A program made the position numbers and the translations under genes. A stretch of DNA of 64,000 bases, taken from the NCBI GenBank assembly GCA_029907705.1, contig JARYLJ010000002.1, positions 8,373-72,372 on the forward strand, given 5' to 3'. Positions within the stretch are counted from its first letter, which is position 1. Every line of letters starts with the position of its first letter. The stretch is from Methanomicrobiales archaeon (GTDB lineage: Archaea; Halobacteriota; Methanomicrobia; Methanomicrobiales; JACTUA01). Positions 1-64,000 of this stretch are shown here, in pieces. The notes below the pieces were generated by a model. That model was not told the DNA's origin. It did not search any database and saw only the letters and a program-made list of their open reading frames with translations.

Positions 1-887
1 AGAACCGTGCGGACCTGGTCGTCTACTGGGGGTGCAACCCGATCGAGGCGCACCCGAGGCACCTGAGCCGGTATACCACCTATGCGGACGGTTTCTTCCT
101 GAACAAGGCATTCCGGGAGAGGAAGCTGATCGTCGCCGATACGAGGAGGACGCAGAGCGCCCGGATCGCGGACGAGTTCCTCCTGGTGAAGCATGATGCA
201 GACTATGCGATCCTCGGCGCGATCAGGGCGATCGTCAGGGGTCAGACCGACATGATACCTCCTTCCGTCGGCGGGGTGCCGAAGCAGCAGCTCCTGAGAG
301 TCGCCGAGATGTGCAAGAAGGCGAAGTACGGGGTATTCTTCTTCGGGATGGGCCTCACGCAGACGGCGGGGAAGTACAAGAACGTGAGGAATGCCATAGA
401 ACTGGTCATCGAACTGAACCGGCATACGAAGTTCACGCTCACCCCCATGAGGGGCCATTTCAATGTCTATGGTTTCAACGAGGTCTGCACCTGGATGACC
501 GGCTATCCCTATGCGGTGGACTACTCGAGGGGGCTCGCGTTCTACAACCCGGGTGAGACGACCGCGGTTGATATACTTGCACGCGGCGAATGCGACGCCT
601 GCCTCGTCGTGGCCAGCGACCCTGCCGCACATATGCCGAAAAAGGCGGTCGCTCACCTCTCGACGATACCGGTGGTGCAGATCGATCCGCAGATCAATCT
701 GACCAGCGCCTTCTGCGAGTTGCTCATTCCTGTGGCGACCACAGGGATAGATGCGGAGGGCTCTGCGTACCGCATGGACGGGGTGCCGCTCCGGATGAAG
801 GCGGTGCTGAAGAATGTGCATCCGACCGATACAGATGTGCTGGGGGAGATCTACCGGAGGATTAGGGGGGCGAAGGGCTGTGGCTGA
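1..887 (+). CDS. fwdB: formylmethanofuran dehydrogenase subunit B (5'-truncated by window edge)
   Basis: Frame 3 is open from nt 3 (NRADLVVYWGCNPIEAHPRH...) to the stop at 885-887. The sequence looks like the C-terminal part of a molybdopterin-oxidoreductase-type FwdB/FmdB. Its stop overlaps the start of the next subunit gene. Confidence 0.9.
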   Translation, partial: NRADLVVYWGCNPIEAHPRHLSRYTTYADGFFLNKAFRERKLIVADTRRTQSARIADEFLLVKHDADYAILGAIRAIVRGQTDMIPPSVGGVPKQQLLRVAEMCKKAKYGVFFFGMGLTQTAGKYKNVRNAIELVIELNRHTKFTLTPMRGHFNVYGFNEVCTWMTGYPYAVDYSRGLAFYNPGETTAVDILARGECDACLVVASDPAAHMPKKAVAHLSTIPVVQIDPQINLTSAFCELLIPVATTGIDAEGSAYRMDGVPLRMKAVLKNVHPTDTDVLGEIYRRIRGAKGCG

Positions 888-2580
888 GCTGCTGGTGAAG
901 AATGCCTGCGTCATCGACCCGCTGCAGGGCATCGAGGGCGATATTATGGACATCGCGATACGGGATGGAAGGATCGTGGAATCGGTCCGCAACGGTGCGG
1001 AGGTGATCGATGCACAGGGTTTTCTGACGATGCCTGGCGGTATCGACTCGCACACGCACATCTGCGGTACGAAGGTGAACTTCGGCAGGTATATGAGCCC
1101 CGAGGATATGCGGGCGGGCAGGACGGTGAAACGCGGGAAGATGCACGCGACCTCCGGCTACAGTGTCCCCACGACCTATGGAAACAGTTACAGGTACTCG
1201 GTGATGGGCTACACCACGGTACTCGAAGGGGCGATGGCGCCGCTGGAGGCACGCCATACGCACGAGGAGTTCTCCGCCACCCCGCTTCAGGATACGATGG
1301 CGAACACCCTCTTCGATGGGAACTGGCCCGTGATGGAGGCGGTGAAGGAAGGCGATCTGAAGCGGGTCGCCGCCATCGTCGCCTGGATACTGGAGGCGGT
1401 GAAGGGTTTTGCCATAAAGCTGACGAACCCCGGGGGCACGGAGGCATGGGGCTGGGGGAAGAACGTCGAGTGCATCAGGGACACGGTCCCCTACTTCGGG
1501 GTGACACCGGCGGAGATCATCCTCTCCCTCGTGAAAGCGAACGAGATGCTCCGTCTGCCCCATTCGGTCCACCTCCACTGCAACAGGCTGGGCATCCCCG
1601 GTAACTACTCCTGCACCATCGGTACCTTCGACCTGATCCCGGATCTGAACAGGAACCGCCAGTCGCTGTACGCGACGCATGTCCAGTTCCACTCCTACGG
1701 AGGGAGCTCCTGGCCCGATATCAATTCGAAGGCGGAGCCTGTCGCATATGCGGTGAACCGAAAGCCCCAGATCGTCATCGATATGGGGCAGATGATGTTC
1801 GGGAAGACCACCACGATGACCGCAGACGGACCCATGGAGTTCAACCTCTACCGGCTCTATCACAACAAGTGGAGCAACCACGACGTGGAGCTGGAGACCA
1901 CCTCGGGCATTATCCCCGTGCTCTACCGAAGGAAGAATCTGGTGAACTGCGTGATGTGGTCGATAGGCCTCGAGCTCGCGCTGCTCGTGAAGAACCCGTG
2001 GCAGTGTCTGCTATCCACGGACAACCCGAATGGCGCGCCCTTCGTGAAGTACCCCGAGATCATCGCGCTCCTGATGAGCCGGCCCTACCGGGAGAAGGAG
2101 TTTGCCACCCTCCATCCCCATACGGGATCGCGTGTGTTGCTCCCCTCGATCGACAGGGAACTGGACTGGAACGAGATCGCAGTGATGACGAGGGCGGGGC
2201 AGTCGCGTGCCCTGGGTATCGACAGGATCGGCAAGGGGCACCTCCGGGCAGGCGCAGAGGCGGACATCGCGATCTATCCGCTGAGGATCGGCGATACCGA
2301 CCCTTCGAGGGAATACGAGAAGGTGATCGGGGCCTTCAGAAAGACGATGTGGACGATAAAGAGGGGCCGGGTGGTCGCACGTGACGGCGAGATCCTTGTG
2401 GAGGGCAAGAACGCGACGATCTGGGTGAGGCCGACGGTGCCGGAGCCGTATCGCATGGAGCAGGACCCAGACTTCGTCCGGAACTTCGAGCGCTATTACA
2501 CGGTGAGGATGTCGAACTACCCGGTGCAGCATCACTATATCCCCAGGAACATCTGCATCGAGACGGAGGCGGTACTGTGA
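880..2580 (+). CDS. fwdA: formylmethanofuran dehydrogenase subunit A (amidohydrolase fold)
   Basis: Track ORF 814-2580. I place the start at GTG 880 (GTGGCTGA overlap with the fwdB stop; N-terminus VAELLVKNACVIDP). GGIDSHTH metal-binding motif. Confidence 0.9.
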   Translation: MAELLVKNACVIDPLQGIEGDIMDIAIRDGRIVESVRNGAEVIDAQGFLTMPGGIDSHTHICGTKVNFGRYMSPEDMRAGRTVKRGKMHATSGYSVPTTYGNSYRYSVMGYTTVLEGAMAPLEARHTHEEFSATPLQDTMANTLFDGNWPVMEAVKEGDLKRVAAIVAWILEAVKGFAIKLTNPGGTEAWGWGKNVECIRDTVPYFGVTPAEIILSLVKANEMLRLPHSVHLHCNRLGIPGNYSCTIGTFDLIPDLNRNRQSLYATHVQFHSYGGSSWPDINSKAEPVAYAVNRKPQIVIDMGQMMFGKTTTMTADGPMEFNLYRLYHNKWSNHDVELETTSGIIPVLYRRKNLVNCVMWSIGLELALLVKNPWQCLLSTDNPNGAPFVKYPEIIALLMSRPYREKEFATLHPHTGSRVLLPSIDRELDWNEIAVMTRAGQSRALGIDRIGKGHLRAGAEADIAIYPLRIGDTDPSREYEKVIGAFRKTMWTIKRGRVVARDGEILVEGKNATIWVRPTVPEPYRMEQDPDFVRNFERYYTVRMSNYPVQHHYIPRNICIETEAVL

Positions 2581-3359
2581 AGGTCGTCCTCACGACAAAG
2601 CCCAGGAAGAACCCGCGCATCCCGGTCGAGGCGGAGCTTCTGATCCCCGAGAGCTTCCTGGATCCGTCTGGAGCAGAGGAACTGACCGTCTGGGAGGGCA
2701 ACAGGGAGAGAGGGCTCAGCGATCTCTTCGATATCCACGTGGAGGGGGGTGCAGAGAAGGCCGAGGAGGTCCAGCTCGTTGTCAGGGGTGACACCGGGAC
2801 GCTGAAGAGGGTGGGCGAGCGGATGACCGGTGGCCGGATTCTAATCGAGGGGGACATCGGGATGCACTGCGGGAACCTGATGAAGGGCGGTACGATCGAG
2901 ATCGCAGGCAATGCGGATGCATGGCTTGGACGCGAGATGCTCGGGGGGGAGATCAGGTGCCGGGGCAACGCAAACCATTACCTCGCCTCCGGCTATCGCG
3001 GCGAGAAGTTCGGGATGAAGGGAGGTGTCGTGGAGGTCTTCGGCAACGCGGGTGACTACACCGCCGAGTACCTGTCGGGCGGCAAGGTGATCGTTCATGG
3101 AAACGCCGGCGATCTCCCCGGCATCGAGATGGCCGCCGGCACGCTGGTCATCATGGGGGATTGCCGCCGGGCATGCGGCAACATGACCGGCGGGGAAGTG
3201 TACATACATGGTACGGTGCACCAGATGCTCCCGACATTCAGGAAGGTGGGCGAAAAGGTGATGGGCGAACCTCCGGCCCCGTACTCCATATTCACCGGAG
3301 ATATCGCGAACAGGGGCAAAGGAACAATTTTTATAAGGAATTACCAATATCTCCTCTGA
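2577..3359 (+). CDS. fwdC: formylmethanofuran dehydrogenase subunit C
   Basis: GTGA overlap with the fwdA stop. Repeated glycine-rich beta-helix units (GNADAW, GNANHY, GNAGDY, GNAGDL) are typical of subunit C. Confidence 0.9.
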   Translation: MKVVLTTKPRKNPRIPVEAELLIPESFLDPSGAEELTVWEGNRERGLSDLFDIHVEGGAEKAEEVQLVVRGDTGTLKRVGERMTGGRILIEGDIGMHCGNLMKGGTIEIAGNADAWLGREMLGGEIRCRGNANHYLASGYRGEKFGMKGGVVEVFGNAGDYTAEYLSGGKVIVHGNAGDLPGIEMAAGTLVIMGDCRRACGNMTGGEVYIHGTVHQMLPTFRKVGEKVMGEPPAPYSIFTGDIANRGKGTIFIRNYQYLL

Positions 3360-3511
3360 TGCTCCGTCATTCCTGCGGTTACAATTCGAAGATCATCTGC
3401 AAGAAGTGCGGGACCGAGCTCCTCTACCGTGAAAGGGCAGGGCTCTACTGCCCTGCGTGCGGGAGGCGCGTCTCCGTCATCTGCCCCGGCTGCGGCAAGG
3501 TCTGGGACTAG
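3359..3511 (+). CDS. small zinc-ribbon protein (50 aa), function unknown, coupled to fwdC
   Basis: ATG 3359 overlaps the fwdC stop (TGATG). MLRHSCGYNSKIICKKCGTELLYRERAGLYCPACGRRVSVICPGCGKVWD carries CKKC, CPAC and CPGC pairs. In the track it is only the tail of a longer spurious ORF. Confidence 0.55.
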   Translation: MLRHSCGYNSKIICKKCGTELLYRERAGLYCPACGRRVSVICPGCGKVWD

Positions 3512-3777
3512 CCCTCTGTTGCCCGAAGCCACTGGGCGTACTGCTGGCGAAGCTGCTCCAGTTCGGCAGGCGAGAGATCCCTCTTTCCGGATCGATGAAG
3601 GTGCCTTTCCAGCTGATCCACGATCGCCTCCGCATCCCTGTGGCTCTGTGCATCCACATATACGGTGGTGCGGGTGCAGTTGATCGACTCCCCGCAGATC
3701 GGGCAGAGTTTCCATTTCTGGTACCTGTCGACATAGGTGAATGCCCTGCACCCCGGACACCTGATCACCAGGTACAT
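3508..3777 (-). CDS. DUF1922-type zinc-ribbon protein
   Basis: 89-aa ORF. N-terminal CPGC...CPIC ribbon followed by a charged helical tail, matching the methanogen DUF1922 family as I remember it. Confidence 0.75.
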   Translation of the reverse strand: MYLVIRCPGCRAFTYVDRYQKWKLCPICGESINCTRTTVYVDAQSHRDAEAIVDQLERHLHRSGKRDLSPAELEQLRQQYAQWLRATEG

Positions 3778-3852
3778 GACAATGGATCGATTTGAATATG
3801 TGGGTTAAATAGCTTGCCTGTACCCCCTGCCGATCGCCCGGTGCGGGAGCAA

Positions 3853-4011
3853 TCAGTAAAGGATGCTCAATGCGAGGATGAATATCCCGAAGGCAAGAGA
3901 GATGGCAATCACGACCACCGGACTTATCTGCAGGGCACGCCGGTCCTCGCTCTCGTAATAATTGACGAGTCCAGCAGAGGAGATGAGGCGCCCCCCTTTC
4001 TTCTTCGGCAT
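3853..4011 (-). CDS. preprotein translocase subunit Sec61-beta (52 aa)
   Basis: Absent from the ORF track (<60 aa). My reverse-strand translation gives MPKKKGGRLISSAGLVNYYESEDRRALQISPVVVIAISLAFGIFILALSILY. This has the basic N-terminus plus single C-terminal TM typical of archaeal Sec61-beta. Confidence 0.8.
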   Translation of the reverse strand: MPKKKGGRLISSAGLVNYYESEDRRALQISPVVVIAISLAFGIFILALSILY

Positions 4012-4055
4012 GATCAGCTATTTCATTCCGCGAGCATAAAAAAGGTAGCACAGGG

Positions 4056-5105
4056 ATGGCAAAGGAGGAGCGGGTCTATCTGGGGCAGGCCCTTGTGGGC
4101 AGGGAGCTGGATCCGATACCGGCCGAGATCACGGTGAAGGGCGGCATGATCTCATCGGTGTACGAGCTGAAGAGTGCACCAGCGGTATGGATATGCCCCG
4201 CGTTCTTCGATGCGCATACCCATCTGGGGGATACGATCGCCATGGACATCCCCTGCAGAGGAACGATCTCTGAACTCGTCACGCCTCCCGACGGCCTGAA
4301 GCACCGTTTGCTCGCGCGGGTGCGACGGGAGGATCTGATCGGGGGTATGAGAGCGTCTGTCGAGTATATGATGGCAGGAGGGGTTGCCGGTTTCGCAGAC
4401 TTCCGGGAGGGTGGTGTGGCAGGTGTACTCGCACTCCGAGAGGCCACCCGCGGACTCGGATGCAGACCGGTGATACTGGGAAGGGAAGGGGGCGAAGAGA
4501 TCGCGGACGGGGTCGGGATCAGCAGCACCAGGGACGTATCTGACGCCCGTGAGATCGCTGTCAGAGCGAAGGCGGCGGACAAGCTCGTCGCCGTGCACGC
4601 GGGCGAACGGGACCCCTTCGATATCGAGGAGGCGATCGGGCTCGATCCCGATCTTATCGTCCACTGTACCCATGCAGAGGAGGGTCACCTGCGGGAGTGT
4701 GCAGAACGGCGGATCCCGATCGCCGTGTGCCCGAGATCCAACTGGATCATGGGGGTGACCGCATCGCCGGATCGCCCCCCGATCAGGAGGATGCTCGAGC
4801 TCGGGTGCACTGTCCTCCTCGGGACAGACAACGCGATGTTCGTCCAGCCGGACATGTTCAGGGAACTCTCCTTCACCTCCACCGTATACCGGGTCGATCC
4901 GAAGGTGCTCCTCCGTGCCGCGATCGAGGGTGCCTCGTATCTCGCCTCACCGCACTTCATAGAGCCGAAAAACCGGGCATGTTTCTTTTTAATCAGGCCG
5001 GAGGGCTCCAATTTAAGATACAGCCACGATATCTGCGCCACCATAGTAAAGAGGGTGAGTGGTTGCGAGATCGGGGAAAATCTTTTATTTGCATCGCACG
5101 AGTAA
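4056..5105 (+). CDS. amidohydrolase-family metal-dependent hydrolase (chlorohydrolase/deaminase-like)
   Basis: 349-aa ORF. FFDAHTHLGD HxH motif, later HCTH and GTDN motifs of the amidohydrolase superfamily. Substrate not assignable from sequence. Confidence 0.75.
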   Translation: MAKEERVYLGQALVGRELDPIPAEITVKGGMISSVYELKSAPAVWICPAFFDAHTHLGDTIAMDIPCRGTISELVTPPDGLKHRLLARVRREDLIGGMRASVEYMMAGGVAGFADFREGGVAGVLALREATRGLGCRPVILGREGGEEIADGVGISSTRDVSDAREIAVRAKAADKLVAVHAGERDPFDIEEAIGLDPDLIVHCTHAEEGHLRECAERRIPIAVCPRSNWIMGVTASPDRPPIRRMLELGCTVLLGTDNAMFVQPDMFRELSFTSTVYRVDPKVLLRAAIEGASYLASPHFIEPKNRACFFLIRPEGSNLRYSHDICATIVKRVSGCEIGENLLFASHE

Positions 5106-5135
5106 ATATACGACATCTCGTTTTGGGGAAGCTGT

Positions 5136-5564
5136 ATGTTCCGAAAGATTCTGGTTGCGATAGACGGTTCGAAAATGAGCGAGAACGCACTGAATACAGC
5201 CATCGAACTGGCCAGCATGTGGGGTTCAGAACTCGATACCGTCTATGTGATAGAGACGGGTCTCTTCTCCTCGCTCCCGCTGGACAATACGTGGGAGGTC
5301 ATATATGGGATGCTGAGGAGCGAGGGGGAGAAGGCACTTGCATCTGCCAGGGAGAAGGCATCGGAGAAGGGCGTGAAGATCACGACGCACATGAAGGAGG
5401 GGCACGCGGGCAATGAAATCCTGAAGACCGCCCAGTCTGCCGGTTCGGAACTGATCGTGGTCGGTTCCCATGGCAAGTCCCAGATCGATCGCCTGCTTCT
5501 CGGAAGCATCAGCTCCTACGTGGTGAAGTACAGCAGTGTGACGACACTGGTGGTGAGAAAATAA
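5136..5564 (+). CDS. universal stress protein (UspA family)
   Basis: 142 aa. MFRKILVAIDGS... start and the C-terminal GSHGKS..LGS motif are typical of UspA domains. Confidence 0.85.
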   Translation: MFRKILVAIDGSKMSENALNTAIELASMWGSELDTVYVIETGLFSSLPLDNTWEVIYGMLRSEGEKALASAREKASEKGVKITTHMKEGHAGNEILKTAQSAGSELIVVGSHGKSQIDRLLLGSISSYVVKYSSVTTLVVRK

Positions 5565-5584
5565 GCACACTGGTCAGGGACGCC

Positions 5585-6409
5585 ATGACGAACGATGTCG
5601 TGGCCGTCGAGATACCGGGCAACAGGGACGACATCCTGAAGATCATGAAGAGGACCGGTATCAGTGGGGTGCCGGTCCTGAAGAGCGGGGAGATCGTCGG
5701 GATCGTGACGCGGAAGGATCTCCTGAAGAAACCCGAAGAGACCCAGCTGGGCCTCCTGATGTCGCACGATCCGGTCACCATATCACCCGATGCGAACATG
5801 CGCGACGCGGCGGAGCTGCTCATCAGGCACCAGATACGCAGGCTCCCCGTCGTGGAGGGAAGGAGGCTGGTCGGGATCCTCTCGGTCGCAGACCTGGTGA
5901 ATGCGATCTCCCAGATGAAGATAAAGAAGGAGATCAAGGAATTCGGATCCTCTAGGGTCTTTGCGTTGTGGGAGGAGACACCGCTGAACCTGGTCGGCAG
6001 GATCATGGCGATCTCCGGCCTGGATGCGATACCGATTCTGGACGAGGAGGGGACCCTTACAGGCATCATATCGGAGCGGGACCTGATCAGGCACTCCTGC
6101 ATCGAGGACAGCGTGGAGACGAGCGATTTCTCCAATGGAACCGACGACGACGAGTGGACCTGGGAGAGCATCAGGGATCTCCACACACTCAGCTACAGCG
6201 TATCGAAGGTGAAGCTGCCACCGAAGGCGGTGAAGCTGGCGATGGTGAAGAGCGTGATCAATGTGACGATGAACGCGGAGGTGAGCGAATGTGCGCTGAA
6301 GATGCGCCGGGCCCGGGTGGACCAGCTCCCCATCGTGAACAGCGACAAGAAACTGGTCTCCATGCTCTATGACAGAGATCTGATCCGTGTACTCTGTGCA
6401 GATGGGTGA
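5585..6409 (+). CDS. CBS-domain protein (four CBS repeats)
   Basis: 274 aa. Recurrent CBS signatures (GVPV..G.IVGIVTRKDL, RRLPVVEG..LVGILS, IPILDEEG.LTGIISERDL, QLPIVNSDKKLV). Confidence 0.85.
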   Translation: MTNDVVAVEIPGNRDDILKIMKRTGISGVPVLKSGEIVGIVTRKDLLKKPEETQLGLLMSHDPVTISPDANMRDAAELLIRHQIRRLPVVEGRRLVGILSVADLVNAISQMKIKKEIKEFGSSRVFALWEETPLNLVGRIMAISGLDAIPILDEEGTLTGIISERDLIRHSCIEDSVETSDFSNGTDDDEWTWESIRDLHTLSYSVSKVKLPPKAVKLAMVKSVINVTMNAEVSECALKMRRARVDQLPIVNSDKKLVSMLYDRDLIRVLCADG

Positions 6410-6426
6410 TAACACAACATTTAAGG

Positions 6427-6434
6427 TTTATAAA
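6427..6434 (+). promoter_or_regulatory. candidate TATA box for psmB
   Basis: TTTATAAA lies in an AT-rich spacer 56 nt upstream of the psmB ATG. The position fits an archaeal promoter with a short leader. Confidence 0.45.
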
Positions 6435-6489
6435 TTCCTTTTTATGTCGGAGACAATTTTAATCGTTTCATTCGAATAGGTGTCATATT

Positions 6490-7122
6490 ATGCAGGAAGT
6501 TCAGGCGGAGTATCTGAAGGGAACGACCACCATAGGCATCACGTTTGCCGATGGCGTCGTGCTCGCGACGGAGATGCGTGCCACCATGGGCAATCTGGTC
6601 GCGAGCAGGAAGGCGAAGAAGGTATACCGGATCGCGGATCGGATCGGCATGACGACGGCAGGGGGTGTGGGGGATGCCCAGCAGCTCGCACGCCTGATGA
6701 CCGTCGAGTGCAACCTCTACCAGGTCAGGCGCGGTAAACCGATGTCCGTGGGTGCGGTCTCCACGCTCCTTTCGAACTATCTGAACCAGAATCGTTATTA
6801 CCCCTACTATGTCCAGCTCCTCGTCGGTGGTGTGGATGACACGGGCCCGAAGATCTATTCGGTCGATGCCCTCGGGGGTGCGACGAAGGAGGAGGAGATC
6901 GTGGCCACCGGCTCCGGATCGCCGATGGCCTACGGTGTGCTCGAGGACCGATATCGACCGGATATGAACCGCGACGAAGCGGTGGATCTGGCGATCAGGG
7001 CCCTCAGGGCGGCGATGAAGCGCGATATCGGCTCTGGCGAGGACATCAGCGTGGTCGTGATCACGAAGGAACGTTACGAGGAGTTCACCGTCGACGGAAA
7101 GGAAACGAAGGCATCCCACTGA
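6490..7122 (+). CDS. psmB: proteasome subunit beta
   Basis: 210 aa. Short propeptide then TTTIGI (catalytic Thr). Clear similarity to archaeal 20S beta subunits. Confidence 0.95.
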
Positions 7123-7149
7123 GTCACTTACACTTTTTTCAGGACGATT

Positions 7150-9042
7150 TTGATGTTAATCGATGAGCGGTTGAAGGAGCTGAAGAACAAGGTCAATTCC
7201 ATCGTGCCACGGGGCATCACGGTCTCGGACGTGGAGTTCGAGGGCCCGGAGCTGGTCATATACACGGACGATCCGAAGAAGTTCGCCGACGAGCCCGACC
7301 TGATCAAGACACTCGCCCGCGACCTGAGGAAGAGGATCGTGGTCCGGCCGAACGTTCAGGAACTGCCTGAGCGCGCCTCGGAAGAGATCAAGAGCATCGT
7401 GCCGGAATCTGCCGGCATCACGGACATCTTCTTCGACGACGATACAGGAGAGGTGCTGATAGAGGCGCAGAAACCGGGGGTGGTGATCGGGAAGAACGGC
7501 ACCACCCTGAGAGAGATCTCGAAGCATATCGGCTGGACACCGAAGGTCGTGAGGACACCGCCCATCGAGAGTTCCACGGTGAAGCAGATCAGGCAGTATC
7601 TCAGGGCGGTGAAGGACGAGCGGAAGGAGTTCCTGCGTGCGATGGGAAAGAGGATACATCGGGATGTCACGAGCAAGGATCAGTGGGCACGTGTCACGAT
7701 GCTCGGATGCTGCAGGGAGGTGGGGAGGGCCGCCTTTCTGCTCAGCACCCCCGAGAGCAGGATCCTCATCGACTGCGGCGAGAAGCCCGGGAGTTCCAAT
7801 GGCACCCCCTACCTCTATATTCCGGAGGTCAGCCCGCTCTCTTCGGTGGACGCGGTCGTTCTCACCCATGCGCATCTCGATCACTGCGCCTTCATCCCCC
7901 TTCTCTTCAAATACGGTTTCGAAGGGCCCGTATACTGCACACCTCCGACGAGGGACCTCGCGGCGATGCTCCAGCTGGACTATCTGGACGTGATGAGCAA
8001 GGAGGAGAACAGGGTTCCGTACAGTTCGAACGAGGTGAAGAACTTCGTGAAGCACTCGATCGTCCTGAATTATGGCTGCGTCACGGACATCGCACCGGAC
8101 GTCAAGCTGACGTTCCACAATGCAGGGCATATTCTGGGTTCCGCGATCGCGCATTTCCACATCGGCGATGGCATGTACAACGTGGCATTCACCGGTGACT
8201 TCAACTACAGCAAGAGCCGGCTCTTCAGTCCGGCGACGGTCAATTTCCCCAGGCTCGAAGCGCTCTTCATGGAGAGCACGTATGGCAGCTCGCAGGATAT
8301 ACAGCCATCGCGCCGTGAGGCGGAGGAGAGGCTCTATCAGGTGGTGAATGCGGTCCTCGCACGGGGTGGAAAGGTTCTCATCCCCGCCTTCGCGGTCGGG
8401 CGCTCGCAGGAGGTTATGCTCGCGCTCGAAGAGGGGATTCGCATGGCGAAGATTCCAAGTGCCACCGTGTATCTGGACGGCATGATCCGGGAGGCGACCG
8501 CCATCCACACCACGTATCCCGAATACCTGAATGCGGACCTCAGAAACCAGATATTCAGGGACGGGTTCAACCCGTTCCTCGCGGAGTGCTTCAGGGCAGT
8601 GGATTCCACGGAGCTCCGCGAGGCGGTGATCCGTGGGGGGCCCTGTGTGATCATCACCACGAGCGGTATGCTGAACGGTGGGCCGGTCTTCGAGTATTTG
8701 AAGGCGCTCGCATCAGAGAAGAACAACGCGCTTATATTCGTTGGTTATCAGGCAGAAGGGACCATCGGCAGAAGAATCCAGAAAGGCTGGCGGGAGGTGC
8801 CGCTGGGCGGCCGTGAGACGATCGAGATCAACATGGAGATCGTCACGATCGATGGTTTCAGCGGCCACTCGGACAGACGTGAACTGATGAATTACGTCAC
8901 GCACATTCAGCCCCGCCCGGAGAAGATATTCACGATCCATGGCGAGGAGAGCAAGACGATCGATCTCGCCAGCTCTCTGTATAAAAAGTTCCATATAGTG
9001 ACGCATTCACCGATGAACCTCGAGACCTACCGCCTGATCTGA
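7150..9042 (+). CDS. beta-CASP ribonuclease aCPSF1 (KH domains + metallo-beta-lactamase/beta-CASP)
   Basis: 630 aa. N-terminal KH-like region, HAHLDH MBL motif, beta-CASP region. Conserved position just after psmB. Confidence 0.9.
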
Positions 9043-10125
9043 ATGCGTCAGGTCTTCGCCCTGTTCTGCGGCGTCTTCATGGTGATGGCACTGTCCAATG
9101 CCATCGTCCCCATACTTCCGGCATTCGCGGAGGGAAGTGCGCTCCAGGGTGCGATCTATGCGGCGTACTTCTTCGGTGCGCTGGTGACGGTCTTTCCCGC
9201 GGGTGCCCTATCGGACCGGTTCGGGCAGAGGGTGTTCATCCAGTCAGGCCTATTCCTCACCTTCGTCAGCGGCATCATGATCCTCGTCGCACAGTCTTCA
9301 CCCATCGTCCTTGCCGGCCGCCTACTGGAAGGGGTCGCCGCTGGGCTCTTCGTGCCAGCCGGCATGTCGTGGATGAACTCCCAGAAGGAGCATGCACGCC
9401 TGAGCGGCGGATTCATGGCCGCCCTGAACCTGGGTCTGCTCGCCGGTCTATTCGGAACGGGCTGGATCGACCGGCTGACGGGATCGGATCTCGTCACCCT
9501 CGGGATATGGGTCTTCACCATCCTCTCCCTCGTTCCTCTCCTGCTGTCCCTGCATGTGCAGGATGTGAAGAGCGAGAAGGGTGGAAACGGACTGCTGAGA
9601 GAGGAGGGCTGGAGGTACCTGTGGCTCTATGTATCGGTGACGATCCTGCTCGGCGCCACAGGAGTGGTGAGCTCCCTCTACCCTGAGTTTTCTGGGGGTG
9701 CACCCTCGCTGCTCAGCCTCCAGATTGGCCTGATGCACACCGCCACGATGATCACCGTCTATGCGAGCTCGCAAATCCAGCTCCAGCCTGTCCTGACGAT
9801 CAGGGCCACCGGCCTGCTCATGGCGGTCTCGGTGCTCTCGTGTTACCTCTCGCCCATCGGTTTTCTCCTGGTGGGAGCGGTGGCAGGAGTCGCGATCAAC
9901 GCACAGCTCGCATTCCTCGCGGAGACCGGCGCCTCCCAGGGAGCGGTGATGGGGCTGTTCAATGTCTCGAGTTATGCAGGTATGTCGCTCCTGCCCTTTA
10001 TTGCCGGCATACTGGTCGAGTACTCGGGGAACAACTTCCTCATCGCTTTCGTTGCCACATCGGTACTCTGTCTGTTCGTCGCCATGACAATCGGAAGATG
10101 CAGCTGCAGGCTGAAGGGATCATGA
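9043..10125 (+). CDS. MFS transporter
   Basis: 360 aa, hydrophobic throughout with about 10-12 predicted TM segments. GALSDRFGQR motif typical of the MFS loop 2-3. Confidence 0.8.
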   Translation: MRQVFALFCGVFMVMALSNAIVPILPAFAEGSALQGAIYAAYFFGALVTVFPAGALSDRFGQRVFIQSGLFLTFVSGIMILVAQSSPIVLAGRLLEGVAAGLFVPAGMSWMNSQKEHARLSGGFMAALNLGLLAGLFGTGWIDRLTGSDLVTLGIWVFTILSLVPLLLSLHVQDVKSEKGGNGLLREEGWRYLWLYVSVTILLGATGVVSSLYPEFSGGAPSLLSLQIGLMHTATMITVYASSQIQLQPVLTIRATGLLMAVSVLSCYLSPIGFLLVGAVAGVAINAQLAFLAETGASQGAVMGLFNVSSYAGMSLLPFIAGILVEYSGNNFLIAFVATSVLCLFVAMTIGRCSCRLKGS

Positions 10126-10269
10126 GCAGGGGAAGAATCCTCTATGGCCCTCGTATGGCGATCTCACGGTCAATGGCATGCAAGCCATATGGAGGGACGA
10201 TCAGGGACATTCATTCGGTTGGAAAACGTTGACCTTCTCCGTACCTCGCCATCTGCCAGGGTCCTTCAT

Positions 10270-10420
10270 CTCCTCTTCTCTCGAACACAAGTTCTTGCGA
10301 TGACTTCGAAAAAAATTCACCCGAGAATTCTGGAATCACGATCTCGCTGATGGATTGGCGACCGGGTGCAATGAGAAGATCGTAACCCGTCTGTGTTTGG
10401 CCATGACATTCTCTGAAGAT
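10270..10420 (+). repeat. intergenic repeat family, copy A (internally deleted)
   Basis: 10275-10346 aligns by eye with 63435-63504, about three quarters identical. The 'gattggc' and 'tctgaag' modules follow directly. The copy lies between convergent gene ends. Confidence 0.7.
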
Positions 10421-10458
10421 CCCTGCGGCGAAAAAAGGGCTCATTGGGCCCCTGCTCC

Positions 10459-10641
10459 CTAGCAGGACGCGCCCGGCTCGATCCTGATGCTGGTCGAGAG
10501 CTTGGCGTACTTCTCCGGCTTTTCCTCGAACTTCTTCTTGCAATGAGCGGTGCAGAAGTAGAACGTCTCTCCCCTGTACTCTGCCCTGTGCACTGCCTTC
10601 TCCTCGTCCACCTCCTGGTAACATACCGGATCCATGGCCAT
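10459..10641 (-). CDS. YHS/TRASH-domain metal-binding protein (60 aa)
   Basis: Start moved to ATG 10641. MAMDPVCYQEVDEEKAVHRAEYRGETFYFCTAHCKKKFEEKPEKY is the canonical YHS pattern. The upstream part of the track ORF looks non-coding. Confidence 0.75.
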   Translation of the reverse strand: MAMDPVCYQEVDEEKAVHRAEYRGETFYFCTAHCKKKFEEKPEKYAKLSTSIRIEPGASC

Positions 10642-10922
10642 GTAAATGCACCTCCTCTCGATGATCTCTCTGTTGAACCGTGGGTTTTTAAAACTTTCCT
10701 GCCACATCGTTCTGCCGGCACAGGGGAAGGCTCTGGCACGGGCTGAAAAAAGGCCCTGTGGCATTTCTCTGTCAGCGAGAATGTGCACGGCACCTTCGGG
10801 GAGGTGAACGGTATTCCGCATCTGCGCGAAAGGCGGTGTCATGTTCGCACCATTCATATACCCGAATGCGTGGCCCTGCGCACGTAATCGGTCTGCTCCC
10901 TTGCGCCTCCCGGCGCGCCTCC

Positions 10923-12092
10923 TCACTTTGCCGTGCTCACGATCTTGATGATATCCCCTGTTCTGAGCTGGTATGTGTCCTTCACCCTCATTCTGGTTCT
11001 CGCGTCCACTGCATACAGGAACCCCTCTCCGATGTCCGAATGCACGCGATATGCCAGATCCCTCGGTGTGGAGCCCCTCCTCATCAGGAATGCATCCGGC
11101 AGCACCTTTCCGTTTCTGTCCGAGAACTTGTGTTCGTCCTCGACCGGATAGACGATCACCTGATCCAACAGATCGAGGACGGCGCGGTTGATCGCCGGCT
11201 GCACCCCTGTGCCGCCGTGCTCCTTCATCAGTGCAGAGATGCGTCCCAGTCCCGCCTTCTGTGCATCGTTCAGCGCATCTGGCTTCAGAATGTAGAAATC
11301 CGTATCACCGGGGAGGTATCGGATCAATCCGGCGGCGGCAGCGTTTCTCAGTGCGAGTTCGGCCGCCGCACTTGCCCCAATCGCTCCCTGCTGGAGAAGG
11401 CGGAGCACGAGATCTTTCGGGGCGGCATCGATCTTGTTCGCCACGACAAGCATGGGCTTCGAGAGATCCAGGAGACGGCCGGCGAAGGAGACCAGTGCAT
11501 CTCCCGAAAGCCTGTGCAGAGGCGCCTCGACCGCCCGTTCCGCCTCCTTCACATGCTCGACTCTGATGCCGAGTCCCGCGAGCGCGTCCGCCAGCCCCCT
11601 GCTCATGGAGAATCCGCTCGACTGCGCCTGCCTCTGGAGCTTCGACCAGTGCTTCTCCAGGATGCCGTGCAGCCACATTGTCATCTCCCTCCTCAGGAAA
11701 ACGATATCCCCGGCTGGATCGTGGCTCCCGACGGGAACGGGATTCCCCTCCGCATCGGTACCTCCGCTCGCGTCCACCACATGGATGATCGCATCCGCCT
11801 CGCGGAGGTGATCGAGGAACTGGTTTCCCAGACCCCTCCCCCTGTGCGCATCGGGCACGAGCCCAGCGACATCGATCATCCCGATCTGGACGAATCTGAC
11901 GCCATCCTGACAGCTCCCGCATTTTATCCCCAGCTCCCTGCAGGGGCATTGGGTTCGGACATAGGCGATGCCATGATTCGCATCTATCGTGGTGAAGGGG
12001 TAGTTCGCGATCTCCGCATGGGCCATCGTGGATGCCTTGAAAAAGGTCGATTTGCCACAATTCGGTTTTCCTGCAATTCCAAGGGATATCAT
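10923..12092 (-). CDS. ychF: YchF/OLA1-type P-loop GTPase/ATPase
   Basis: 389 aa. GKPNCGKST Walker A, NYPFTTI G2, DVAGLV G3, C-terminal TGS-like domain. Confidence 0.85.
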   Translation of the reverse strand: MISLGIAGKPNCGKSTFFKASTMAHAEIANYPFTTIDANHGIAYVRTQCPCRELGIKCGSCQDGVRFVQIGMIDVAGLVPDAHRGRGLGNQFLDHLREADAIIHVVDASGGTDAEGNPVPVGSHDPAGDIVFLRREMTMWLHGILEKHWSKLQRQAQSSGFSMSRGLADALAGLGIRVEHVKEAERAVEAPLHRLSGDALVSFAGRLLDLSKPMLVVANKIDAAPKDLVLRLLQQGAIGASAAAELALRNAAAAGLIRYLPGDTDFYILKPDALNDAQKAGLGRISALMKEHGGTGVQPAINRAVLDLLDQVIVYPVEDEHKFSDRNGKVLPDAFLMRRGSTPRDLAYRVHSDIGEGFLYAVDARTRMRVKDTYQLRTGDIIKIVSTAK

Positions 12093-12133
12093 AGCAAGCC
12101 CTTTTATCTCTTTTCGGGGGGAATTGATTTACA

Positions 12134-12724
12134 ATGAGCTTCGTGAGGAAATATATCTACTATTTCGATCGCCCGGGCGAGGAGAACACGGAGGATACAA
12201 TCAGATTCGCACTCGAAAGGGCAGAGGAGCTCGGTATCGGAAAGATCGTCGTTGCAAGCACCTCCGGCGAGACCGCGATGAAATTCTCCGAAGCGATGAA
12301 GGGGAAGACGCTCTCCCTGATCGTCGTCACGCACGCATTCGGGTTCTCTCAACCGGGCGTCTGGGAGTTCGATCCCGTGATCGCGAGGGAGCTCGAGGAG
12401 AGAGGGGTGAAGATCGTCACCGGGACCCATGCCCTCTCCGGACTCGAGCGTGCCCTCTCACGTTCGGGCAGAGTGGGCGGAGGTTCGAGGACGGAGGCAA
12501 TTGCAGAAGCGTTCAGGCGCACCATCGCGGTCGGCCTGAAGGTGGCGGTGGAATGCGTGCTGATCGCCGCCGATCAGGGCGCCATCCTTCCGAGCGAAGA
12601 GGTGATCGCTGTCGGAGGCACCGTGTCGGGCGCTGATACGGTGTGCGTGATCAAACCCTCCCACACGGCAGCCTTCTTCGACCTTCAGGTGAGAGAGATC
12701 GTCGCCATGCCGAGGGTCAGGTAA
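12134..12724 (+). CDS. pyruvate kinase C-terminal (alpha/beta) domain-like protein
   Basis: 196 aa. IVVASTSGETA and the overall pattern recall stand-alone PK_C-like proteins of methanogens. Confidence 0.65.
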   Translation: MSFVRKYIYYFDRPGEENTEDTIRFALERAEELGIGKIVVASTSGETAMKFSEAMKGKTLSLIVVTHAFGFSQPGVWEFDPVIARELEERGVKIVTGTHALSGLERALSRSGRVGGGSRTEAIAEAFRRTIAVGLKVAVECVLIAADQGAILPSEEVIAVGGTVSGADTVCVIKPSHTAAFFDLQVREIVAMPRVR

Positions 12725-12727
12725 ACC

Positions 12728-13555
12728 ATGCCGGTCGATTCGCTGAAAGATGCATTGCACCTGATGAGGAGCAGCCCCGCACTCTGGCTCCTCGGTGTGG
12801 TCTTCGGTGCGCTGGGAACTTTGAACCTTCTTCTGCAGCTCGGTGGCGAAAGCCAGATGGAGAGGTTCACCGTACTCCAGCTCCTCGTAATCCCGTTCTT
12901 TATCGCGGGTGGCCTGTATGCGGTTCACAGGACTCCGGGGTCGATCTCCGGATTTCTGGAAGGGGGGCGGAAGTACTACACGAGGATCCTTCTCGCTACC
13001 CTCGTGATCGTCTTCGCCGCAATACTCACGATACTCCTCCTCACAGCGACCATGGCCATCCTCGGTATGGGGGCGGACACAGGAATGCTCTTCATGATCC
13101 CGATGGGAGTGGCGGTGCCCGTGCTCTGCTTTACGTATTTCTACGATACCGCCATCGTCGTCGAGGAACGCCGGATTCTCGACTCGATCCGGCGCAGTGT
13201 GGAGTTCGTCTTCCTGAAACCGATACGCACGCTGGCGTTCTTTATCCTGAACATGGCGATTCTGCTGATTTTCGCCCTCCTTTCGTCGTTCTTCTGGGCG
13301 ATACTACTGGCAGAGCGGCTGGAGCCGCTCATCTCCATCAACGAGACCGCGCTTCAACCCATCCCGATGAATGACCTTCTGAAGAGCCTGGGCATCTGGG
13401 AGATAGGGGGGATCGCATTCGTCTGGTTCGCCGCCCTCACGTTCGGGGTCACCTTCCTCTATGCCTACAAGTTCTCCTTTTTCAGAAGGTACTCCAAAGA
13501 AGAGGCGCCTGCATACGGCGAGTACGACGAAAAGGGTAGATGGTACAGGTATTGA
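12728..13555 (+). CDS. hypothetical polytopic membrane protein
   Basis: 275 aa with about 6 hydrophobic segments. Starts 4 nt after the previous stop. No family recognised. Confidence 0.6.
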   Translation: MPVDSLKDALHLMRSSPALWLLGVVFGALGTLNLLLQLGGESQMERFTVLQLLVIPFFIAGGLYAVHRTPGSISGFLEGGRKYYTRILLATLVIVFAAILTILLLTATMAILGMGADTGMLFMIPMGVAVPVLCFTYFYDTAIVVEERRILDSIRRSVEFVFLKPIRTLAFFILNMAILLIFALLSSFFWAILLAERLEPLISINETALQPIPMNDLLKSLGIWEIGGIAFVWFAALTFGVTFLYAYKFSFFRRYSKEEAPAYGEYDEKGRWYRY

Positions 13556-13574
13556 AAGGGGTCATGTGGCCGTC

Positions 13575-13800
13575 CTCGAATGCGGGGATTCATGGCCTCG
13601 AAGGCCTGAAGTTGACGGCCATTTGATCTCTCCCCCTTCCGTGCGCGATTCTCCCGTTCCGGTGAATGCGATGATATTCAGAGAAACAGGGTGGGGCAGG
13701 ATGAAATTTTCGGAGTTCGTTACTTCCAGCTCGCACCCACGGAGTTGATTGGCATGGGCAAAGCTGCCAGAGTCATTCGTAGAAATTCCAGGGGTCATTC
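13575..13800. repeat. diverged repeat modules (E-type), homologous to 28085-28260
   Basis: Shares anchors with 28.1 kb at near-equal spacing: 'ggcctg', 'acggccatt', 'attcagaga..cagg'. 'cgtgcgcgattctc' matches the reverse complement of the family core 'gagaatcgcacg'. Confidence 0.5.
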
Positions 13801-13949
13801 GGGATTGTATGAACCTCCATCCCGCGTATGACAGGGGTGAGAGCCCTGGTGGTTCCGCCCCGGATGACCACTGATACCTTCGTCCAGTTCGATTCCATTG
13901 ATTCATTCAACAACCCTGAGAAGGGCCTGTTGAACTCCAGCTTCGGATA

Positions 13950-15149
13950 TCACACAATGAAAAAGAGCATGGCGAATAGCCCTCCGAAGAGCGTCGCGAG
14001 GAGGTTCGTGCCTGCATTGCCGATCAGTCCCCGGTTCTCGATTGTGGCCCCGATCAGGCTGTCCACGTTCGTTCCCAGAAAACCTGAAATGCCGCATATC
14101 AGCATCATCGGTAAGGAAGAGACCTCCATGATGAGAGCGAGAGCGACGATGGCGAACGATGCGACCAGTCCGGCGATCTCACCGATTGCGGTAACCCCTC
14201 CGTTCGTGCCGATGGAGACACGCTCGCCCGTGGTGATCAGGAAGGGTGTGCTGCAGGTCATTCCAATCTCCCCCGCCACTGTGTCGGCCGCGGCCGTCGC
14301 CACTGCGCCGAGGTACATCGCTGTAAACATGGGGTGGCGCGTGAGACCGAAGAGTATCGCCGCAGATACGCCAACCAGTCCGTTCGCAAAGACATTGAAG
14401 TAGCCCCTGACTCCTCCATGGGCCTGAGCAGAGCCGGATGCAGCCTTTTCCCTGTACTTGTACTTCGTCGCCACCGATCCCATGACGAAGAACAGGAGCA
14501 TGATGAAGAACCATCGCACATCGGCGAAGACCACCAGAATGACACCGAGCAGGGCTCCCGAGAAGAGTCCGCTCATATCCGCGGCACCGAGCTTCTTTGC
14601 GATGATCCCGAACGCGAGCGCCATGATCACCGCGAGCAGCAGCAGATCCAGCTCCACCTGGTAATGCAGCTGGTCGAAGAAGTACATGGTCATCGCGACG
14701 CCCAGTCCCTCGATGAGCAGGAGATCGGTCCGCTTCATCAGGGCGGATTTTAACATCACGGCCACGATGATCCCGAGCAGCGCGATGAGAGGGACGATAT
14801 GCCCCAGATAGAGCATGACGACGAACGAGGAGACGATACCGGCGAGGGTATATGCGACATAGCCGTAACTGCTCTCTCCGATGGTCCTGAATGCAAGTTC
14901 GCCGGTCACCATGATGGCGACCGTGGAGAGGAATATGAAGAGAGGCAGCCAACCGGTCCCGTAGAGGGCAGCGATGATGATCAGCGAGATGGAGGCATAA
15001 TGGGTCTCGGGAATGAGGAAGAGGATACAGGAGAAGAGGATGACAACGAGCGAGAGGACCCAGCCCGGCGTGATGTGCGGGGCGACGAGGATGAAGAGGA
15101 TGGCAAGCATCCACGCACCCCACAGGGCGGGCTGTCTGAGCATCAGCAT
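13950..15149 (-). CDS. DUF92/TMEM19-family integral membrane protein
   Basis: 399 aa, very hydrophobic. The C-terminal half (GGVRGYFNVFANG...GERVSIGTNGGVT) resembles the DUF92 (TIGR00297) family. Confidence 0.7.
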   Translation of the reverse strand: MLMLRQPALWGAWMLAILFILVAPHITPGWVLSLVVILFSCILFLIPETHYASISLIIIAALYGTGWLPLFIFLSTVAIMVTGELAFRTIGESSYGYVAYTLAGIVSSFVVMLYLGHIVPLIALLGIIVAVMLKSALMKRTDLLLIEGLGVAMTMYFFDQLHYQVELDLLLLAVIMALAFGIIAKKLGAADMSGLFSGALLGVILVVFADVRWFFIMLLFFVMGSVATKYKYREKAASGSAQAHGGVRGYFNVFANGLVGVSAAILFGLTRHPMFTAMYLGAVATAAADTVAGEIGMTCSTPFLITTGERVSIGTNGGVTAIGEIAGLVASFAIVALALIMEVSSLPMMLICGISGFLGTNVDSLIGATIENRGLIGNAGTNLLATLFGGLFAMLFFIV

Positions 15150-15279
15150 TTACTCTCCTCTCCATCAGAAAACATTTTTCATCCATCGATCAACTTCCAG
15201 GAGGCCGGATAACCGAATCCGATGGCGCATTCAGGAAAGGAGATGAGGGCGGCGGCAGATAATACAAACAATATATCAT

Positions 15280-17898
15280 ATGAAAGAACAAAAAGCTAAA
15301 AAAATGGAGCGATCGCAGGATCTTCCCAAAGTGTACAATTTCAGAGAGGTCGAGGAGAGGTGGCAGAGCAGATGGCCGCCGGAAATATATTATTTTGAGA
15401 GGAACTCGGAGAAACCGAGGTATATCATCGACACCCCGCCGCCTTATCCCACCGGAAATTTCCATATCGGCAATGCACTGAACTGGTGCTACATCGACTT
15501 TATCGCACGTTTCAAGCGGATGCGTGGTTTCAACGTGATGTTTCCGCAGGGGTGGGACTGCCATGGCCTGCCCACCGAGGTGAAGGTGGAGGAGAAGCAC
15601 GGGATTACAAAGAACGACGTGAGCCGCGAGGAATTTCGCAGACTGTGCAGGGAACTCACCCGGGAGAACATCAGCCTGATGCGCAAGACCATGATCAGGC
15701 TGGGATTCTCGATCGACTGGAGCAACGAGTACATCACGATGCTCCCTGAATACTTCAGAAAGACGCAGATCTCCTTCCTGCAGATGCTCCGGAAGGGGTA
15801 CATCTATCAGGCGGAGCATCCGGTCAATTTCTGCACACGCTGTGAAACGGCGATTGCATTCGCGGAGGTCTCGTATGCAAACCGGAGGACCATGTTGAGC
15901 TACCTCGACTTCGATGGCGTCGAGATCGCCACGACCAGACCGGAGCTCCTCTCGGCCTGCGCGGCGGTGGCGGTTCATCCGGATGACGAGAGATATCGTG
16001 GATTGAAGGGGAAGCGACTCAAAGTGCCCCTCTTCGGGCACGAAGTTCCTGTGATCGCGGACGAGAGCGTCGATCCATCGTTCGGTACAGGGGCGGTGAT
16101 GATCTGCACGTTCGGGGATCGGCAGGATGTGCTCTGGTGGAAGAAGTACGACCTGGAACTCAGGAAGGCGATCGACCGCAGGGGGATGATGGCGAAGGTC
16201 GCAGGCAGATACGAGGGTATGGATATCGAATCCTGCAGAAGGGCGGTTCTTCAGGATTTGAAGGAGAAGGGCGCCCTGAAGCGTCAGGAGGAGATCGACC
16301 AGCGTGTAGGTACCTGCTGGAGGTGCAAAAAGCCCATCGAGATACTCTCCGAGAGGCAGTGGTTCATCAGGGTCAGGCCACAGGAGATACTGGATGCCGC
16401 AGAGAAGATCCAGTGGTATCCCGAGCACATGCATACGAGGCTGGTGAACTGGGTCTCGCAGATGGAATGGGACTGGTGCATATCCAGGCAGAGGATCTTC
16501 GCCACCCCGATACCCGTATGGTTCTGCACCGGATGCGGCGAGATGATCCTTCCGTCCGAGGAGGAACTGCCTGTGGATCCGACGAAGGATCTCCCGAAGA
16601 AGGCCTGTGCGAGATGCGGGGGCAGTTCCTTCGCGGGCGAAGAGGACGTGCTCGATACATGGATGGACTCGTCGATCTCGGTGCTGAACGTCACCGGATG
16701 GGACGGCCGCGGAAGACCAGGGCTCTTTCCTGCGCAGCTCAGGCCGCAGGGGCACGATATCATCAGGACATGGGCCTTCTACACGATCCTGCGATCGGTC
16801 GCCCTCGTGGGGGAGAAGCCGTGGGACTCGATCGTGATCAATGGCATGGTCCTGGGCGAGGACGGATTCAAGATGAGCAAGAGCCGCGGCAACATCATCG
16901 ACACCGACGAGATCGTCGGTAAATACGGTGCTGACACGTTCAGGCAATGGGCGGCGGCCAGTGCGGCCACCGGGTCTGACATCATGTTCAGCTGGAACGA
17001 TGTCATCTCCGCCTCGAGATTCCAGACGAAACTCTGGAACATCGTCAGATTTACACTGGGTGTGCTGGTGGACCCTGATCGGGAGGGTATCGATGCCGTG
17101 AAGGAACTCGCCGATCGCTGGCTCCTCGCCTGCCTGCACGAGACCCTCGTGGAGGTAACGGATGCGATGGAGCACTATCAGTTCGATCGTGCCCTGAAGG
17201 CAATAAGGGAGTTCACATGGTCCACGCTGGCCGACCGTTATATCGAACTCGTGAAGGGGAGGCTATACATGGAGGGCGAAGAGAGCGAGAGTGCGAGGGC
17301 GGCCATCAGGTGCGCACTGGACACGCTGCTCCGCATGCTCGCACCCTTCGCACCGTACATGAGCGAGGAGTGCTACCAGCTGATCCAGGGTGCGAGCGTG
17401 CACGGGCAGGAGTGGCCATCCCTGGGGGTGGTGGAGGTGCAGGCAAAGGAGGATGGCGAGCTGCTCAACACCATCGTCTCGGAGCTGAGGCGCGTGAAGC
17501 ACGAACGTGGGCTTGCGCTCAACGCGCCGTTCGGCAAGATCGAGATCTTCTCCCGAAGAAGGATCAGCGATGCGGGTGATGCAGGGAGAGCGCTGAACGC
17601 AGAGGTGAGGTGGCGGACCGATCGACCTGAACTGAAGAAAGAGGTGAAGGAAGTCATTTTCAACATGTCGGTGATCGGCCCTGCCCTGAAAGGACGCGCC
17701 AAGGCATTCATGGAGCATGTGAGGGGGATGCCCGCCGAGGCGCTCCTCGATCCGCCGCCTCGGATCAGGATCGGGGGGGATGAAGTCTCTGTACCCAGAG
17801 ATGCCTTCACCCTGAATTATGCATATGTGGTGGAGGGAGAGAGAGTGGATCTGCTCACGATCGGTGACGTGATCGTGACGATCCAGCAAACTCCCTGA
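15280..17898 (+). CDS. valS: valine--tRNA ligase
   Basis: 872 aa. Class I motifs [12 protein letters not shown] (HIGH-like) and KMSKS. The length and editing-domain region fit archaeal ValRS. The start could instead be ATG 15304. Confidence 0.88.
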
Positions 17899-18475
17899 TC
17901 TCCCCCTCCACGAATGCCGCCAGTTCCACCTGGTCCATCAGCGCGTCTATCAGGATAAAACGGGAAGGATTCTCGCGCACGAGCCGGAGGTAGTTCTGCT
18001 GGACGGATTCGAGCACCCTTTCATCCTCGAAGTGCTCCCTCTCGGGGTGTGTTCTCAACCTCTCCATCGCGGTCTTGACCGGAAGCAGAAGAAGGAAAGT
18101 GAGATCCGGATAGATCGTCCAGCCGTCGTGCAGACGGCGGAGCCAGCCCCACGGGTCTTCGATGACACCTTCCAGGGTGACGGACTGGTATGCGAAACGG
18201 CTGTCGATGTATCGGTCCGAGATGACGATCAGACCGCTCTGGAGGGAGGGTTTCACCACCTTCGCGAGGTGTGCCGCATGGTCTGCGGTGAAGAGCAGCG
18301 CCTCTGTAATCGGATCGATCCCCTCGCTCACCGCCCGCCTCACCTGCTCTCCCACCCAGGTGGCTCCGGGTTCACGGGTGAAGACCGGCTTCAGGTCTGC
18401 CAGCCCCTCCCTGAGTCGGGCGATGAGTGTGCTCTTCCCTGATCCGTCGATCCCCTCCAACGTAATCAGTACCAT
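17855..18475 (-). CDS. tmk: dTMP (thymidylate) kinase
   Basis: Start moved to ATG 18475 ([17 protein letters not shown]-loop). The 3' end overlaps valS convergently by 44 nt. Confidence 0.85.
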
Positions 18476-19137
18476 GTACCGCTCCTCACGCACTCCAGAT
18501 CGACATCTCTCCTGTGGATGGCGGTGGAGAGGATTGCGCCATCGTAGCCGGCGGAGGCGAGGAGATCGAGGTCCCGTTCGTCTCCAATACCCCCTCCATA
18601 CAGCAGTCTTTTGGTGTATGCGGATCTCCATTCCATGAGCAAGGCGCCCGAAAGGCCCGCACCCGTCCCGACCGCGCTGATGTCGAGAATGATGCACCCT
18701 TCGATGGGGAGTTCAGATGCAATTTTCAGGATATCCGCAGGATCCTCGCCACCCGGTATGACGCGCCCCCCCTTCATGTCGATGCTGATATAGCCATCCG
18801 TCAGCTCGTGGAGGCGACATCCGATCGTCTCCGTTCCGAATACGTTGACGATCCGCTCGTGCTCGAGTCTCTCCCCGGGTCTCCGCGCTCCCATATCCAC
18901 ATAGCAACGCTCCACGAGGTCCACACACCCCATGATCGTATCGGAGTTCCCCGCACCCCCGCCGATGCGGTCGAGGTCGGCAATATAGAGGTATCTGGGA
19001 CGGAGCAGGCGCACATACTTTCGGGGTTCGGCGCTCGGCGAGAGCCCCCAGGTCAGGGGCCTGTATCCGCTCCGTTCTCCTCTGCTGCCGTGCACCACGA
19101 GACCGTTCATCAGATCCATCGCGAGGACGATATCCAT
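18466..19137 (-). CDS. HisA/HisF-family TIM-barrel protein
   Basis: 223 aa. AMDL..G.VVHG, YIADLD and C-terminal GGGI motifs of the HisA/HisF fold. Overlaps the tmk start by 10 nt. Confidence 0.7.
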   Translation of the reverse strand: MDIVLAMDLMNGLVVHGSRGERSGYRPLTWGLSPSAEPRKYVRLLRPRYLYIADLDRIGGGAGNSDTIMGCVDLVERCYVDMGARRPGERLEHERIVNVFGTETIGCRLHELTDGYISIDMKGGRVIPGGEDPADILKIASELPIEGCIILDISAVGTGAGLSGALLMEWRSAYTKRLLYGGGIGDERDLDLLASAGYDGAILSTAIHRRDVDLECVRSGTWY

Positions 19138-19182
19138 GTTATTGCCTCCGGTTCTGTCATCTCCTCCCGTATTTCACCGGGC

Positions 19183-19605
19183 TCATTCCAGCCTGATGCG
19201 GCGTCCGACGGACGAGAGGACCCTTTCCCCCTCTGAAAGGGTGGCGTTCAGCCGGTAGTCGCCTGGCGGAAGTCCTGCACATACGGAGCATTCGGGGAGC
19301 TCGTAACGGTATGCGAATGTCTGAGACCCTTCGTTCAGTGTCACTGACTCCTCGATCCGGCATCTGGGGATACCTCGCAGATCCACGATCCCCTCGATCT
19401 TCAGCACCAGATTCTCCATGCGGCGCGGGGAGAGGATCGTCACCCTGATCTCCATCTCTTCGCCTGACTGGTAGATCTCCCTGTCGGTCGAGAACCTCCC
19501 GATCGATACGTGACCCTCACTTCCGGCATCCATGAGGAGAAGAGCACCTGCGATGCCTGCCATCACGAGGAGCAACAGACCGGCCAGAATCACAGGATCC
19601 CTCAT
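19183..19605 (-). CDS. hypothetical N-terminally membrane-anchored protein (140 aa)
   Basis: Start moved to ATG 19605 (MRDPVILAGLLLLVMAGIAGALLL signal/anchor). The upstream part of the track ORF lacks a coding look. Confidence 0.5.
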   Translation of the reverse strand: MRDPVILAGLLLLVMAGIAGALLLMDAGSEGHVSIGRFSTDREIYQSGEEMEIRVTILSPRRMENLVLKIEGIVDLRGIPRCRIEESVTLNEGSQTFAYRYELPECSVCAGLPPGDYRLNATLSEGERVLSSVGRRIRLE

Positions 19606-20025
19606 ATATGTATCCTTCCGCACGAGGCCATGATGAACTCTTTGTATGTGAACCCGAGACCGGGAACCCTTCCCTGGGCTACATCGCTGAAATACGGATG
19701 CATCAGAAAAAACTTTTCCCGATCCCGATGCAGCACGGCATCCCCCGCTCGAGAGAGATGCAGACAGGCAGCAGGATCGAGACGGGGGTCGCACAGATGA
19801 GAGGCCTGCATAGCGTGATAGCGGATGATACATACCGGAGGCCTGCATCCGGATCGCCAGCCGGTTCGTCACCGGCATGGCAGATAGTTCCTTCACCGGT
19901 CTTCTCCCCTGCCATCTGCAGGATTTTGTGATTCGGATGAAATCATCCATGTTCCATGGGAAAAGCTAAAATTGGATGGTACAGGGTATCGCAATCACTA
20001 TTAGGTATGAATACCACCATATTCC

Positions 20026-20712
20026 ATGCAATTGCTGGTCAGTCCTCGCGATCTGGCTGAAGTGACGAGTGCTCTTTCTGCAGATATCGTGGACATCAAG
20101 AACCCTCTGGAGGGATCACTCGGTGCCAATTTTCCCTGGGTGATCCGTGCAGCAAGGGGGATGACGCAGAAACCACTGAGTGCGGCCATCGGCGATTATG
20201 ATTTCAAGCCGGGTGGGGCATCGCTCGCCGCATACGGTGCGGCCACGGCAGGAGCGGATTACATCAAGGCAGGCCTCAAATTCGAAGGTCGCGAAAAGGC
20301 TAGGGAGTTCATAAGGGCGGTCGTCCGGGGGGTCAGGGAGGAGTATGACGACAGGAAGGTGGTCATCGCTGCCTATTCCGATTTCGGGAGGCTGGGCAGC
20401 ATCTCCCCCATGGAGATACCGGCAATCGCACACGAGGAAGGGGCGGACGTGGTGATGATCGATACGGGTATGAAGGACGGGAGGAGCACCTTCGATTTCA
20501 TGGACGAAGCAACTCTGCGCAGTTTCGTGGATGAGAGCAGGGAACTGGGCCTGCAGACGGCCATCGCCGGCTCCCTCGCCTTCAGGCACCTGGATACCCT
20601 GAGGAGGATCGGCCCGGATATCGTGGGGGTGAGAGGCATGGTCTGCGAAGGTGGCAGGGAGGGATCGATCCGGCCAGAACTGGTGGAGAAGGCACTGAGG
20701 CTGGTCAGGTGA
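20026..20712 (+). CDS. mfnB: (5-formylfuran-3-yl)methyl phosphate synthase (methanofuran biosynthesis)
   Basis: 228 aa. MQLLVSPRDL..DIVDIKNP..GSLGA matches the MfnB/DUF556 family. Confidence 0.8.
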   Translation: MQLLVSPRDLAEVTSALSADIVDIKNPLEGSLGANFPWVIRAARGMTQKPLSAAIGDYDFKPGGASLAAYGAATAGADYIKAGLKFEGREKAREFIRAVVRGVREEYDDRKVVIAAYSDFGRLGSISPMEIPAIAHEEGADVVMIDTGMKDGRSTFDFMDEATLRSFVDESRELGLQTAIAGSLAFRHLDTLRRIGPDIVGVRGMVCEGGREGSIRPELVEKALRLVR

Positions 20713-20715
20713 CGC

Positions 20716-22182
20716 ATGTATCTTGAGAAGCTCGATGTACCCCTCGCGCTCACCTTCGACGATGTCCTGCTGGAGCCTGCGGAGTCGCACGTGGAGCCGA
20801 ACGAGGTGGATGTGAGGAGCAGGCTCTCGCGGAATGTACCATTGAACGTTCCTCTGGTGAGTGCGGCGATGGATACGGTGACGGAGTCGCCGATGGCAAT
20901 CGCAATCGCGAGATACGGCGGTATCGGTGTGATTCACCGGAATATGCCGCAGGAGAAGGAGATACAGGAGGTGAATGCGGTCAAACGGGCGGAGGACCTG
21001 ATCGAACGGAGCGTCCTCTCCGTGGGTGTGGATGCGACCGTCGCGGAGGTGGAGCGCCTGATGAATCAGCATGGCATAAGCGGTGTCCCTGTATTGGACA
21101 ACGGAAGGATCATCGGCATCGTGAGCCGGCGCGATATCAGAGCGATCGTGGGGAGGAGAAGGGACGAGAATATCAGGCGCGTCATGACCATGAACCCGAT
21201 CACGGCGGACGAGCAGATCACGATGGACCAGGCGCTCGAGATCATGTACACGAACAAGATCGAGCGTCTGCCTGTTGTGGACAGCGATAACAGGCTGATC
21301 GGGATCATCACAATGCAGGATATACTCGAAAGGAGGCAGTACCCGCTCGCCAATCGCGATGGAAAGGGGAGGCTCAGGGTGGCAGCAGCGGTCGGACCCT
21401 TCGACTTCGAGCGGGCGGTCAGACTGGACGAGGCAGGAGCGGATGTACTCGTCGTTGACTGTGCACATGGCCACAACATGAAGGTGGTGAGGGCTGTGAA
21501 GGACATCAAGCAGAGTGTCCGGGCCGATCTGGTTGCCGGAAACATCGCAACTGCCAGGGCAGCGGAGGCATTGATCGAGGACGTGGATGGGCTCAAGGTG
21601 GGAATCGGACCGGGCTCCATATGCACGACCAGGATCGTCGCCGGTGTGGGGGTGCCCCAGATAACCGCAGTGGCGAATGTGGCGGAGGTGACGAGGGACC
21701 ATGATATACCGGTCATTGCGGATGGAGGGGTCAGATACAGCGGTGACGTGGCGAAGGCGATCGCCGCCGGGGCGGACAGTGTCATGGCAGGGAGCCTCTT
21801 TGCGGGGACGGACGAGTCGCCCGGGCGCATGATGGTGATCAGGGGGAGGATGTACAAACAGTACCGGGGCATGGGCTCGCTCGGTGTGATGAGCGGGGGG
21901 GAATCGACGGACCGTTACTTCCAGAAGAGGGACATCGGGAGGACGAAGTTCGTGCCTGAAGGGGTGGAGGGTGCGATTCCATATGTCGGCAGGGTCTCGG
22001 AGGTGCTGTATCAGCTCATCGGAGGTCTGAAGTCTGCCATGGGTTACACTGGCTGTCGGAATATCAGGGAGCTCCATGAGAGGGCACGCTTCATCAGGAT
22101 CACGCCCGCAGGGATGCAGGAGAGCCACCCGCACAACATTCTCATCACGGACGAGGCGCCGAATTACCGGTTCCTGGATTAA
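20716..22182 (+). CDS. guaB: IMP dehydrogenase
   Basis: 488 aa. TIM barrel with an inserted CBS pair and the catalytic GIGPGSICTTR loop. Confidence 0.95.
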   Translation: MYLEKLDVPLALTFDDVLLEPAESHVEPNEVDVRSRLSRNVPLNVPLVSAAMDTVTESPMAIAIARYGGIGVIHRNMPQEKEIQEVNAVKRAEDLIERSVLSVGVDATVAEVERLMNQHGISGVPVLDNGRIIGIVSRRDIRAIVGRRRDENIRRVMTMNPITADEQITMDQALEIMYTNKIERLPVVDSDNRLIGIITMQDILERRQYPLANRDGKGRLRVAAAVGPFDFERAVRLDEAGADVLVVDCAHGHNMKVVRAVKDIKQSVRADLVAGNIATARAAEALIEDVDGLKVGIGPGSICTTRIVAGVGVPQITAVANVAEVTRDHDIPVIADGGVRYSGDVAKAIAAGADSVMAGSLFAGTDESPGRMMVIRGRMYKQYRGMGSLGVMSGGESTDRYFQKRDIGRTKFVPEGVEGAIPYVGRVSEVLYQLIGGLKSAMGYTGCRNIRELHERARFIRITPAGMQESHPHNILITDEAPNYRFLD

Positions 22183-22220
22183 TCAAATATATATATGATA
22201 ATGACTAACATTAGGTAAAT

Positions 22221-22853
22221 ATGCTCGACATGGATGCGGAATCCCGTATCCTCGACATCCTCGGCAACAGAAACAGGAGGAGGATCATCGAACTTCTCAG
22301 GCAGAAGCCCTGCTTCGTCACAGAGATATCGGAGAGGCTTATGCTCAGTCCGAAGGCGGTGATAGAGCACCTTCAGATGATGGAGGAGGAGCAGATCCTG
22401 ATCTGCAACATGGACGAGCGTCGAAGGAAATATTACTATCTGGCAAACGACATCGAGATTGAGGTCAGGTTCCAGAAATCTTTTCTGGATGAGATGAGTA
22501 GGGAGGATGACCCGCAATCCCATCTGTGGGCTTCGATTGCCCTCCTCCGGAAGATGGTGGAGTCCAGGGATAGATTGCTGGCGAATCTCGAAACACTGGA
22601 ACATGACATCGAGGCAAAGGCGGAGGAAGTGTTCGAAAGGAGCCGCGAGGCCTTCGAAAGGAAGGAGGACGCCGAGATCGTATTTGCCCTCGCCCACTAC
22701 GATCTCACGATCGGCGAGCTGGCGGAGTACACGGGGCTGGATATCTCGAGGCTCGGTTCGAGGCTGAGGGTTCTCCAGAAGAAGGGTATTGTGGACGAGA
22801 TGGAGAAAGGCTATACGCTGAAGGGGATCTATGCCAGTCGACCCGTACGATGA
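22221..22853 (+). CDS. ArsR-family winged-helix transcriptional regulator with long C-terminal extension
   Basis: 210 aa. N-terminal ILDILGNRNRRRIIELLRQKPCFVTEISERLMLSPKAVIEHLQ is an HTH. There is a second wHTH-like segment near the C-terminus. Confidence 0.7.
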   Translation: MLDMDAESRILDILGNRNRRRIIELLRQKPCFVTEISERLMLSPKAVIEHLQMMEEEQILICNMDERRRKYYYLANDIEIEVRFQKSFLDEMSREDDPQSHLWASIALLRKMVESRDRLLANLETLEHDIEAKAEEVFERSREAFERKEDAEIVFALAHYDLTIGELAEYTGLDISRLGSRLRVLQKKGIVDEMEKGYTLKGIYASRPVR

Positions 22854-23223
22854 TATTCTCAAGAATATCGCAAAGATCATGGAAGAGATAATGAAGAATC
22901 TCAACAGCAGCGGTGAGCATCACTTCGTTGGCTACACGATCGTCACAGGTCCGGATAACAAGATGAGGGTGATCAGATCCGAACCGGCCGAGGCGGAAAC
23001 CTTCTCCACCGAGCTGGTGGAGGCGGACGACTGGATCTTCATCACCGCGGAGATCCCCGCGGAGATCGAGGAGTTGCCTTATGTCGATATACAGCCGACC
23101 GAGGTCAGGATTCACGCAGGCAGAATCATGAAGCAGATCGAGCTCCCGGCGAGGATCGATGTGAAGCACAGCTTCTACGATGTGAGAAACCGTATTCTGG
23201 ATATCGCATGCCGCAAGGCATGA
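22831..23223 (+). CDS. Hsp20/alpha-crystallin-like small heat-shock protein
   Basis: 130 aa. C-terminal pattern (DDWIFITAEIPA..VDIQPTEVRI..IELPARID) resembles an ACD fold. Overlaps the regulator gene by 23 nt. Confidence 0.55.
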   Translation: MPVDPYDDILKNIAKIMEEIMKNLNSSGEHHFVGYTIVTGPDNKMRVIRSEPAEAETFSTELVEADDWIFITAEIPAEIEELPYVDIQPTEVRIHAGRIMKQIELPARIDVKHSFYDVRNRILDIACRKA

Positions 23224-23289
23224 ACATGCGTCAACCCCCTTTGTTTATAAGGTAAAAAGTTCCCATCCTGAAGGTAGATCGGGGTTCTC

Positions 23290-23570
23290 CTCTCTTTTTC
23301 ATAGCAATATCGAACAAAAATGCATCCGAAAATTGTATATCCACAATATCGCTCGTGATAAAACGATCAGATCGACCGATGCCGCCGCATTCAGGCAATT
23401 CCCGATCGCCGGAGTTCATCCGGAAAAGGAAAGGGAGAATCGCACGCAGGGACGCCGGAGCAGGGGGGCGGAGGCATGCGGTGCCCCCTGGAGCGCTCGA
23501 TATCATCAAGGAGAGGTTTGTTCTTTCATGTGCCGCGATATCCGCTCAAACCGCATCCTCCTTCTGAAGT
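23290..23570 (+). repeat. intergenic repeat family, copy B
   Basis: Aligns by eye with 63449-63770 in three modules: 'atcgaa.aaaa.tgcatccga.aat', 'gagaatcgcacgcag...cccctggagcg', 'gcatcctc..tgaa'. Lies between convergent gene ends. Confidence 0.75.
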
Positions 23571-23690
23571 TGTATATTCGCCTGCAGTGGATTTTGTGCA
23601 ATATCACCGCATCGCATACGGGTCTCCGGTCAGGGGAAAAAAAGGGGCGGATAAGAGGCTCTCCGGCATGGACTCCCTTCCCCTTCGATG

Positions 23691-24248
23691 TCAGAGTCCC
23701 ATGGATTCGAGCAGGTAGAGGAACCCGGCGATCAGGATCGCCACGACAGGGACGACATAATGTGCAGGTATACCGAGCAGTTCCGGAATCGTCTCCACCC
23801 CGAAGTCGCCGCGTTTCAGGACGGTCCGTTCGAGGGCCGGATACAGATGGGCGAAGATCCCTGCACCGATCGTGATCCCCAGCATTCCGATGGCCGCATC
23901 CAGCGCGCCTGAGCCAAATGCGCCGGCGGCAGTTCCGGGGCAGTAACCAAGGATCGCGAAACCGGCGCCGAATATGAGGCCGCCGATCACGGTCGCTCCG
24001 ATGGAGCCGCTCCTGTAATGGAGGCGTATCAGGCCTGCCGCCTTCATCGCATGCACTCCGATCATGCCGACCAGGATGGCAGAGAGCATGATCTTCACCA
24101 CGGTGAAATCGGTGAGGAGGAGCTGTCCGAGGATTACTCCGTATTCGGTCGCGCCTGCACGCTGCAGGAGGAAACCGAAGACGATACCTGTGAGGAGACC
24201 CAGAAGAATCTGGGCCCTCTCGTTGGATCTCAGTCGTTCGAATGCCAT
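23691..24248 (-). CDS. YeeE/YedE-family sulfur-compound transporter, half-size subunit
   Basis: 185 aa, hydrophobic. GYCPGT motif typical of YedE-type halves. Confidence 0.8.
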   Translation of the reverse strand: MAFERLRSNERAQILLGLLTGIVFGFLLQRAGATEYGVILGQLLLTDFTVVKIMLSAILVGMIGVHAMKAAGLIRLHYRSGSIGATVIGGLIFGAGFAILGYCPGTAAGAFGSGALDAAIGMLGITIGAGIFAHLYPALERTVLKRGDFGVETIPELLGIPAHYVVPVVAILIAGFLYLLESMGL

Positions 24249-24258
24249 TCCCTGACCC

Positions 24259-24801
24259 TCAGATGAACCTGAATCCGAACATCAAGCCGGCAATCAGTAT
24301 TCCACCGGCAAAGAAGCAGGCGGCTGCCACCCAGCTCGCGATGGAGAGCTGGAGTGTCCCCGATATCCCGTGACCAGAGGTGCATCCTCCGGCCCAGCGT
24401 GCTCCCAGGCCCATGAGAATGCCACCGAAGAGCGCCACGGACGCTCGCAGCACCACATTGGCACCGAAGGACTCGGCGAAGAGGGGTGGAACGAGCAGAA
24501 GTCCAAAGGTGCCTGATAGGTACGAGGAGATGAACGCACCGATCACCACTCCCGCGACGATCATCCACTGCCAGTCGAACTTCGGAGAGAAAAGCCGGTA
24601 ATATGGCATCGACTTCACCCGCTTCCCGAAGATGGCCGACTCCATTATACCTGCGGTCTTTGCATAAGCCGTCGAAGCGCCCAGTGGCCTGTCGGAAAGC
24701 AAAAACGTGGTCCAGATCAATATACCGATACCTGCCCCTGCGATATAGGGGGACCATCTTGCCACAGTAAACCATTCCAGCATCATGCACCTCTGATCCA
24801 T
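24259..24801 (-). CDS. YeeE/YedE-family sulfur-compound transporter, half-size subunit
   Basis: 180 aa, hydrophobic. GGCTSGHG motif typical of YeeE-type halves. Lies 10 nt upstream of its partner. Confidence 0.8.
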   Translation of the reverse strand: MDQRCMMLEWFTVARWSPYIAGAGIGILIWTTFLLSDRPLGASTAYAKTAGIMESAIFGKRVKSMPYYRLFSPKFDWQWMIVAGVVIGAFISSYLSGTFGLLLVPPLFAESFGANVVLRASVALFGGILMGLGARWAGGCTSGHGISGTLQLSIASWVAAACFFAGGILIAGLMFGFRFI

Positions 24802-24845
24802 TGAGAATGCGATATTCAGTGATAATTCCTTGGATTATCTCCTGT

Positions 24846-26213
24846 TCATTCGGCAAAACCTGCCCGCTGGTAGGCGGTGAAACCTCCGGCAAGGTTCGAG
24901 ACGAGCCTGAAACCGTGCATGAGCAGGATGCTGGCGGCGATACTGGCGCGCTGTCCTCCCCTGCACATGACGATGGTATGGGTTTCCGGGTCCAGTTCGC
25001 CATGCCGTGTCCTCAGATCATGCCAGGGGATGTGAATCGAACCCTCCGCATGACCTGCCTGGTGCTCCTCCCATGATCGGACATCGACAAGCACCGCCTC
25101 GCCCGAGCGGACGAGTTGGTTCACCTCCTCCGGTGAGACGACCGGGACCCGGCCGATGGGATATCCGGCGGTTCCCCATGCCAGCAGACCCCCATCGAGG
25201 AATCCTGCGATCCGATCGAATCCGACCCGCCGGAGCTGAAGGGCCGCCTCTTTCGCCTGCCATGCGTACTCGACCACGAGGAGTATCTCCTTCTCAGGTG
25301 GGATGACCCATCCGGCCTGCGTGGCGAAGTTGCCTGACAGGTCGATATGCCAGGAGCCGGGGATATGAAGGCCGGAGAATGCAGGATAACTCCGCGTATC
25401 GAGAACCACTGCATCTCCTCCCTGCATGCAGCGCATGAAGGTAACCGGCTCCATCGCGACAGGAGGTTTCATATCCCGCATCAGGAGAGGGCCCCTGCGG
25501 TTGATCTCGGAGCACCGGGCGAAGTGATCGGGTGCCGCCGGCATATCCGAGGTAAGTGCCCGGACAAAATCTTCGATCCGCCTGATCTTCAACGCATAAT
25601 TGTACTTCTTCTCGTATCCAACGGTGCTCATCCTCTTCGCCGCCATCATCCTGCCACAGAGCGAACCCATTCCGTGTGCGGGATACACCTCGCATTCATC
25701 AGGCAGTGTCATGATCTTGTTGTGCAGGTTACTGAAGAGCGATGATGCCAGCTCCTCCGCCTTTCCCGGGAAGAGATCGGGCCGGCCTACATCCCCGACG
25801 AACAGGGTGTCCCCCGAGAAGAGGGCGACGGGGGTATCGCCACGAGAGGTATCGGCAGTGACATAGCAGATGTGTTCCGGTGTGTGGCCGGCCGTCTCGA
25901 TCACGCAAAAGACGATATCTTCGAGCTGGACTTCATCGCCTTCCACCAGACCTCTGTGAGGAAATGTACACTTCCCGGACCTCGGTGCATATATCTCTGC
26001 ACCGGTTTCTTCGGCGAGATCGAGGTGTCCTGAAACGAAGTCCGCATGAAGGTGGGTCTCCATGATGTGGGTGATCCGGACCCCCATCTCCCTGGCGGCC
26101 TCGATATACCTCTTCACATCCCTCGCAGGGTCGATGACTGCGCATGCGTTCTTCCCTGCAACGATGTAGGAACTGTGCGCAATACCGGGGATGAAGAACT
26201 GCTGTATATGCAT
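24846..26213 (-). CDS. MBL-fold hydrolase fused to two rhodanese domains (persulfide-dioxygenase-like/sulfurtransferase)
   Basis: 455 aa. N-terminal THLHADF metal motif. The C-terminal rhodanese carries the active-site loop CRGGQR. The middle rhodanese-like domain lacks the Cys. Confidence 0.85.
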   Translation of the reverse strand: MHIQQFFIPGIAHSSYIVAGKNACAVIDPARDVKRYIEAAREMGVRITHIMETHLHADFVSGHLDLAEETGAEIYAPRSGKCTFPHRGLVEGDEVQLEDIVFCVIETAGHTPEHICYVTADTSRGDTPVALFSGDTLFVGDVGRPDLFPGKAEELASSLFSNLHNKIMTLPDECEVYPAHGMGSLCGRMMAAKRMSTVGYEKKYNYALKIRRIEDFVRALTSDMPAAPDHFARCSEINRRGPLLMRDMKPPVAMEPVTFMRCMQGGDAVVLDTRSYPAFSGLHIPGSWHIDLSGNFATQAGWVIPPEKEILLVVEYAWQAKEAALQLRRVGFDRIAGFLDGGLLAWGTAGYPIGRVPVVSPEEVNQLVRSGEAVLVDVRSWEEHQAGHAEGSIHIPWHDLRTRHGELDPETHTIVMCRGGQRASIAASILLMHGFRLVSNLAGGFTAYQRAGFAE

Positions 26214-26227
26214 AAGTTCACACCGCC

Positions 26228-28030
26228 TTATGCGATGAGAAAGAAGATGATGGTTACGGCTATCGCAATAAAGACGAGGGTCATGATCCCCCCCGCCCGG
26301 AGGTAGTCACGGGTCGTGTAACCGCCCGGGCCCATCAGCAGCGCGTTGACCTGATGTGTGGGGAGGATGAAGGAGTTGGAGGCGCACACCCCGACGAGCA
26401 GTGCGAGTGCCCGGGGGTCAGTGCCCAGGCCGGCTCCCGTGAGCATGGCGAGCGGTACCAGGAGAACGGTGGCCGCGACATTGGAGATGACGAGCGTGAG
26501 GGCGGTGGTGATGATCGCAAAGGAGAAAAACACCACGAGGGGGTGAGCCCCTTCGAGTGCTCCTGCGAGTGCGACCGCCAGCAGGACCGCAGCGCCGCTC
26601 TTCTCCATGGCAATCCCGAGGGGGAGGAGACCTGCGATCAGAACAATGCTCTTCCAGTCGATCGCATGGTAGGCATCCTCGATCGTGAGGACGCCCGTGA
26701 CGATCATCCCTGCCGCCCCGGTGAGGAGTGCCAGCGAGATCGGTACACCCGCGAATGTGAGCGCGATGGATGCGGCAAAGAGGAGGATTGCAAGGTACGC
26801 CTTGCCATGACGGACGATCTCGCCCACCGGCTGTGTGACGAGGAGCAGGTCGCGATGGTTTGCCAGCAGCCTCAGGTTCTCCCATGACCCGAAGGCAACG
26901 ATCACGTCGCCTGCGGCGAGAGGAATATGCGAGAAGTCCGCGCGGGTCTCCGTCTCCCCTCTCACGTGGACGATCGGCTCCACGGAGAAGGTCTGCCTGA
27001 AGCTGATCTCCCGTGGTGTCCTGCCCACGATCGAAGCGCGTGGTCTCACCACGAGCTCGGCGAATCCATAACCTTCGCCTTCGAGTATCTCTTTGAGCCT
27101 GCTCCGATCACCCGAGGAGATGCAGCCTGTCTCTCTGATGAAACGAGCAAAATCCTCCTCGGATCCGATGAATGCCAGCTCCTGTCCTGCCTCCAGTCGT
27201 GTCCCCCGGGAAGGGGCGATGCTGATCTCGTCGAGGGACCATATGGCAAGGAGGTCGAGGCCATATCGGAACTTGAAGTATGCGTCCTCGCGGGTCTTTC
27301 CAGCCAGCGACGAGGATGGAGGCACGATGCAGGACCTGATCGGTTGATCGATTCTCCAGATCTCCGCGACGGTTGCGCCCTCCTCACCCCACCCCCCGAG
27401 GGGCAGCAGATATTCTTTCGCGAGCGCGAAGAGGAGCACGCCCGCCACGAGCAGGGGAATCCCGACCGGCGTGACGTCGAAGATGGAGAAAGGCGCCGCG
27501 TCTGCGGTCCGGAGCAGGTCGTTCAGTACGATGAGCGGGCCGGAACCGATCATCGTGATGCAGCCGCCGAGAATGGTGGCGAAGCCGATCGGCATGATGA
27601 GCCGGGAGACGGGTGTCCGAGTGCGCCGTGACAACCTCCGCATCGCGGGGAGGAAGAGAGCAGCGGCTCCGATGTTCTGAAGGACGGATGAAAGAAGGCC
27701 TGCGGTCAAGGAGGTGAATGCAACGACCCGCGTCTCCTCGTTACCCGTGTACCTGACGATCGAATTCGCGATCCAGGTCGCGATACCCGTGCGCTCTATG
27801 CCATGTCCCAGGATCATCACCGCAGCCATCGCAACGACCGCATTCGATGCAAATCCCGAGAGTGCCTCCGCCGGGGTGACGAGGCCGAGCCAGGCGAGGG
27901 CGAGAGTCGCGAGGATTGCGACCACGTCGATCCTGATCCTGTCGGAGACGAAGAGGATCAGCGTCATTGCGATGATGAGGAGGACGAGGATGATACTGAC
28001 GTCCATGCGAACTACCTGGTTATTTGGCAT
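26228..28030 (-). CDS. SLC13/DASS-family anion transporter with central TrkA-C (RCK_C) domains
   Basis: 600 aa. Hydrophobic N- and C-terminal halves flank a soluble roughly 170-aa insert with the TrkA-C pattern. Confidence 0.8.
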   Translation of the reverse strand: MPNNQVVRMDVSIILVLLIIAMTLILFVSDRIRIDVVAILATLALAWLGLVTPAEALSGFASNAVVAMAAVMILGHGIERTGIATWIANSIVRYTGNEETRVVAFTSLTAGLLSSVLQNIGAAALFLPAMRRLSRRTRTPVSRLIMPIGFATILGGCITMIGSGPLIVLNDLLRTADAAPFSIFDVTPVGIPLLVAGVLLFALAKEYLLPLGGWGEEGATVAEIWRIDQPIRSCIVPPSSSLAGKTREDAYFKFRYGLDLLAIWSLDEISIAPSRGTRLEAGQELAFIGSEEDFARFIRETGCISSGDRSRLKEILEGEGYGFAELVVRPRASIVGRTPREISFRQTFSVEPIVHVRGETETRADFSHIPLAAGDVIVAFGSWENLRLLANHRDLLLVTQPVGEIVRHGKAYLAILLFAASIALTFAGVPISLALLTGAAGMIVTGVLTIEDAYHAIDWKSIVLIAGLLPLGIAMEKSGAAVLLAVALAGALEGAHPLVVFFSFAIITTALTLVISNVAATVLLVPLAMLTGAGLGTDPRALALLVGVCASNSFILPTHQVNALLMGPGGYTTRDYLRAGGIMTLVFIAIAVTIIFFLIA

Positions 28031-28084
28031 CCGCTGGCAAAAAGGTGCCCTGAAGGAAAGCGGTCAATCATCAGCTCCCCCGTG

Positions 28085-28260
28085 AATGACCGGATCTTCT
28101 GGCCTGCCCGGTTACGACGGCCATTCGCATCGCTCGCTCTGGCCGCGCCGCGCATCGAAACCCTTTCAGGCACGCATTCAGAGACAGGATGGAGATGGCC
28201 TCACTTCGCCCCGGTGCGCAGGCCTGTATCTGGCATGCGGCGGAAGTTCGGCGGCGCTCA
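28085..28260. repeat. diverged repeat modules (F-type), homologous to 13575-13800
   Basis: Shares anchors with 13.6 kb ('ggcctg', 'acggccatt', 'attcagaga'). 'gcgccgc..tcgaaaccctttcagg' also recurs at 51485-51520. Confidence 0.5.
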
Positions 28261-28275
28261 CGGGCAGGAAGATTA

Positions 28276-28833
28276 TCACTCCACACGCAGATATGCACGA
28301 ATCCTGGAGCGGATCTCCTCAGAACTCTCTCGATAGAGATGCTCCATAAGGGCCCCCTTCGCCTCTCCCGAATTCGAGGAGGCCAGCGCGGCCACGGCCA
28401 TCGTCCTCACATAGACGTTGTCGTCCCGGAGGCATGCCTTCAGCAGATCGATGGCCGATGGAGGGACGCGGTTCAGCAGGGATTTCGCTGCCATGTATCT
28501 GACATGTTCGCGCGGATCCTTCAGCATACCGACGATGATATCCTCCACTCCGGCAATTTCCATCCTTCCCAGCGCCTCAACCGAGCGGTACCTGATCACC
28601 CAGTCAGGATCCTCCAGTCCCTTCCGCAACAGAGGGATCGCCCCCTCCCCGTGGCACGCGAGTGCATCCGATGCAGCTGCCCGGACGGTTTTATCAGGGT
28701 CTCCCAACAACGACCAGAGCGATGCGAGTGCCAGATCGCTACTCTCTCCTTCCGCCAGGAGCTGCGCAGCTCTTTTCCGGTCCGCCCGCACCGGTGATGA
28801 GAGTAGTTTTTGTAACTCTTCGATCTCGCTCAT
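28276..28833 (-). CDS. HEAT-repeat (PBS-lyase-like) protein
   Basis: 185 aa. Repeated DPD/V.VR..AA.AL units are typical of HEAT_2/PBS-lyase repeats. Confidence 0.75.
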   Translation of the reverse strand: MSEIEELQKLLSSPVRADRKRAAQLLAEGESSDLALASLWSLLGDPDKTVRAAASDALACHGEGAIPLLRKGLEDPDWVIRYRSVEALGRMEIAGVEDIIVGMLKDPREHVRYMAAKSLLNRVPPSAIDLLKACLRDDNVYVRTMAVAALASSNSGEAKGALMEHLYRESSEEIRSRIRAYLRVE

Positions 28834-28869
28834 ACTTTCAACGAAGACGATCGTTCCACGAGAGTTGGA

Positions 28870-29124
28870 TCAACCGGCGAGAAACCCGTCCCGCAAGCCC
28901 CAGAGGAACTGATCCCGGTATTTCATGATCCACTCATACGCCATTCTGTACTTCTCGTCCTGTGTCTTCTCGAATTCCATCTTCAGATGGGTGAGCAGGA
29001 TGGGCACTCCCCGATCCCTGTTCTCCCTGACGACAGACAGAAGACCATTCGCCTCCATGGATTCGATCGCCTTCAGTATCTGCGGTTTCACCCGTATGGC
29101 GTCCCTGCCATCTCTTCCGGTCAT
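28870..29124 (-). CDS. hypothetical protein (84 aa)
   Basis: The ORF has a plausible composition. No family recognised. Confidence 0.45.
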   Translation of the reverse strand: MTGRDGRDAIRVKPQILKAIESMEANGLLSVVRENRDRGVPILLTHLKMEFEKTQDEKYRMAYEWIMKYRDQFLWGLRDGFLAG

Positions 29125-29660
29125 GAAGGCAGCATTGGTGGCAAATTATCATCAGGTTTGCGAAAGGGATTTATCGAAAATGGCATGGATAGGAGGCGCA
29201 ACATACCGCAAAAACGGATGATAAAAGAATTGTTGCTCGAAGGTCAGGGAATGAGCAGGCACCGCTGAACAAGCGATGAGATGGAACCATGCATGTGAAA
29301 ATATTTTATGGAGGTGATGATATCCATTGCCGACCTGCACCCGTTGAAGCCGCAGATATTCGAGGTTGCCCCGGCTGCCGCAGAGATGAATTGATTGACC
29401 ACCGTGCCCGAGAACGGTGGATTCCGATCGAGCCACGTTGGGCTCGGGGTAGGGACCGTCACGACATGAGAAGCCATCATCAGCATTGGGTTATTTCGCT
29501 GATGAGGTCTGGTAGATTTCGAGATACATATGGAGGAGGTATGATATTTTTCCGCCAATCTTTTCTGCACCATACCAGTTGGATGCCAGCTCATTTCCCT
29601 TGGCCTCTTTCGCGATCTGTCCGTCCAGATGAATCGGCCGCAACGATCCATCCGAGGACA

Positions 29661-29830
29661 ATCAATTAGTAGTCACTTATTATATATAAAACTTTTTAAT
29701 TTTTTTATTCTAATTATAACATTTATAAAAGTAAAATAAACTCGAAAAAAACGTTTTAATCTGATAATTCTATATTAAAAAATTAATATTACCTCCGGGA
29801 TCAGTTGAAATATAACTATCTTTATCAAAT
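29661..29830. other. extreme AT-rich block
   Basis: Hand count over 29671-29790 gives 15 G/C in 120 nt. The surrounding genome is GC-rich. Contains multiple TATA-like strings. Confidence 0.8.
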
Positions 29831-29857
29831 TCCCTCGCTCCTACTCATCCGGGCATC

Positions 29858-30037
29858 TCATTCCCTGATCATCAGGATGCCGAAGATCACGAGAAAGATC
29901 CCGATCAGGATACAGACGATGCCAATTGCGCCCAGGATGAAATCGATCACCTGAGGCATGAAGCTGTAGACCCCCCATCCCCCGACAACAATCAAAACGA
30001 TTCCAATCAATGTTGAGATCAGACCTGTCCTGTCCAT
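29858..30037 (-). CDS. small hydrophobic membrane protein (59 aa)
   Basis: Start moved to ATG 30037, preceded by GGAGGTGGAGAG. MDRTGLISTLIGIVLIVVGGWGVYSF...ILGAIGIVCILIGIFLVIFGILMIRE predicts two TM helices. Confidence 0.5.
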   Translation of the reverse strand: MDRTGLISTLIGIVLIVVGGWGVYSFMPQVIDFILGAIGIVCILIGIFLVIFGILMIRE

Positions 30038-30253
30038 CTCTCCACCTCCTGTTACATAACGTGAGCAGACGAGGCGTAAAAAAATTTTGAAATGGCACGG
30101 GGCCATGCCTCTGCGGTTGATCGTCCCATGGAGATAAGATATCCTTCGGGAACAGGAGATATTTCGTGTTCACCCCGCACGGCGACCCAATGAAGGGGGG
30201 TGTTACCATGCCTAAAAAATTGGCACAGGTAGAAAGATGCAGGGATATATTTA

Positions 30254-30326
30254 CGCCCAGGTCGGAATTTGAATCCGAGTCGTCGGCGTGACAGGCCGAC
30301 ATGATAGGCCGCTACACCACCTGGGC
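30254..30326 (-). tRNA. tRNA-Asp (GUC)
   Basis: Reverse complement GCCCAGG..GGTGTAGCGGCCTATCAT..TCGGC-CTGTCAC-GCCGA..TCGGATTCAAATTCCGA-CCTGGGC-G folds as a cloverleaf. Anticodon GTC. Confidence 0.9.
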
Positions 30327-30341
30327 ACTGCCACCAAAGGA

Positions 30342-30447
30342 TCCCGCCTCCCGGATTCGAACCGGGGACATCGCGGTAGCCGCGCAGTTACCTGAATCGG
30401 TAAACCATACTACAGCCGCGCACTCTACCAGGCTGAGTTAAGGCGGG
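30342..30447 (-). tRNA. tRNA-Tyr (GUA) with an approximately 32-nt intron after position 37
   Basis: Reverse complement: CCCGCCT-TA-ACTCAGCCTGGTAGAGT-G-CGCGG-CTGTAG[TATGG...GCGCGGCT]A-CCGCG..CCCGGTTCGAATCCGGG-AGGCGGG-A. The C1:G72 pair plus A73 is the archaeal Tyr identity set. The mature loop is CUGUAGA. Confidence 0.8.
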
Positions 30448-30876
30448 TGCTGGTGCCCTCTAATATTTGAAAAATCAATTATTAAACATATCGTTCTCTC
30501 TTCTGGAAGAAAATATTGGAGAAGGGAAAAAACATGTGCCAGAAACGGAATGGGGCTGTCCAGATGGTCTCTGGAAGAGCGATTCGGCTCTCATGAGTAC
30601 TCTCTGGCAGACGGCGGGTGGTTTCGCGTGAAGCAGGAAAACTACCCACGGTTATTTGTCATCCATTCTGTAAAAAAACGAGAATCAGAGGAGATAGCAC
30701 CCGGTGGCGATTGAACGCGGCCAGTGCACGAATGCATGATCGAAGGTACCGGGCGGGGCTCTATCGGGCGCGCAGGCGCCCATTCGCAAGACAATCCTTC
30801 GTCAGGCACAGGAAACGACAGAAGGACCCCCCGGTCGCCTCCGATCTTATCCGGGTCGGAGCATGAAATGCGGGCA

Positions 30877-30972
30877 CATCAAAGGCCCGTATAGAACATC
30901 CAGAACGGAGCTGGCAAAACGGGTACCCATCGGGAAAGGGGGCATCAAAGGCCCGTATAGAACATCCAGAAC
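30877..30972. CRISPR. orphan CRISPR-like unit: two 30-nt direct repeats and one 36-nt spacer
   Basis: CATCAAAGGCCCGTATAGAACATCCAGAAC is identical at 30877-30906 and 30943-30972. The spacer is GGAGCTGGCAAAACGGGTACCCATCGGGAAAGGGGG. No cas gene lies in the window. Confidence 0.45.
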
Positions 30973-31040
30973 CATGGCAGAGCCGTTCATTTATTTAATA
31001 CAGACGCCAATAGTAAATGGCATGACACCACAAACGACTG

Positions 31041-32558
31041 ATGTGGGGTATTTTCTTCTTCACCCCCAGTAACGCACCGAAGAAGATCGCTGTTTTCGAC
31101 ACCACTCTGAGGGATGGCGAACAGACACCCGGTATATCCTTCACACTTCAGCAGAAACAGGAGATTGCGAGGCAGCTCTCCGAGATCGGAGTCCGCACGA
31201 TAGAGGCGGGATTTCCCGCGTCCTCCGGAGCGGAGGAGGAGACCGTCAGGAGCATCGCAGAGATGGGCCTGAGCGCCGATGTCTGCGGTCTCGCCAGGAT
31301 GCTGAAGAGTGACGTGGACGTATGCATCGACTGCAATGTCAGCATGGTGCACGTTTTCATTCCGACCTCGGACGTGCAGAGGATCCATACAATCCGGAAG
31401 AGCCGGGAAGAGGTGCTTCACGCACTGGAAGAGGTGATCGCCTATACGAGAGATCACATGGAGAAGGTGATGTTCTCCGCCATGGATGCCACCCGAACCG
31501 ACTGGGATTATCTCCTCCAGGTGTACGAGGCGGCAGTCAATGCCGGCGCGACCGTGATCAACGTCCCCGATACCGTGGGGGTGATGACGCCCTCCGCCAT
31601 GCGGCAGCTCGCATCGAGAATTTCCGACAGGATCAGAGTCCCCATCGATGTGCACTGCCACAATGACTTCGGGCTGGCCGTGGCAAACACGCTCGCAGCC
31701 GTGGAAGGCGGGGCCTCGCAGGTGCAGGTCACGGTGAACGGCCTCGGGGAGAGGGCAGGGAACGCCGATCTCTCGCAGACCGTGATGTCGCTCGAGTCCA
31801 TCTACGGGATCTCGACCGGGATCACGACGCAGAAGCTGGTCGAAACATCCAGGCTCGTCTCCAGATATGCCGGTTTCACCCTGCCTCCCACGCAGCCGAT
31901 CGTCGGGGACAATGCCTTCTCACACGAGAGTGGCATCCATTCGCACGGGGTGATCGCCTGCTCGCAGACCTTCGAGCCGGGCATCATGACACCGGAGATG
32001 GTGGGTCACCGGCGGAGGATCAAGATCGGCAAGCATACGGGCAGGCATGCGGTCAGGCAGCTCCTCGCCGATGTCCATATGCATCCCACGGAGGCACAGC
32101 TGGACGAGATCGTGGAGAAGATCAAGTTCATCGCTGGGAAAGGGAAGAAATTGACGGATGCCGACCTCTACGAAATCGCTGAGAGCGTTATCGGCGGCAA
32201 CGGCGGGAAGAGGGTGTTCAAACTCCAGGATATCACCGTCATCACCGGTAACCACACGATCCCGACCGCGAGCATCAGGGCGCTCGTCGACGATAAGGAG
32301 CATATCCACAGCAGCGTCGGCAGCGGTCCTGTGGACGCCGCGATGAAGGCGATACTGGCAGTACTGCCCGCCCCCATCGTGTTGAAGGAGTTCAGAATCG
32401 AGGCGATTTCAGGCGGTTCGGATGCGATCGGGCATGTCACGATTGCGGTGGAGGATCCTTCAGGGCGTATATTCGACGCCAGCGCTGCGGGCGACGATAT
32501 CGTCCTCGCCTCCGTAGAGGCGATGCTGAGGGCGGTGAACCTGCTCCACAGAAGATGA
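31041..32558 (+). CDS. 2-isopropylmalate synthase / (R)-citramalate synthase family protein
   Basis: 505 aa. FDTTLRDGEQ, HCHND.G and a C-terminal LeuA-dimer regulatory domain. LeuA and CimA cannot be told apart by eye. Confidence 0.9.
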   Translation: MWGIFFFTPSNAPKKIAVFDTTLRDGEQTPGISFTLQQKQEIARQLSEIGVRTIEAGFPASSGAEEETVRSIAEMGLSADVCGLARMLKSDVDVCIDCNVSMVHVFIPTSDVQRIHTIRKSREEVLHALEEVIAYTRDHMEKVMFSAMDATRTDWDYLLQVYEAAVNAGATVINVPDTVGVMTPSAMRQLASRISDRIRVPIDVHCHNDFGLAVANTLAAVEGGASQVQVTVNGLGERAGNADLSQTVMSLESIYGISTGITTQKLVETSRLVSRYAGFTLPPTQPIVGDNAFSHESGIHSHGVIACSQTFEPGIMTPEMVGHRRRIKIGKHTGRHAVRQLLADVHMHPTEAQLDEIVEKIKFIAGKGKKLTDADLYEIAESVIGGNGGKRVFKLQDITVITGNHTIPTASIRALVDDKEHIHSSVGSGPVDAAMKAILAVLPAPIVLKEFRIEAISGGSDAIGHVTIAVEDPSGRIFDASAAGDDIVLASVEAMLRAVNLLHRR

Positions 32559-32564
32559 GGTGGA

Positions 32565-32927
32565 TCAGGCGGCTTCCGGAGGCTTCCTCGCCTCAAGCGC
32601 CTCCTTCACCTGGGCACTGAGCTGTTCGAATCTGGCCTGCATCGCCTTCTCCTGTTTTTCAAGCGATTTTATCCTGATTTCGAGGCTCTCGATCTTCTCG
32701 TTGAGCGAACTGGAGACCCGGTTCTTCGGCTGCTTCACCATGATCGTGCCCACGTTCACGAAGATCTCTGCGTCCTCCGGCACGTCCTTAAGCTCCTCCT
32801 GGGCCTTTCTCGCCTCCCTCACCGCCAGCTCATACTGGGCCTTCTGGTTCAGCACGGTCTGCAGCTGCTGCTGCAGCTGCTGAAGCATGGCAATCTGGTT
32901 CTGAACTTTCATCGGTATATTATCCAT
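32565..32927 (-). CDS. pfdB: prefoldin subunit beta
   Basis: Start moved to ATG 32927 (MDNIPMKVQNQIAMLQQLQQQLQ...). Coiled coil-beta hairpin-coiled coil layout. Confidence 0.85.
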   Translation of the reverse strand: MDNIPMKVQNQIAMLQQLQQQLQTVLNQKAQYELAVREARKAQEELKDVPEDAEIFVNVGTIMVKQPKNRVSSSLNEKIESLEIRIKSLEKQEKAMQARFEQLSAQVKEALEARKPPEAA

Positions 32928-33165
32928 GGTTCGCAATCTCCTGCATCTCCGATGCCACATTGACCAGCCGCAGCCACATATTGAGCGCCGCTCTCAGGGC
33001 AGAGGTGTCACCTGCCTTCACATGCAGTACGAGGAGCCGGTCGTTCTCCAGGTAGATATCCGCATGCGAGCGGAATCCGAAACCATCCTCCTGCTCCGGT
33101 GCGAGTGAACGGTATATCAGATCCATCCCCTCACCCTCGAAGCGGAAAATTGCCTCGTGCATCAT
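32920..33165 (-). CDS. pcc1: KEOPS complex subunit Pcc1
   Basis: 81 aa. Pattern (..EAIFRFE...LAPE......R....L.......L.L...A.D..ALRA.LN.WLRL) and the conserved position upstream of pfdB. Confidence 0.7.
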   Translation of the reverse strand: MMHEAIFRFEGEGMDLIYRSLAPEQEDGFGFRSHADIYLENDRLLVLHVKAGDTSALRAALNMWLRLVNVASEMQEIANHG

Positions 33166-33287
33166 GCAAATACTTCGGCTGCTCTCTGGCCGCGTTCTAT
33201 CTGTCTTCTGGCATCTGCCTTTTTTTGGATGAGTACCGGATCAGATATCCTGCCATGGAGTGATAAACCGTATGGTTCCTCCCCCAT
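33162..33287 (-). CDS. possible 41-codon ORF translationally coupled to pcc1
   Basis: MGEEPYGLSLHGRISDPVLIQKKADARRQIERGQRAAEVFA. Its TGA overlaps the pcc1 ATG (ATGA). No family recognised. Confidence 0.25.
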   Translation of the reverse strand: MGEEPYGLSLHGRISDPVLIQKKADARRQIERGQRAAEVFA

Positions 33288-33382
33288 CAGCACCCTCGAA
33301 GATATCGCCCCATCGCAGGTTCTGAATTGACCATCCAGAAATCAGGGTAAATCGTTGTCTGTAGCGGGGGTTGAGAGACGAT

Positions 33383-33517
33383 CTATCGCGCCTTCAGATC
33401 CTTGATCCCCGCGCCGCGCTCCTTGAAGAGGATCCGGTGACCGCAGTAGGGACACCTCACATTCACGTCGATCTCGACCTTGTGCTTGCACCGTGCGCAC
33501 TTGTATGAACCGGGCAC
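33383..33517 (-). CDS. rpoP: DNA-directed RNA polymerase subunit P (Rpo12)
   Basis: Start taken as GTG 33517, after GGAGGAGGG. (M)[33 protein letters not shown] is the RpoP zinc ribbon. The upstream part of the track ORF overlaps rpl37ae. Confidence 0.7.
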
Positions 33518-33519
33518 TC

Positions 33520-33813
33520 TCAGCCCTCCTCCTTCATGCCAGGCCGCTCGATCGACCTCTTCGCCATCTTCATATTCGGGGTCACAGGCACGTAGGCACC
33601 GCCGGCGAACCTGAATCCACACTTGCGGCATCTCCAGATTCCGGTCCCCTCTCTCTTCACGGAGATGGTATCGCACCGGGGGCAGGGGTGTCTCGCACGG
33701 GAGATCCTTTCCACCTCCACCACCCTCTTCCTGATAAACCTTCCGTATCTAGGTCCGAATCTCCCTGCAGAACCTGAAATTTTGCCCTTTGTCTTCTGCT
33801 TCACACCGGCCAT
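33520..33813 (-). CDS. rpl37ae: 50S ribosomal protein L37Ae
   Basis: Start moved to ATG 33813. [24 protein letters not shown]...CPRC...CRKCG zinc ribbon. Confidence 0.9.
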
Positions 33814-33853
33814 ATCCTCGAACCTCGTGTCCAGATAAATTGTATCTTTCACT

Positions 33854-33862
33854 TTATATATC
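33854..33862 (-). promoter_or_regulatory. candidate TATA box for rpl37ae-rpoP
   Basis: ATATATAAA on the minus strand, about 41-49 nt upstream of the rpl37ae ATG, inside the 52-nt spacer after sdo1. Confidence 0.45.
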
Positions 33863-33865
33863 TGC

Positions 33866-34570
33866 TCAGGACGGTCTGTGCAGGAGCCTGATATCGCCGG
33901 AACCCTTGCTCAGCCTGTTCACATCCGAAAAGAGTTCATCCTGCATTCCACCGGGTATCCTGACGATGCAGATCCAGGACCCATCCTTCTGCCACTCGTC
34001 CTTCTCCACCGTCCAGCGGTTGGTGAACTCCCCGTACGCCTTGGGGGCATGCTCCGAGGGGAATCTGACCGCAATCCGGACCTCCTCGAAGCGGATCGGG
34101 ATGATGGGCCGGATCGCCTTCATCGCATCCTTCACCAGTTCGTCCAGAGTTCTGAAGGGATCGATATTCACCTTCGCCTCCTCCATCGCCATCTCTATCC
34201 TCTGTGGTGGGTGCGGGAGGCCTGTCTGCGGGTTCAGCGCATGCTTTGCGATGAAGCTGATCACCTGCCTCCGTTTGTCGGCGATGAGCTCCCTTCGCTG
34301 TTCCGCCGTGAGATGGATCTCACCCTTCTCGATGATCCTTCTCACGATCGTCTCGAAGTCGTTCGTCTGGAATACCTTTCTGAGCGCTTCTTCGGAGGCG
34401 CGCTCCCCTCTCGTCGCATTCTCGAATATGTGCAGGGCAGCGACCATCTGGTCTATCTGGATCTCCTCTCCCTTTCGGAGCCGGTGCGCGAGGTCCGGAT
34501 CAACCAGTATCTCGAACCTCTCGCCCCCGCTCTCGTACCTCGCCACCACCGCTCGCTCGAGAGGGATCAT
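33866..34570 (-). CDS. sdo1: ribosome maturation protein SDO1 (SBDS family)
   Basis: 234 aa. N-terminal FYSH-domain pattern ([17 protein letters not shown]...) and full three-domain length. Confidence 0.9.
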
Positions 34571-34590
34571 GGGCGGTCCTGCCGGAGGGA

Positions 34591-35313
34591 CTACTGGGAG
34601 AGTCTGCTCACGAAGCTCGCGACCTCTTCCTTCTCCATCTTCCTGAAGGTGCGGCTCCGAGCATCGATCACACCGATCTCGATGTTCGAGACATCCATCT
34701 TGCCCTCGGTCGCTTCATGAAGCGCCTTCAGGCCGAGCATGATCGCCTCCTCCATGGAGAGGTCCTCCCTGTACTCCTCCTCGAAGACCTTCATGACCGC
34801 AGGACGACCGGTGCCAATGCCGGTTGCCTTGTATTCGAGGAGGGTCCCGCTCGGGTCGGTCTCGAAGAGACGCGACGAACCTTCGCTCACTCCTGCGATG
34901 AGGAGCGCGGTTCCATAGGGTCTCGCCCCTCCGAACATCGTGTAGACCTGCATCTGATCGCAGAGCCTCTTCGCGAGGGTCTCCACATCGATCGCCTCGT
35001 CGAACGACACCCGGTTGATCTGGCATTCGACCCTTGCCCGGTCCACGAGCGCGCGTGCATCTCCCACGAGCCCCGAGGAGGCGACGCCGATGTGTTCGTC
35101 GATCTTGAAAATCTTCTCGATGGAGCTTGCCTCGAGGAGGCGAGTCGCCACCCTCTTGTCGACGATCAGCACGACACCTCCGGCATACTTCAGCCCTACC
35201 GCGGTCGTACCCCTCTTCACCGCTTCTCGTGCATACTCTACCTGATATAACCTTCCATCAGGGCTGAATACCGTGATCGCCCTGTCGTAACCCATCTGGT
35301 ATTGTGGCTGCAT
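34591..35313 (-). CDS. psmA: proteasome subunit alpha
   Basis: 240 aa. MQPQYQMGYDRAITVFSPDGRLYQVEYA is the canonical alpha-subunit N-terminus. Confidence 0.95.
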   Translation of the reverse strand: MQPQYQMGYDRAITVFSPDGRLYQVEYAREAVKRGTTAVGLKYAGGVVLIVDKRVATRLLEASSIEKIFKIDEHIGVASSGLVGDARALVDRARVECQINRVSFDEAIDVETLAKRLCDQMQVYTMFGGARPYGTALLIAGVSEGSSRLFETDPSGTLLEYKATGIGTGRPAVMKVFEEEYREDLSMEEAIMLGLKALHEATEGKMDVSNIEIGVIDARSRTFRKMEKEEVASFVSRLSQ

Positions 35314-35795
35314 TATCTCTCCTCCAGTTCATTATCTGTGAAAAATAATAATTCTTGATTTTTTATACCTTCTTCTATCAAATCAATCTTCTGACCTGCA
35401 TATCTGACGGCCTCCATCGCTCTCCCGCCCCTCTCGATCGCCAGCCTCTCCCCCTTCAGCGGCATTCGCGCCATCCTTCGCTTCAGGGAGAGTATGGTCC
35501 CGCTCCTGGCAACGGTTCGCAGGGAGACGGGATGGCGGTTCGCTCCAACGACGGTGGCGATTGCCGTAGCGAGCCTCTCATCCTCGCCTCTTGTGCATCG
35601 CAGAATGGCGTAACCCCTCGCGACCGTCACGACGGAGGGCTGCATACATGCGGTGATTCGATCGCCCCACAAAGATGTGGCCGCCTCCATGACCGCACTG
35701 TACAGCTCCTTCGCCTCGAACTCGCGCCACGGCGGGTTGATCCTCGCCAGGAGATAGCGGCGTTTCAGTCTGAACGTGGGCGGTCTCCTGCCCAT
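35313..35795 (-). CDS. rnp2: RNase P protein component 2 (Pop5 homologue)
   Basis: Start moved to ATG 35795 (MGRRPPTFRLKRRYLLARI...). The stop overlaps the psmA ATG by 1 nt (TAATG). Confidence 0.75.
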   Translation of the reverse strand: MGRRPPTFRLKRRYLLARINPPWREFEAKELYSAVMEAATSLWGDRITACMQPSVVTVARGYAILRCTRGEDERLATAIATVVGANRHPVSLRTVARSGTILSLKRRMARMPLKGERLAIERGGRAMEAVRYAGQKIDLIEEGIKNQELLFFTDNELEER

Positions 35796-36445
35796 CCGAT
35801 CACCTCCACATCCCTTCTCTCCCTCAACAGAAGGCCCATGGTTCCGAGCGCACGGTATACCTCTTCCTGCCCCATACCGAAGAGAGCGCAGAGCCGCATC
35901 GCATCCCTCACCCCCCGCTGTTCCAGGACTGAAGCGGCTCCCGTGGAGATGGTCAGGGGAACGCCCAGACGGCGGTGCAGCATGAGGATATCCCGATACC
36001 GCTGGATGGCCCTCTGCCTCGCATGCCCCCTCGTCCTGACCAGGGGGTTCAGCTCGATGTCCCAGGCGACCCTTCTCTGTGCAGCGAAGCGTGCCAGAAC
36101 ATGGTCGACCGCATTCGATGGTGCCCTCCAGAGGCCTCTCAGAATTTTTATACCCGGAATCGATATGACCGCCCTGTTGAAGGCATATTCCCCTGCCTCG
36201 ACCATGATGATACGGTCTCCGGGGGCCCGCCGGCATGCGGCAGTGACGCCCTTCGCTGACTTCTCTTCGATACAGTACCCCTTCAGCACCTGTATCCCGT
36301 GCGCTCCCAGCTCCTCCCGTGCGAGGGCATCGCCGCCCAGGGCGATCGCACTGTCATATCCGAGTTCCCTGCATTCCAGTGCCATACGCCCGAGGGAGGA
36401 ATCCCCCAATGGATACGGTCGTATGCAGGCATCGGTAAATTTCAT
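35765..36445 (-). CDS. rnp3: RNase P protein component 3 (Rpp30 homologue, PHP-like TIM barrel)
   Basis: 226 aa. MKFTDACIRPYP... and its conserved position between rpl15e and rnp2. Confidence 0.8.
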   Translation of the reverse strand: MKFTDACIRPYPLGDSSLGRMALECRELGYDSAIALGGDALAREELGAHGIQVLKGYCIEEKSAKGVTAACRRAPGDRIIMVEAGEYAFNRAVISIPGIKILRGLWRAPSNAVDHVLARFAAQRRVAWDIELNPLVRTRGHARQRAIQRYRDILMLHRRLGVPLTISTGAASVLEQRGVRDAMRLCALFGMGQEEVYRALGTMGLLLRERRDVEVIGWAGDRPRSD

Positions 36446-36463
36446 TGGAAAAGAGCAGGAGGG

Positions 36464-37054
36464 TTATTTGCCTCTATTGGCATGCGATCTGATGCTCGGC
36501 CTGATCTTCTCGGCACCCGAACCCCTGCAGCGCATACCGCGCCCCCTGATGCCGGCACTCGTCTTCCCCCGCTCTGCCCTGCCCCGGTGGACCGGATCGG
36601 CCATCCACGATAATCTCGAATCCGCTCTCACCGCCGGGTGGTGTCCATCCACGAGGATCACCTCATACCACCGGTGCCGGCCGTCCTCTCCCACCCAGTA
36701 GGAGTTCAGCACCTCCATATTGGGGAAACGCCTCGATGCGCGCTCTTCCGCGATCCTCTGCAGGCTCTTCGCAGGGGAGGTGTGGCGTACACCCATATGC
36801 GCGGTCCGTCTCCCCCTCACGTACCTCGAAATCCTTCTGCCACCGCGACGCACCCTGACACGTGAGACGACGATCCCCTGTTTCGCACGATACCCGAGAG
36901 CCCGAGCGCGGTCCAGTCTGGTCGGATGTTCGATCCGAACCACCGTTCCCTCGCGCCTCCAGCCCTGCAAACGCTGCCAGAGCAGTGCGCTCACGCCGGA
37001 ATCGTCCGGTCTCTTCCATGCATCCCTTATATAGGAATAAAACGATCGCACCAT
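36464..37054 (-). CDS. rpl15e: 50S ribosomal protein L15e
   Basis: 196 aa. [11 protein letters not shown]...[24 protein letters not shown] is unmistakable L15e. Confidence 0.95.
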
Positions 37055-37173
37055 TCCATCGATCTCCTTCAGGTTCAGCTGCCAGCGCAGCTACATTCCT
37101 CAACGGGACGTATCCCGTGGTTCTTTATATATCGGCCGCTGGCTTATTAAAATACTCCGTCCCAGGCGGGCAA

Positions 37174-37650
37174 TCACCCGACCTTCCTCTTCTCCAGCAC
37201 CCGTATCTCACCGATCTCTGTCGAAGGGTACTGTCCCGCCGTATCCTTCTCCGCCGATTTCACCATGTCCCAGACCGTGAGCAGGGCGACGCTCACGCCG
37301 GTGAGTGCTTCCATCTCCACACCTGTCTTTCCCAGCGAGGTGACCCTCACCTGCACCTCCAGGTAGCCCTCCCCAAAGGAGAAGTCCACATCCACACCCG
37401 TGATGGGGATCTGGTGGCACATGGGGATCAGGGAGGAGGTCCCCTTCACCGCCATGATCCCTGCCACTTCCGCAGTGACCAGGACATTGCCCTTCACGAC
37501 CGAACCTGTTCTGATCGCCGTCAGCGTCTCCTCCCTCAGGTAAATCCGGCCCGATGCGATTGCCACCCTGTGAACCTCGCCCTTCTCTGTGATATCGATC
37601 ATATGGACGCGATCCCCCCGCATATGTGTGAATTCAGGCACTCTTCTCAC
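37174..37650 (-). CDS. moaC: cyclic pyranopterin monophosphate synthase
   Basis: 158 aa. FTHM......MIDI..K and KG.VL..A..AGI.A.K.T..LIP.CH motifs. Confidence 0.9.
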   Translation of the reverse strand: MRRVPEFTHMRGDRVHMIDITEKGEVHRVAIASGRIYLREETLTAIRTGSVVKGNVLVTAEVAGIMAVKGTSSLIPMCHQIPITGVDVDFSFGEGYLEVQVRVTSLGKTGVEMEALTGVSVALLTVWDMVKSAEKDTAGQYPSTEIGEIRVLEKRKVG

Positions 37651-39055
37651 CCCGCAGGACCGCAGGTATGAATGAAAGCAGATCGCTTGCGATCATCCCA
37701 TCGCCTCTGTCGAGCGCCGCTCTCTCCCCTGCAATCCCGTTCGCATATGTGGCAGCACAGGCCGCCTCGAACGCAGGCATCCTGCAGAAGAAGGCGGCCA
37801 CCGCACCGGCGAGGACATCCCCTGTGCCTCCCACCGTCATCGCAGGGCATCCGGAACGATTGAAACGGAGGCGCTCACCATCGGATACGATGTCGACTGG
37901 CCCCTTCAGGACCACCACTCCATTTCTCCGCGCATATCTCTTCACCAGCCTCGCCCTCTCGCGGAGATCTTTGGGTGGAAGCACCCCTGTCATCCTGCCG
38001 AATTCACCTGCATGCGGGGTATAGATGGTCATCTCCCCCACCGGCAGGGGTGTGCGGAGTGCATCGGCATCCACCACGAGCCGGCGGCAGCAGGATGCGA
38101 GTTTCTGTGCAACGCCATGGCCTTCGGGCCCCATCCCTGCACCGATCGCGACCACATCCGCCCAGGAGGAGAGCTTCAGGAGCGTCTCCAGATGCTCCTC
38201 TCCGATCCTCTCGCCCTCCAGCGGTTCGTAAATCAGATCTGGAAAGGACATCGCCACCGGGGAGGCGATCCGGACGAGATCTGCCCCGCTCCGGAGGGCG
38301 GCGAGTGCGGTCAGGTAGGGCGCCCCCTGATAAGGCCCTCCACCGACGACGAGCACCCTGCCCCCCGCACCTTTATGGGCATCTGCGCTCCTCTCGGGGA
38401 TCAGCAGCAGGTCGCCGGGGCCGGTGAAGATCTCTGCCTCGAGCGGGATACCGATACATGCCGTATCGACACCCTCCATCTTCGGGCGATGCAGGGCGAG
38501 TATCGCATCCGCCCTCGTGCCCTCCGTCGGAACGTCCACCGCCAGAATGAACGCTTCTGCCTCGTTCGCCATGCCGACGCATGTCCTGTAGGGTTCTCTC
38601 AGGCCTCCTCTCGCACCCGTCCCCAGAAGTGCATCCACCACGAGATCGGCGCTGTCGAACAGGTGTTTGAGCGCCTTCACCTCCTCCGGGCAATCGACCA
38701 CGTGAACCGAAACCGCACAGGACCCGAGGAGGCGGAGCTGCAGGCGGTTTTCATCCGATCTGCTCTCGCCGCCGATGCAGATCACAGAGGTCTCGAGATC
38801 GTTCTGCAGGTACCTGGCCGCCGCCATCCCATCGGCGCCGTTGTTCCCCTTCCCACACAGGACGAGGACCTTCGATGGTCCCTTCGCCCTGACCGCATTC
38901 GCGATCGCGGCACCTGCCGATTCCATCATCTGGAGAGTACCCACACCGAGTGCAATGGCATTCCTCTCGATCGCCCTCATCCTTTCAGAGGTGACGACGC
39001 CGGTATCGAGAAACTCCCGCAATCCGTTCAGCACCATCCCCGGCACACCATTCAT
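37634..39055 (-). CDS. nnr: bifunctional NAD(P)H-hydrate epimerase / ADP-dependent dehydratase
   Basis: Start moved to ATG 39055. N-terminal YjeF-N domain (LCGKGNNGADG) and C-terminal carbohydrate-kinase domain (GTGDVLAG). Confidence 0.85.
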   Translation of the reverse strand: MNGVPGMVLNGLREFLDTGVVTSERMRAIERNAIALGVGTLQMMESAGAAIANAVRAKGPSKVLVLCGKGNNGADGMAAARYLQNDLETSVICIGGESRSDENRLQLRLLGSCAVSVHVVDCPEEVKALKHLFDSADLVVDALLGTGARGGLREPYRTCVGMANEAEAFILAVDVPTEGTRADAILALHRPKMEGVDTACIGIPLEAEIFTGPGDLLLIPERSADAHKGAGGRVLVVGGGPYQGAPYLTALAALRSGADLVRIASPVAMSFPDLIYEPLEGERIGEEHLETLLKLSSWADVVAIGAGMGPEGHGVAQKLASCCRRLVVDADALRTPLPVGEMTIYTPHAGEFGRMTGVLPPKDLRERARLVKRYARRNGVVVLKGPVDIVSDGERLRFNRSGCPAMTVGGTGDVLAGAVAAFFCRMPAFEAACAATYANGIAGERAALDRGDGMIASDLLSFIPAVLRGEKSA

Positions 39056-39076
39056 CTCTATGGAGATATCTATATT

Positions 39077-40480
39077 ATGATGATGGGTCTTGCCCGCGAT
39101 CTGGAGGCTGCACTCGACCTCGTCACCGAGTCGGAGAAGGTCACCATTGTCTCCCATATCGATGCAGACGGAATATCGAGCGCCTCGATCCTGGAACGGG
39201 CACTCATGAGGGAGAGGATCGATGCCGGATGCCTCTTCGTCCGACAGCTCGAACCCTTCTCGATCAGGCAGATTCCGAGGGACGGCTCGATGTGCGTCTT
39301 CCTCGATCTGGGTTCGGGTCAGCAGAACCTGCTGGAAGCCCATGGTTTTTCACGGGATCGCGTCTTCATCATCGATCACCATGTAAGCCAGCCCTGCAGA
39401 GACCCCTATCGCGAGGTGAACGCCCTCGCCTATGGCTACCGCAAGTTCTCGGCGGCAGGGATGACATACCTCCTCGCGAAGGAGATGGATCCGGATAATG
39501 TGGAGTTCGCAAAACTGGCGGTGGTGGGAAACGTGGGGGACATGATGGCACGGGAGGATCTGGGCCTCACCGGCCCCGCACGCGAGATCGTGAAGGATGG
39601 CGTGGCTCATGGCAGCATCCGGGTGATGGAACGTGATCTGAACTGCTACGGGATCTCCACCAGGCCGCTGCACATCGCGCTCTCCTATATGGACGATCCC
39701 TTCGTGCCGGGGATTTCGAACAACAGCGGGGGAGTGCTCCGCCTCCTCCAGCGCCTGGGTGTCCCCCTGAGGAACCAACAGGGTGACTGGTCGGTCTGGG
39801 AGGATCTCTCCGACGAGCACAGGCGCCTGATCACCAGTGCAATCGCGCAGCAGCTCCTGGCGAACGGAAAGACGCATGAGCGACTGCTGACAGAGAACTA
39901 CATCTTTCTCGACGAAGCCCGGCGCACACCCTTGAGGAACGCCGGTGAATTCGCGACGCTCCTGAATGCGTGCGGCAGATGGGCGAAGCCGCTCATCGGT
40001 AGGGCGGTGTGCACCGGAGATCGCGGAGGTGCGTATCGTGAGGCAGAGCACATGCTGAAGCATCACCGCACCGTCATCAGGGAGCTGATGGAGTACATAC
40101 TGGATACGGGCGCGATCGAGCTCTCTCATCTCCAGTACCTTCACGTGGGGGGAAGGTTCCCGGATACCATCGTGGGTATAGGGGCGGGACTCGCCCTTTC
40201 CCGATTGAAGCGCGAGAAACCGTTCCTCGTGATGTGCCGGCTTCCCGAGGATACGAATGTGACGAAGGTGTCGATGCGGACGGTGGAGGACGTGGTCAGA
40301 AGGGGTGCGGATCTGCAGGCGGCACTCGTGGAAGCGGTCGCCGGCTGCGGTGGAGAGGCGGGTGGGCACAGGATAGCGGCAGGCGCCTACATACCGGCAG
40401 AGGTGGAGGAGGTGTTCGTTCATCAGGTCAATGGAATACTCGCAGGACAGCTCGATAAGACGGGTGCGTGTCATCGCTGA
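39077..40480 (+). CDS. DHH-family phosphoesterase (archaeal RecJ-like)
   Basis: Start moved to ATG 39077. The upstream 1 kb of the track ORF is antisense to nnr. SHIDADG and IIDHH motifs, DHHA1-like C-terminus. Confidence 0.8.
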   Translation: MMMGLARDLEAALDLVTESEKVTIVSHIDADGISSASILERALMRERIDAGCLFVRQLEPFSIRQIPRDGSMCVFLDLGSGQQNLLEAHGFSRDRVFIIDHHVSQPCRDPYREVNALAYGYRKFSAAGMTYLLAKEMDPDNVEFAKLAVVGNVGDMMAREDLGLTGPAREIVKDGVAHGSIRVMERDLNCYGISTRPLHIALSYMDDPFVPGISNNSGGVLRLLQRLGVPLRNQQGDWSVWEDLSDEHRRLITSAIAQQLLANGKTHERLLTENYIFLDEARRTPLRNAGEFATLLNACGRWAKPLIGRAVCTGDRGGAYREAEHMLKHHRTVIRELMEYILDTGAIELSHLQYLHVGGRFPDTIVGIGAGLALSRLKREKPFLVMCRLPEDTNVTKVSMRTVEDVVRRGADLQAALVEAVAGCGGEAGGHRIAAGAYIPAEVEEVFVHQVNGILAGQLDKTGACHR

Positions 40481-40922
40481 TTATCAGTTCGGCAGGGGGG
40501 CGGGCGAGATCCTCTTCCCGGAGGGGTGCACATTCATACGCTCCTCCACCGGCAGGGTGAGACAGATCCTCCTCGAGGGCGAGAGGCTGGCGACGCTCAG
40601 GGCGCAGGATGGGCGGCTCACGCTCTCCGTCGCGGGTGGCAGGAGGCTCCAGAGGGCGCTCCCGTTTCCACTCCGGAGGGTCGTGGTGAAGGACGAGGTG
40701 GCACCCTTCATCGCAGGGGGGCGGAGTGCATTTGCCAGACATGTGATCGGCGTCGATCCATCCATCAGGGCAGGCGACGAGGTGCTCATCGTGGATGGGG
40801 AGGATCACCTCCTCGCGACGGGTTCTGCCGTGCTGTCGGGCGAGGAAGTGATGAAATTTAATTATGGTGTAGCGGTAAAGGTAAGAGAGGGGCGTGATTC
40901 TGGGTGTTTCCGGGAAGAATGA
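40431..40922 (+). CDS. PUA-domain RNA-binding protein
   Basis: 163 aa. IADYQFG start region and C-terminal PUA pattern (IRAGDEVLIVDGEDHLLATGSAVLSGEEM). The true start may be GTG 40464. Confidence 0.7.
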   Translation: MEYSQDSSIRRVRVIADYQFGRGAGEILFPEGCTFIRSSTGRVRQILLEGERLATLRAQDGRLTLSVAGGRRLQRALPFPLRRVVVKDEVAPFIAGGRSAFARHVIGVDPSIRAGDEVLIVDGEDHLLATGSAVLSGEEVMKFNYGVAVKVREGRDSGCFREE

Positions 40923-41248
40923 ATCCAAAGAAGATGAAACAGATGATGAAACAGCTCGGGATGGAGATGGAGCAGCTGGAGGGGGTGAAGAAGATCATCA
41001 TCACCACGGGCGAGGGGGACTACATCTTCGATGAGGCAGAGGTGGTTCTCGTCACGATGCAGGGGGTGACGACGTACCAGATCACAGGCACCCCCGTCTT
41101 CGAACCGATCAGACCGGCGATATCCGACGAGGACGTGAACCTCGTGGTGAAACAGACCGGGACCACCCAGGAGAGGGCAAGAGCCGCCCTCGCGGAGACC
41201 GGCGGGGATATCGCGGAAGCGATCCTGAGGCTCGCGGCCCATGATTGA
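40904..41248 (+). CDS. nac: nascent polypeptide-associated complex protein (NAC + UBA)
   Basis: 114 aa. MNPKKMKQMMKQLGM start, NAC beta-barrel, C-terminal UBA (TQERARAALAETGGDIAEAIL). Confidence 0.85.
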   Translation: MFPGRMNPKKMKQMMKQLGMEMEQLEGVKKIIITTGEGDYIFDEAEVVLVTMQGVTTYQITGTPVFEPIRPAISDEDVNLVVKQTGTTQERARAALAETGGDIAEAILRLAAHD

Positions 41249-41966
41249 GGAGGGCCGTGCAGTCATGCTGGCCGGTTCGGGAAGGACTTTTTTCGTGGAA
41301 GCAGGGCCCGGAAAGCTCGGCACAGATCTGGGTGAGGTCGATCTCTCGTCCATCGTCGGAAAGGAGGAGGGAAGCCGGATATGCACGCATCTGGGGCATG
41401 AATTCGTCATCCTTTCACCGAGACCGACCGATCTCTTCTCCCATGCAGCCAGGAGCGGTGCGCCCATGCTGCCCCGGGACATCGGCATGGTGATGGGGCT
41501 CGTGGGCATGAACTGTCGCGATACCGTCCTCGACGCAGGTACAGGGAGCGGGATCGCGGCCATCTTCTTCGGAGGTGTGGCGAAGAGAGTCGTTACATAT
41601 GAAAGGAATGCCAGCTTCGTCAGGATCGCGGAGAAGAACATCAAAAAGGCAGCGCTCGATAATACTCAGGTGGTGTGCGGAGACATGCTCGATGCGGATG
41701 GGACCTTCGATGTCGTCCACCTCGATATGTCCCTGCAGAAGGAACATATCGTTCACGCCCATGAGATCCTGAGACCCGGTGGATACCTCGCCTGTTATAC
41801 CCCGTTCCTGGAGCAGACCTTCATCGCGATGGAGGAGGGGGCGAGGCTCTTTCGCGAGGTGGAGACGCACGAGTGTATCGACAGGGAACTGACGCGTTCG
41901 CCGAGGGGCACGAGACCTTCGACGAGGGTATGCCATACGGGTTTCATCACCGTGGCGCGGAAATGA
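41241..41966 (+). CDS. trmI: tRNA (adenine-N1)-methyltransferase TrmI (Gcd14 family)
   Basis: 241 aa. VLDAGTGSG SAM motif, with an N-terminal beta-domain pattern like TrmI. Confidence 0.8.
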   Translation: MIEEGRAVMLAGSGRTFFVEAGPGKLGTDLGEVDLSSIVGKEEGSRICTHLGHEFVILSPRPTDLFSHAARSGAPMLPRDIGMVMGLVGMNCRDTVLDAGTGSGIAAIFFGGVAKRVVTYERNASFVRIAEKNIKKAALDNTQVVCGDMLDADGTFDVVHLDMSLQKEHIVHAHEILRPGGYLACYTPFLEQTFIAMEEGARLFREVETHECIDRELTRSPRGTRPSTRVCHTGFITVARK

Positions 41967-41967
41967 C

Positions 41968-42864
41968 ATGAAGCATATCATATCCATCAGGGATTTCACC
42001 AGAGAAGAGCTGGACGGTCTGCTGGATCATGCACGGAGGATCGAACAGGGCGGGTATGCGGGAAACGAGCTCGCAGGCAGGATTCTGGCGCTCCTCTTCT
42101 TCGAGCCCAGCACAAGGACACGGATATCGTTCGAGACCGCGATGGCAAGGCTCGGCGGGGAACGGATCAGTCTCGACTGCGTGGAGGCGAGCTCCATCGT
42201 CAAGGGCGAGTCGCTCGCCGACACGATACGTGTGATCAGCGGATATGCAGATGCGATCGTCCTGCGCCACCCCAAGGAGGGTGCCGCAAGGCTGGCGGCC
42301 GAGTTCGCCAGCGTCCCTGTCATCAATGCAGGCGATGGGGCAGGGCAGCACCCGTCCCAGACACTCCTGGATCTCTATACGATCAGGGAGCATCTGCCCC
42401 TCCGCGGGATCGAGATAGGCCTTCTGGGCGATCTCAGGTACGGGAGGACGGTCCACTCGCTCACCTATGCCCTCTCCCTCTATGACGTCATGGTCCACGC
42501 GATCGCACCCGAGGGGCTGAAACTCCCGCAGAACGTGATCCACGAAATGAAGGAGCGGGAGATGGAGGTGCACGAATGGTCGGACATCTCGAAGATCATC
42601 GGCGATCTGGATGTGCTTTACGTGACGCGCATACAGAGGGAGAGGTTCCCCGATGCCGCCTCCTACTACAGCGTCGCCTCCAGTTACCGAGTGACACCCG
42701 AGCTCCTCGCCGGAGGGAAGCCACATCTGATTGTACTCCATCCCCTCCCCCGCCTCGACGAGATCGACCCGCGGGTGGACTCCCTTCCCCATGCACGCTA
42801 TTTCGAGCAGGCGAGAAACGCGGTTCCGGTGAGGATGGCGCTCCTGAAGGAGGTGATGGGATGA
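41968..42864 (+). CDS. pyrB: aspartate carbamoyltransferase catalytic subunit
   Basis: 298 aa. FFEPSTRTR and HPLPR motifs. Confidence 0.95.
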   Translation: MKHIISIRDFTREELDGLLDHARRIEQGGYAGNELAGRILALLFFEPSTRTRISFETAMARLGGERISLDCVEASSIVKGESLADTIRVISGYADAIVLRHPKEGAARLAAEFASVPVINAGDGAGQHPSQTLLDLYTIREHLPLRGIEIGLLGDLRYGRTVHSLTYALSLYDVMVHAIAPEGLKLPQNVIHEMKEREMEVHEWSDISKIIGDLDVLYVTRIQRERFPDAASYYSVASSYRVTPELLAGGKPHLIVLHPLPRLDEIDPRVDSLPHARYFEQARNAVPVRMALLKEVMG

Positions 42865-43325
42865 GCAATGCAGCGGGCAAGGCACTGCTGATCAGCCCCA
42901 TCCGGAATGGCACGGTCATCGATCACATCTCTGCGGGGGAGGCGCTGAACGTCCTGAAGATCCTGGGCATCACGGGGAGCACGACTGAATGCCTCTCGAT
43001 CGCGACGAACGTGACGAGCGGGCGCATAGGGAAGAAGGACATCGTGAAGATCGAGAACCGGGAGCTGAAGAAGGAGGAAGTCGACCGGATCGCCCTGATC
43101 GCCCCGAAGGCGACGATCAACATCATCAGGAACTTCGGGGTCTTCGAGAAGAAGGGGGTGAGGATCCCGCCTGTATTGAAGGGGGTGGTCAGATGCCCCA
43201 ACCCGGGGTGCATATCGAACACGATGGAGCCGATCCAGAGCACCTTCGAGGTGATACCAAAGGGCCTCCGCTGCATGTACTGCGACTGGGTGATCACGAA
43301 GGATATCGCGAATTATATCATCTGA
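42861..43325 (+). CDS. pyrI: aspartate carbamoyltransferase regulatory subunit
   Basis: Start moved to ATG 42861 (ATGA overlap with pyrB). IRNGTVIDHI and C-terminal CPNPGC...CMYC zinc domain. Confidence 0.95.
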   Translation: MSNAAGKALLISPIRNGTVIDHISAGEALNVLKILGITGSTTECLSIATNVTSGRIGKKDIVKIENRELKKEEVDRIALIAPKATINIIRNFGVFEKKGVRIPPVLKGVVRCPNPGCISNTMEPIQSTFEVIPKGLRCMYCDWVITKDIANYII

Positions 43326-43776
43326 TGAGTCTGCCCTCCGGATCGATCTCGCCCTTAAGAATGCGCGTGCTGGAGATCCATCTCCCGTCTTCGGCAAGAA
43401 CGCAGGCAATCTGATGTATGTCCACTTTTTTCAGCCCTTTTTCATGCCTCATGCGGTTGATCTCGATCGCGACCGGCAGCGTCTCCTCGCTCACCACCAG
43501 TGCATCGAAGTCGGCCTCGGCCGCCTCTCCGTATCTGTTGTCCAGCGGTTCGATCCTGTATTCCGCCTTCCAGGCCTGTTTTTTTATGAAATGGATCAGA
43601 TCCTCCCTCCTCTCCACGTATCTCCTCACCGGATGCTTCTTCAGGGAAGCGAAACGGTCCGTGGTGAGGCCGATGATCACGACTCCGCCCTCTCCCGCGA
43701 GCTCGAAGGAACGCTCGAGAAGCTTCCTGTGACCTCCGTGCAGGGGATCGAAGGTCCCGCCGACCATAACCTTCAT
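43318..43776 (-). CDS. coaD: phosphopantetheine adenylyltransferase (archaeal cytidylyltransferase-type)
   Basis: 152 aa. GGTFDPLHGGH nucleotidyltransferase motif and ISSTRI near the C-terminus. Confidence 0.85.
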   Translation of the reverse strand: MKVMVGGTFDPLHGGHRKLLERSFELAGEGGVVIIGLTTDRFASLKKHPVRRYVERREDLIHFIKKQAWKAEYRIEPLDNRYGEAAEADFDALVVSEETLPVAIEINRMRHEKGLKKVDIHQIACVLAEDGRWISSTRILKGEIDPEGRLIR

Positions 43777-43806
43777 TCACAGGAATGGTCAACATCTCTT
43801 TTTATA

Positions 43807-44298
43807 ATGGATACTGATGGAGGAGCGGCTCGGCCCCTCTTCGTCGCCCCTGGTGCGATTGTCACGGGGGATGTGATTTTGGATGAAGAAGTAAATATCT
43901 GGTACGGCGCCGTGATCAGGGGGGACAGGGATCGTATCAGTATCGGCAGGGGCACCAACATCCAGGACAACGCAGTGGTGCACACGAGCCGGGGCTATCC
44001 GGTCGGAGTGGGTGCGTACGTCTCCGTGGGGCACGGGGCGATCCTGCACGGGTGCAGGATAGCGGACCGGGTGCTCGTCGGTATGGGTGCGATTGTGATG
44101 AACGGAGCGAGCATCGGTCCGGGATCGATCGTCGGTGCAGGAGCAGTCGTGACAGAGAAGACCACAATACCTGAAAATTCGGTCGTTCTCGGAGTTCCCG
44201 GCAGGGTGGTCAGGTCCACGACGGCGGAAGAGTCCGCACACATCATGAGAAATGCACAGGGATACATCGAACTCGCCCGAGGGTATCTGCATGGGTGA
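43807..44298 (+). CDS. gamma-carbonic-anhydrase-like left-handed beta-helix protein
   Basis: Start moved to ATG 43807. Hexapeptide repeats and the IGRGTNIQDNAVVH pattern. The upstream part of the track ORF is antisense to coaD. Confidence 0.85.
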   Translation: MDTDGGAARPLFVAPGAIVTGDVILDEEVNIWYGAVIRGDRDRISIGRGTNIQDNAVVHTSRGYPVGVGAYVSVGHGAILHGCRIADRVLVGMGAIVMNGASIGPGSIVGAGAVVTEKTTIPENSVVLGVPGRVVRSTTAEESAHIMRNAQGYIELARGYLHG

Positions 44299-45580
44299 GG
44301 TCGCGGTGATAGGTGCGGGCGTCGCAGGGATACAGGCGGCGCTCGATCTGGCACAGCATGGAGTTCGGGTCCATTTGATCGAGCGGGAGCCCTCGATCGG
44401 CGGGCATATGGCGCAGCTCGACAAGACATTCCCCACGAACGACTGTTCGATGTGCATCTTGAGTCCCAAGATGGCAGAGGTGGCGAGGCATAAAAATATC
44501 GTGCTTCACACCCTGACGGAGGTGGTGCGGATCGGTGGCGAGGTGGGGAACTTCACGGTCACGATCAGGCGCTCTCCGAGAAACGTGGACGAATCGCTCT
44601 GCAACGGGTGCGGGGACTGCACCAGGATCTGCCCGGTAGAGGTCTACAACCGGTTCGATGCAGGGATAGGGGTGAGAAAGGCCATCTACAAGCCCCAGCC
44701 ACAGGCGATACCCGACATCGTCGTGAAGGACCGCGAACATTGCATCGAATGCGGCCTCTGCTACGATGTGTGTGGACCGGGAGCCGTCATGAAGGAGGAG
44801 AAGGAGCGTCTGGAGGATCTCCGGGTGGTGAGCGTGATCATCGCGACCGGCTACACGCTCTTCGATGCCTGCAGGAAGGCGCAGTACAGATACCTCCTGC
44901 TCCCGGATGTGATCACGAGTCTGGAACTGGAGCGGATGATGAATGCGAGCGGTCCGACAGGGGGCGAGATCAGGAGGCTCTCGAACGGGAAGATCCCCTC
45001 CCATGTGATCTTCGTCCAGTGCGTCGGTTCGAGGGATGTGACGGTGGAGAGGCCCTACTGCTCCTGTGTCTGCTGCATGTTCTCCATCAAGAACGCGATC
45101 CTCCTGAAGGAGAAGCATCCCGAGATGGAGGTGACCATCTGTTACATGGACATCAGGGCGTACGGCAAGGGTTACGAGGAGTTCTATGAGCGGGCGAAGG
45201 GCATGGGCATCAGGTTCATCCGCGGTCTGCCGGGCGGGGTGGATGCCGATGACGACGGTATGACGATGCAGGTGGAGAATACGGAGACGGGGGAGGTGTA
45301 CATTTTGAGGCCTGAGCTGGTCGTTCTCGCCGTCGGTATGGATCCCTCCCCCGACATCGACAGGATCGCCTCGGAACTCGGGATCGCCCTGGAGGAGACC
45401 GGATTCGTCAGAACCCGGGAGGAGTCATTGTGGGCGGTGGAGACGATAAGGCCCGGAATATACGTGGCAGGCACCGCGTCCTCGCCGAGGGACATTCCGG
45501 ATTCTGTCACACTCGGTTCAGCTGCGGCAATGCGGGCTTTCACGGACGTGCTCCGTGCGAAGGCGCAGCAGAATGGATGA
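44291..45580 (+). CDS. HdrA-like FAD/[4Fe-4S] oxidoreductase (short form, 429 aa)
   Basis: Start ATG 44291 overlaps the previous stop by 8 nt. VIGAGVAGIQAA dinucleotide fold, FPTNDCSMC, CNGCGDCTRICP and CIECGLCYDVCG clusters. Lacks the terminal ferredoxin domains of canonical HdrA. Confidence 0.8.
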   Translation: MGEVAVIGAGVAGIQAALDLAQHGVRVHLIEREPSIGGHMAQLDKTFPTNDCSMCILSPKMAEVARHKNIVLHTLTEVVRIGGEVGNFTVTIRRSPRNVDESLCNGCGDCTRICPVEVYNRFDAGIGVRKAIYKPQPQAIPDIVVKDREHCIECGLCYDVCGPGAVMKEEKERLEDLRVVSVIIATGYTLFDACRKAQYRYLLLPDVITSLELERMMNASGPTGGEIRRLSNGKIPSHVIFVQCVGSRDVTVERPYCSCVCCMFSIKNAILLKEKHPEMEVTICYMDIRAYGKGYEEFYERAKGMGIRFIRGLPGGVDADDDGMTMQVENTETGEVYILRPELVVLAVGMDPSPDIDRIASELGIALEETGFVRTREESLWAVETIRPGIYVAGTASSPRDIPDSVTLGSAAAMRAFTDVLRAKAQQNG

Positions 45581-46634
45581 GCACAGGACGCTCTGGTGGG
45601 ACGAAGCGTCATCCGTCCTCTGCTTCATCGATCAGACCGCTCTGCCCGGAGAGGTGAGGTTCGTCCGGTGCGACTCGGTGGAGCGGCTCGTCGACGCGAT
45701 CAGGCGGCTCGAGATCAGGGGCGCGCCGGCGCTCGGCGTCGCAGGCGCCTACGGCGTGGTGCTGGCGGCGAAGGCCCGGCGGGATGCATCGGGCAGGGAC
45801 CAGGAAGAACTGCAGAGGCGCTTCCAGGAGGAAGTGGACCGGCTCGAGCTGGCGCGCCCCACCGCCGTGAACCTGTCCTGGGGGGTGAGGAGGGTGCTCT
45901 CACGGCTGGAAGCATCCGGTGACCCTGCAGCAGCATTCGAATCGGCCCTGCGGGAGGCGCATGCGATTGCGAGGAAGGATGGCGAGATCTGCGAACGTAT
46001 AGGCGATCATGGGGCAGCACTGATACCGGACGGGAGTACCGTCATGACCCACTGCAATGCAGGCGCGCTCGCCTGTACGAGATGGGGCACCGCCCTCGGT
46101 GTGGTCAGATCCGCGGTGAGGCAGGGGAAGCTGGTAAAGGTGATCGCCTGCGAGACGAGGCCCCTACTTCAGGGGAGTCGTCTCACCGCGTGGGAGCTGG
46201 TGCGCGACCGTATCGATGTCAGCGTGGTCCCGGACTCATCGGCCGCGTTCCTCATGCGCCGCGGGGAGGTGGATCTCGTCATCGTGGGTGCAGACAGGAT
46301 CACGAGGGGTGCGGTCTTCAACAAGATCGGCACCTACATGCATGCGGTGTGTGCGAGGCACCATCATATCCCCTTCTATGTGGCGGCGCCCCATTCCACG
46401 TTCGATCGCACGGGAAAAGAGGCGGATGTGGTCATCGAGAGACGGCCAGCAGAGGAGATCTCGTGGTCTGGATCAAGAAGGGTCGTTCCCGAAGGTGCCG
46501 GGGTGATCAACTACGCCTTCGATGCGACGCCTCTGAACCTCGTGGACGCCCTGATCACGGAGGATGGAGTGATTCGTCCACCATTTGCGCATCTGTCGGG
46601 CTGCTATGATGACGATCCTTATGCCCGAAGATGA
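45573..46634 (+). CDS. eIF-2B alpha/beta/delta family isomerase (S-methyl-5-thioribose-1-phosphate isomerase-like)
   Basis: Start ATG 45573 overlaps the HdrA-like stop by 8 nt. LEIRGAPALGVAGAYG and GADRI..G..FNKIGTY motifs of MtnA/ribose-1,5-bisphosphate isomerase relatives. Confidence 0.8.
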   Translation: MDEHRTLWWDEASSVLCFIDQTALPGEVRFVRCDSVERLVDAIRRLEIRGAPALGVAGAYGVVLAAKARRDASGRDQEELQRRFQEEVDRLELARPTAVNLSWGVRRVLSRLEASGDPAAAFESALREAHAIARKDGEICERIGDHGAALIPDGSTVMTHCNAGALACTRWGTALGVVRSAVRQGKLVKVIACETRPLLQGSRLTAWELVRDRIDVSVVPDSSAAFLMRRGEVDLVIVGADRITRGAVFNKIGTYMHAVCARHHHIPFYVAAPHSTFDRTGKEADVVIERRPAEEISWSGSRRVVPEGAGVINYAFDATPLNLVDALITEDGVIRPPFAHLSGCYDDDPYARR

Positions 46635-46652
46635 GAAAGGAATGGTAGCCAG

Positions 46653-47363
46653 ATGTTCTTCGATCATACGCCGCTGAATCAGCTGACGACGCTGATCGGA
46701 GAGGTCACCCTCATCTTCGTCCTCGGGTCGGTTCTCCTCTCCCTGCTGCTCCTGACGATCGTCGTCTACTCCATCAGGAGCGGGAAGCTCTTCTTCCCAA
46801 AACTGGTCACTTCAGGTTTTTCTGTGCTTGAGGGGATGATAAAGGCGATATGCCGTTTCTTCGGTCTGGAGGAGAAGGAACTGCAGCTCTTCCTCGTTCA
46901 GGTCCACAACTCGATGAACAAGAAGACATTCGAGGAGATACCGGTCGAGAAGAGGGCGATCTTCCTGCCCCAGTGCCTCAGATCCACGAAGTGCCCGGCT
47001 CGCCTGACCCCGGAAGGGATCAAGTGCATCGGTTGCGGCCAGTGCGGCATCGGCAGGATGAAGGGGTCCCTCGAGGGGATGGGCTACCATATATTCGTCG
47101 TGCCGGGCTCCAGTTTCATACAGCGCATGGTGAGGAATTACAGGCCCGAGGGTATCATCGGGGTCGGATGCCTCATCGAGGTGAAGGAAGGCCTCGAGCT
47201 CTGTGACAGGATAGGGATCTGCGGGATGGGGGTGGTCACACTGAGGGATGGATGTGTCGAGACAGCGGTGGAATGGCAGGATCTCTTCGATGTCGCCTCC
47301 ATAGGGCTTGAAAATGATGTGAAGGCCTCATGTGCTCATGATCTTCACGTTTCTTCCGACTAA
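46653..47363 (+). CDS. DUF116-family Cys-rich membrane-anchored protein
   Basis: 236 aa. N-terminal TM, then LPQCLRSTKCPA...CIGCGQC and GVGCL motifs characteristic of DUF116. Confidence 0.75.
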   Translation: MFFDHTPLNQLTTLIGEVTLIFVLGSVLLSLLLLTIVVYSIRSGKLFFPKLVTSGFSVLEGMIKAICRFFGLEEKELQLFLVQVHNSMNKKTFEEIPVEKRAIFLPQCLRSTKCPARLTPEGIKCIGCGQCGIGRMKGSLEGMGYHIFVVPGSSFIQRMVRNYRPEGIIGVGCLIEVKEGLELCDRIGICGMGVVTLRDGCVETAVEWQDLFDVASIGLENDVKASCAHDLHVSSD

Positions 47364-47738
47364 CTTTCCGCTCTTTATCTTTCCGTAGACGGTGATCGTC
47401 TCGTCGCACGTCACATCCCCGACCTTCACACCCGGCCTTATCACGACATTTCCGCCCGCCTGGATCGAATGTATTGTGGCATCGTCGCAGACAGTCGCGT
47501 TCTCCAGCACGATCAAAGGCCCCTTGATCCTCGCGCCATGCCCGATGATCGCGCTCTGCGCCAGCACCTCGCCCCCCACGCTCGATCGAGGGCCGAGCTC
47601 CAGCCTGCCTCCGATCACGAGTTTTCCCCAGACATGCGTATCGGGCGGTGCGATGAAATGCCCGTCGAGTTTCACGTTCCCATCGAAGAACGCACCCTTC
47701 GGTGCGATGTAGGTGTCACCCTGCCTGAATACCTTCAT
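47328..47738 (-). CDS. bactofilin-like (DUF583) polymer-forming beta-helix protein
   Basis: 136 aa. Repeated G.V..G......G.V.G beta-helical windings. Confidence 0.7.
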   Translation of the reverse strand: MKVFRQGDTYIAPKGAFFDGNVKLDGHFIAPPDTHVWGKLVIGGRLELGPRSSVGGEVLAQSAIIGHGARIKGPLIVLENATVCDDATIHSIQAGGNVVIRPGVKVGDVTCDETITVYGKIKSGKLVGRNVKIMST

Positions 47739-47829
47739 CCATTCTCCTGCAATTACTGTTTTCAGGGGATATTTAAATGCAGGTGATATGGGGCATATAC
47801 AGAGAGGTGGAGGGAGGGATCCCCCGCTC

Positions 47830-48672
47830 CTATCCGAACAGGGCAGCGGCGACGAAGATGGCGACCGCGGCGAACATGCCCTCCTTGAGCCTTCGGCTCG
47901 CGCCGATCGATCTGATGCAGTCCGGTGAAAGGCAGTAGAGCGCCTTCGCGGCGCCGATCAGCATCCAGGCATCCGCACAGGCGATGGCCAGTACATAGAA
48001 GATCCCCCACCCCGGCATGATGGGGAGCAGGCTGAACAGAACGGCGCCGGATATACATGCGAACGCAACGATGGAGGTGCGCCTCACTCCGTACCGCACC
48101 GGAAAGGTCGAAGCACCCCCCATCATATCTCCCTCCAGGTCTTCCGCCGACTTAAGGAGCTCCCTTGCCATCATTGCGAAGAGCGTCACAAGTGCCATTG
48201 CACCATTCGCGAGAAGCCCCCCCATCCCCGTGAATGCCCCGCCAAAGAGAAAAATGCTCGCGGCCAGGTAAGAGACCGCGAGGTTTCCGGCAATGGGTAC
48301 CCTCTTCAGCCTGCAGGCATAGAGCACGAGAAGGAGCGAGTTGAAGAGTGCGATGAGGAGGCAAAGGCGGTTGGTGAATGAAGAGAGGGCGACACCCAGG
48401 ATAAAGAGCAGTGCAGAGAAGAGGTATGCCTGGCGGAGCGTGACCTTTCCCGATGGGATCGGTCTATCGGGCCTGTTGACCGCATCGATGGCCAGGTCGA
48501 AGCAGTCATTTACCGCGTTACCTGCCGCCGTGATCAGCCCCACGATCGCCACCGGCATGAATACACCGAATGAAAGCGAGCCGCCGGCGACCAGGACGCC
48601 CAGTATGGTTGCGAGACCGGCCGCGACCGCATTCACCGGGCGTGTCAGTAAGACCAGACCCGAGAATTTCAT
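47830..48672 (-). CDS. digeranylgeranylglyceryl phosphate synthase (UbiA family)
   Basis: 280 aa. NAVNDCFDLAIDAVNRPDRPIPSG first Asp-rich motif and about 8 TM segments. Confidence 0.85.
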   Translation of the reverse strand: MKFSGLVLLTRPVNAVAAGLATILGVLVAGGSLSFGVFMPVAIVGLITAAGNAVNDCFDLAIDAVNRPDRPIPSGKVTLRQAYLFSALLFILGVALSSFTNRLCLLIALFNSLLLVLYACRLKRVPIAGNLAVSYLAASIFLFGGAFTGMGGLLANGAMALVTLFAMMARELLKSAEDLEGDMMGGASTFPVRYGVRRTSIVAFACISGAVLFSLLPIMPGWGIFYVLAIACADAWMLIGAAKALYCLSPDCIRSIGASRRLKEGMFAAVAIFVAAALFG

Positions 48673-48979
48673 AGAGCTACCCGATCGATCGCGCTACGGA
48701 GTAATGAAATCACCGGATCTTTCCACGAATACACGTATTCAGGTGGTGGTCAATCAAATCACCATACACTTCGATCTCCACCACCGGTACATCTGCATGA
48801 AGATCCGAATGGCAATTCTTCGATGGTCATCCCCGGCCTGGCTCGAAACAGGCAAGGTCGCCGGTACACTTCATCACTGATTTCATGCGATGCACAACAG
48901 TTCTCACGATATGCACTATGTCCATGGGCGCCCCTTCAGGAATCCGGCATCATCCATCGGACAGGATGCAAAAATGGAA

Positions 48980-49054
48980 CGGGCTTGGAGGGATTTGAAC
49001 CCCCGACATTTGGCTTAGGACGCCAACGCCCTATCCTGACTAGGCCACAAGCCC
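48980..49054 (-). tRNA. tRNA-Arg (CCU)
   Basis: Reverse complement GGGCTTG-TG-GCCTAGTCAGGATAGGGC-G-TTGGC-GTCCTAA-GCCAA-ATGTC-GGGGGTTCAAATCCCTC-CAAGCCC-G. Anticodon CCT. Position 32 is G, which is unusual. Confidence 0.8.
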
Positions 49055-49120
49055 AGAAAGACGTAATTATTTCTCCATCGCAGGGTATAAGTTTAACGAG
49101 GGGCAAGTTACGGGGGTTTT

Positions 49121-50233
49121 ATGGAGCTCAGAAGGGTCAGGGAGGGGAGCACTTCGTTCCTCGTGCCTGTGGCAGGAGGGGGATCGGATGCCGCTCCTCA
49201 GAAGGCGCCCATCTTCTACAACCCCTCCACCGAACTGAACAGGGACGCCACCATCCTACTCCTCTCCGTCATTCAGCCCTCCGATTATGTGGATGCGATG
49301 GGGGCGAGCGGTGTCAGGGGTCTGCGGGCGGCGAAGGAGTCAGGATTGAAGGTCCTGATCAACGACCACAATCCTCTGGCTGCAAAACTGATCGATGAGA
49401 ACGCCCGTTCGCTCGGTATCGCATGCGAGATCACGCGCCTGGACGTGAACGCCCTGCTCAGCTCCAGGCACTTCGATGCGGTGGACCTCGATCCCTTCGG
49501 GTCTCCCGCGCCATTCGCCGACAGTGCGATCAGGGCGGCGAGGCGTTTCCTCTTCGTCACCGCGACTGACACGGCACCCCTCTGCGGCGCCCATCTGAAG
49601 GCGGGGATGAGGCGATACTTCTCTTCATCCATGAACACAGAGTACCATGCAGAAGTAGGGATCAGGAACCTCCTGGGATTCGTCGCCCGCGAGGCCCTGA
49701 AGTACGACCGGGGCATCGAACCGCTCTTCTGCTTCGCGAAGCGCCATTATGTCCGCCTCCATCTGAGGCTGCAGCCAGGTGTCAGGGCGGCCGAGAGAAC
49801 GATGGAGCGCTTCGGATACATTCTCCAGTGCCCCGGATGCCCTTCGAGGGAGGAGGCGAGCGGCATCCTGCCGCCATGCAGGAGGTGCCCTCACTGCGGC
49901 GGCGAGATGAGACCGATCGGGCCTCTCTGGCTGGGCGGAATGCAGGATCGTTCGATCCTAGAGGCGATGGGATCCAGGCTCGGAGGCATGCGGCTCGGTA
50001 CCGCGAGGGAGCTTTCGCGACTACTCGCACTCTGCCGGGGGGAGCTCGATCTCTCCTATCATTTCGATTATCACAACCTCGCCAGGTATGCAAACCGCAC
50101 CCCCCCTCCGGCGGAGGTACTCCTCGATCGCCTCATGACGATGGGGTTCAAGGTGTGCAGGACTCATTATTCAGGCACCGCCATAAAAACAGATGCGCCA
50201 TTCGAAGAGATCATCAGGGCGCTCAGTGCCTGA
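49121..50233 (+). CDS. trm1: tRNA (guanine26-N2)-dimethyltransferase
   Basis: 370 aa. FYNP...NRD, DAMGASGVRGLR and C-terminal Cys cluster (CPGC...CPHCG). Confidence 0.9.
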   Translation: MELRRVREGSTSFLVPVAGGGSDAAPQKAPIFYNPSTELNRDATILLLSVIQPSDYVDAMGASGVRGLRAAKESGLKVLINDHNPLAAKLIDENARSLGIACEITRLDVNALLSSRHFDAVDLDPFGSPAPFADSAIRAARRFLFVTATDTAPLCGAHLKAGMRRYFSSSMNTEYHAEVGIRNLLGFVAREALKYDRGIEPLFCFAKRHYVRLHLRLQPGVRAAERTMERFGYILQCPGCPSREEASGILPPCRRCPHCGGEMRPIGPLWLGGMQDRSILEAMGSRLGGMRLGTARELSRLLALCRGELDLSYHFDYHNLARYANRTPPPAEVLLDRLMTMGFKVCRTHYSGTAIKTDAPFEEIIRALSA

Positions 50234-51338
50234 CGATGATCGTCAGGATATCCCTGTCGTGAAGCACATGGTTCAGCCCCACCCTCTGCCCCGGGTGCTT
50301 CACCGAGCTCCCCCACACACGGGCATATCTGAACCGCTCGACGAAGTCCCGGTGCAGCTTCAGACAAACATCCTCGACCCTTGCATCCCTGAAGACGATG
50401 AGGGGCTCCTCGAGGTCCGCCTCCTCTCCCTGCGGTTTCATAAAGATCCGCATGAAGTTCAGATGATCGAAGATCGCATCCTTCAGCTCCTCGATCCTGT
50501 ATCTCGTGTGAGCGGAGATGAGCAGTGGTGGTTCGCCGAATTCGCTCTCCAGCCTGCGGCTGATATCCCTCATCGTGCCACTGTCCACCAGATCCACCTT
50601 GTTCACCGCCACGATCGCCGGGACGTATATCCTGCTGCCGAGCATCGCATCGATGATCTCGTCCTGTGTCGCTCCGCCCCTGATGAGCACGTCTGCATTC
50701 ACGATCCGCTGCTCGGCGAGGATCGCCCTGATCTCATCCTCTTCGAGATCGAGCTCCCCCACCGTATTCACGCGGATGCCCCCTGAAGACGTCTTTTTTA
50801 TGGTGATGTCTGGCTTCTTTCTGTTGATCCTGATGCCGGCGTCGTACAGTTCCCGAAGAAGCACATCCAGATGCCGGTCGTTGAAGACGTCGAGGAGGAT
50901 CAGGATCAGGTCCGCACCCCTGACGACGCTGATCACCTCCTTCCCCCTCCCCTTCCCCATCGCCGCCCCTGCGATCAGCCCCGGTATATCGAGGATCTGG
51001 ATGCGTGCCCCTCGGTGCTCCAGTGCCCCGGGCACGACCGTGGTGGTCGTGAACGCGTAGGATGCGACCTCGCTCTTCGTCCCTGTCAGGGTGTTCAGGA
51101 GGGTGCTCTTACCCACGGACGGGAATCCCACCAGAACGACCGTCGCATCCCCTGACTTCTTCACGGAGAAGCCCTCGGCGCCGCCGCCCGCACGCATCGC
51201 GCGAGTGACCGCCTCGTCCTTCAGCCGGGCGAGCTTCGCCTTCAGCCTGCCGATGTGCTTGGAGGTGGCCTTGTTGTACGGGGTCCGCTTCAGTTCCTCC
51301 TCCAGCGACCTTATCTCCTCCTCAAGACCACCCGCCAT
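50223..51338 (-). CDS. DRG-type OBG-family GTPase with TGS domain
   Basis: 371 aa. GFPSVGKSTLL, DIPGLI, NKVD motifs and a C-terminal TGS. Convergent 11-nt overlap with trm1. Confidence 0.85.
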   Translation of the reverse strand: MAGGLEEEIRSLEEELKRTPYNKATSKHIGRLKAKLARLKDEAVTRAMRAGGGAEGFSVKKSGDATVVLVGFPSVGKSTLLNTLTGTKSEVASYAFTTTTVVPGALEHRGARIQILDIPGLIAGAAMGKGRGKEVISVVRGADLILILLDVFNDRHLDVLLRELYDAGIRINRKKPDITIKKTSSGGIRVNTVGELDLEEDEIRAILAEQRIVNADVLIRGGATQDEIIDAMLGSRIYVPAIVAVNKVDLVDSGTMRDISRRLESEFGEPPLLISAHTRYRIEELKDAIFDHLNFMRIFMKPQGEEADLEEPLIVFRDARVEDVCLKLHRDFVERFRYARVWGSSVKHPGQRVGLNHVLHDRDILTIIVRH

Positions 51339-52306
51339 ACGCTCCTCCGATGCCGGTAGAACGGCACCCTGCCTCTAATATTAATGGAATCCTGCACTTA
51401 TAACGCTTGAGGAGACGATAGCGGTTATTCTGGCCGAGATTTTTCCTTCCCCGGATGGAAAAATCTGAAGGTCCGGGGAGGATGCGCGCCGCTGTATCCT
51501 TCGATTGAAACCCTATCCGGTGGACCGAAGCAGAATCTCGAACGATCACACGTATTTTCGCCTGCATTGATCACCCGATCCCCATTAAAAAAAAATCGTC
51601 GAACGTCGGTTCGAGCAGCGGGTTCACCCTTTCAGGAGAAAGACCGATGAACGCCGCTGATCGTCTGTTGGGTTCCATCTGGCCAGGGCATGCCGCATCG
51701 TTTGCCCAGCGCGATCCCGTCGATCCGACAGGATCACCGAAGCACGTTCCATCTGCAGGGCGCTCCTCGCCCTGACCCGGCATGAATTCATCGTGCGCCA
51801 TGTCGGTCCGAAAATGATCTCATCACCGGTTTCACAACAGGACGGAAGGATCGATGGATATGCTCTGGATCCGCAGTAGGAAAAATATGGGGGGCCACAG
51901 TCATAAGACCCCTGTTGCTCCATCTCCTCTGACGATGGAATTTTCTCAATAGATCCTCCATGAAGGTGTCAAAAAAAGAATGGATATCTCCGAATCTCCC
52001 GTCGGCTCAGGCCTTTCCAAATCCGCCATGCAGGCGCCACCCCATGCATGGTATAACGCATCTGCAGTGGCCATGGGGGGAAGGAGACGAAGATGAAAGA
52101 TCATTTTCGTCAGCCACTTTTCGTCAGCAACGCCTGCCACGGAGATTTTTTAAAAAATCCTGAAATATGAAAATCCATGGAGACACCCTCTGATCGTGAT
52201 ATTTCCATGGATAAGCGTTTTCCTGCTCCAAAAGAAAATTTCTGGCCTTTCTTATCGTGCCTATACGATACGTTTAAGTAAAAATCTGCCCAAAGTGATC
52301 AGAGCT

Positions 52307-52381
52307 GCTGCCATAGTGTAGACCGGTCAATCATGCAGGACTCTCACTCCTGCGACTCGGGTTCAAATCCCGATGGCAGCA
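52307..52381 (+). tRNA. tRNA-Glu (CUC)
   Basis: GCTGCCA-TA-GTGTAGACCGGTCAATCAT-G-CAGGA-CTCTCAC-TCCTG-CGAC-TCGGGTTCAAATCCCGA-TGGCAGC-A. Anticodon CTC. Confidence 0.9.
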
Positions 52382-53016
52382 TTCTGTTATACGTGGTCAA
52401 AGTCCATTTTTAACTTTTTTTTATCGATGATCCAAAAAGGCGTTCGCAGATAAGATATTCACCATATTAACGCCCGGTTGAATCATCCTCAGACCAGCGA
52501 CCGGATCGCGGGTTCTTCGGTACGGTGAAGGGAGGAGATAGGGATAAAGCACCGTGCGACCGACCCTCCAAGCCCCCGAATCGGGGCAGAATAAGTACAG
52601 TGAGAGATCATGGACGATTGAGGAGTCTCACTGCGGCGTGATGTATCGATGCGGCATCGCACGATGTCAGTGGATGGAGGAAGAGGTGCAGATCTCTTCG
52701 GAAGAACAGCTGCATGACCGGCCGGTCCGACGACCGGGACAGGAAGATCGAGTCACTCGCAGGCGGTCGAGATTCAGCATCGATGGTAAATTGTTTCATG
52801 GGAGCCGGTATGTCGCCCGGTCCGTATACCACAAATCATCTTCGGACGATCTCCACATGCTCTCTCTTCGTTTTCATTGTCCCGGGTCTGAGTTATTCCA
52901 TCATCAAAAGACTTCAGGGTACCATCATTTCGGGATCAGTAGAAAAGAATGCCATTCGAACACCCATCCTGAAAAAACCCCGAAGAAATCCGCATGCAGC
53001 TGCAGACAGTCCTGAT

Positions 53017-53973
53017 TCATCGCCATCGTATCCCCCATGCAATTCGGTCTATCGCCTCACAATACCGGTTCGCCGGAAATCTGTCGAGGCGTCTTCTGCA
53101 CTCGCGTATCAATTCATCCGCCACCTCCTGCGTGCGTACGATTGCACCTGACGAGATGATCTGCTTCTTCAATGCCTCCACTACGCGGTCGTCCGTAGTA
53201 ACCCTGGCGATGGTGCGGAGAATATCACCGCCGCCCTCCGATTCGGCATAGACGATGACCGGGAGAGTGATGACGCCCCTCCTCAGGTCATTGCCGGGGG
53301 ATTTGCCCGTGCTGCCCCCGTCCCCTGTGATATCCATGAGGTCATCCATCAACTGGAAGGCGGTTCCGAGCAGCCTTCCGCATTCTTCGAGCGACTTCAG
53401 ATCCCCTGCATCGGCACCCGACGCGATCCCCGCCATCGTCATACCGGCAGCAAAGAGCGACGCAGTCTTCCGGTTCACGATCTCGAAATACTCCTCCCTC
53501 GACATCCGGCACGTTCCATCACCGCTGCATTCCCTGATCTCGCCATCGCACAACTCGCATACAGCGGATGTGATCTCGGATAAAAGATCGGGATTCCGAA
53601 GATCAGCGACCTTCTGCAATGCCCTTGAAAGCAGGAAGTCACCTGCGAGAACGGAGGCGCTGACATCCCAGCGTATGTGCAGCGATTCACGCCCCCTGCG
53701 CATCGGGACACCGTCGATGATGTCGTCGTGTATGAGCGTGCCAGCATGGATCATCTCCACGGCGGTCGCGATCTCGATAAGTGCCCTCTCCTCTCCGCCG
53801 AGCATCCCTCCGGTGAGGAGCACGAGCACCGGGCGGATGCGTCCCCCTCCACCCAGGTCATATGGCAGCATCTGCCTGAGTGGCAGGGCTGCCTCACCGC
53901 TGATCGCATGGAGCTCCTGCTCCACCTGATCGAGCTCTTTCCTGATGATCGGGTCCGGATCAGGGAATCTCAT
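53017..53973 (-). CDS. idsA: polyprenyl diphosphate synthase (GGPP-synthase-like)
   Basis: Start moved to ATG 53973. LIHDDIID (first DDxxD) and FQLMDDLMD (second) motifs. Confidence 0.85.
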   Translation of the reverse strand: MRFPDPDPIIRKELDQVEQELHAISGEAALPLRQMLPYDLGGGGRIRPVLVLLTGGMLGGEERALIEIATAVEMIHAGTLIHDDIIDGVPMRRGRESLHIRWDVSASVLAGDFLLSRALQKVADLRNPDLLSEITSAVCELCDGEIRECSGDGTCRMSREEYFEIVNRKTASLFAAGMTMAGIASGADAGDLKSLEECGRLLGTAFQLMDDLMDITGDGGSTGKSPGNDLRRGVITLPVIVYAESEGGGDILRTIARVTTDDRVVEALKKQIISSGAIVRTQEVADELIRECRRRLDRFPANRYCEAIDRIAWGIRWR

Positions 53974-55194
53974 CCCCTCCCCCGGTGGCACCCATGAAAC
54001 AGGACGGATCCTCCTGCATGAAGTCCCCTGTGATCGCGCGTGCCCTCGCCCGGCACCCTCCACAGACCACGCGGTAGGGGCAGGCACCGCACTTCCCCTT
54101 CAGGGCGGTCTCACGTGCTCTCAGTGTTTCGAGGATTGGAGAAGCCCTCCAGAGCTCAGAAAACGGCCTCTCACGGACATTTCCACAGGAGATATCGAGG
54201 AAGGGGCATGGCAGAACCTCGCCGTCGGGCTTTATGTACACGAATCCATGGCCTGCGCTGCAGCCATGGAACAATGTACCGGCGAGTCGCAGGGTCACGC
54301 CACCACGGATCCCGCGACGGTCGAGCAGGTGGGCCCTGTACTGGGGAGCTGCCACCGGTTCGATGATCGCCCTGCACGATGCCTGCGCCGCTCCAAGGAA
54401 CCTGACAAGCCTCTCATATCCCTTCGCATCGAGGGCTGATCGCTCGATCTTTCGGCCCTCCCGATGGGCACGAGCTGGTACATCAGGAGGATGGCGGCAT
54501 CGAGTTCATTGACCAGCTCCAGGATGGACTCCATCTCTTCCAGGTTCTGCTCCATTGCGGTGATATTGATATGAATAGGGATTCCTGCCCGGTGAAGTAC
54601 AGAGATCCCCTCGATCGCTCCGTCGAAGGCGCCCCTCACCCCTCTGATCGCATCGTGCGTCTTTGCATCACCGCCATCGAGGCTGACTGCCGCGATCTCC
54701 ACCCCGCAGCTCTTCAGGCGCAGGGCGATCTCGCGGTCGACGAGGGTTCCGTTGGTCGCGATGGTGCTGGAAAACCCGAGACCGCGGGCATATGCCAGAA
54801 GCTCGAAAAGGTCATCCCTCAGGAGGGGTTCCCCGCCGGTGAAGGCGCACATCCTGAACTCCCGCACCACGGCCAGTTCCCCGAGGAGCTTCATCCCCTC
54901 TTCCGTGGAGAGCTCCGTTCCTGCACGTGAAGAGCCCCTCGCGTGGCAGTGTATGCAGTCCAGGTTGCACCTTGCTGTGATCTCCCATACAGGGTGGTTC
55001 GGGAAACCGATACACCCCATGCCGAGGGCACCGGCAGCACCCCTCATGCACCTCACGCCGTGCCGCATCAGCCACCGGGGCAGGTATCTCCATTCTGTGA
55101 GGAGGCCGAGGACGAGTGCGGACGCCGCCTGCCGCAGGAGCAGCGAGGGAGGCATATAGAACGGATGCACCCTTTTTCGATCCCCTGAAGTCAT
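53960..55194 (-). pseudogene. radical SAM / SPASM-domain protein (NirJ/AhbD/PqqE-like), frameshifted
   Basis: N-terminal part in ORF 54295-55194 (ARCNLDCIHCHA cluster, FTGGEPLL). The SPASM C-terminus (CPF...CGACPYRVVCGGC) is in ORF 53960-54355, in another frame. The frames meet at GCCGAAAGATCGAG (plus-strand TTT 54450-54452). One extra A would restore ...PIGRAEKIERSALDAKGYERL... Confidence 0.75.
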
Positions 55195-56142
55195 AAGAGC
55201 AGCCCTGCCACCAGCGAAGCGGACGTGCCCAGGTTGACGAGGATGTTCGCCCCGCAGAGGCGTTCGATCTCCTCCCTGCCCCTCCATCCTCCTCTGATCA
55301 TCCGGTACACGAGTCCGATGGAGACACCGAGGGATGGTACGTACAATATGAGGGCAAACGGGATCGAGGCATACATAGCGGCGAGGATGAAGGCCGCCCA
55401 CCCGAGCACGGCAGCTGCGATGTATATCTGCACAACTCTTCGATGTCCCAGTCTGACGAGCAGATTCGCCTTCCCGGTGGCAAGGTCTGCCTCGTAATCG
55501 GGGAATTCGTTAAGGAGGATGACGTTGAAGACCGAGAAAGAGATGGGCAGCGCCATCAGGTAGAGATGAGGCGTGATAATGCCTGACTGGAGGTAGAAGA
55601 AGGTGACAACGGGAAGCCACCCGTAACAGATGGCGATCCAGAGCTCTCCTGCCCCCCCTGCTCATCCAGCGGACAGGCCGTGAGGAGTAGAGAAAACCGC
55701 CGGTGATCCCCAGGAGGCCGAGCGGAATGGTCAGCGGACCCGTGCCATGGAAGAAGAAGAGGAGGCAGCCCACGCCCAGCGCCAGTACGAGGGCGAGGAT
55801 CGATGCCTGGAGCGCAGCACTCCTCTGCACCAGGCCGCTCTGTACAACGCCGGAGCCACCCGAGTATCGGGAGGCACCCCTCTCTCTCGCGATGAGGTCC
55901 TCCTCGAAATCCCAGTACTCTCCAGCATAATACGTGCAGAGCATCACCAGCACAACACCGGCAGCGCCACAGCCGGCGATCTCCAGCCGGAGAGTGCCCA
56001 GGTATCTCCACGCGATGGCGTTGCCGAGCACGAACGGCAGAAGGCCCACCAGATGGAACGGCGGTCGTGACAGTGCGTACCATGCCGCCAGCCTGCGCAC
56101 CGCAGCGCACGAATGCGGGCACTCGAGTTCTGATTCTTCCAT
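55191..56142 (-). pseudogene. UbiA-superfamily prenyltransferase (MenA-like), frameshifted
   Basis: N-terminal part in ORF 55510-56142, C-terminal part (NEFPDYEADLATGKANLLVRLG second Asp-rich motif) in ORF 55191-55556. The frames meet at a G7 run on the coding strand (plus C7, 55652-55658). Six G would restore ...RWMSRGAGELWIAICYGWLPVV... Confidence 0.75.
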
Positions 56143-56331
56143 GGAACAGGATGCGATTGGCAGGGTACCTGCATAAATGTTCCCTTCCGGTGAACACCAA
56201 AAAGGCGATCAGAGATCGCCATCGCATCGTGTCGCGCCCACGTATACAGGAGCGAACAGGCATCCGGTGCAGGGGAGCACCGGCAGGGCTGGATGAGGGG
56301 CATACTGTGACGGCCTCGTGATCCTGCGGCG

Positions 56332-56538
56332 GTGATGACCATGCACGACCTGAACCAGGCGCTCCGTTTCGCCGATCGCTTCATCTTCCTGAAGGGTGGG
56401 AAGGTGCATATCCTTGGTGGAGTGGAGGTGGTCACTTCCGGGATGGTCGAGGAGATCTATAGTCTCCCGGTGATCATAGGGGAGATCGGGGGTATGACGT
56501 GCGTCGTTCCACGTTGTAATGCGAAAGGGGCTATATGA
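56332..56538 (+). pseudogene. C-terminal fragment of an ABC-transporter ATPase (FepC/BtuD-like)
   Basis: 68 aa. MTMHDLNQALRFADRFIFLKGGKVHILGGVEVVTSGMVEEIYSLPV corresponds to the H-loop-to-C-terminus region only. Walker A/B and the signature motif are absent upstream. Confidence 0.7.
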
Positions 56539-56565
56539 GAAGAAGTGCAATGGAGCTGATCGTTC

Positions 56566-57216
56566 ATGTGCGAGAACAATACTGATTCGCACATCCATGC
56601 GAATCCGCATACACATGACGAGTACCCCTCGTTCGATGAATGCGTCCGTTTCCACGGTCACAGCTGCCCTGGTCTCGCAATGGGGTATCGGGCCGCTACA
56701 GCCGGGATGAGGAGACTGGGTGTAAAACGTCCATATGACGAAGAACTCGTCTGTATCGCAGAGACGGATGCCTGTGGCGTCGATGCCATCCAGATGATCA
56801 CCGGCTGCACGTCCGGAAAGGGAAACCTGATCGTCCATGATTACGGGAAACATGTCTTCACACTCATCTCCAGGGAGAGCGGAAGAGCGGTCCGCATCCT
56901 GGTGAGGCAGGTGGAGATGCCAGAACGCGAGGCGATGGACGAAATGAGGAGAAGGATCCTCTCCGGAACCGCAGACGAAGGGGAGGAACATGCATTCAGG
57001 CGCCTCATGGGGATCGTGACGGAGAGGATGCTCAAATGTCCTGAAACGGAGATGCTGGAGGTCAGGGATATCGAGATCGCACCGCCGGCAAAGGCAAGGA
57101 TCTTCACTTCTGTCGCATGCGCCTGCTGCGGCGAACCTGTGGCGGATGCAAGAATAGAGGTTATCGATGGTGCGCGGGTCTGTATCCCGTGTGCGAAGAA
57201 AGTTGTCCGGAGATGA
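56566..57216 (+). CDS. FmdE-family protein with C-terminal zinc ribbon
   Basis: 216 aa. FHGHSCPGLAMGYR and ETDACGVDAIQ motifs of FmdE domains. CACCGEP...CIPC tail. Confidence 0.85.
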   Translation: MCENNTDSHIHANPHTHDEYPSFDECVRFHGHSCPGLAMGYRAATAGMRRLGVKRPYDEELVCIAETDACGVDAIQMITGCTSGKGNLIVHDYGKHVFTLISRESGRAVRILVRQVEMPEREAMDEMRRRILSGTADEGEEHAFRRLMGIVTERMLKCPETEMLEVRDIEIAPPAKARIFTSVACACCGEPVADARIEVIDGARVCIPCAKKVVRR

Positions 57217-57502
57217 GTTCGTAGGGATTTTTTTAACGCACACGTTGATTTGGGATAGATCTCCATAAGTCCACAGGGACCGATACCCAAGGCCTCCCGT
57301 GCCACCGGACTTTTTTATTCATATATCAGATCGATGAGAGATCCATGTTCCTGCACGCTGGCCGATCCCTCCACGGCATGATTCACCTCTGGGTTGATCC
57401 CTTCGGCATGTGTCCGTCGATGCGTCTGAAAGCAGAGAGAAGTGTGGAAATCATCGTGATCAAATTTTCGGAATTATAAGAATATTTAGAAAAATCAAAA
57501 AA

Positions 57503-57511
57503 TTAATATAT
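57503..57511 (+). promoter_or_regulatory. candidate TATA box for the abrB-like/arsM operon (leaderless geometry)
   Basis: TTAATATAT lies in an AT-rich stretch about 23-31 nt upstream of ATG 57534. This spacing would put the transcription start at or next to the start codon. Confidence 0.4.
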
Positions 57512-57533
57512 TTTTGCATCCACCTGTATTCAG

Positions 57534-57818
57534 ATGAGTATGGATACCATCGGGGATGGATGCTGTCCGGTCTCGGAACCGTGCGGAAGATGCGTGATCG
57601 AGGCCGTGCTCAGTGTCGACGAACGCGGGCAGGTGGTGCTCCCGAAGGAGCTCAGGATGCGTGCGGGCATCGGTGCAGGGGAGAAGCTGGCCGCCATCGG
57701 ATGGGAGAAGGAGGGGAGGATCTGCTGCATCATGCTCTATCCTGTGAAGCAACTCGAAGAACCGGTGAAGGCGATGGTCGCCCCGATGTTCAGGGACCTT
57801 CTGAAAGGGGGGGAATGA
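57534..57818 (+). CDS. AbrB/MazE/SpoVT-family DNA-binding protein with Cys-rich N-terminus
   Basis: 94 aa. SVDERGQVVLPKELRMRAGIGAGEKL is a SpoVT-AbrB swapped-hairpin domain. N-terminal GDGCCPVSEPCGRC and an internal ICC. The stop overlaps the arsM ATG (ATGA). Confidence 0.75.
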   Translation: MSMDTIGDGCCPVSEPCGRCVIEAVLSVDERGQVVLPKELRMRAGIGAGEKLAAIGWEKEGRICCIMLYPVKQLEEPVKAMVAPMFRDLLKGGE

Positions 57819-58657
57819 CGATGCAGGGGGAGAGATTGAAGAAATCGGTCCGGGATAGGTATGGAAGAATCGCTCAAACAGAGGGGTCCTGCTGCGGGAG
57901 CACGCCGGGATGCTACAGCGGCATCGATCAGGCGAGGGATGTGGCCAGGAAGAATGGATATTCGGACGAGGATTTGAATGCCCTCCCTGATCGCGTGAAC
58001 CTCGGCCTCGGCTGCGGAAATCCGGTGGCACTCGCCTCCCTGCGAGAGGGGGAGACGGTCCTCGATCTGGGATCGGGGCCGGGATTCGACTGCCTGCTCG
58101 CTGCCCGAAGAGTGGGTGCTCGTGGTCATGTGATCGGCGTGGATATGACACCTGAGATGGTATTTCGCGCACGCGAGCATGCAGAAGAAGCCGAAATCAC
58201 GAACGTGGAGTTCAGGCTCGGCGAGATCGAACATCTTCCGGTCGCGGACAGTTCCGTGGATGTGATCATCTCGAACTGTGTGATCAATCTCGCAATCGAC
58301 AAAGGGCAGGTCTTTCGGGAGGCGTTCCGCGTGCTGAAACCGGGCGGGCGACTTCTCATATCCGATATCGTACTGCTCAGCCCCCTTCCAGAGTGCGTGA
58401 GAGGGTCTGTGGACGCATACACGGGTTGCATCTCGGGTGCGATGCTGAAGCAGGATTTCGTGGATGCCGTGAAAAAAGCCGGATTCCAGCATGTGGAGAT
58501 TCGGAAAGAGGTGCCATTCTCACTGGAATACGTGATCAGCGATCCATCCACATCGTCGCCCGTGACCCGGCGGATCCTGACAGAAGATGGGATCGGGGGG
58601 ACGGAGAAGTCCATCGCGAGCATCCATCTCTTCGGGAGAAAGGAAACGAATTCCTGA
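57815..58657 (+). CDS. arsM: arsenite S-adenosylmethionine methyltransferase
   Basis: Start moved to ATG 57815. SCCG, LGCGNP, VLDLGSGPG (SAM), SNCVINL and GCISGA motifs include the conserved As(III)-binding cysteines. Confidence 0.85.
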   Translation: MTMQGERLKKSVRDRYGRIAQTEGSCCGSTPGCYSGIDQARDVARKNGYSDEDLNALPDRVNLGLGCGNPVALASLREGETVLDLGSGPGFDCLLAARRVGARGHVIGVDMTPEMVFRAREHAEEAEITNVEFRLGEIEHLPVADSSVDVIISNCVINLAIDKGQVFREAFRVLKPGGRLLISDIVLLSPLPECVRGSVDAYTGCISGAMLKQDFVDAVKKAGFQHVEIRKEVPFSLEYVISDPSTSSPVTRRILTEDGIGGTEKSIASIHLFGRKETNS

Positions 58658-58736
58658 TATATTTCAGGGAATGGGGCAGGTAGAAAAAAGCAGAGGACTG
58701 CACCTGCCTCTCATGCACCCGGGATGAGGGATCTGC

Positions 58737-59093
58737 TCAATCCCCCAATCTGACGAGAATTCGTTCCCCCTCTATCTTCAGCTCGTGGGTCTTGAGCGGA
58801 TGCGGTGCCTTGAATAGTCTGGAGACAGACTGGATAATGCCCGACCAGTCGGTCCAGCGGACCACATGCCCGTCGCCGAGATCGAACTCGGAATGATGCC
58901 GGGGGCAGGTGACGATCGTACTCTTCAGTTCTCCTTTCGAGAGATCCCCACCAAGATGTGGGCATCGGGAATCTGCCGCATAGTAGCGTCCCCCTATACG
59001 GGCGACCAGGATCTCGCGTCCATCGACGTTCACCTTTTTCATTGCACCCTCCTCGAGATCGCGGGTGCTCATCACATCCCTGAATTCACTCAT
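58737..59093 (-). CDS. Rieske [2Fe-2S] domain protein
   Basis: 118 aa. CPHLGGDL ... CPRHHSEF ligand boxes. Confidence 0.85.
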   Translation of the reverse strand: MSEFRDVMSTRDLEEGAMKKVNVDGREILVARIGGRYYAADSRCPHLGGDLSKGELKSTIVTCPRHHSEFDLGDGHVVRWTDWSGIIQSVSRLFKAPHPLKTHELKIEGERILVRLGD

Positions 59094-59372
59094 GACAGCT
59101 CACAGGGAGAGGGTGGCAGTAAAAGATAAAAATATGATGGATATCGGGTCTGCCCAGGACAGGGATCTTCTATTTGAACATATTGGTCCAGGGTATCCTC
59201 TTCAGATCTGTATTGTGTGTATTTGGTGATATGTCAATTGAGGCACATATCAAAGATGCACTGATGCATCGGAGACATATAATGTCTGATTCCGGATCTT
59301 CACCCCTGTATCAGGAGATTCTGATCCGTCTTTCCCGTCTCTCTCGTTATCGAATGCCCCGGATCCCATCCT

Positions 59373-60317
59373 TCAGGCACACAGCCCCGCGATCCCCCTC
59401 ACGAGCTGCTGCGTCTCCGCCGGGGTCCCTGAGGTGTTCACGAGATATACATCGATATGCGAGAGCAGTTTGAGAAAGAAACTCTTTCGCAGCGCTTCCT
59501 TGAATGGATTTCTGATCAGAAGATGCGGATTGAAGTACGTGTGGGACTCCAGATGGTGCAACGCCTCCGATGGCTCCAGCTGACGGCAGCGGACAGGATC
59601 GCCTCGCCTCTCCAGCAGTATCATCGTCCGGAGCCGGGTGAGGGGCAGAATCCTTCCCTTCCCCACGACCCACCTGAGGTCCACGACCGCCCTCCCCTCA
59701 CCATCGAACTCCGCATGTTCTACGAGATCTTCGAATTCAGGCCAGATAGTGGCGAGATCCGCGCGGATATAGAAGTTCTTCTCGGAACCATAGGCGAGTA
59801 CATCCTTCCCGAACTCGCGGACGAAGAACCAGTCATCGGCGATGACATGCACCCGCTCGTCGCGAAGCATGCCGTAGGTATGTGTGGTCTTGCCAGCACC
59901 CGACGCCCCCACGATGCAGAGGCCTCCGCACCCGGTGTCGATACAGGCGCCATGAATAGAGAAGATGGAGTGTTCGTCCTCGAGGATGTCGCCGGCGACG
60001 CTCAGTGCGAGCGATTTTATCCAGCCATAATAGGTGATATTCAGGAGAAATGCGGTCTTCGATTGAGCATCGTACAGGACCGTATCCTTCGATTCACGGG
60101 GATCGTCCAGCACATAGAGGCGGCCATGCGATCTGATATTCTGGGACATCGCGAAGAAGTTCTCCTCCCACCGGTCCTTCACGATGCGTGCATCTGTCAG
60201 AAGCTTGATGCAGCATCCGTATATGTCCGATTTATGTTCGAATTTCACCAGGGGTGTATACCTCGACGCGATCTCCTCCTTCTCCTCGATCGTGATCGAT
60301 CTGACCGTATATACCAT
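59373..60317 (-). CDS. HprK/PEPCK-like P-loop kinase-family protein, function unknown
   Basis: 314 aa. IVGASGAGKTT Walker A followed by VIADDWFFV, as in HPr-kinase/PEP-carboxykinase-type nucleotide sites. Confidence 0.55.
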   Translation of the reverse strand: MVYTVRSITIEEKEEIASRYTPLVKFEHKSDIYGCCIKLLTDARIVKDRWEENFFAMSQNIRSHGRLYVLDDPRESKDTVLYDAQSKTAFLLNITYYGWIKSLALSVAGDILEDEHSIFSIHGACIDTGCGGLCIVGASGAGKTTHTYGMLRDERVHVIADDWFFVREFGKDVLAYGSEKNFYIRADLATIWPEFEDLVEHAEFDGEGRAVVDLRWVVGKGRILPLTRLRTMILLERRGDPVRCRQLEPSEALHHLESHTYFNPHLLIRNPFKEALRKSFFLKLLSHIDVYLVNTSGTPAETQQLVRGIAGLCA

Positions 60318-60539
60318 GCGATTCTGTTGGAGAGAAGAGGATTAAGCCTTTTTGGCCAGTAGAGAAGGAAAAGGGAAGGCAGGATCTCAGGGGAAGGAAC
60401 ATTGCCACCTCCGTGAATCGATCCCGGATGAACTCCCCATCAACCGGATAGACGGAAGGGGATACGTTCTCCTGTTGCGAGTAAAAGTACAGCGATAGTT
60501 TCGATGGTTTTTAGAACGTGTTGCACATCGATTTTCAAT

Positions 60540-60700
60540 ATGAAAATCAACTGCCTATCTGTTTTTTTGCATCGAACGCCCCAGGGGGCTCTGCATGGGC
60601 CTTCATCGTGAATCGGCCTGCGATTCTCGCGATGCAATCGCACGAATCCTGTATCGCACTTACTTTTACAATCAGAATCGTGAGAAGGATGAATCGCGTT
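60540..60700 (-). repeat. intergenic repeat family, copy D (inverted orientation)
   Basis: The reverse complement of 60570-60632 reads GAGAATCGCAGGCC...GGCCCATGCAGAGCCCCCTGGGGCGTTCGATGC and aligns with the cores at 23435-23500 and 63632-63700. 'agaatcgtgag' (60674-60684) matches the reverse complement of 'ctcacgatctc'. Confidence 0.65.
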
Positions 60701-60739
60701 GGAACAGGTTAATGTGAATACAGGTCAAAAGGGATCTCG

Positions 60740-61372
60740 ATGGTTCCCCTGATCCTCGATCTGAGAGGGAAGAAGGTGATTATCTTCGGAGGAGGAGCCG
60801 TGGGGGCGAGAAAGGCGCGCTTTTTCTACGGTGAGGCGATGATAAAGGTGATCAGCCGGACCTTCTCCCGCGAAATCGAGGGGATGGATCTGGAGAGGAT
60901 CTCTATCGACCTTTCTCTGGTGGACGATGAACGTCTCCGTTCTCTCGTCAGAGGTGCATCACTCGTCGTCGCAGCCACACCTGCAAGGGAGATCAATGAC
61001 CGGATCGGAAGGATTTGCCGGGAGCAGGGAATTCTCTTCAACAATGCGGACGGTGAGCCAGGCGATGCGATACTGCCTGCGGTGAGCGGGGGTCGGAATT
61101 ATCTCGTCGCGGTCACGACGTTCGGCAGGAGCCCGGCATTCGCGCGATATCTTCGAATGATCCTGGACGAACGTTCCCATGAGTTCGACATGATGATCTC
61201 ACTGCAGGAGCGCCTGAGAAGCTGGCTGAAGGCGCAGGAGCCAGATGGATTCAGGAGATCGCAGATCCTGCGTGCCGTGATCAGCGACCCGGATGTGTGG
61301 AACGACTTGCGAGAGGGTGAAGGGAAGGCGATGGACCGCGTGAAGGAGAGATACCTCGATGAATACGTCTGA
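60740..61372 (+). CDS. precorrin-2 dehydrogenase / sirohydrochlorin ferrochelatase (siroheme synthase N-terminal type)
   Basis: 210 aa. L.GKKVIIFGGGAVGARKA Rossmann start, typical of SirC/CysG-N. Confidence 0.85.
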   Translation: MVPLILDLRGKKVIIFGGGAVGARKARFFYGEAMIKVISRTFSREIEGMDLERISIDLSLVDDERLRSLVRGASLVVAATPAREINDRIGRICREQGILFNNADGEPGDAILPAVSGGRNYLVAVTTFGRSPAFARYLRMILDERSHEFDMMISLQERLRSWLKAQEPDGFRRSQILRAVISDPDVWNDLREGEGKAMDRVKERYLDEYV

Positions 61373-62672
61373 TTTCACGGTCAAGCCTGAACTGGCGTAC
61401 CATATCGAGATTGCCATCGCTTCGCTAAGCCACCACCATGCCCGCATACAGGAGATCGAATCATTTCGTTTTTCTGACGAGAAGAGTCTCCTCGAAAGAG
61501 CGAAGGGTATTTTCAAGGGTGTCTTGCTGCTCCAGACCTGTAACAGAGTAGAGGTGATCGTTCATGGGGGAATCGAGTTGCTTCAAAGCTTCCTGGAGGA
61601 AGAGGGCAGGTCAGGGCACAGGCTTCTGGAGGGGGAGGCAGCCCTCCGTCATCTCCTGGAACTCTCATCCGGTATGGACTCCATGATCGTCGGTGAGGAC
61701 CAGATCATCGGACAGATGAGGCAGGCGTTGAAACGGGCGGAAGAGGCAAAGTCAGTGGATCCGTATCTCAGAACATGTATGGAGAAGGCGATCCACGTGG
61801 GAGTCCTCGTCAGGCAGAGGACGAGGATCAATCGTGGTGCCGTATCCATCGGATCCGCTGCCGTGGAACTGGCAGAGAGACTCCTGGGCGGCCTGGAGAA
61901 ACGCCACATACTCGTGATCGGTACCGGTGAGATGGGCAGCCTCGTGGCAAAGGCACTGGCGGAGAGGGGGCTGTCCGCAATATATGTGGCGAACAGGACG
62001 TACGATCGGGCGGTCTCGCTCGCAGAGGAGATTGGAGGAAAGGCCGTCCGTCTCTCGGAGCTGTACAATTATATCAGACTATCCGACGTCGTGATCTCCT
62101 GCACCTCTGCACCGCACCCGATCATTTACAGGGAGAAGCTTCAGCCTGTAATGGAGGAGCGGAGATGGCCGCTGGAGAAGCATCCGAGGCCGCTCGTGAT
62201 CATCGATATCGCCCAGCCGAGGGATGCAGAGGAGGGGGTGCAGGAGATCGATGGTGTGCAGCTGTACACCATCGATGATCTCCGCTGCATCAGCGAGAAC
62301 AACCTGCACAGCAGGATGACGGAGATCGAGCAGGCGAGGGTCATCGTCGAGGACGAGCTTGCACACTGCAGGAGGCTGCTCGCGAGGAGTTCTGTCGAGG
62401 ACATCATCGCCTCCATTTACACATGGGCAGAGGCGATACGCGTGAGAGAGAAGGAAAGGGCGTTGCATCGTATGAGAAACTCGTCCGCTGCTCCCGAGGG
62501 GATACTGGATGACCTGACCATGGCACTCGTAAACAAGCTGCTTGCCGACGTGACCTATTCGATCAGGGAATGCGGGGAGAAGGGCGACCTGAAGGGGGCG
62601 GAGGCCATCCTTTTCGCCCTTACGAAGAGATCGAGGCCGCCAAGGGGAAGAAATTTTTTTAGAGCAGAATAA
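61359..62672 (+). CDS. hemA: glutamyl-tRNA reductase
   Basis: 437 aa. LLQTCNRVE active-site Cys motif and GTGEMG NADPH fold. Overlaps the previous gene by 14 nt. Confidence 0.95.
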   Translation: MNTSDFTVKPELAYHIEIAIASLSHHHARIQEIESFRFSDEKSLLERAKGIFKGVLLLQTCNRVEVIVHGGIELLQSFLEEEGRSGHRLLEGEAALRHLLELSSGMDSMIVGEDQIIGQMRQALKRAEEAKSVDPYLRTCMEKAIHVGVLVRQRTRINRGAVSIGSAAVELAERLLGGLEKRHILVIGTGEMGSLVAKALAERGLSAIYVANRTYDRAVSLAEEIGGKAVRLSELYNYIRLSDVVISCTSAPHPIIYREKLQPVMEERRWPLEKHPRPLVIIDIAQPRDAEEGVQEIDGVQLYTIDDLRCISENNLHSRMTEIEQARVIVEDELAHCRRLLARSSVEDIIASIYTWAEAIRVREKERALHRMRNSSAAPEGILDDLTMALVNKLLADVTYSIRECGEKGDLKGAEAILFALTKRSRPPRGRNFFRAE

Positions 62673-62789
62673 TAGCTTCAAATGCAGAAACATTTATAAT
62701 CAATTGAAACTTTTATTCACATAGTATCGATTGACATAGAATTCATGCCCGATATACACCCGAGCAGGGGAGGGAGAGGGGGTGGAGAG

Positions 62790-63284
62790 ATGTTTGACAG
62801 AGGAACGTTTTCCAGGAAGATGGAGGATGAGATCAACAGGCTTGAGAAGACTGCTTCGAAGCTGAAGGGTAAGGAGAAGGAATTGGTGCTGGAGATGGCA
62901 AAGACACTCCGAGTGGAACAGCGTCAGATTGGGTCCTCCCTCTTCGAAGAACTGGAATGGGATCAGGCGGCCATCATCAGATCTCTGAATGATATCGAAT
63001 CTGTGGTGGCAAATCTTGAAAAAGAGATGTCCGTTCAGAAAAACACCCATGCCCTGACGACGGTGGAGGCCGAGGATATCGTGAATAAATTCTTCGTCTC
63101 CTGTCAGGTGGCTGAAGATGCGATGAAGAAGGCATATTCAAGGGGCACAATCAGTTCGAAGCAGATGGATGATTTGAACGCACAGCTGAGGCAGCTCGTC
63201 CGCCGGATGATCCGGCTGTCGAAGAGATCGGAAACACTGCTCGACGCGATGCTCTATGCCCTCGAGGCAAAGATTGTCGCATGA
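62790..63284 (+). CDS. hypothetical coiled-coil protein
   Basis: Start preferred at ATG 62790, preceded by GGGGGTGGAGAG. Heptad-rich and charged. No family recognised. Confidence 0.5.
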   Translation: MFDRGTFSRKMEDEINRLEKTASKLKGKEKELVLEMAKTLRVEQRQIGSSLFEELEWDQAAIIRSLNDIESVVANLEKEMSVQKNTHALTTVEAEDIVNKFFVSCQVAEDAMKKAYSRGTISSKQMDDLNAQLRQLVRRMIRLSKRSETLLDAMLYALEAKIVA

Positions 63285-63419
63285 TATGTATTGCTGATGA
63301 TCGTTCGAATACACCCAAACACGATAGATAATGGATGGGTGCATGCCCTTCTCTATCGTTCTGCATGCTCTGATATCATGTCTTTTAGATCTTTTTATCC
63401 GAGAGGTTTCAGCGAGTCG

Positions 63420-63770
63420 CTTCTGTTCCCTGTCTTCCCGAGCACGCGTTTTCATCACGACATCGAAAAAAGTGCATCCGAGAATCGGGGACTCACGATC
63501 TCGTCCGTTTAACAGCCAGATCGAACGTTGTATCCACATGCATGTATTTTCAGGATGACAACCATACCGCACCACTTTCACCCTCTCCGTCCATGCGTGG
63601 GATCGCTGGAGGTTCGATCCGGGACAGGTCAGAGAATCGCACGCAGAGGCGCCGGCGCGGCGGGGGCGATGCCGTGCAGAGTCCCCTGGAGCGTTCATCG
63701 ATTGGCCGAGGGTCTAAAAATTATCCTTTTACCATCCAGAGTCAATTTTTTGCATCCTCTGAAAAACCAA
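63420..63770 (+). repeat. intergenic repeat family, copy C (longest)
   Basis: Contains all three modules seen in copies A, B and D, plus an extra roughly 70-nt insert (63530-63600). Further module fragments ('attctggccg') continue to the window end. Confidence 0.75.
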
Positions 63771-64000
63771 TCAATCGATATTGCATTTTTACTTGCATAA
63801 TGAGAAGACCCATTCTCCCGTCGTCATGATTCATCAGAGCATTTCTTTCTGAATCGATTCAGGTAAGGGTTCAATCGCGTTTTTACCGATGAACCGATCT
63901 CCTCGTGTTCTCCTCCGATCAGAAATGACATCCATCCTTCCGATTCTGGCCGGGAAGGCTCGTCGTGTGAGGTGAAACCGTCTGTCCATGAACGATTGGA

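Follow-up and report, generated by a model that had tools for sequence, protein, structure and literature searches.

Introduction

MenA (1,4-dihydroxy-2-naphthoate polyprenyltransferase) and the eukaryotic UBIAD1 are prenyltransferases of the UbiA fold family (PF01040), and the MenA gene is not paired with a radical SAM/SPASM gene. A related logic is found in the late steps of the futalosine pathway (MqnP, MqnL/MqnM), where a carboxylated naphthoquinol receives its prenyl chain from an enzyme of the UbiA type and loses its carboxyl group to another enzyme, of the UbiD/UbiX type. There is reportedly also a membrane-bound UbiA-family phenazine prenyltransferase, for example 1,6-dihydroxyphenazine prenyltransferase, and in such enzymes, as for the methanophenazine of Methanosarcina, an isoprenoid is added to a redox-active aromatic. 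Among radical SAM/SPASM enzymes, AhbD is the haem b synthase, while NirJ and AhbC act in alternative haem and haem d1 biosynthesis. As regards polyprenyl synthases, those that stop at C15-C20 have an aromatic residue at -5 or -4 relative to the first DDxxD motif, which limits chain growth, whereas long-chain synthases of the E. coli IspB type carry residues such as Gly and Thr there.

We have analyzed an operon that brings relatives of these enzymes together. It is carried by a 64-kb stretch of DNA, hereafter the window, from a contig of an NCBI metagenome-assembled genome (MAG) labelled 'Methanomicrobiales archaeon', a lineage without cytochromes, unlike the phenazine-using Methanosarcina. 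The best explanation that we can offer, and a reasonably likely one, is that a conserved module of three genes would have been inactivated recently at this locus.

Results and Discussion

Organization of the operon and its two frameshifts

The three genes lie on the minus strand and encode a UbiA prenyltransferase (56142..55191), a radical SAM/SPASM enzyme (55194..53960) and a trans-polyprenyl diphosphate synthase (53973..53017). The UbiA stop and the radical SAM start share an ATGA (55191-55194), and a 14-nt overlap links the radical SAM stop (53960) to the ATG of the synthase (53973). Both overlaps are the same in the closest relative, the Methanolinea locus L001. The synthase gene is intact (318 aa, MDH7592896.1 in the public record), and each of the two upstream genes is frameshifted. 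This layout of three genes with their overlaps and both frameshifts was claimed by the original prediction, and our ORFs and repairs recovered all of it at the same positions.

The UbiA gene is broken at a run of seven G (C7 on the plus strand, 55652..55658). Removing one G restores SRGAGELWIAICYGWLPV and gives a product of 316 aa. As it stands the gene is not read in one uninterrupted frame, the break at the G7 run putting the two acidic motifs of the enzyme on different ORFs. Relatives carry AGGGGAGTC (SRGVGE) at this site, and the G6 run that existed before the shift is therefore lineage-specific. In the radical SAM gene, one base is missing within GGGCCGAAAG (54450..54458), and the repaired product has 411 aa. 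Coding-frame segmentation locates the frame switch at 54450/54451. It had been thought that this second lesion lay in the AAA run 54450-54452. Extending A3 to A4 there and extending G3 to G4 at 54456-54458 are equivalent for the reading frame, but the G repair brings back a GRG motif (VPIGRGRKI) conserved in at least 90% of the orthologues, where the A repair gives GRA. Because the conserved GRG is restored, we favor the GGG run. The two sites thus need opposite corrections, one base fewer at the first and one base more at the second.

Genomic surroundings of the operon

Forty nucleotides past the synthase stop, an oligo-T tract (T6 on the coding minus strand, 52972..52977), preceded by a GC-rich palindrome, is a possible terminator of the operon. 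A tRNA-Glu(CUC) gene (52306..52382, plus strand) sits 634 nt past the 3' end of the operon, in a 1.7-kb stretch without convincing gene; the GC content of 51339-53016 is 0.508. Directly upstream of the UbiA start lies the C-terminal remnant, about the last 70 residues, of an ABC ATPase of the BtuD/FhuC type (56332..56538, plus strand), which matches residues 185-250 of BtuD/FhuC with E=0.0014, the H-loop HDLN included. This gene has lost its first 185 or so codons, whose place would overlap that of the UbiA gene; further upstream, three-frame translation meets an in-frame stop and a frame break. Genes resembling sirC and hemA occur in the window 4.6 kb from the operon, and no men or mqn gene for DHNA synthesis was found within the 64 kb. 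A pathway for a quinone-like head group is not encoded nearby.

Integration-site repeats and a foreign base composition were considered and discarded. Direct repeats matching at 17/20 positions are found on either side of the operon (52432-52451 and 56197-56216), but this is at chance level since about 23 11-mer seed pairs are expected in 14 kb. Nor is the base composition foreign, the GC3 of the module (0.68-0.76) being inside the range of the window (0.744±0.053).

The UbiA prenyltransferase

The earlier assignment of the three proteins to a MenA-like UbiA family, to the AhbD/NirJ-like SPASM radical SAM enzymes and to the polyprenyl synthases is right according to both Pfam and NCBIfam. The repaired UbiA matches PF01040 with 91 bits against a cut-off of 34.2, which places it in the superfamily. 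Its acidic motifs, E75-x-x-D78-x-x-E81-D82 and N211-x-x-x-D215-x-x-x-D219, are invariant in 20 orthologues, and the repaired protein keeps every column that is invariant across them on both sides of the frameshift. The best curated model is MenA, with a score (76.3 bits for a cut-off of 264; 50.5 for 102.15 with TIGR00751) far below the equivalog cut-offs, and a bacterial orthologue also stays below (74.8 bits for 264). The closest solved structure is UBIAD1, and the MqnP model gave no significant match.

The second motif of the module UbiA, NEFPDYEADxxxGKxNLxVRLG, resembles that of MenA, with a bona fide copy of which the protein shares 31-33% identity, and its gene is accompanied by that of a long-chain polyprenyl synthase, which the tail of a quinone would need. 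It differs from MenA in its first motif, which reads GEYWDxxED and not NDxxDxxxD, and in being paired with a radical SAM/SPASM gene. Because a bona fide MenA coexists with the module in one Anaerolineales genome, we consider the module UbiA as a paralogue with a role of its own. The likeness to phenazine prenyltransferases, which bears on the earlier suggestion of a phenazine-like product, is at the family level only, and the module has no phenazine genes nearby.

The radical SAM/SPASM enzyme and the polyprenyl synthase

Matches to PF04055 (105 bits) and PF13186 (41 bits) make the repaired radical SAM protein a member of the radical SAM/SPASM family. It displays the motif CNLDCIHC (CX3CX2C) and the SPASM cysteines in GCSAG, PCPF, CGAC, CGGC and PSCF. 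Its NCBIfam scores are 312.6 bits for AhbD (TIGR04545, cut-off 500), 286.5 for NirJ2 (TIGR04055, cut-off 500) and 269.9 for TIGR04053 (cut-off 395); none of these cut-offs is reached, and the bacterial orthologues score similarly against NirJ2, AhbD and TIGR04053. Among solved structures, PqqE, SkfB and the decarboxylase BlsE come closest. The match to AhbD is full-length, covering residues 70-400 with 312 bits, and the CX3CX2C motif and complete set of SPASM cysteines are shared with AhbD, NirJ and AhbC. The chemistry is likely shared as well, a carboxylate side chain being cleaved or undergoing radical oxidative decarboxylation. The module enzyme differs from these proteins by a conserved N-terminal extension of roughly 65 residues (PPxLxxRQ...W...GCIGxPxHPVWE), amphipathic or hydrophobic, which is not covered by their models, and its gene partner is a prenyltransferase rather than ahb or nir genes. 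Its closest characterised relatives act on tetrapyrroles, not on quinones.

The synthase matches PF00348 with 200.5 bits. It scores highest with the models of the encapsulin cargo polyprenyl transferase (186 bits), HepT component II (183) and IdsA (180); nonaprenyl, solanesyl and hexaprenyl synthases come next. Both DDxxD motifs are intact, the FARM being IHAGTLIHDDIID (DDIID) and the SARM DDLMD, and no departure is seen at 36 conserved columns. The original prediction had named this gene idsA, a name for a short-chain synthase (NF040698) that is a misnomer: the score of 180 bits compares with a cut-off of 468, and the residues at -5/-4 of the first DDxxD are Gly/Thr (Ala/Thr in the orthologues), without aromatic and as in IspB-type enzymes. 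On these residues, and with heptaprenyl, solanesyl and hexaprenyl synthases among the best models, the product is predicted to be medium- or long-chain.

Distribution and conservation of the module

At first sight the operon could pass for a private oddity of one genome. This is not the case, since the module is widespread and conserved, and the check on orthologous operons that had been recommended showed intact copies in other Methanolinea MAGs. Relatives are encoded in at least 190 GTDB species, and the UbiA and radical SAM genes are adjacent in about 70 of the 80 loci examined out of the 190 species, with which gene-called contexts agree. In about half of these 80 loci the synthase follows. 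The carriers include Anaerolineae, Syntrophaceae/Smithella, WOR-3, Bathyarchaeia, Asgard archaea, Hadarchaeota and Methanolinea. The radical SAM proteins of Anaerolineae and Bathyarchaeia are 77% identical. The module has a patchy distribution in uncultured anaerobes, archaeal as well as bacterial, which is probably due to horizontal transfer.

A small membrane protein is a recurrent neighbor, with sub-threshold Pfam matches only, to DUF2878 and DUF817. In two lineages of Anaerolineae/Chloroflexota, a MenA and MenG pair, or MenG alone, adjoins the module; the MenA next to the module in one of them (L007) is genuine, with 133 bits for a cut-off of 102. Of about 75 distinct loci, only 2 have MenG linked to the module. 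The cfb (F430) genes of Methanolinea are at most about 1.2 kb from the module.

No module member reaches a curated NCBIfam cut-off, and no description of the module was found in the searchable literature. It had been foreseen that an orthologue context could assign the operon to a known pathway and so remove its novelty. No orthologue context names such a pathway, and the novelty was therefore not overturned by this route. Taken alone, a broken copy would be routine gene decay or possibly a MAG error. Its value is to point to a conserved module which, present at the level of at least 190 species of uncultured anaerobes and without curated family match, is worth study.

Decay, assembly error or regulation

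Six-frame coding-potential segmentation of the window returned exactly the two internal frame switches described above, the other same-strand switches falling at gene boundaries. No further frameshift was found in the 64 kb, that is in about 60 other genes, and the spacing of the protein accession numbers in the record equals the gene count obtained here. The other intervals that we inspected (3161-3511, 10211-10926, 17855-19137, 35313-36445, 37634-40480, 43294-44298, 48823-50233 and 57410-58657) are ordinary adjacent or antisense ORFs. The earlier statement that no other gene is split thus holds for frameshifts, segmentation, homopolymer runs and accession spacing being in agreement, and the clustering of two frameshifts in one operon is a real feature of the sequence.

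This clustering has first to be weighed against the idea that both frameshifts are artefacts of sequencing or MAG assembly, the organism itself having three intact genes and a working module. Since the source is a MAG, assembly error keeps some probability and is the main rival of decay. The first site, a 7-base homopolymer, is a classic site of sequencing error; the repaired proteins keep every catalytic and invariant residue, as intact genes would; isolated stops and frame breaks occur in other MAG loci of the family; and consensus errors could accumulate locally if several strains were mixed over a region acquired by horizontal transfer. However, the 8 other G/C runs of 7 and the 28 of 6 in the window break no reading frame, nor do its 36 A/T runs of at least 6, so that the assembly is not generally prone to indels. 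Furthermore, the run at the second lesion has only 3-4 bases, and the window contains thousands of such runs; for two random, independent indels over about 65 genes the chance of hitting adjacent genes of one operon is roughly 3-5%.

The relatives bring evidence of another kind. In the sister Methanolinea L001, the radical SAM gene carries a GAG to TAG nonsense substitution, where L008, with 98.3% identical DNA, reads GAG. In the synthase of both L001 and L008, the first DDxxD has become DAVIG by missense changes and the second motif reads DDIAR, so that catalytic aspartates are lost. These independent lesions, a substitution and missense changes, are not explained by errors of the indel type. 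The methanogen radical SAM proteins depart from the consensus at 10-13 of the 133 columns that are at least 95% conserved, for a median of 1, and their mean identity to the other members is 54-56% compared with a typical 65%. The methanogen copies of the module are indeed the fastest-evolving, and they occupy different genomic contexts in the three methanogen genomes. Altogether, we consider it rather unlikely that both frameshifts are artefacts.

Other observations on the relatives are less telling. Broken copies are also present in L023, L057, L062, L070, L016 and L032, all of them MAG loci, for which the error rate of MAGs is as good an explanation as decay. A within-species dN/dS comparison of the module and its flanks between L001 and L008 met too few substitutions to show relaxation. 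The divergence of the methanogen clade could also stem from a change of function rather than from relaxed constraint. A search for alleles of the window species by exact-product look-up of the synthase and two other window proteins returned no contig, and a DNA pattern across the G run, with G6 to G8 allowed, found no match among metagenome contigs. No second assembly of this species was found, and in 5.8 billion proteins the UbiA has no homologue more than 67% identical.

Selenocysteine or pyrrolysine recoding was considered for the relatives and rejected, the internal stops of L001 and L023 being at different columns. The apparent stops of L030, L073 and L043 either are the true ends of the genes or precede the start codon.

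The original prediction had left decay and phase-variable silencing side by side. The lesions would be regulatory if the homopolymers were subject to phase variation, or if programmed ribosomal or transcriptional slippage yielded full-length enzymes. A G7 tract can slip in replication or transcription, and both lesions are indeed in homopolymers. But G7 is shorter than typical contingency tracts, and the second tract has 3-4 bases and lacks the canonical X XXY YYZ slippery heptamer; the corrections needed at the two sites go in opposite directions. In addition, the orthologues are uninterrupted and have different nucleotides at both sites, so that nothing is conserved there. With tracts of 7 and 3-4 bases that are not conserved in relatives, the locus does not look like a contingency locus, and regulation by these lesions seems to us very improbable. 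Phase variation thus finds no support, whereas decay is favored, with the nonsense allele of a relative, the lost DDxxD and the divergence as additional evidence.

Real and recent decay is in our opinion the best reading, because the methanogen copies are the fastest-evolving and, in the sister Methanolinea, the radical SAM gene carries a nonsense codon and the synthase has lost its catalytic aspartates. Judging from the sequences, the window module has probably undergone such decay, and the lesions would be recent because the repaired proteins keep all their catalytic and invariant residues. We infer that the lesions are biological and not assembly errors: a +1 slippage in the G run of the UbiA gene and a one-base deletion in the radical SAM gene would have silenced the first two genes, leaving the synthase intact. 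In the methanogens of the Methanoregulaceae type that carry it, the module would be under relaxed constraint. These data suggest that the module is being lost in this methanogen lineage.

Possible product and pathway

For the module product, a quinone-like compound with a long prenyl chain seems most likely, because the UbiA is close to MenA and UBIAD1, the synthase has a long-chain signature and MenA/MenG are neighbors in two lineages. What speaks against it is that MenG is so rarely linked, that head-group genes are not found nearby and that the best characterised relatives of the radical SAM enzyme have tetrapyrrole substrates. In the pathway that we envisage, the synthase would make a medium- or long-chain polyprenyl diphosphate, which the UbiA would transfer in the membrane to a head group that is aromatic, carboxylated and similar to a naphthoquinol. 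The N-terminal helix of the radical SAM enzyme would keep it at the membrane, where it would then perform a radical oxidative decarboxylation or side-chain cleavage of the head group, by analogy with its closest relatives AhbD, NirJ, MftC and BlsE. The outcome would be a quinone-like lipid cofactor. This scheme recalls the late futalosine steps in the prenylation of a carboxylated naphthoquinol followed by a separate removal of the carboxyl group; it would differ from them by its putative decarboxylase, a radical SAM/SPASM enzyme and not UbiD/UbiX.

One could also imagine that the AhbD-like enzyme turns propionate into vinyl groups and that the UbiA prenylates the product to give a lipid-anchored tetrapyrrole, with a chemistry resembling that of haem o or chlorophyll synthase. 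The seven best models of the radical SAM protein, for the bacterial orthologues too, are enzymes acting on tetrapyrrole side chains (AhbD, NirJ2, AhbC, NirJ1, NirJ) or their uncharacterised SPASM relatives TIGR04053 and TIGR04347. The cfb genes near the Methanolinea module, the sirC-like and hemA genes of the window and the weak UbiA matches to chlorophyll synthases go in the same direction. However, the UbiA scores much better with MenA (E=3e-21) and UBIAD1 (6e-13) than with chlorophyll synthase (1e-7 and 1e-3) and has no match to haem o synthase; the long-chain signature of the polyprenyl synthase is unlike the C15/C20 donors of haem o and chlorophyll, and tetrapyrrole genes are not recurrent neighbors across 79 loci. 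A tetrapyrrole product therefore appears quite unlikely.

Returning to the quinone-like product, we tentatively propose that redox cofactors or lipids with a long prenyl chain may be made by this module through a route that has so far escaped recognition. It would combine a MenA-like UbiA with an AhbD-like radical SAM/SPASM enzyme, to which many genomes add a long-chain polyprenyl synthase and a small membrane protein resembling DUF2878/DUF817, and would be shared horizontally among uncultured anaerobes (Asgard archaea, Bathyarchaeia, Hadarchaeota, Anaerolineae, Syntrophia, WOR-3 and Methanolinea). The radical SAM enzyme would replace the conventional decarboxylation or head-group-forming step, and cytochrome-free methanogens would have acquired the module and would now be losing it. 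If the product is indeed a quinone-like carrier of the membrane, the module would bear on membrane electron transfer in fermenters, syntrophs, Asgard archaea and some methanogens, and the decaying copies of the methanogens would mark lineages in which the compound has become dispensable.

The operon and its two lesions

On the minus strand of the window (53017-56142), three genes are read in the same direction, in the order UbiA prenyltransferase, radical SAM/SPASM enzyme and polyprenyl diphosphate synthase. The UbiA gene is open in a single frame from its ATG at 56142 to 55510 and continues in another frame (55556..55191), in the part that carries the motif NEFPDYEADLATGKANLLVRLG; once the G7 run at 55652-55658 is shortened by one G, the two ORFs form a single 316-aa protein. 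The radical SAM gene starts at ATG 55194, within an ATGA overlap with the UbiA stop, and ends at 53960. Its frame changes near 54450-54458, where the addition of one base yields a 411-aa protein. The frame of the polyprenyl synthase gene (53973..53017) is unbroken, and its first 14 nt overlap the end of the radical SAM gene. The repaired or intact products match the Pfam families UbiA (91 bits), Radical_SAM and SPASM (105 and 41 bits) and polyprenyl_synt (200 bits). Since all three products are thus placed, the original prediction of three linked genes, two of them frameshifted, is correct as an observation. The second lesion is indeed present, but the A insertion that had been proposed to mend it gives GRA, whereas a fourth G in the GGG run at 54456-54458 makes the protein read VPIGRGRKI and brings back a GRG motif kept in at least 90% of the orthologues.

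A codon-usage model, with the window itself as training set, was used to divide the whole window into coding frames. Frame switches within genes were found only at 54450/54451 and 55647/55648; when the translations were read, each of the remaining same-strand switches turned out to be a gene boundary. Neither the other G/C runs of the window (eight of 7 and 28 of 6) nor its 36 A/T runs of at least 6 disrupt a gene. Exact look-ups place the window on a 98-kb contig of a metagenome-assembled genome (MAG). In the public record the synthase is MDH7592896 and the next placeable gene, of the FmdE family, is MDH7592901. Four annotated proteins therefore lie between them, the number that two split genes annotated as two fragments each would give, and over the rest of the window the accession spacing agrees with the gene count, small ORFs aside. 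Segmentation, homopolymer survey and accession spacing thus bear out the claim that no further gene of the window is frameshifted.

Flanks and neighbouring features

The start of the UbiA gene is abutted by a C-terminal remnant of a BtuD/FhuC-type ABC ATPase (56270-56538, plus strand), which comprises the last ~70 codons (56332-56538) with the H-loop HDLN. The ~185 N-terminal codons are absent and would overlap the UbiA gene, and an in-frame TGA and a frame break are seen 5' of the remnant; the intact FmdE-family gene (56566-57216) comes after it. The other flank (51339-53016) is a stretch of 1.7 kb with a low GC content (0.51) and no convincing genes, in which a tRNA-Glu(CUC) at 52306-52382 is the sole feature and where the accession numbering places one public CDS, MDH7592895. 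This gene-poor stretch could be the scar of a rearrangement that delivered the operon. A 17/20 direct repeat (CCAAAAAGGCG...) flanks the operon on both sides, at 52432-52451, 50 nt past the tRNA, and at 56197-56216, 55 nt ahead of the UbiA start; repeats of this kind occur at chance level in a 14-kb region, and we did not retain it as meaningful.

Several features elsewhere in the window were also recorded. Another gene-poor stretch of lower GC (29131-31035, 1.9 kb) holds a tRNA-Asp at 30253-30327, beside which an ARAGORN call at 30342-30420, with a 4-base anticodon 'gcgc' and no Rfam confirmation, may be an intron-containing or degenerate tRNA. The intervals 57534-58657 and 58737-59093 hold a small AbrB/MazE-like gene, then an ArsM/UbiE-type SAM methyltransferase gene with its true start near 57815 and, after the latter on the opposite strand, a Rieske ferredoxin gene; the 415-aa ORF listed at 57410-58657 is over-extended at its 5' end. 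An eL15-Euryarchaeota ribosomal protein leader (37067-37117, minus strand; Rfam 38.8 bits, gathering score 33.7) precedes the L15e gene at 36464-37054.

Family identity of the three products

The nearest NCBIfam model to the window UbiA protein is MenA, at 76 bits and far under the cut-off of 264. Among solved structures UBIAD1 is nearest (E=6e-13) and chlorophyll synthase a distant second; neither in the NCBIfam models nor in the solved structures did we find a match to haem o synthase. A housekeeping UbiA-family lipid enzyme, DGGGP synthase, is encoded intact 7 kb from the operon (47830-48672, minus strand; NF009521, 310.6 bits, cut-off 296), so that the frameshifted gene is an accessory paralogue. 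For the radical SAM enzyme, end-to-end alignments were obtained with AhbD (312 bits, cut-off 500), NirJ2 (286 bits) and TIGR04053 (270 bits, cut-off 395); among solved structures, PqqE, SkfB and BlsE, a radical SAM decarboxylase, come nearest. The enzyme has a conserved N-terminal extension of ~65 residues with an amphipathic or hydrophobic helix. The synthase, predicted at the outset to be an IdsA, carries the motifs DDIID and DDLMD. Positions -5 and -4 of the first motif are Gly and Thr, which is the pattern of long-chain synthases of the IspB/HepT type and not of the short-chain IdsA. Heptaprenyl, solanesyl, nonaprenyl and hexaprenyl synthases are among the models that it matches best, which likewise argues against the IdsA assignment.

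The module in other genomes

In a search of 5.8 billion proteins, hundreds of UbiA orthologues share 50-59% identity with the window protein; a single one reaches 67%, and nothing closer was returned. When GTDB species were scanned, each represented by one genome, 190 of them had a relative. The best 80 of these 190 are all MAGs or enrichment drafts. Their bacterial carriers are Anaerolineae, other Chloroflexota, Syntrophaceae, Smithella and WOR-3, with single loci in Thermotogae, Planctomycetaceae and Dehalococcoidales; the archaeal ones are Methanolinea, Bathyarchaeia, Hermod- and Odinarchaeia, Hadarchaeota and one Thermoplasmatales MAG. In these 80 loci the gene after UbiA is, with rare exceptions, that of the radical SAM enzyme, and the synthase gene comes next in about half. 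A conserved membrane protein of ~120 aa is encoded directly 5' of the UbiA gene, in divergent orientation, in 31 related loci from Anaerolineae, Bathyarchaeia and one Thermotogae MAG (for example, on the minus strand, L004 7479-7853, L007 9435-9815 and L044 5482-5859). Its matches to DUF2878/DUF817 are all sub-threshold, and it is missing from the window and the Methanolinea loci; the module probably includes it as a fourth component.

The bacterial orthologues, too, stayed below every curated NCBIfam cut-off, and our literature search found no published description of such a UbiA-radical SAM-polyprenyl synthase module. As far as we can tell, the module is therefore conserved, widespread and uncharacterised. 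Conservation between the domains is striking: the radical SAM protein of Anaerolineae shares 77% identity with that of Bathyarchaeia, which fits horizontal spread under strong purifying selection. Among other MAG copies, an Anaerolineales UBA6131 locus (L023) has an internal TAG at 2339, and matches extend over two frames in the radical SAM gene of L057, L062 and L070 and in the synthase gene of L016 and L032; decay, insertions or MAG errors may lie behind these breaks.

Possible function of the intact module

In the intact module, the synthase would provide a long polyprenyl diphosphate, the MenA/UBIAD1-like enzyme would move the polyprenyl chain onto an aromatic head group, and the radical SAM enzyme, presumably membrane-tethered, would act on a carboxylate of this head group. 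Relatives of the radical SAM enzyme catalyse oxidative decarboxylation or side-chain removal. We tentatively propose a quinone-like product, because the UbiA protein is closest to MenA and UBIAD1, because the synthase has the residue pattern of long-chain enzymes and because bona fide menaquinone genes are found beside the module in two Anaerolineae/Chloroflexota lineages. In an Anaerolineales MAG (L007), MenA (TIGR00751, 133 bits, cut-off 102) and MenG/UbiE (202, cut-off 158) are encoded at 14884-16544, 1.7 kb downstream of the module, and the module of L004 has a MenG/UbiE gene (11228-11950, minus strand) as its direct neighbour. This association is weak, with 2 of ~75 distinct loci.

The main functional rival, which we hold to be improbable, is that the substrate is a tetrapyrrole. 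The nearest relatives of the radical SAM enzyme point to it, as do the cfb (F430) genes within about 1.2 kb of the module in a Methanolinea locus (L002) and, in the window, a precorrin-2 dehydrogenase/SirC-like gene with hemA (glutamyl-tRNA reductase) at 60740-62672, 4.6 kb from the operon. This proximity to tetrapyrrole genes is a loose link.

Probable erosion in the methanogens and the status of the window lesions

Three methanogen versions of the module are available, namely those of the window, of one Methanolinea species (L001 and L008) and of other Methanolinea loci (L002, L003 and L009), and the genomic context of the module differs in each of the three genomes. The mean identity of their radical SAM proteins to all other members is 54-56%, against a typical 65%, and of the 133 columns with a conservation of at least 95% they depart from the consensus at 10-13, against a median of 1. 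L001/L008 is the nearest relative of the window (67% identity for UbiA, 74% for the radical SAM protein). In L001 the radical SAM gene is interrupted by an in-frame TAG at 6357-6359 (GAF*GAIEG, GAG→TAG); the conspecific L008, 98.3% identical in DNA, reads GAG, so that a single G→T change is involved. The module synthase of this species (L001 7012-7998, L008 8173-9156) has an open frame and degenerate catalytic motifs in both assemblies: HDDIID has become HDAVIG, DDxxD has become DDIAR, and conserved Arg/Lys positions are changed. Judging from these motifs, it is probably a dead enzyme. The within-species dN/dS comparison of L001 and L008, with its small number of substitutions, lends decay no support.

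The window frameshifts could be artefacts of the MAG. Since the repaired proteins keep every invariant residue, the lesions, unless artefactual, must be very recent. On the other hand, different parts of the module are damaged in different lineages by different kinds of mutation, which is hard to pin on assembly errors of the indel type. These lesions of other kinds in sister lineages raised our estimate, and we now consider it fairly probable that the window frameshifts are real. The original prediction had read them as decay or phase-variable silencing, an interpretation that is partly supported. The nonsense allele, the probably dead synthase, and the fast divergence and varying location of the methanogen copies favour decay, against which stands the full conservation of the repaired window proteins. 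Phase variation or programmed frameshifting is unlikely, given that the two sites need opposite corrections, that the tracts are short and that the nucleotide context of neither site is conserved in relatives.

Two frameshifts in an operon of a MAG are by themselves a modest and as yet unproven finding. The more interesting result is the conserved, cross-domain and uncharacterised UbiA-radical SAM-polyprenyl synthase module, together with the way in which it is eroded in methanogens that lack cytochromes.

Follow-up and report, generated by a model that had tools for sequence, protein, structure and literature searches.

Four gene-free gaps in a 64-kb stretch of DNA from an uncultured Methanomicrobiales archaeon—the window, i.e., the whole stretch that was analysed—share blocks of non-coding sequence and constitute a repeat family with four loci, designated copies A, B, C and D, which corresponds to about one locus per 16 kb. 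These blocks resemble a small family of repeats that have been inserted and dispersed, and not a conserved gene or switch. As the best explanation, which we regard as an even call, they represent a lineage-specific, non-coding mosaic repeat that has been inserted into intergenic gaps and dispersed in this way, comparable to the BIME, ERIC and BOX elements. The copies are separated by 3–37 kb and are 52–71% alike over whole modules, without any near-identical pair.

That the family is real and comprises four loci follows from the combination of blastn, pattern matching, shuffled controls, an all-versus-all comparison of intergenic regions and a profile search. When the gaps were compared with the window by blastn, copy C matched copy B in module 2 (63601-63696 vs. 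23404-23498; 77.6% over 98 nt, E 1e-13) and in module 1 (63449-63549 vs. 23296-23400; 66.7%, E 3e-7), and it matched copy A in module 1 (63429-63503 vs. 10272-10346; 72%, E 5e-8); copy D, by blastn alone, is marginal (E 0.003-0.03). The pattern GAGAATCGCA-N20-50-CCCTGGNGCG, however, has matches in precisely three places, namely copies B, C and D, the latter on the minus strand, and in none of 100 shuffles, and copies B and D have in common the exact 13-mer GGAGTTCATCCGG, which occurs nowhere else in the window. Local alignment scores, evaluated against 300 dinucleotide-preserving shuffles per pair, gave z values of 25 for B-C, 14 for A-C and 6.4 for A-B, and of 6.2 and 6.1 for the reverse complement of D paired with C and B, respectively. 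In none of these cases did any of the 300 shuffles reach the observed score, while pairings of the copies in the wrong orientation scored at background in the same test. Among the 31 intergenic regions of the window (10.2 kb in total), the only significant pairs in an all-versus-all blastn comparison were family pairs and one tRNA pair, and nhmmer profiles of the modules found no fifth copy in the window. The coordinates given for modules 1 and 2 in the initial annotation of this DNA are, hence, correct—by blastn for copies A, B and C, and by the pattern, the 13-mer and the shuffle z values for copy D—and the refuting outcome named there, similarities no better than a shuffled background, is not what was observed.

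Against this background, we give next to no credence to the notion that the similarity reflects chance or the composition of a GATC-rich genome, or that the blocks are decayed remnants of coding sequence. In favour of chance, GATC is over-represented 3.3-fold in the genome, and several strings that had been quoted as shared, such as 'cacgatctcg' (six exact copies) and 'cagatcga' (15 exact copies), are common genome words. Composition alone does not, however, produce the observed scores in dinucleotide-preserving shuffles, nor does it account for the family pairs alone, apart from tRNAs, standing out among the intergenic regions. As for coding remnants, no frame is conserved, the indels between copies shift frames, and the substitutions between copies A and C are distributed 11:5:5 over the codon positions, i.e., without any codon-position bias, including that at third positions. 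The original placement of the copies outside open reading frames is upheld by the gene map and by checks of the open reading frames, and hidden genes for small proteins were likewise rejected on the basis of six-frame translations. A putative cysteine/selenocysteine pair in a minus-strand frame (TGC in copy C, TGA in copy A) was also discarded, since copy B is frameshifted there and the composition of the open reading frame resembles that of nonsense sequence.

The architecture of the family is that of separable units (Table 1): module 1, the 2a hairpin, the GC-rich block 2b with its replaceable middle, and a tail carrying a TATA-like TTTTAC box. Module 1 follows a common plan, comprising a CU-rich start, a short T-run, a run of five to seven A residues—equivalent to a T-run on the minus strand—and the hairpin H1. 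Module 2 stands out by a G+C content of 65–67% inside gaps of about 50% G+C; the ends of its block 2b, GAGAATCGCA and TGCRGNGYCCCCTGGRGCGYTC, are kept in copies B, C and D, whereas the central part differs, and a CCCCTGGRGCG block is conserved across the three copies of module 2. In copy D, the ends of 2b are retained and the middle is exchanged for a different hairpin, GAATCG-caggc-CGATTC.

Table 1. Coordinates and characteristics of the repeat family in the window; positions are counted from its first nucleotide.
Feature	Position	Strand	Contents and evidence
Copy A, module 1	10269-10367	+	nhmmer E 4e-28; blastn to C
Copy A, A7 run	10309-10315	+	
Copy A, H1	10322-10346	+	Contains a U.G pair
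Copy A, GATTGGC	10353-10359	+	
Copy A, module-3-like motif	10406-10417	+	ACATTCTCTGAA, 2 mismatches vs. the C motif; mismatch search, weak
Copy B, module 1	23286-23390	+	A-run interrupted (AACAAAAA); nhmmer E 7e-26
Copy B, H1	23327-23351	+	Inner stem ATTGT/ACAAT; one compensatory pair vs. C
Copy B, module 2	23400-23511	+	Block 2b at 23435-23498; blastn, pattern
Copy B, 2a hairpin	23409-23423	+	CCGGA-GTTCA-TCCGG; -8.2 kcal/mol, z -2.6
Copy B, module-3 motif	23553-23568	+	GCATCCTccttCTGAA, then TATA-like TTGTATATT; by-eye match only
Copy D, tail downstream of 2b	60414-60561	-	Common to C (alignment with C); contains CTAAAAACCA, CTTTTACT at 60480-60487, and ATCGATTCA
Copy D, module-2a 13-mer	60424-60436	-	GGAGTTCATCCGG; exact, in the window only in D and B
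Copy D, module 2b only	60562-60661	-	Core 60577-60628; pattern; nhmmer E 2e-21 with the D sequence itself included in the model; shuffle z 6.1-6.2
Direct-repeat partner of the C module-3 motif	63359-63373		TTCTGCATGCTCTGA, 13/15 matches; left of the element
Copy C, module 1	63425-63539	+	CU-rich start, TTTTC, A6 run 63466-63471, H1, CAGATCGA; nhmmer E 8e-34; blastn to A and B
Copy C, H1	63479-63503	+	Weak hairpin CGAGAaTCG-N8-CGATCTCG; predicted -9.4 kcal/mol
Copy C, private insert	63540-63597	.	58 nt at the boundary of modules 1 and 2; MAFFT; no counterpart in B
Copy C, module 2	63598-63703	+	blastn to B; pattern; nhmmer; GC content
Copy C, 2a hairpin	63606-63622	+	CTGGA-GGTTCGA-TCCGG
Copy C, block 2b	63632-63697	+	67% G+C; conserved ends GAGAATCGCA ... 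TGCAGAGTCCCCTGGAGCGTTC
Copy C, module-3 motif	63752-63763	+	GCATCCTCTGAA; direct-repeat search; insignificant alone
Copy C, post-module-3 stretch	63764-63862	+	Common to D (reverse complement); 193-nt D-C alignment, pairwise E 2e-5; contains CTGAAAAACCA, TATA-like TTTTTAC 63786-63792, GAGAA, and palindrome CTGAATCGATTCAG 63849-63862

These units occur in different combinations. While copies B and C are complete, copy A consists of module 1 and a tail, and copy D of 2b, a tail and 2a in a permuted order, as is evident from the 2a 13-mer of copy B, which in copy D lies 150 nt after 2b and not before it. Copy A passes from H1 directly to GATTGGC, a motif that follows module 2 in copy C, and this looks like a clean deletion of 2a and 2b. 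Downstream of 2b, copies C and D have about 190 nt in common, including the TTTTAC box and ATCGATTCA. The description of the family as modular, with internal insertions and deletions, is thereby substantiated by the MAFFT and pairwise alignments and by the 13-mer. The third module, which had been proposed to close copies A, B and C, survives in part only: 'gattggc' is present in A and C alone, and the motif of the type 'gcatcct..tgaa' is degenerate and insignificant on its own, considering that it has 11 sites in the window at up to two mismatches, three of them inside the family gaps and eight elsewhere.

The copies reside in an otherwise ordinary genomic environment. In the window, an eL15-Euryarchaeota leader and archaeal tRNAs occur alongside methanogen genes, e.g., those for 4-HFC-P synthase and FmdE. 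Twenty-two of the proteins predicted from it have identical counterparts in a Methanomicrobiales MAG at NCBI, all of them encoded on a single contig of 98,067 bp (proteins MDH7592841-MDH7592908). A gene map obtained with a simple codon-usage method comprises about 66 genes, which leave the 31 intergenic regions mentioned above. Pfam annotation of about 50 of these genes revealed housekeeping functions and neither a transposase nor an integrase. Copy A occupies the gap in which an MFS transporter gene and a YHS-domain gene converge, copy B the one in which an Hsp20-like gene (NCBI name) and a YeeE/YedE sulfur-transporter gene do so. Copy C lies downstream of a conserved 164/179-aa gene and is possibly faced, on the minus strand, by a gene with an open frame that extends past the end of the window. 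This arrangement agrees with that given initially for copies A, B and C; the gap of copy D, in turn, is divergent and separates a gene for a P-loop protein ('aldolase' according to NCBI) from a precorrin-2 dehydrogenase-hemA operon.

Presence of the family varies at orthologous sites, with relatives lacking copies at the A, B, C and D loci. The closest relative, SRR16893473 (Logan contigs L044-L046), shares 83–88% coding nucleotide identity with the window. At the B site, its contig L046 has 85 nt between the Hsp20-like and YeeE/YedE genes, compared with 467 nt in the window, and this short gap is devoid of family sequence, while the flanking genes are 83–85% identical. The two gaps do not align base by base, so that sequence inserted here is indistinguishable from sequence deleted in the relative, and a target duplication is not scorable at this site. 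In a more distant relative (L047; 75–78% identity), the A locus is rearranged, with the small YHS gene inverted relative to the window, and contains no family sequence. In further relatives (L013 and L040-L043; hemA 62–70% identical), the order of hemA and the 17x-aa gene is kept, and no copies are found at the hemA and 179-aa-gene loci, i.e., the D and C sites; the space that these relatives leave from their homologue of the 179-aa gene to the next gene downstream is 4–92 nt, or the two genes overlap, compared with at least 540 nt in the window. Long orthologous gaps such as 13556-13949 are no longer alignable with the 84–88% relative, yet B and C retain 78% identity over 98 nt and, thus, are more alike than those gaps and their orthologues, from which it would follow that the copies either are younger than the split from that relative or have been maintained by selection or gene conversion.

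Beyond these relatives, an exact-pattern scan with the 2b core was performed on 185,579 genomes (one per species), JGI metagenomes and IMG/VR, returning 12, 20 and six matches, respectively, which are read as due to chance. A check of the genome and metagenome loci among them found no wider similarity around any of these matches. The core of module 1 had no viral match in the exact-pattern scan, and the copies had no blastn match in plasmid and phage collections. In the initial annotation, no described family was recognised, and in line with this, neither a match in Rfam nor, in literature searches, a description of such a repeat family was found.

Several explanations for the function of the blocks are to be weighed against that of a dispersed repeat. 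They might be a family of paralogous genes for small non-coding RNAs, or else RNA elements within untranslated regions, each with a TATA-like box of its own and with the conserved blocks and CU-rich ends engaged in base-pairing or protein binding, in which case dispersal would be secondary. This is possible, but in our judgement unlikely. It would account for module 2 being a GC-rich island within its gaps and for the 2b ends being kept in B, C and D while the hairpin at the centre is exchangeable. Further, in the plus orientation, TATA-like boxes were seen by eye 25–35 nt before the start of homology in copies B (23244) and C (63393) and, in the reverse complement of D, at the same distance before 2b, while a T6 run is found past module 2 of C. 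In H1, one pair takes the form U-A in copy B, U.G in A and C-G in C, constituting a single compensatory pair among three sequences, and a pair of the 2a hairpin is U.G in C and C-G in B; the two G.U pairs favour the plus strand, but they are two observations only. On the other hand, the folds do not exceed the level of shuffled sequences on either strand (module 2, z -1.65 to +0.72; whole copy C, z +0.16 and -1.24 on the two strands). The individual hairpins H1 and 2a are weak (-3 to -9 kcal/mol) and mostly no better than shuffles, and RNAalifold returns equally good consensus folds for both strands, almost without covariation. The suggestion of structured small-RNA genes is, consequently, not borne out by the folding energies, and its support from covariation is weak. 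TATA-like boxes and T-runs occur in both orientations, copy A has no such box, copy B has a T5 run about 25 nt past its predicted start, and the corresponding sites in relatives lack copies altogether. Nor did any copy match Rfam at the gathering score or at E<=10, whether the whole window or the C and B gaps alone were searched, which answers in the negative, as far as Rfam is concerned, the question of a catalogued sRNA family raised in the initial annotation. A terminator scan found no bacterial-type terminator at the module-1 hairpin of copies A, B or C; its one match in the B gap (23378-23364, minus strand) is situated downstream of H1 and does not exceed chance level for that region. All three module-1 copies have, on the minus strand, a run of five to seven T residues that follows H1 after a 7-nt spacer.

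Alternatively, the gaps could share cis-regulatory DNA in the form of arrays of binding sites for one DNA-binding protein (GAATCG, often as inverted pairs) beside promoters of the TTTTAC type that control the neighbouring genes, which we deem decidedly unlikely. GAATCG/CGATTC is the most enriched word, with 12 occurrences in the four gaps vs. 29 in the 62 kb outside them (p 3e-10). Six of the 12 lie in the D gap and five in the C gap, compared with a rate of 0.64 per kb over the whole window; inverted pairs of the word are GAATCG-N5-CGATTC in copy D and GAATCGATTC in copy C. TTTTAC, with six occurrences in the four gaps and six elsewhere (10 of the 12 being intergenic), is a putative TATA-like box by analogy with A/T boxes upstream of tRNA and protein genes of the window. 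Block 2b of copy D is flanked by two divergent TTTTAC boxes (60480-60487 on the minus strand, 60664 on the plus strand), and the stretch of about 190 nt common to C and D contains such a box. However, GAATCG is absent from A and present only once in B, the spacing and orientation of the word are irregular, and the promoter role of TTTTAC is itself argued by analogy. In addition, copies A and B are located between convergent gene ends, where a target of regulation is not obvious, and similarity over about 100 nt with indels extends far beyond the length of a binding site. Both a small-RNA gene family and a shared regulatory array would be compatible with an origin as a repeat.

A third alternative, which we consider very improbable, is a classical MITE, i.e., a deletion derivative of a DDE-type IS moved in trans, with inverted repeats at its termini and target-site duplications on its flanks. 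The small size of the copies, their non-coding nature, their intergenic position, their variation between relatives and their differences in length by internal deletions would all be expected of a MITE. A repeat search in the four gaps, however, detected neither inverted repeats at the boundaries that the copies share—the best inverted arms measure 12–17 nt at 76–85% and are placed differently in each copy—nor copy-specific flanking target-site duplications. The flanking direct motif GCATSCTCTGA of copy C, with a similar one in B, is common to several copies; hence, it is not a target duplication, but part of the element or chance. The likeness of 52–71% without a near-identical pair and the lack of a transposase among the genes scanned also speak against this reading; membership in the classical MITEs fails on the defining features. 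What remains of the original MITE-like interpretation is the inserted, non-autonomous character, in line with the lack of copies at the A, B and C sites of relatives, whose gaps are much shorter at two of these sites, B and C.

Other known element types were rejected as well. The exclusion of a tRNA, an rRNA, a CRISPR array and an IS in the initial annotation is confirmed by the Rfam result, the lack of a transposase in about 50 genes and the irregularity of the copies, which, given their distances and likeness, do not form regular, near-identical direct repeats. A tRNA-derived element was considered, because of a likeness of the 2a loop GGTTCGATCC to a T-arm; however, this loop is one base short, copies B and D differ, and the tRNA model and ARAGORN were silent. 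By-eye motif checks revealed no boxes of C/D or H/ACA guide RNAs, of a cobalamin-type switch upstream of hemA or of origin-recognition sites. An iteron-like array of a unit of about 16 nt (GCATCC..GAGAATCG) was dismissed, as the longer motif is not enriched and only GAATCG is robustly so.

Mosaic intergenic repeats are known as BIME/REP in Escherichia coli, ERIC/IRU in enterobacteria, BOX in Streptococcus pneumoniae and Correia/NEMIS in Neisseria. Like these, the present family comprises short non-coding units found exclusively between genes, often at gene ends, with separable modules in variable combinations, internal indels, small hairpins, occasional promoter- or terminator-like signals, and a presence that varies among related genomes. 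In contrast to them, it has an archaeal host and no sequence in common with the bacterial examples. Its hairpins are weak and no strong palindromes; no RAYT-type or other transposase is linked to it among the approximately 50 window genes scanned; and both the inverted ends and the TA duplication of Correia elements are absent. In archaea, the SM-type MITEs of Sulfolobus carry terminal inverted repeats that match those of a resident IS, together with target duplications. They are likewise small, non-autonomous and intergenic and vary between strains, but in the present family neither terminal inverted repeats nor target duplications were found. With methanogen small-RNA families, exemplified by the paralogous intergenic sRNAs of Methanosarcina mazei, it shares multiple intergenic copies of 100–350 nt, conserved blocks and A/T-rich flanks; it differs in lacking a significant fold and a conserved promoter/terminator layout and in lacking copies at the corresponding sites of relatives. 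The lack of terminal inverted repeats and target duplications and the sub-terminal hairpins are reminiscent of IS200/IS605-derived PATEs and of REP/RAYT, yet no common 4-5-nt target is found at the left ends (GTCC, GGGG, TCTG), the scanned window genes include no TnpA, TnpB or RAYT, and the hairpins of the two ends are dissimilar. The family is probably a repeat of the same general kind as the bacterial examples, but unrelated to them in sequence.

For the dispersed mosaic repeat, the following course of events is conceivable. Copies would have entered gene-free gaps in a region of this archaeon that otherwise consists of ordinary core genes and would have diverged thereafter by substitutions as well as block deletions and insertions, the spread presumably having occurred within the lineage after it separated from the closest relatives that have been sequenced. 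As to the mechanism, recombination or single-strand (HUH-type) transposition would fit better than classical cut-and-paste, as neither terminal inverted repeats nor target duplications have been left behind. The effect on the cell would likely be incidental and local, consisting in longer intergenic or untranslated regions. With each insertion, the repeats would bring archaeal transcription signals, namely the minus-strand T5-7 run 7 nt past the module-1 hairpin and the TTTTAC/TATA-like boxes, and the GAATCG words could be a candidate protein-binding site. Going further, and rather speculatively, the family might represent an undescribed archaeal mobile non-coding element that moves without inverted ends or target duplications and carries its own promoter-like box. 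The conserved 2b and CU-rich ends would then act as a regulatory sRNA, or the GAATCG words as a binding array, wiring the neighbouring stress, sulfur and tetrapyrrole genes into a lineage-specific circuit; we consider such a scenario quite unlikely.

To our knowledge, the many accounts of dispersed intergenic repeats in bacteria have hardly any counterpart for methanogenic archaea. A family documented to vary between close relatives would be a marker for recent genome change in this uncultured Methanomicrobiales lineage and might also be a source from which new promoters, stops or small RNAs arise. The present gain is a modest one in annotation, in that four long 'empty' gaps are read as insertions of a repeat, not as overlooked genes or RNAs under conservation, a reading whose basis is four copies in one 64-kb window. 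Concerning a purely selfish nature of the repeat, GAGAATCGCA and CCCCTGGRGCG are kept in the three module-2 copies while the middle of 2b varies, a pattern that hints at selection, which a purely selfish repeat would not need.

Close to copy B of the dispersed intergenic repeat family, a second presence/absence difference is found, which concerns a transporter gene of the CitMHS/TrkA-C type. The gene is missing from L046 (region compared: 3574-3974), the contig of the relative with 83–85% nucleotide identity in the flanking genes, where a remnant of 111 nt is left. Near copy A, a small YHS-domain gene is flipped in orientation with respect to its neighbours, encoding MFS and YchF proteins, upon comparison of the window with L047 (11306-11521), a contig of a relative at 75–78% identity. 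In the window, the inverted YHS segment is flanked on both sides by the members of an inverted 17-nt pair. The window's YHS ORF of 155 aa has probably been called too long, since the protein of the relative comprises 60 aa.

Coordinates of the features in the window
Feature	Position	Strand	Remark
YHS-domain gene	10459-10926
Inverted 17-nt pair	10202-10218 / 10862-10878		82% complementary
CitMHS/TrkA-C transporter gene	26228-28030		600 aa
tRNA	30342-30447	-	Rfam match, 50.8 bits over 106 nt, at E-value threshold only
35-nt direct repeat, GGGSRCATCAAAGGCCCGTATAGAACATCCAGAAC	30872-30906 / 30938-30972		94% identical, 66 nt apart
2-isopropylmalate synthase gene	31041-32558
30-nt palindrome, centre GAGATTTTTCC...GGAAAAATCT	51437-51466		87% complementary
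tRNA-Glu	52306-52382
58-aa ORF	60232-60408	-	preceded by strong, ribosome-binding-like GGAGGTG
hemA	61359-62672
Open frame, 58 codons	63824-64000	-	stop at 63824; continues past window end

At copy D, the GGAGGTG motif ahead of the 58-aa ORF comes directly after a hairpin resembling 2a, the small hairpin of module 2. This ORF overlaps, in a different frame, the start of the annotated gene for a 314-aa “aldolase” (HPr-kinase-like P-loop); hence, the annotated start of the latter may need checking. Copy C would also be located between convergent genes if the minus-strand frame running over the window end represents a gene end; this frame has no similarity to genes at the corresponding position in relatives.

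In the homologue search of the protein collection with the hemA product, the window's own protein was not among the matches, the best of which reached 70%, whereas the YchF search recovered the window's own protein. No gene with exactly this product was on record in the contig look-ups, which, for this MAG, also missed a protein contained in the collection. In the source genome (MAG), hemA is probably annotated with a different start, or not at all.

GATC occurs 787 times in the whole window, which is 3.3 times the base-composition expectation and about equal to that from trinucleotide counts. Given this abundance, the presence of GATC or CGAT in a shared word makes that word a poor indicator of homology within this genome.

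The tRNA at 30342-30447, which adjoins tRNA-Asp, is reported by ARAGORN with an odd anticodon of four bases and is, therefore, probably an intron-containing archaeal tRNA. The direct repeat, for which no Rfam match was obtained, is contained in a gene-free stretch of 934 nt upstream of the 2-isopropylmalate synthase gene; its surroundings (30500-31040) are GC-rich and devoid of annotation. In another gene-free region of 1.2 kb (51802-53016), tRNA-Glu is the sole content found. The palindrome, contained in the gap 51339-51570 adjoining a GTPase gene, may serve as a two-way terminator.
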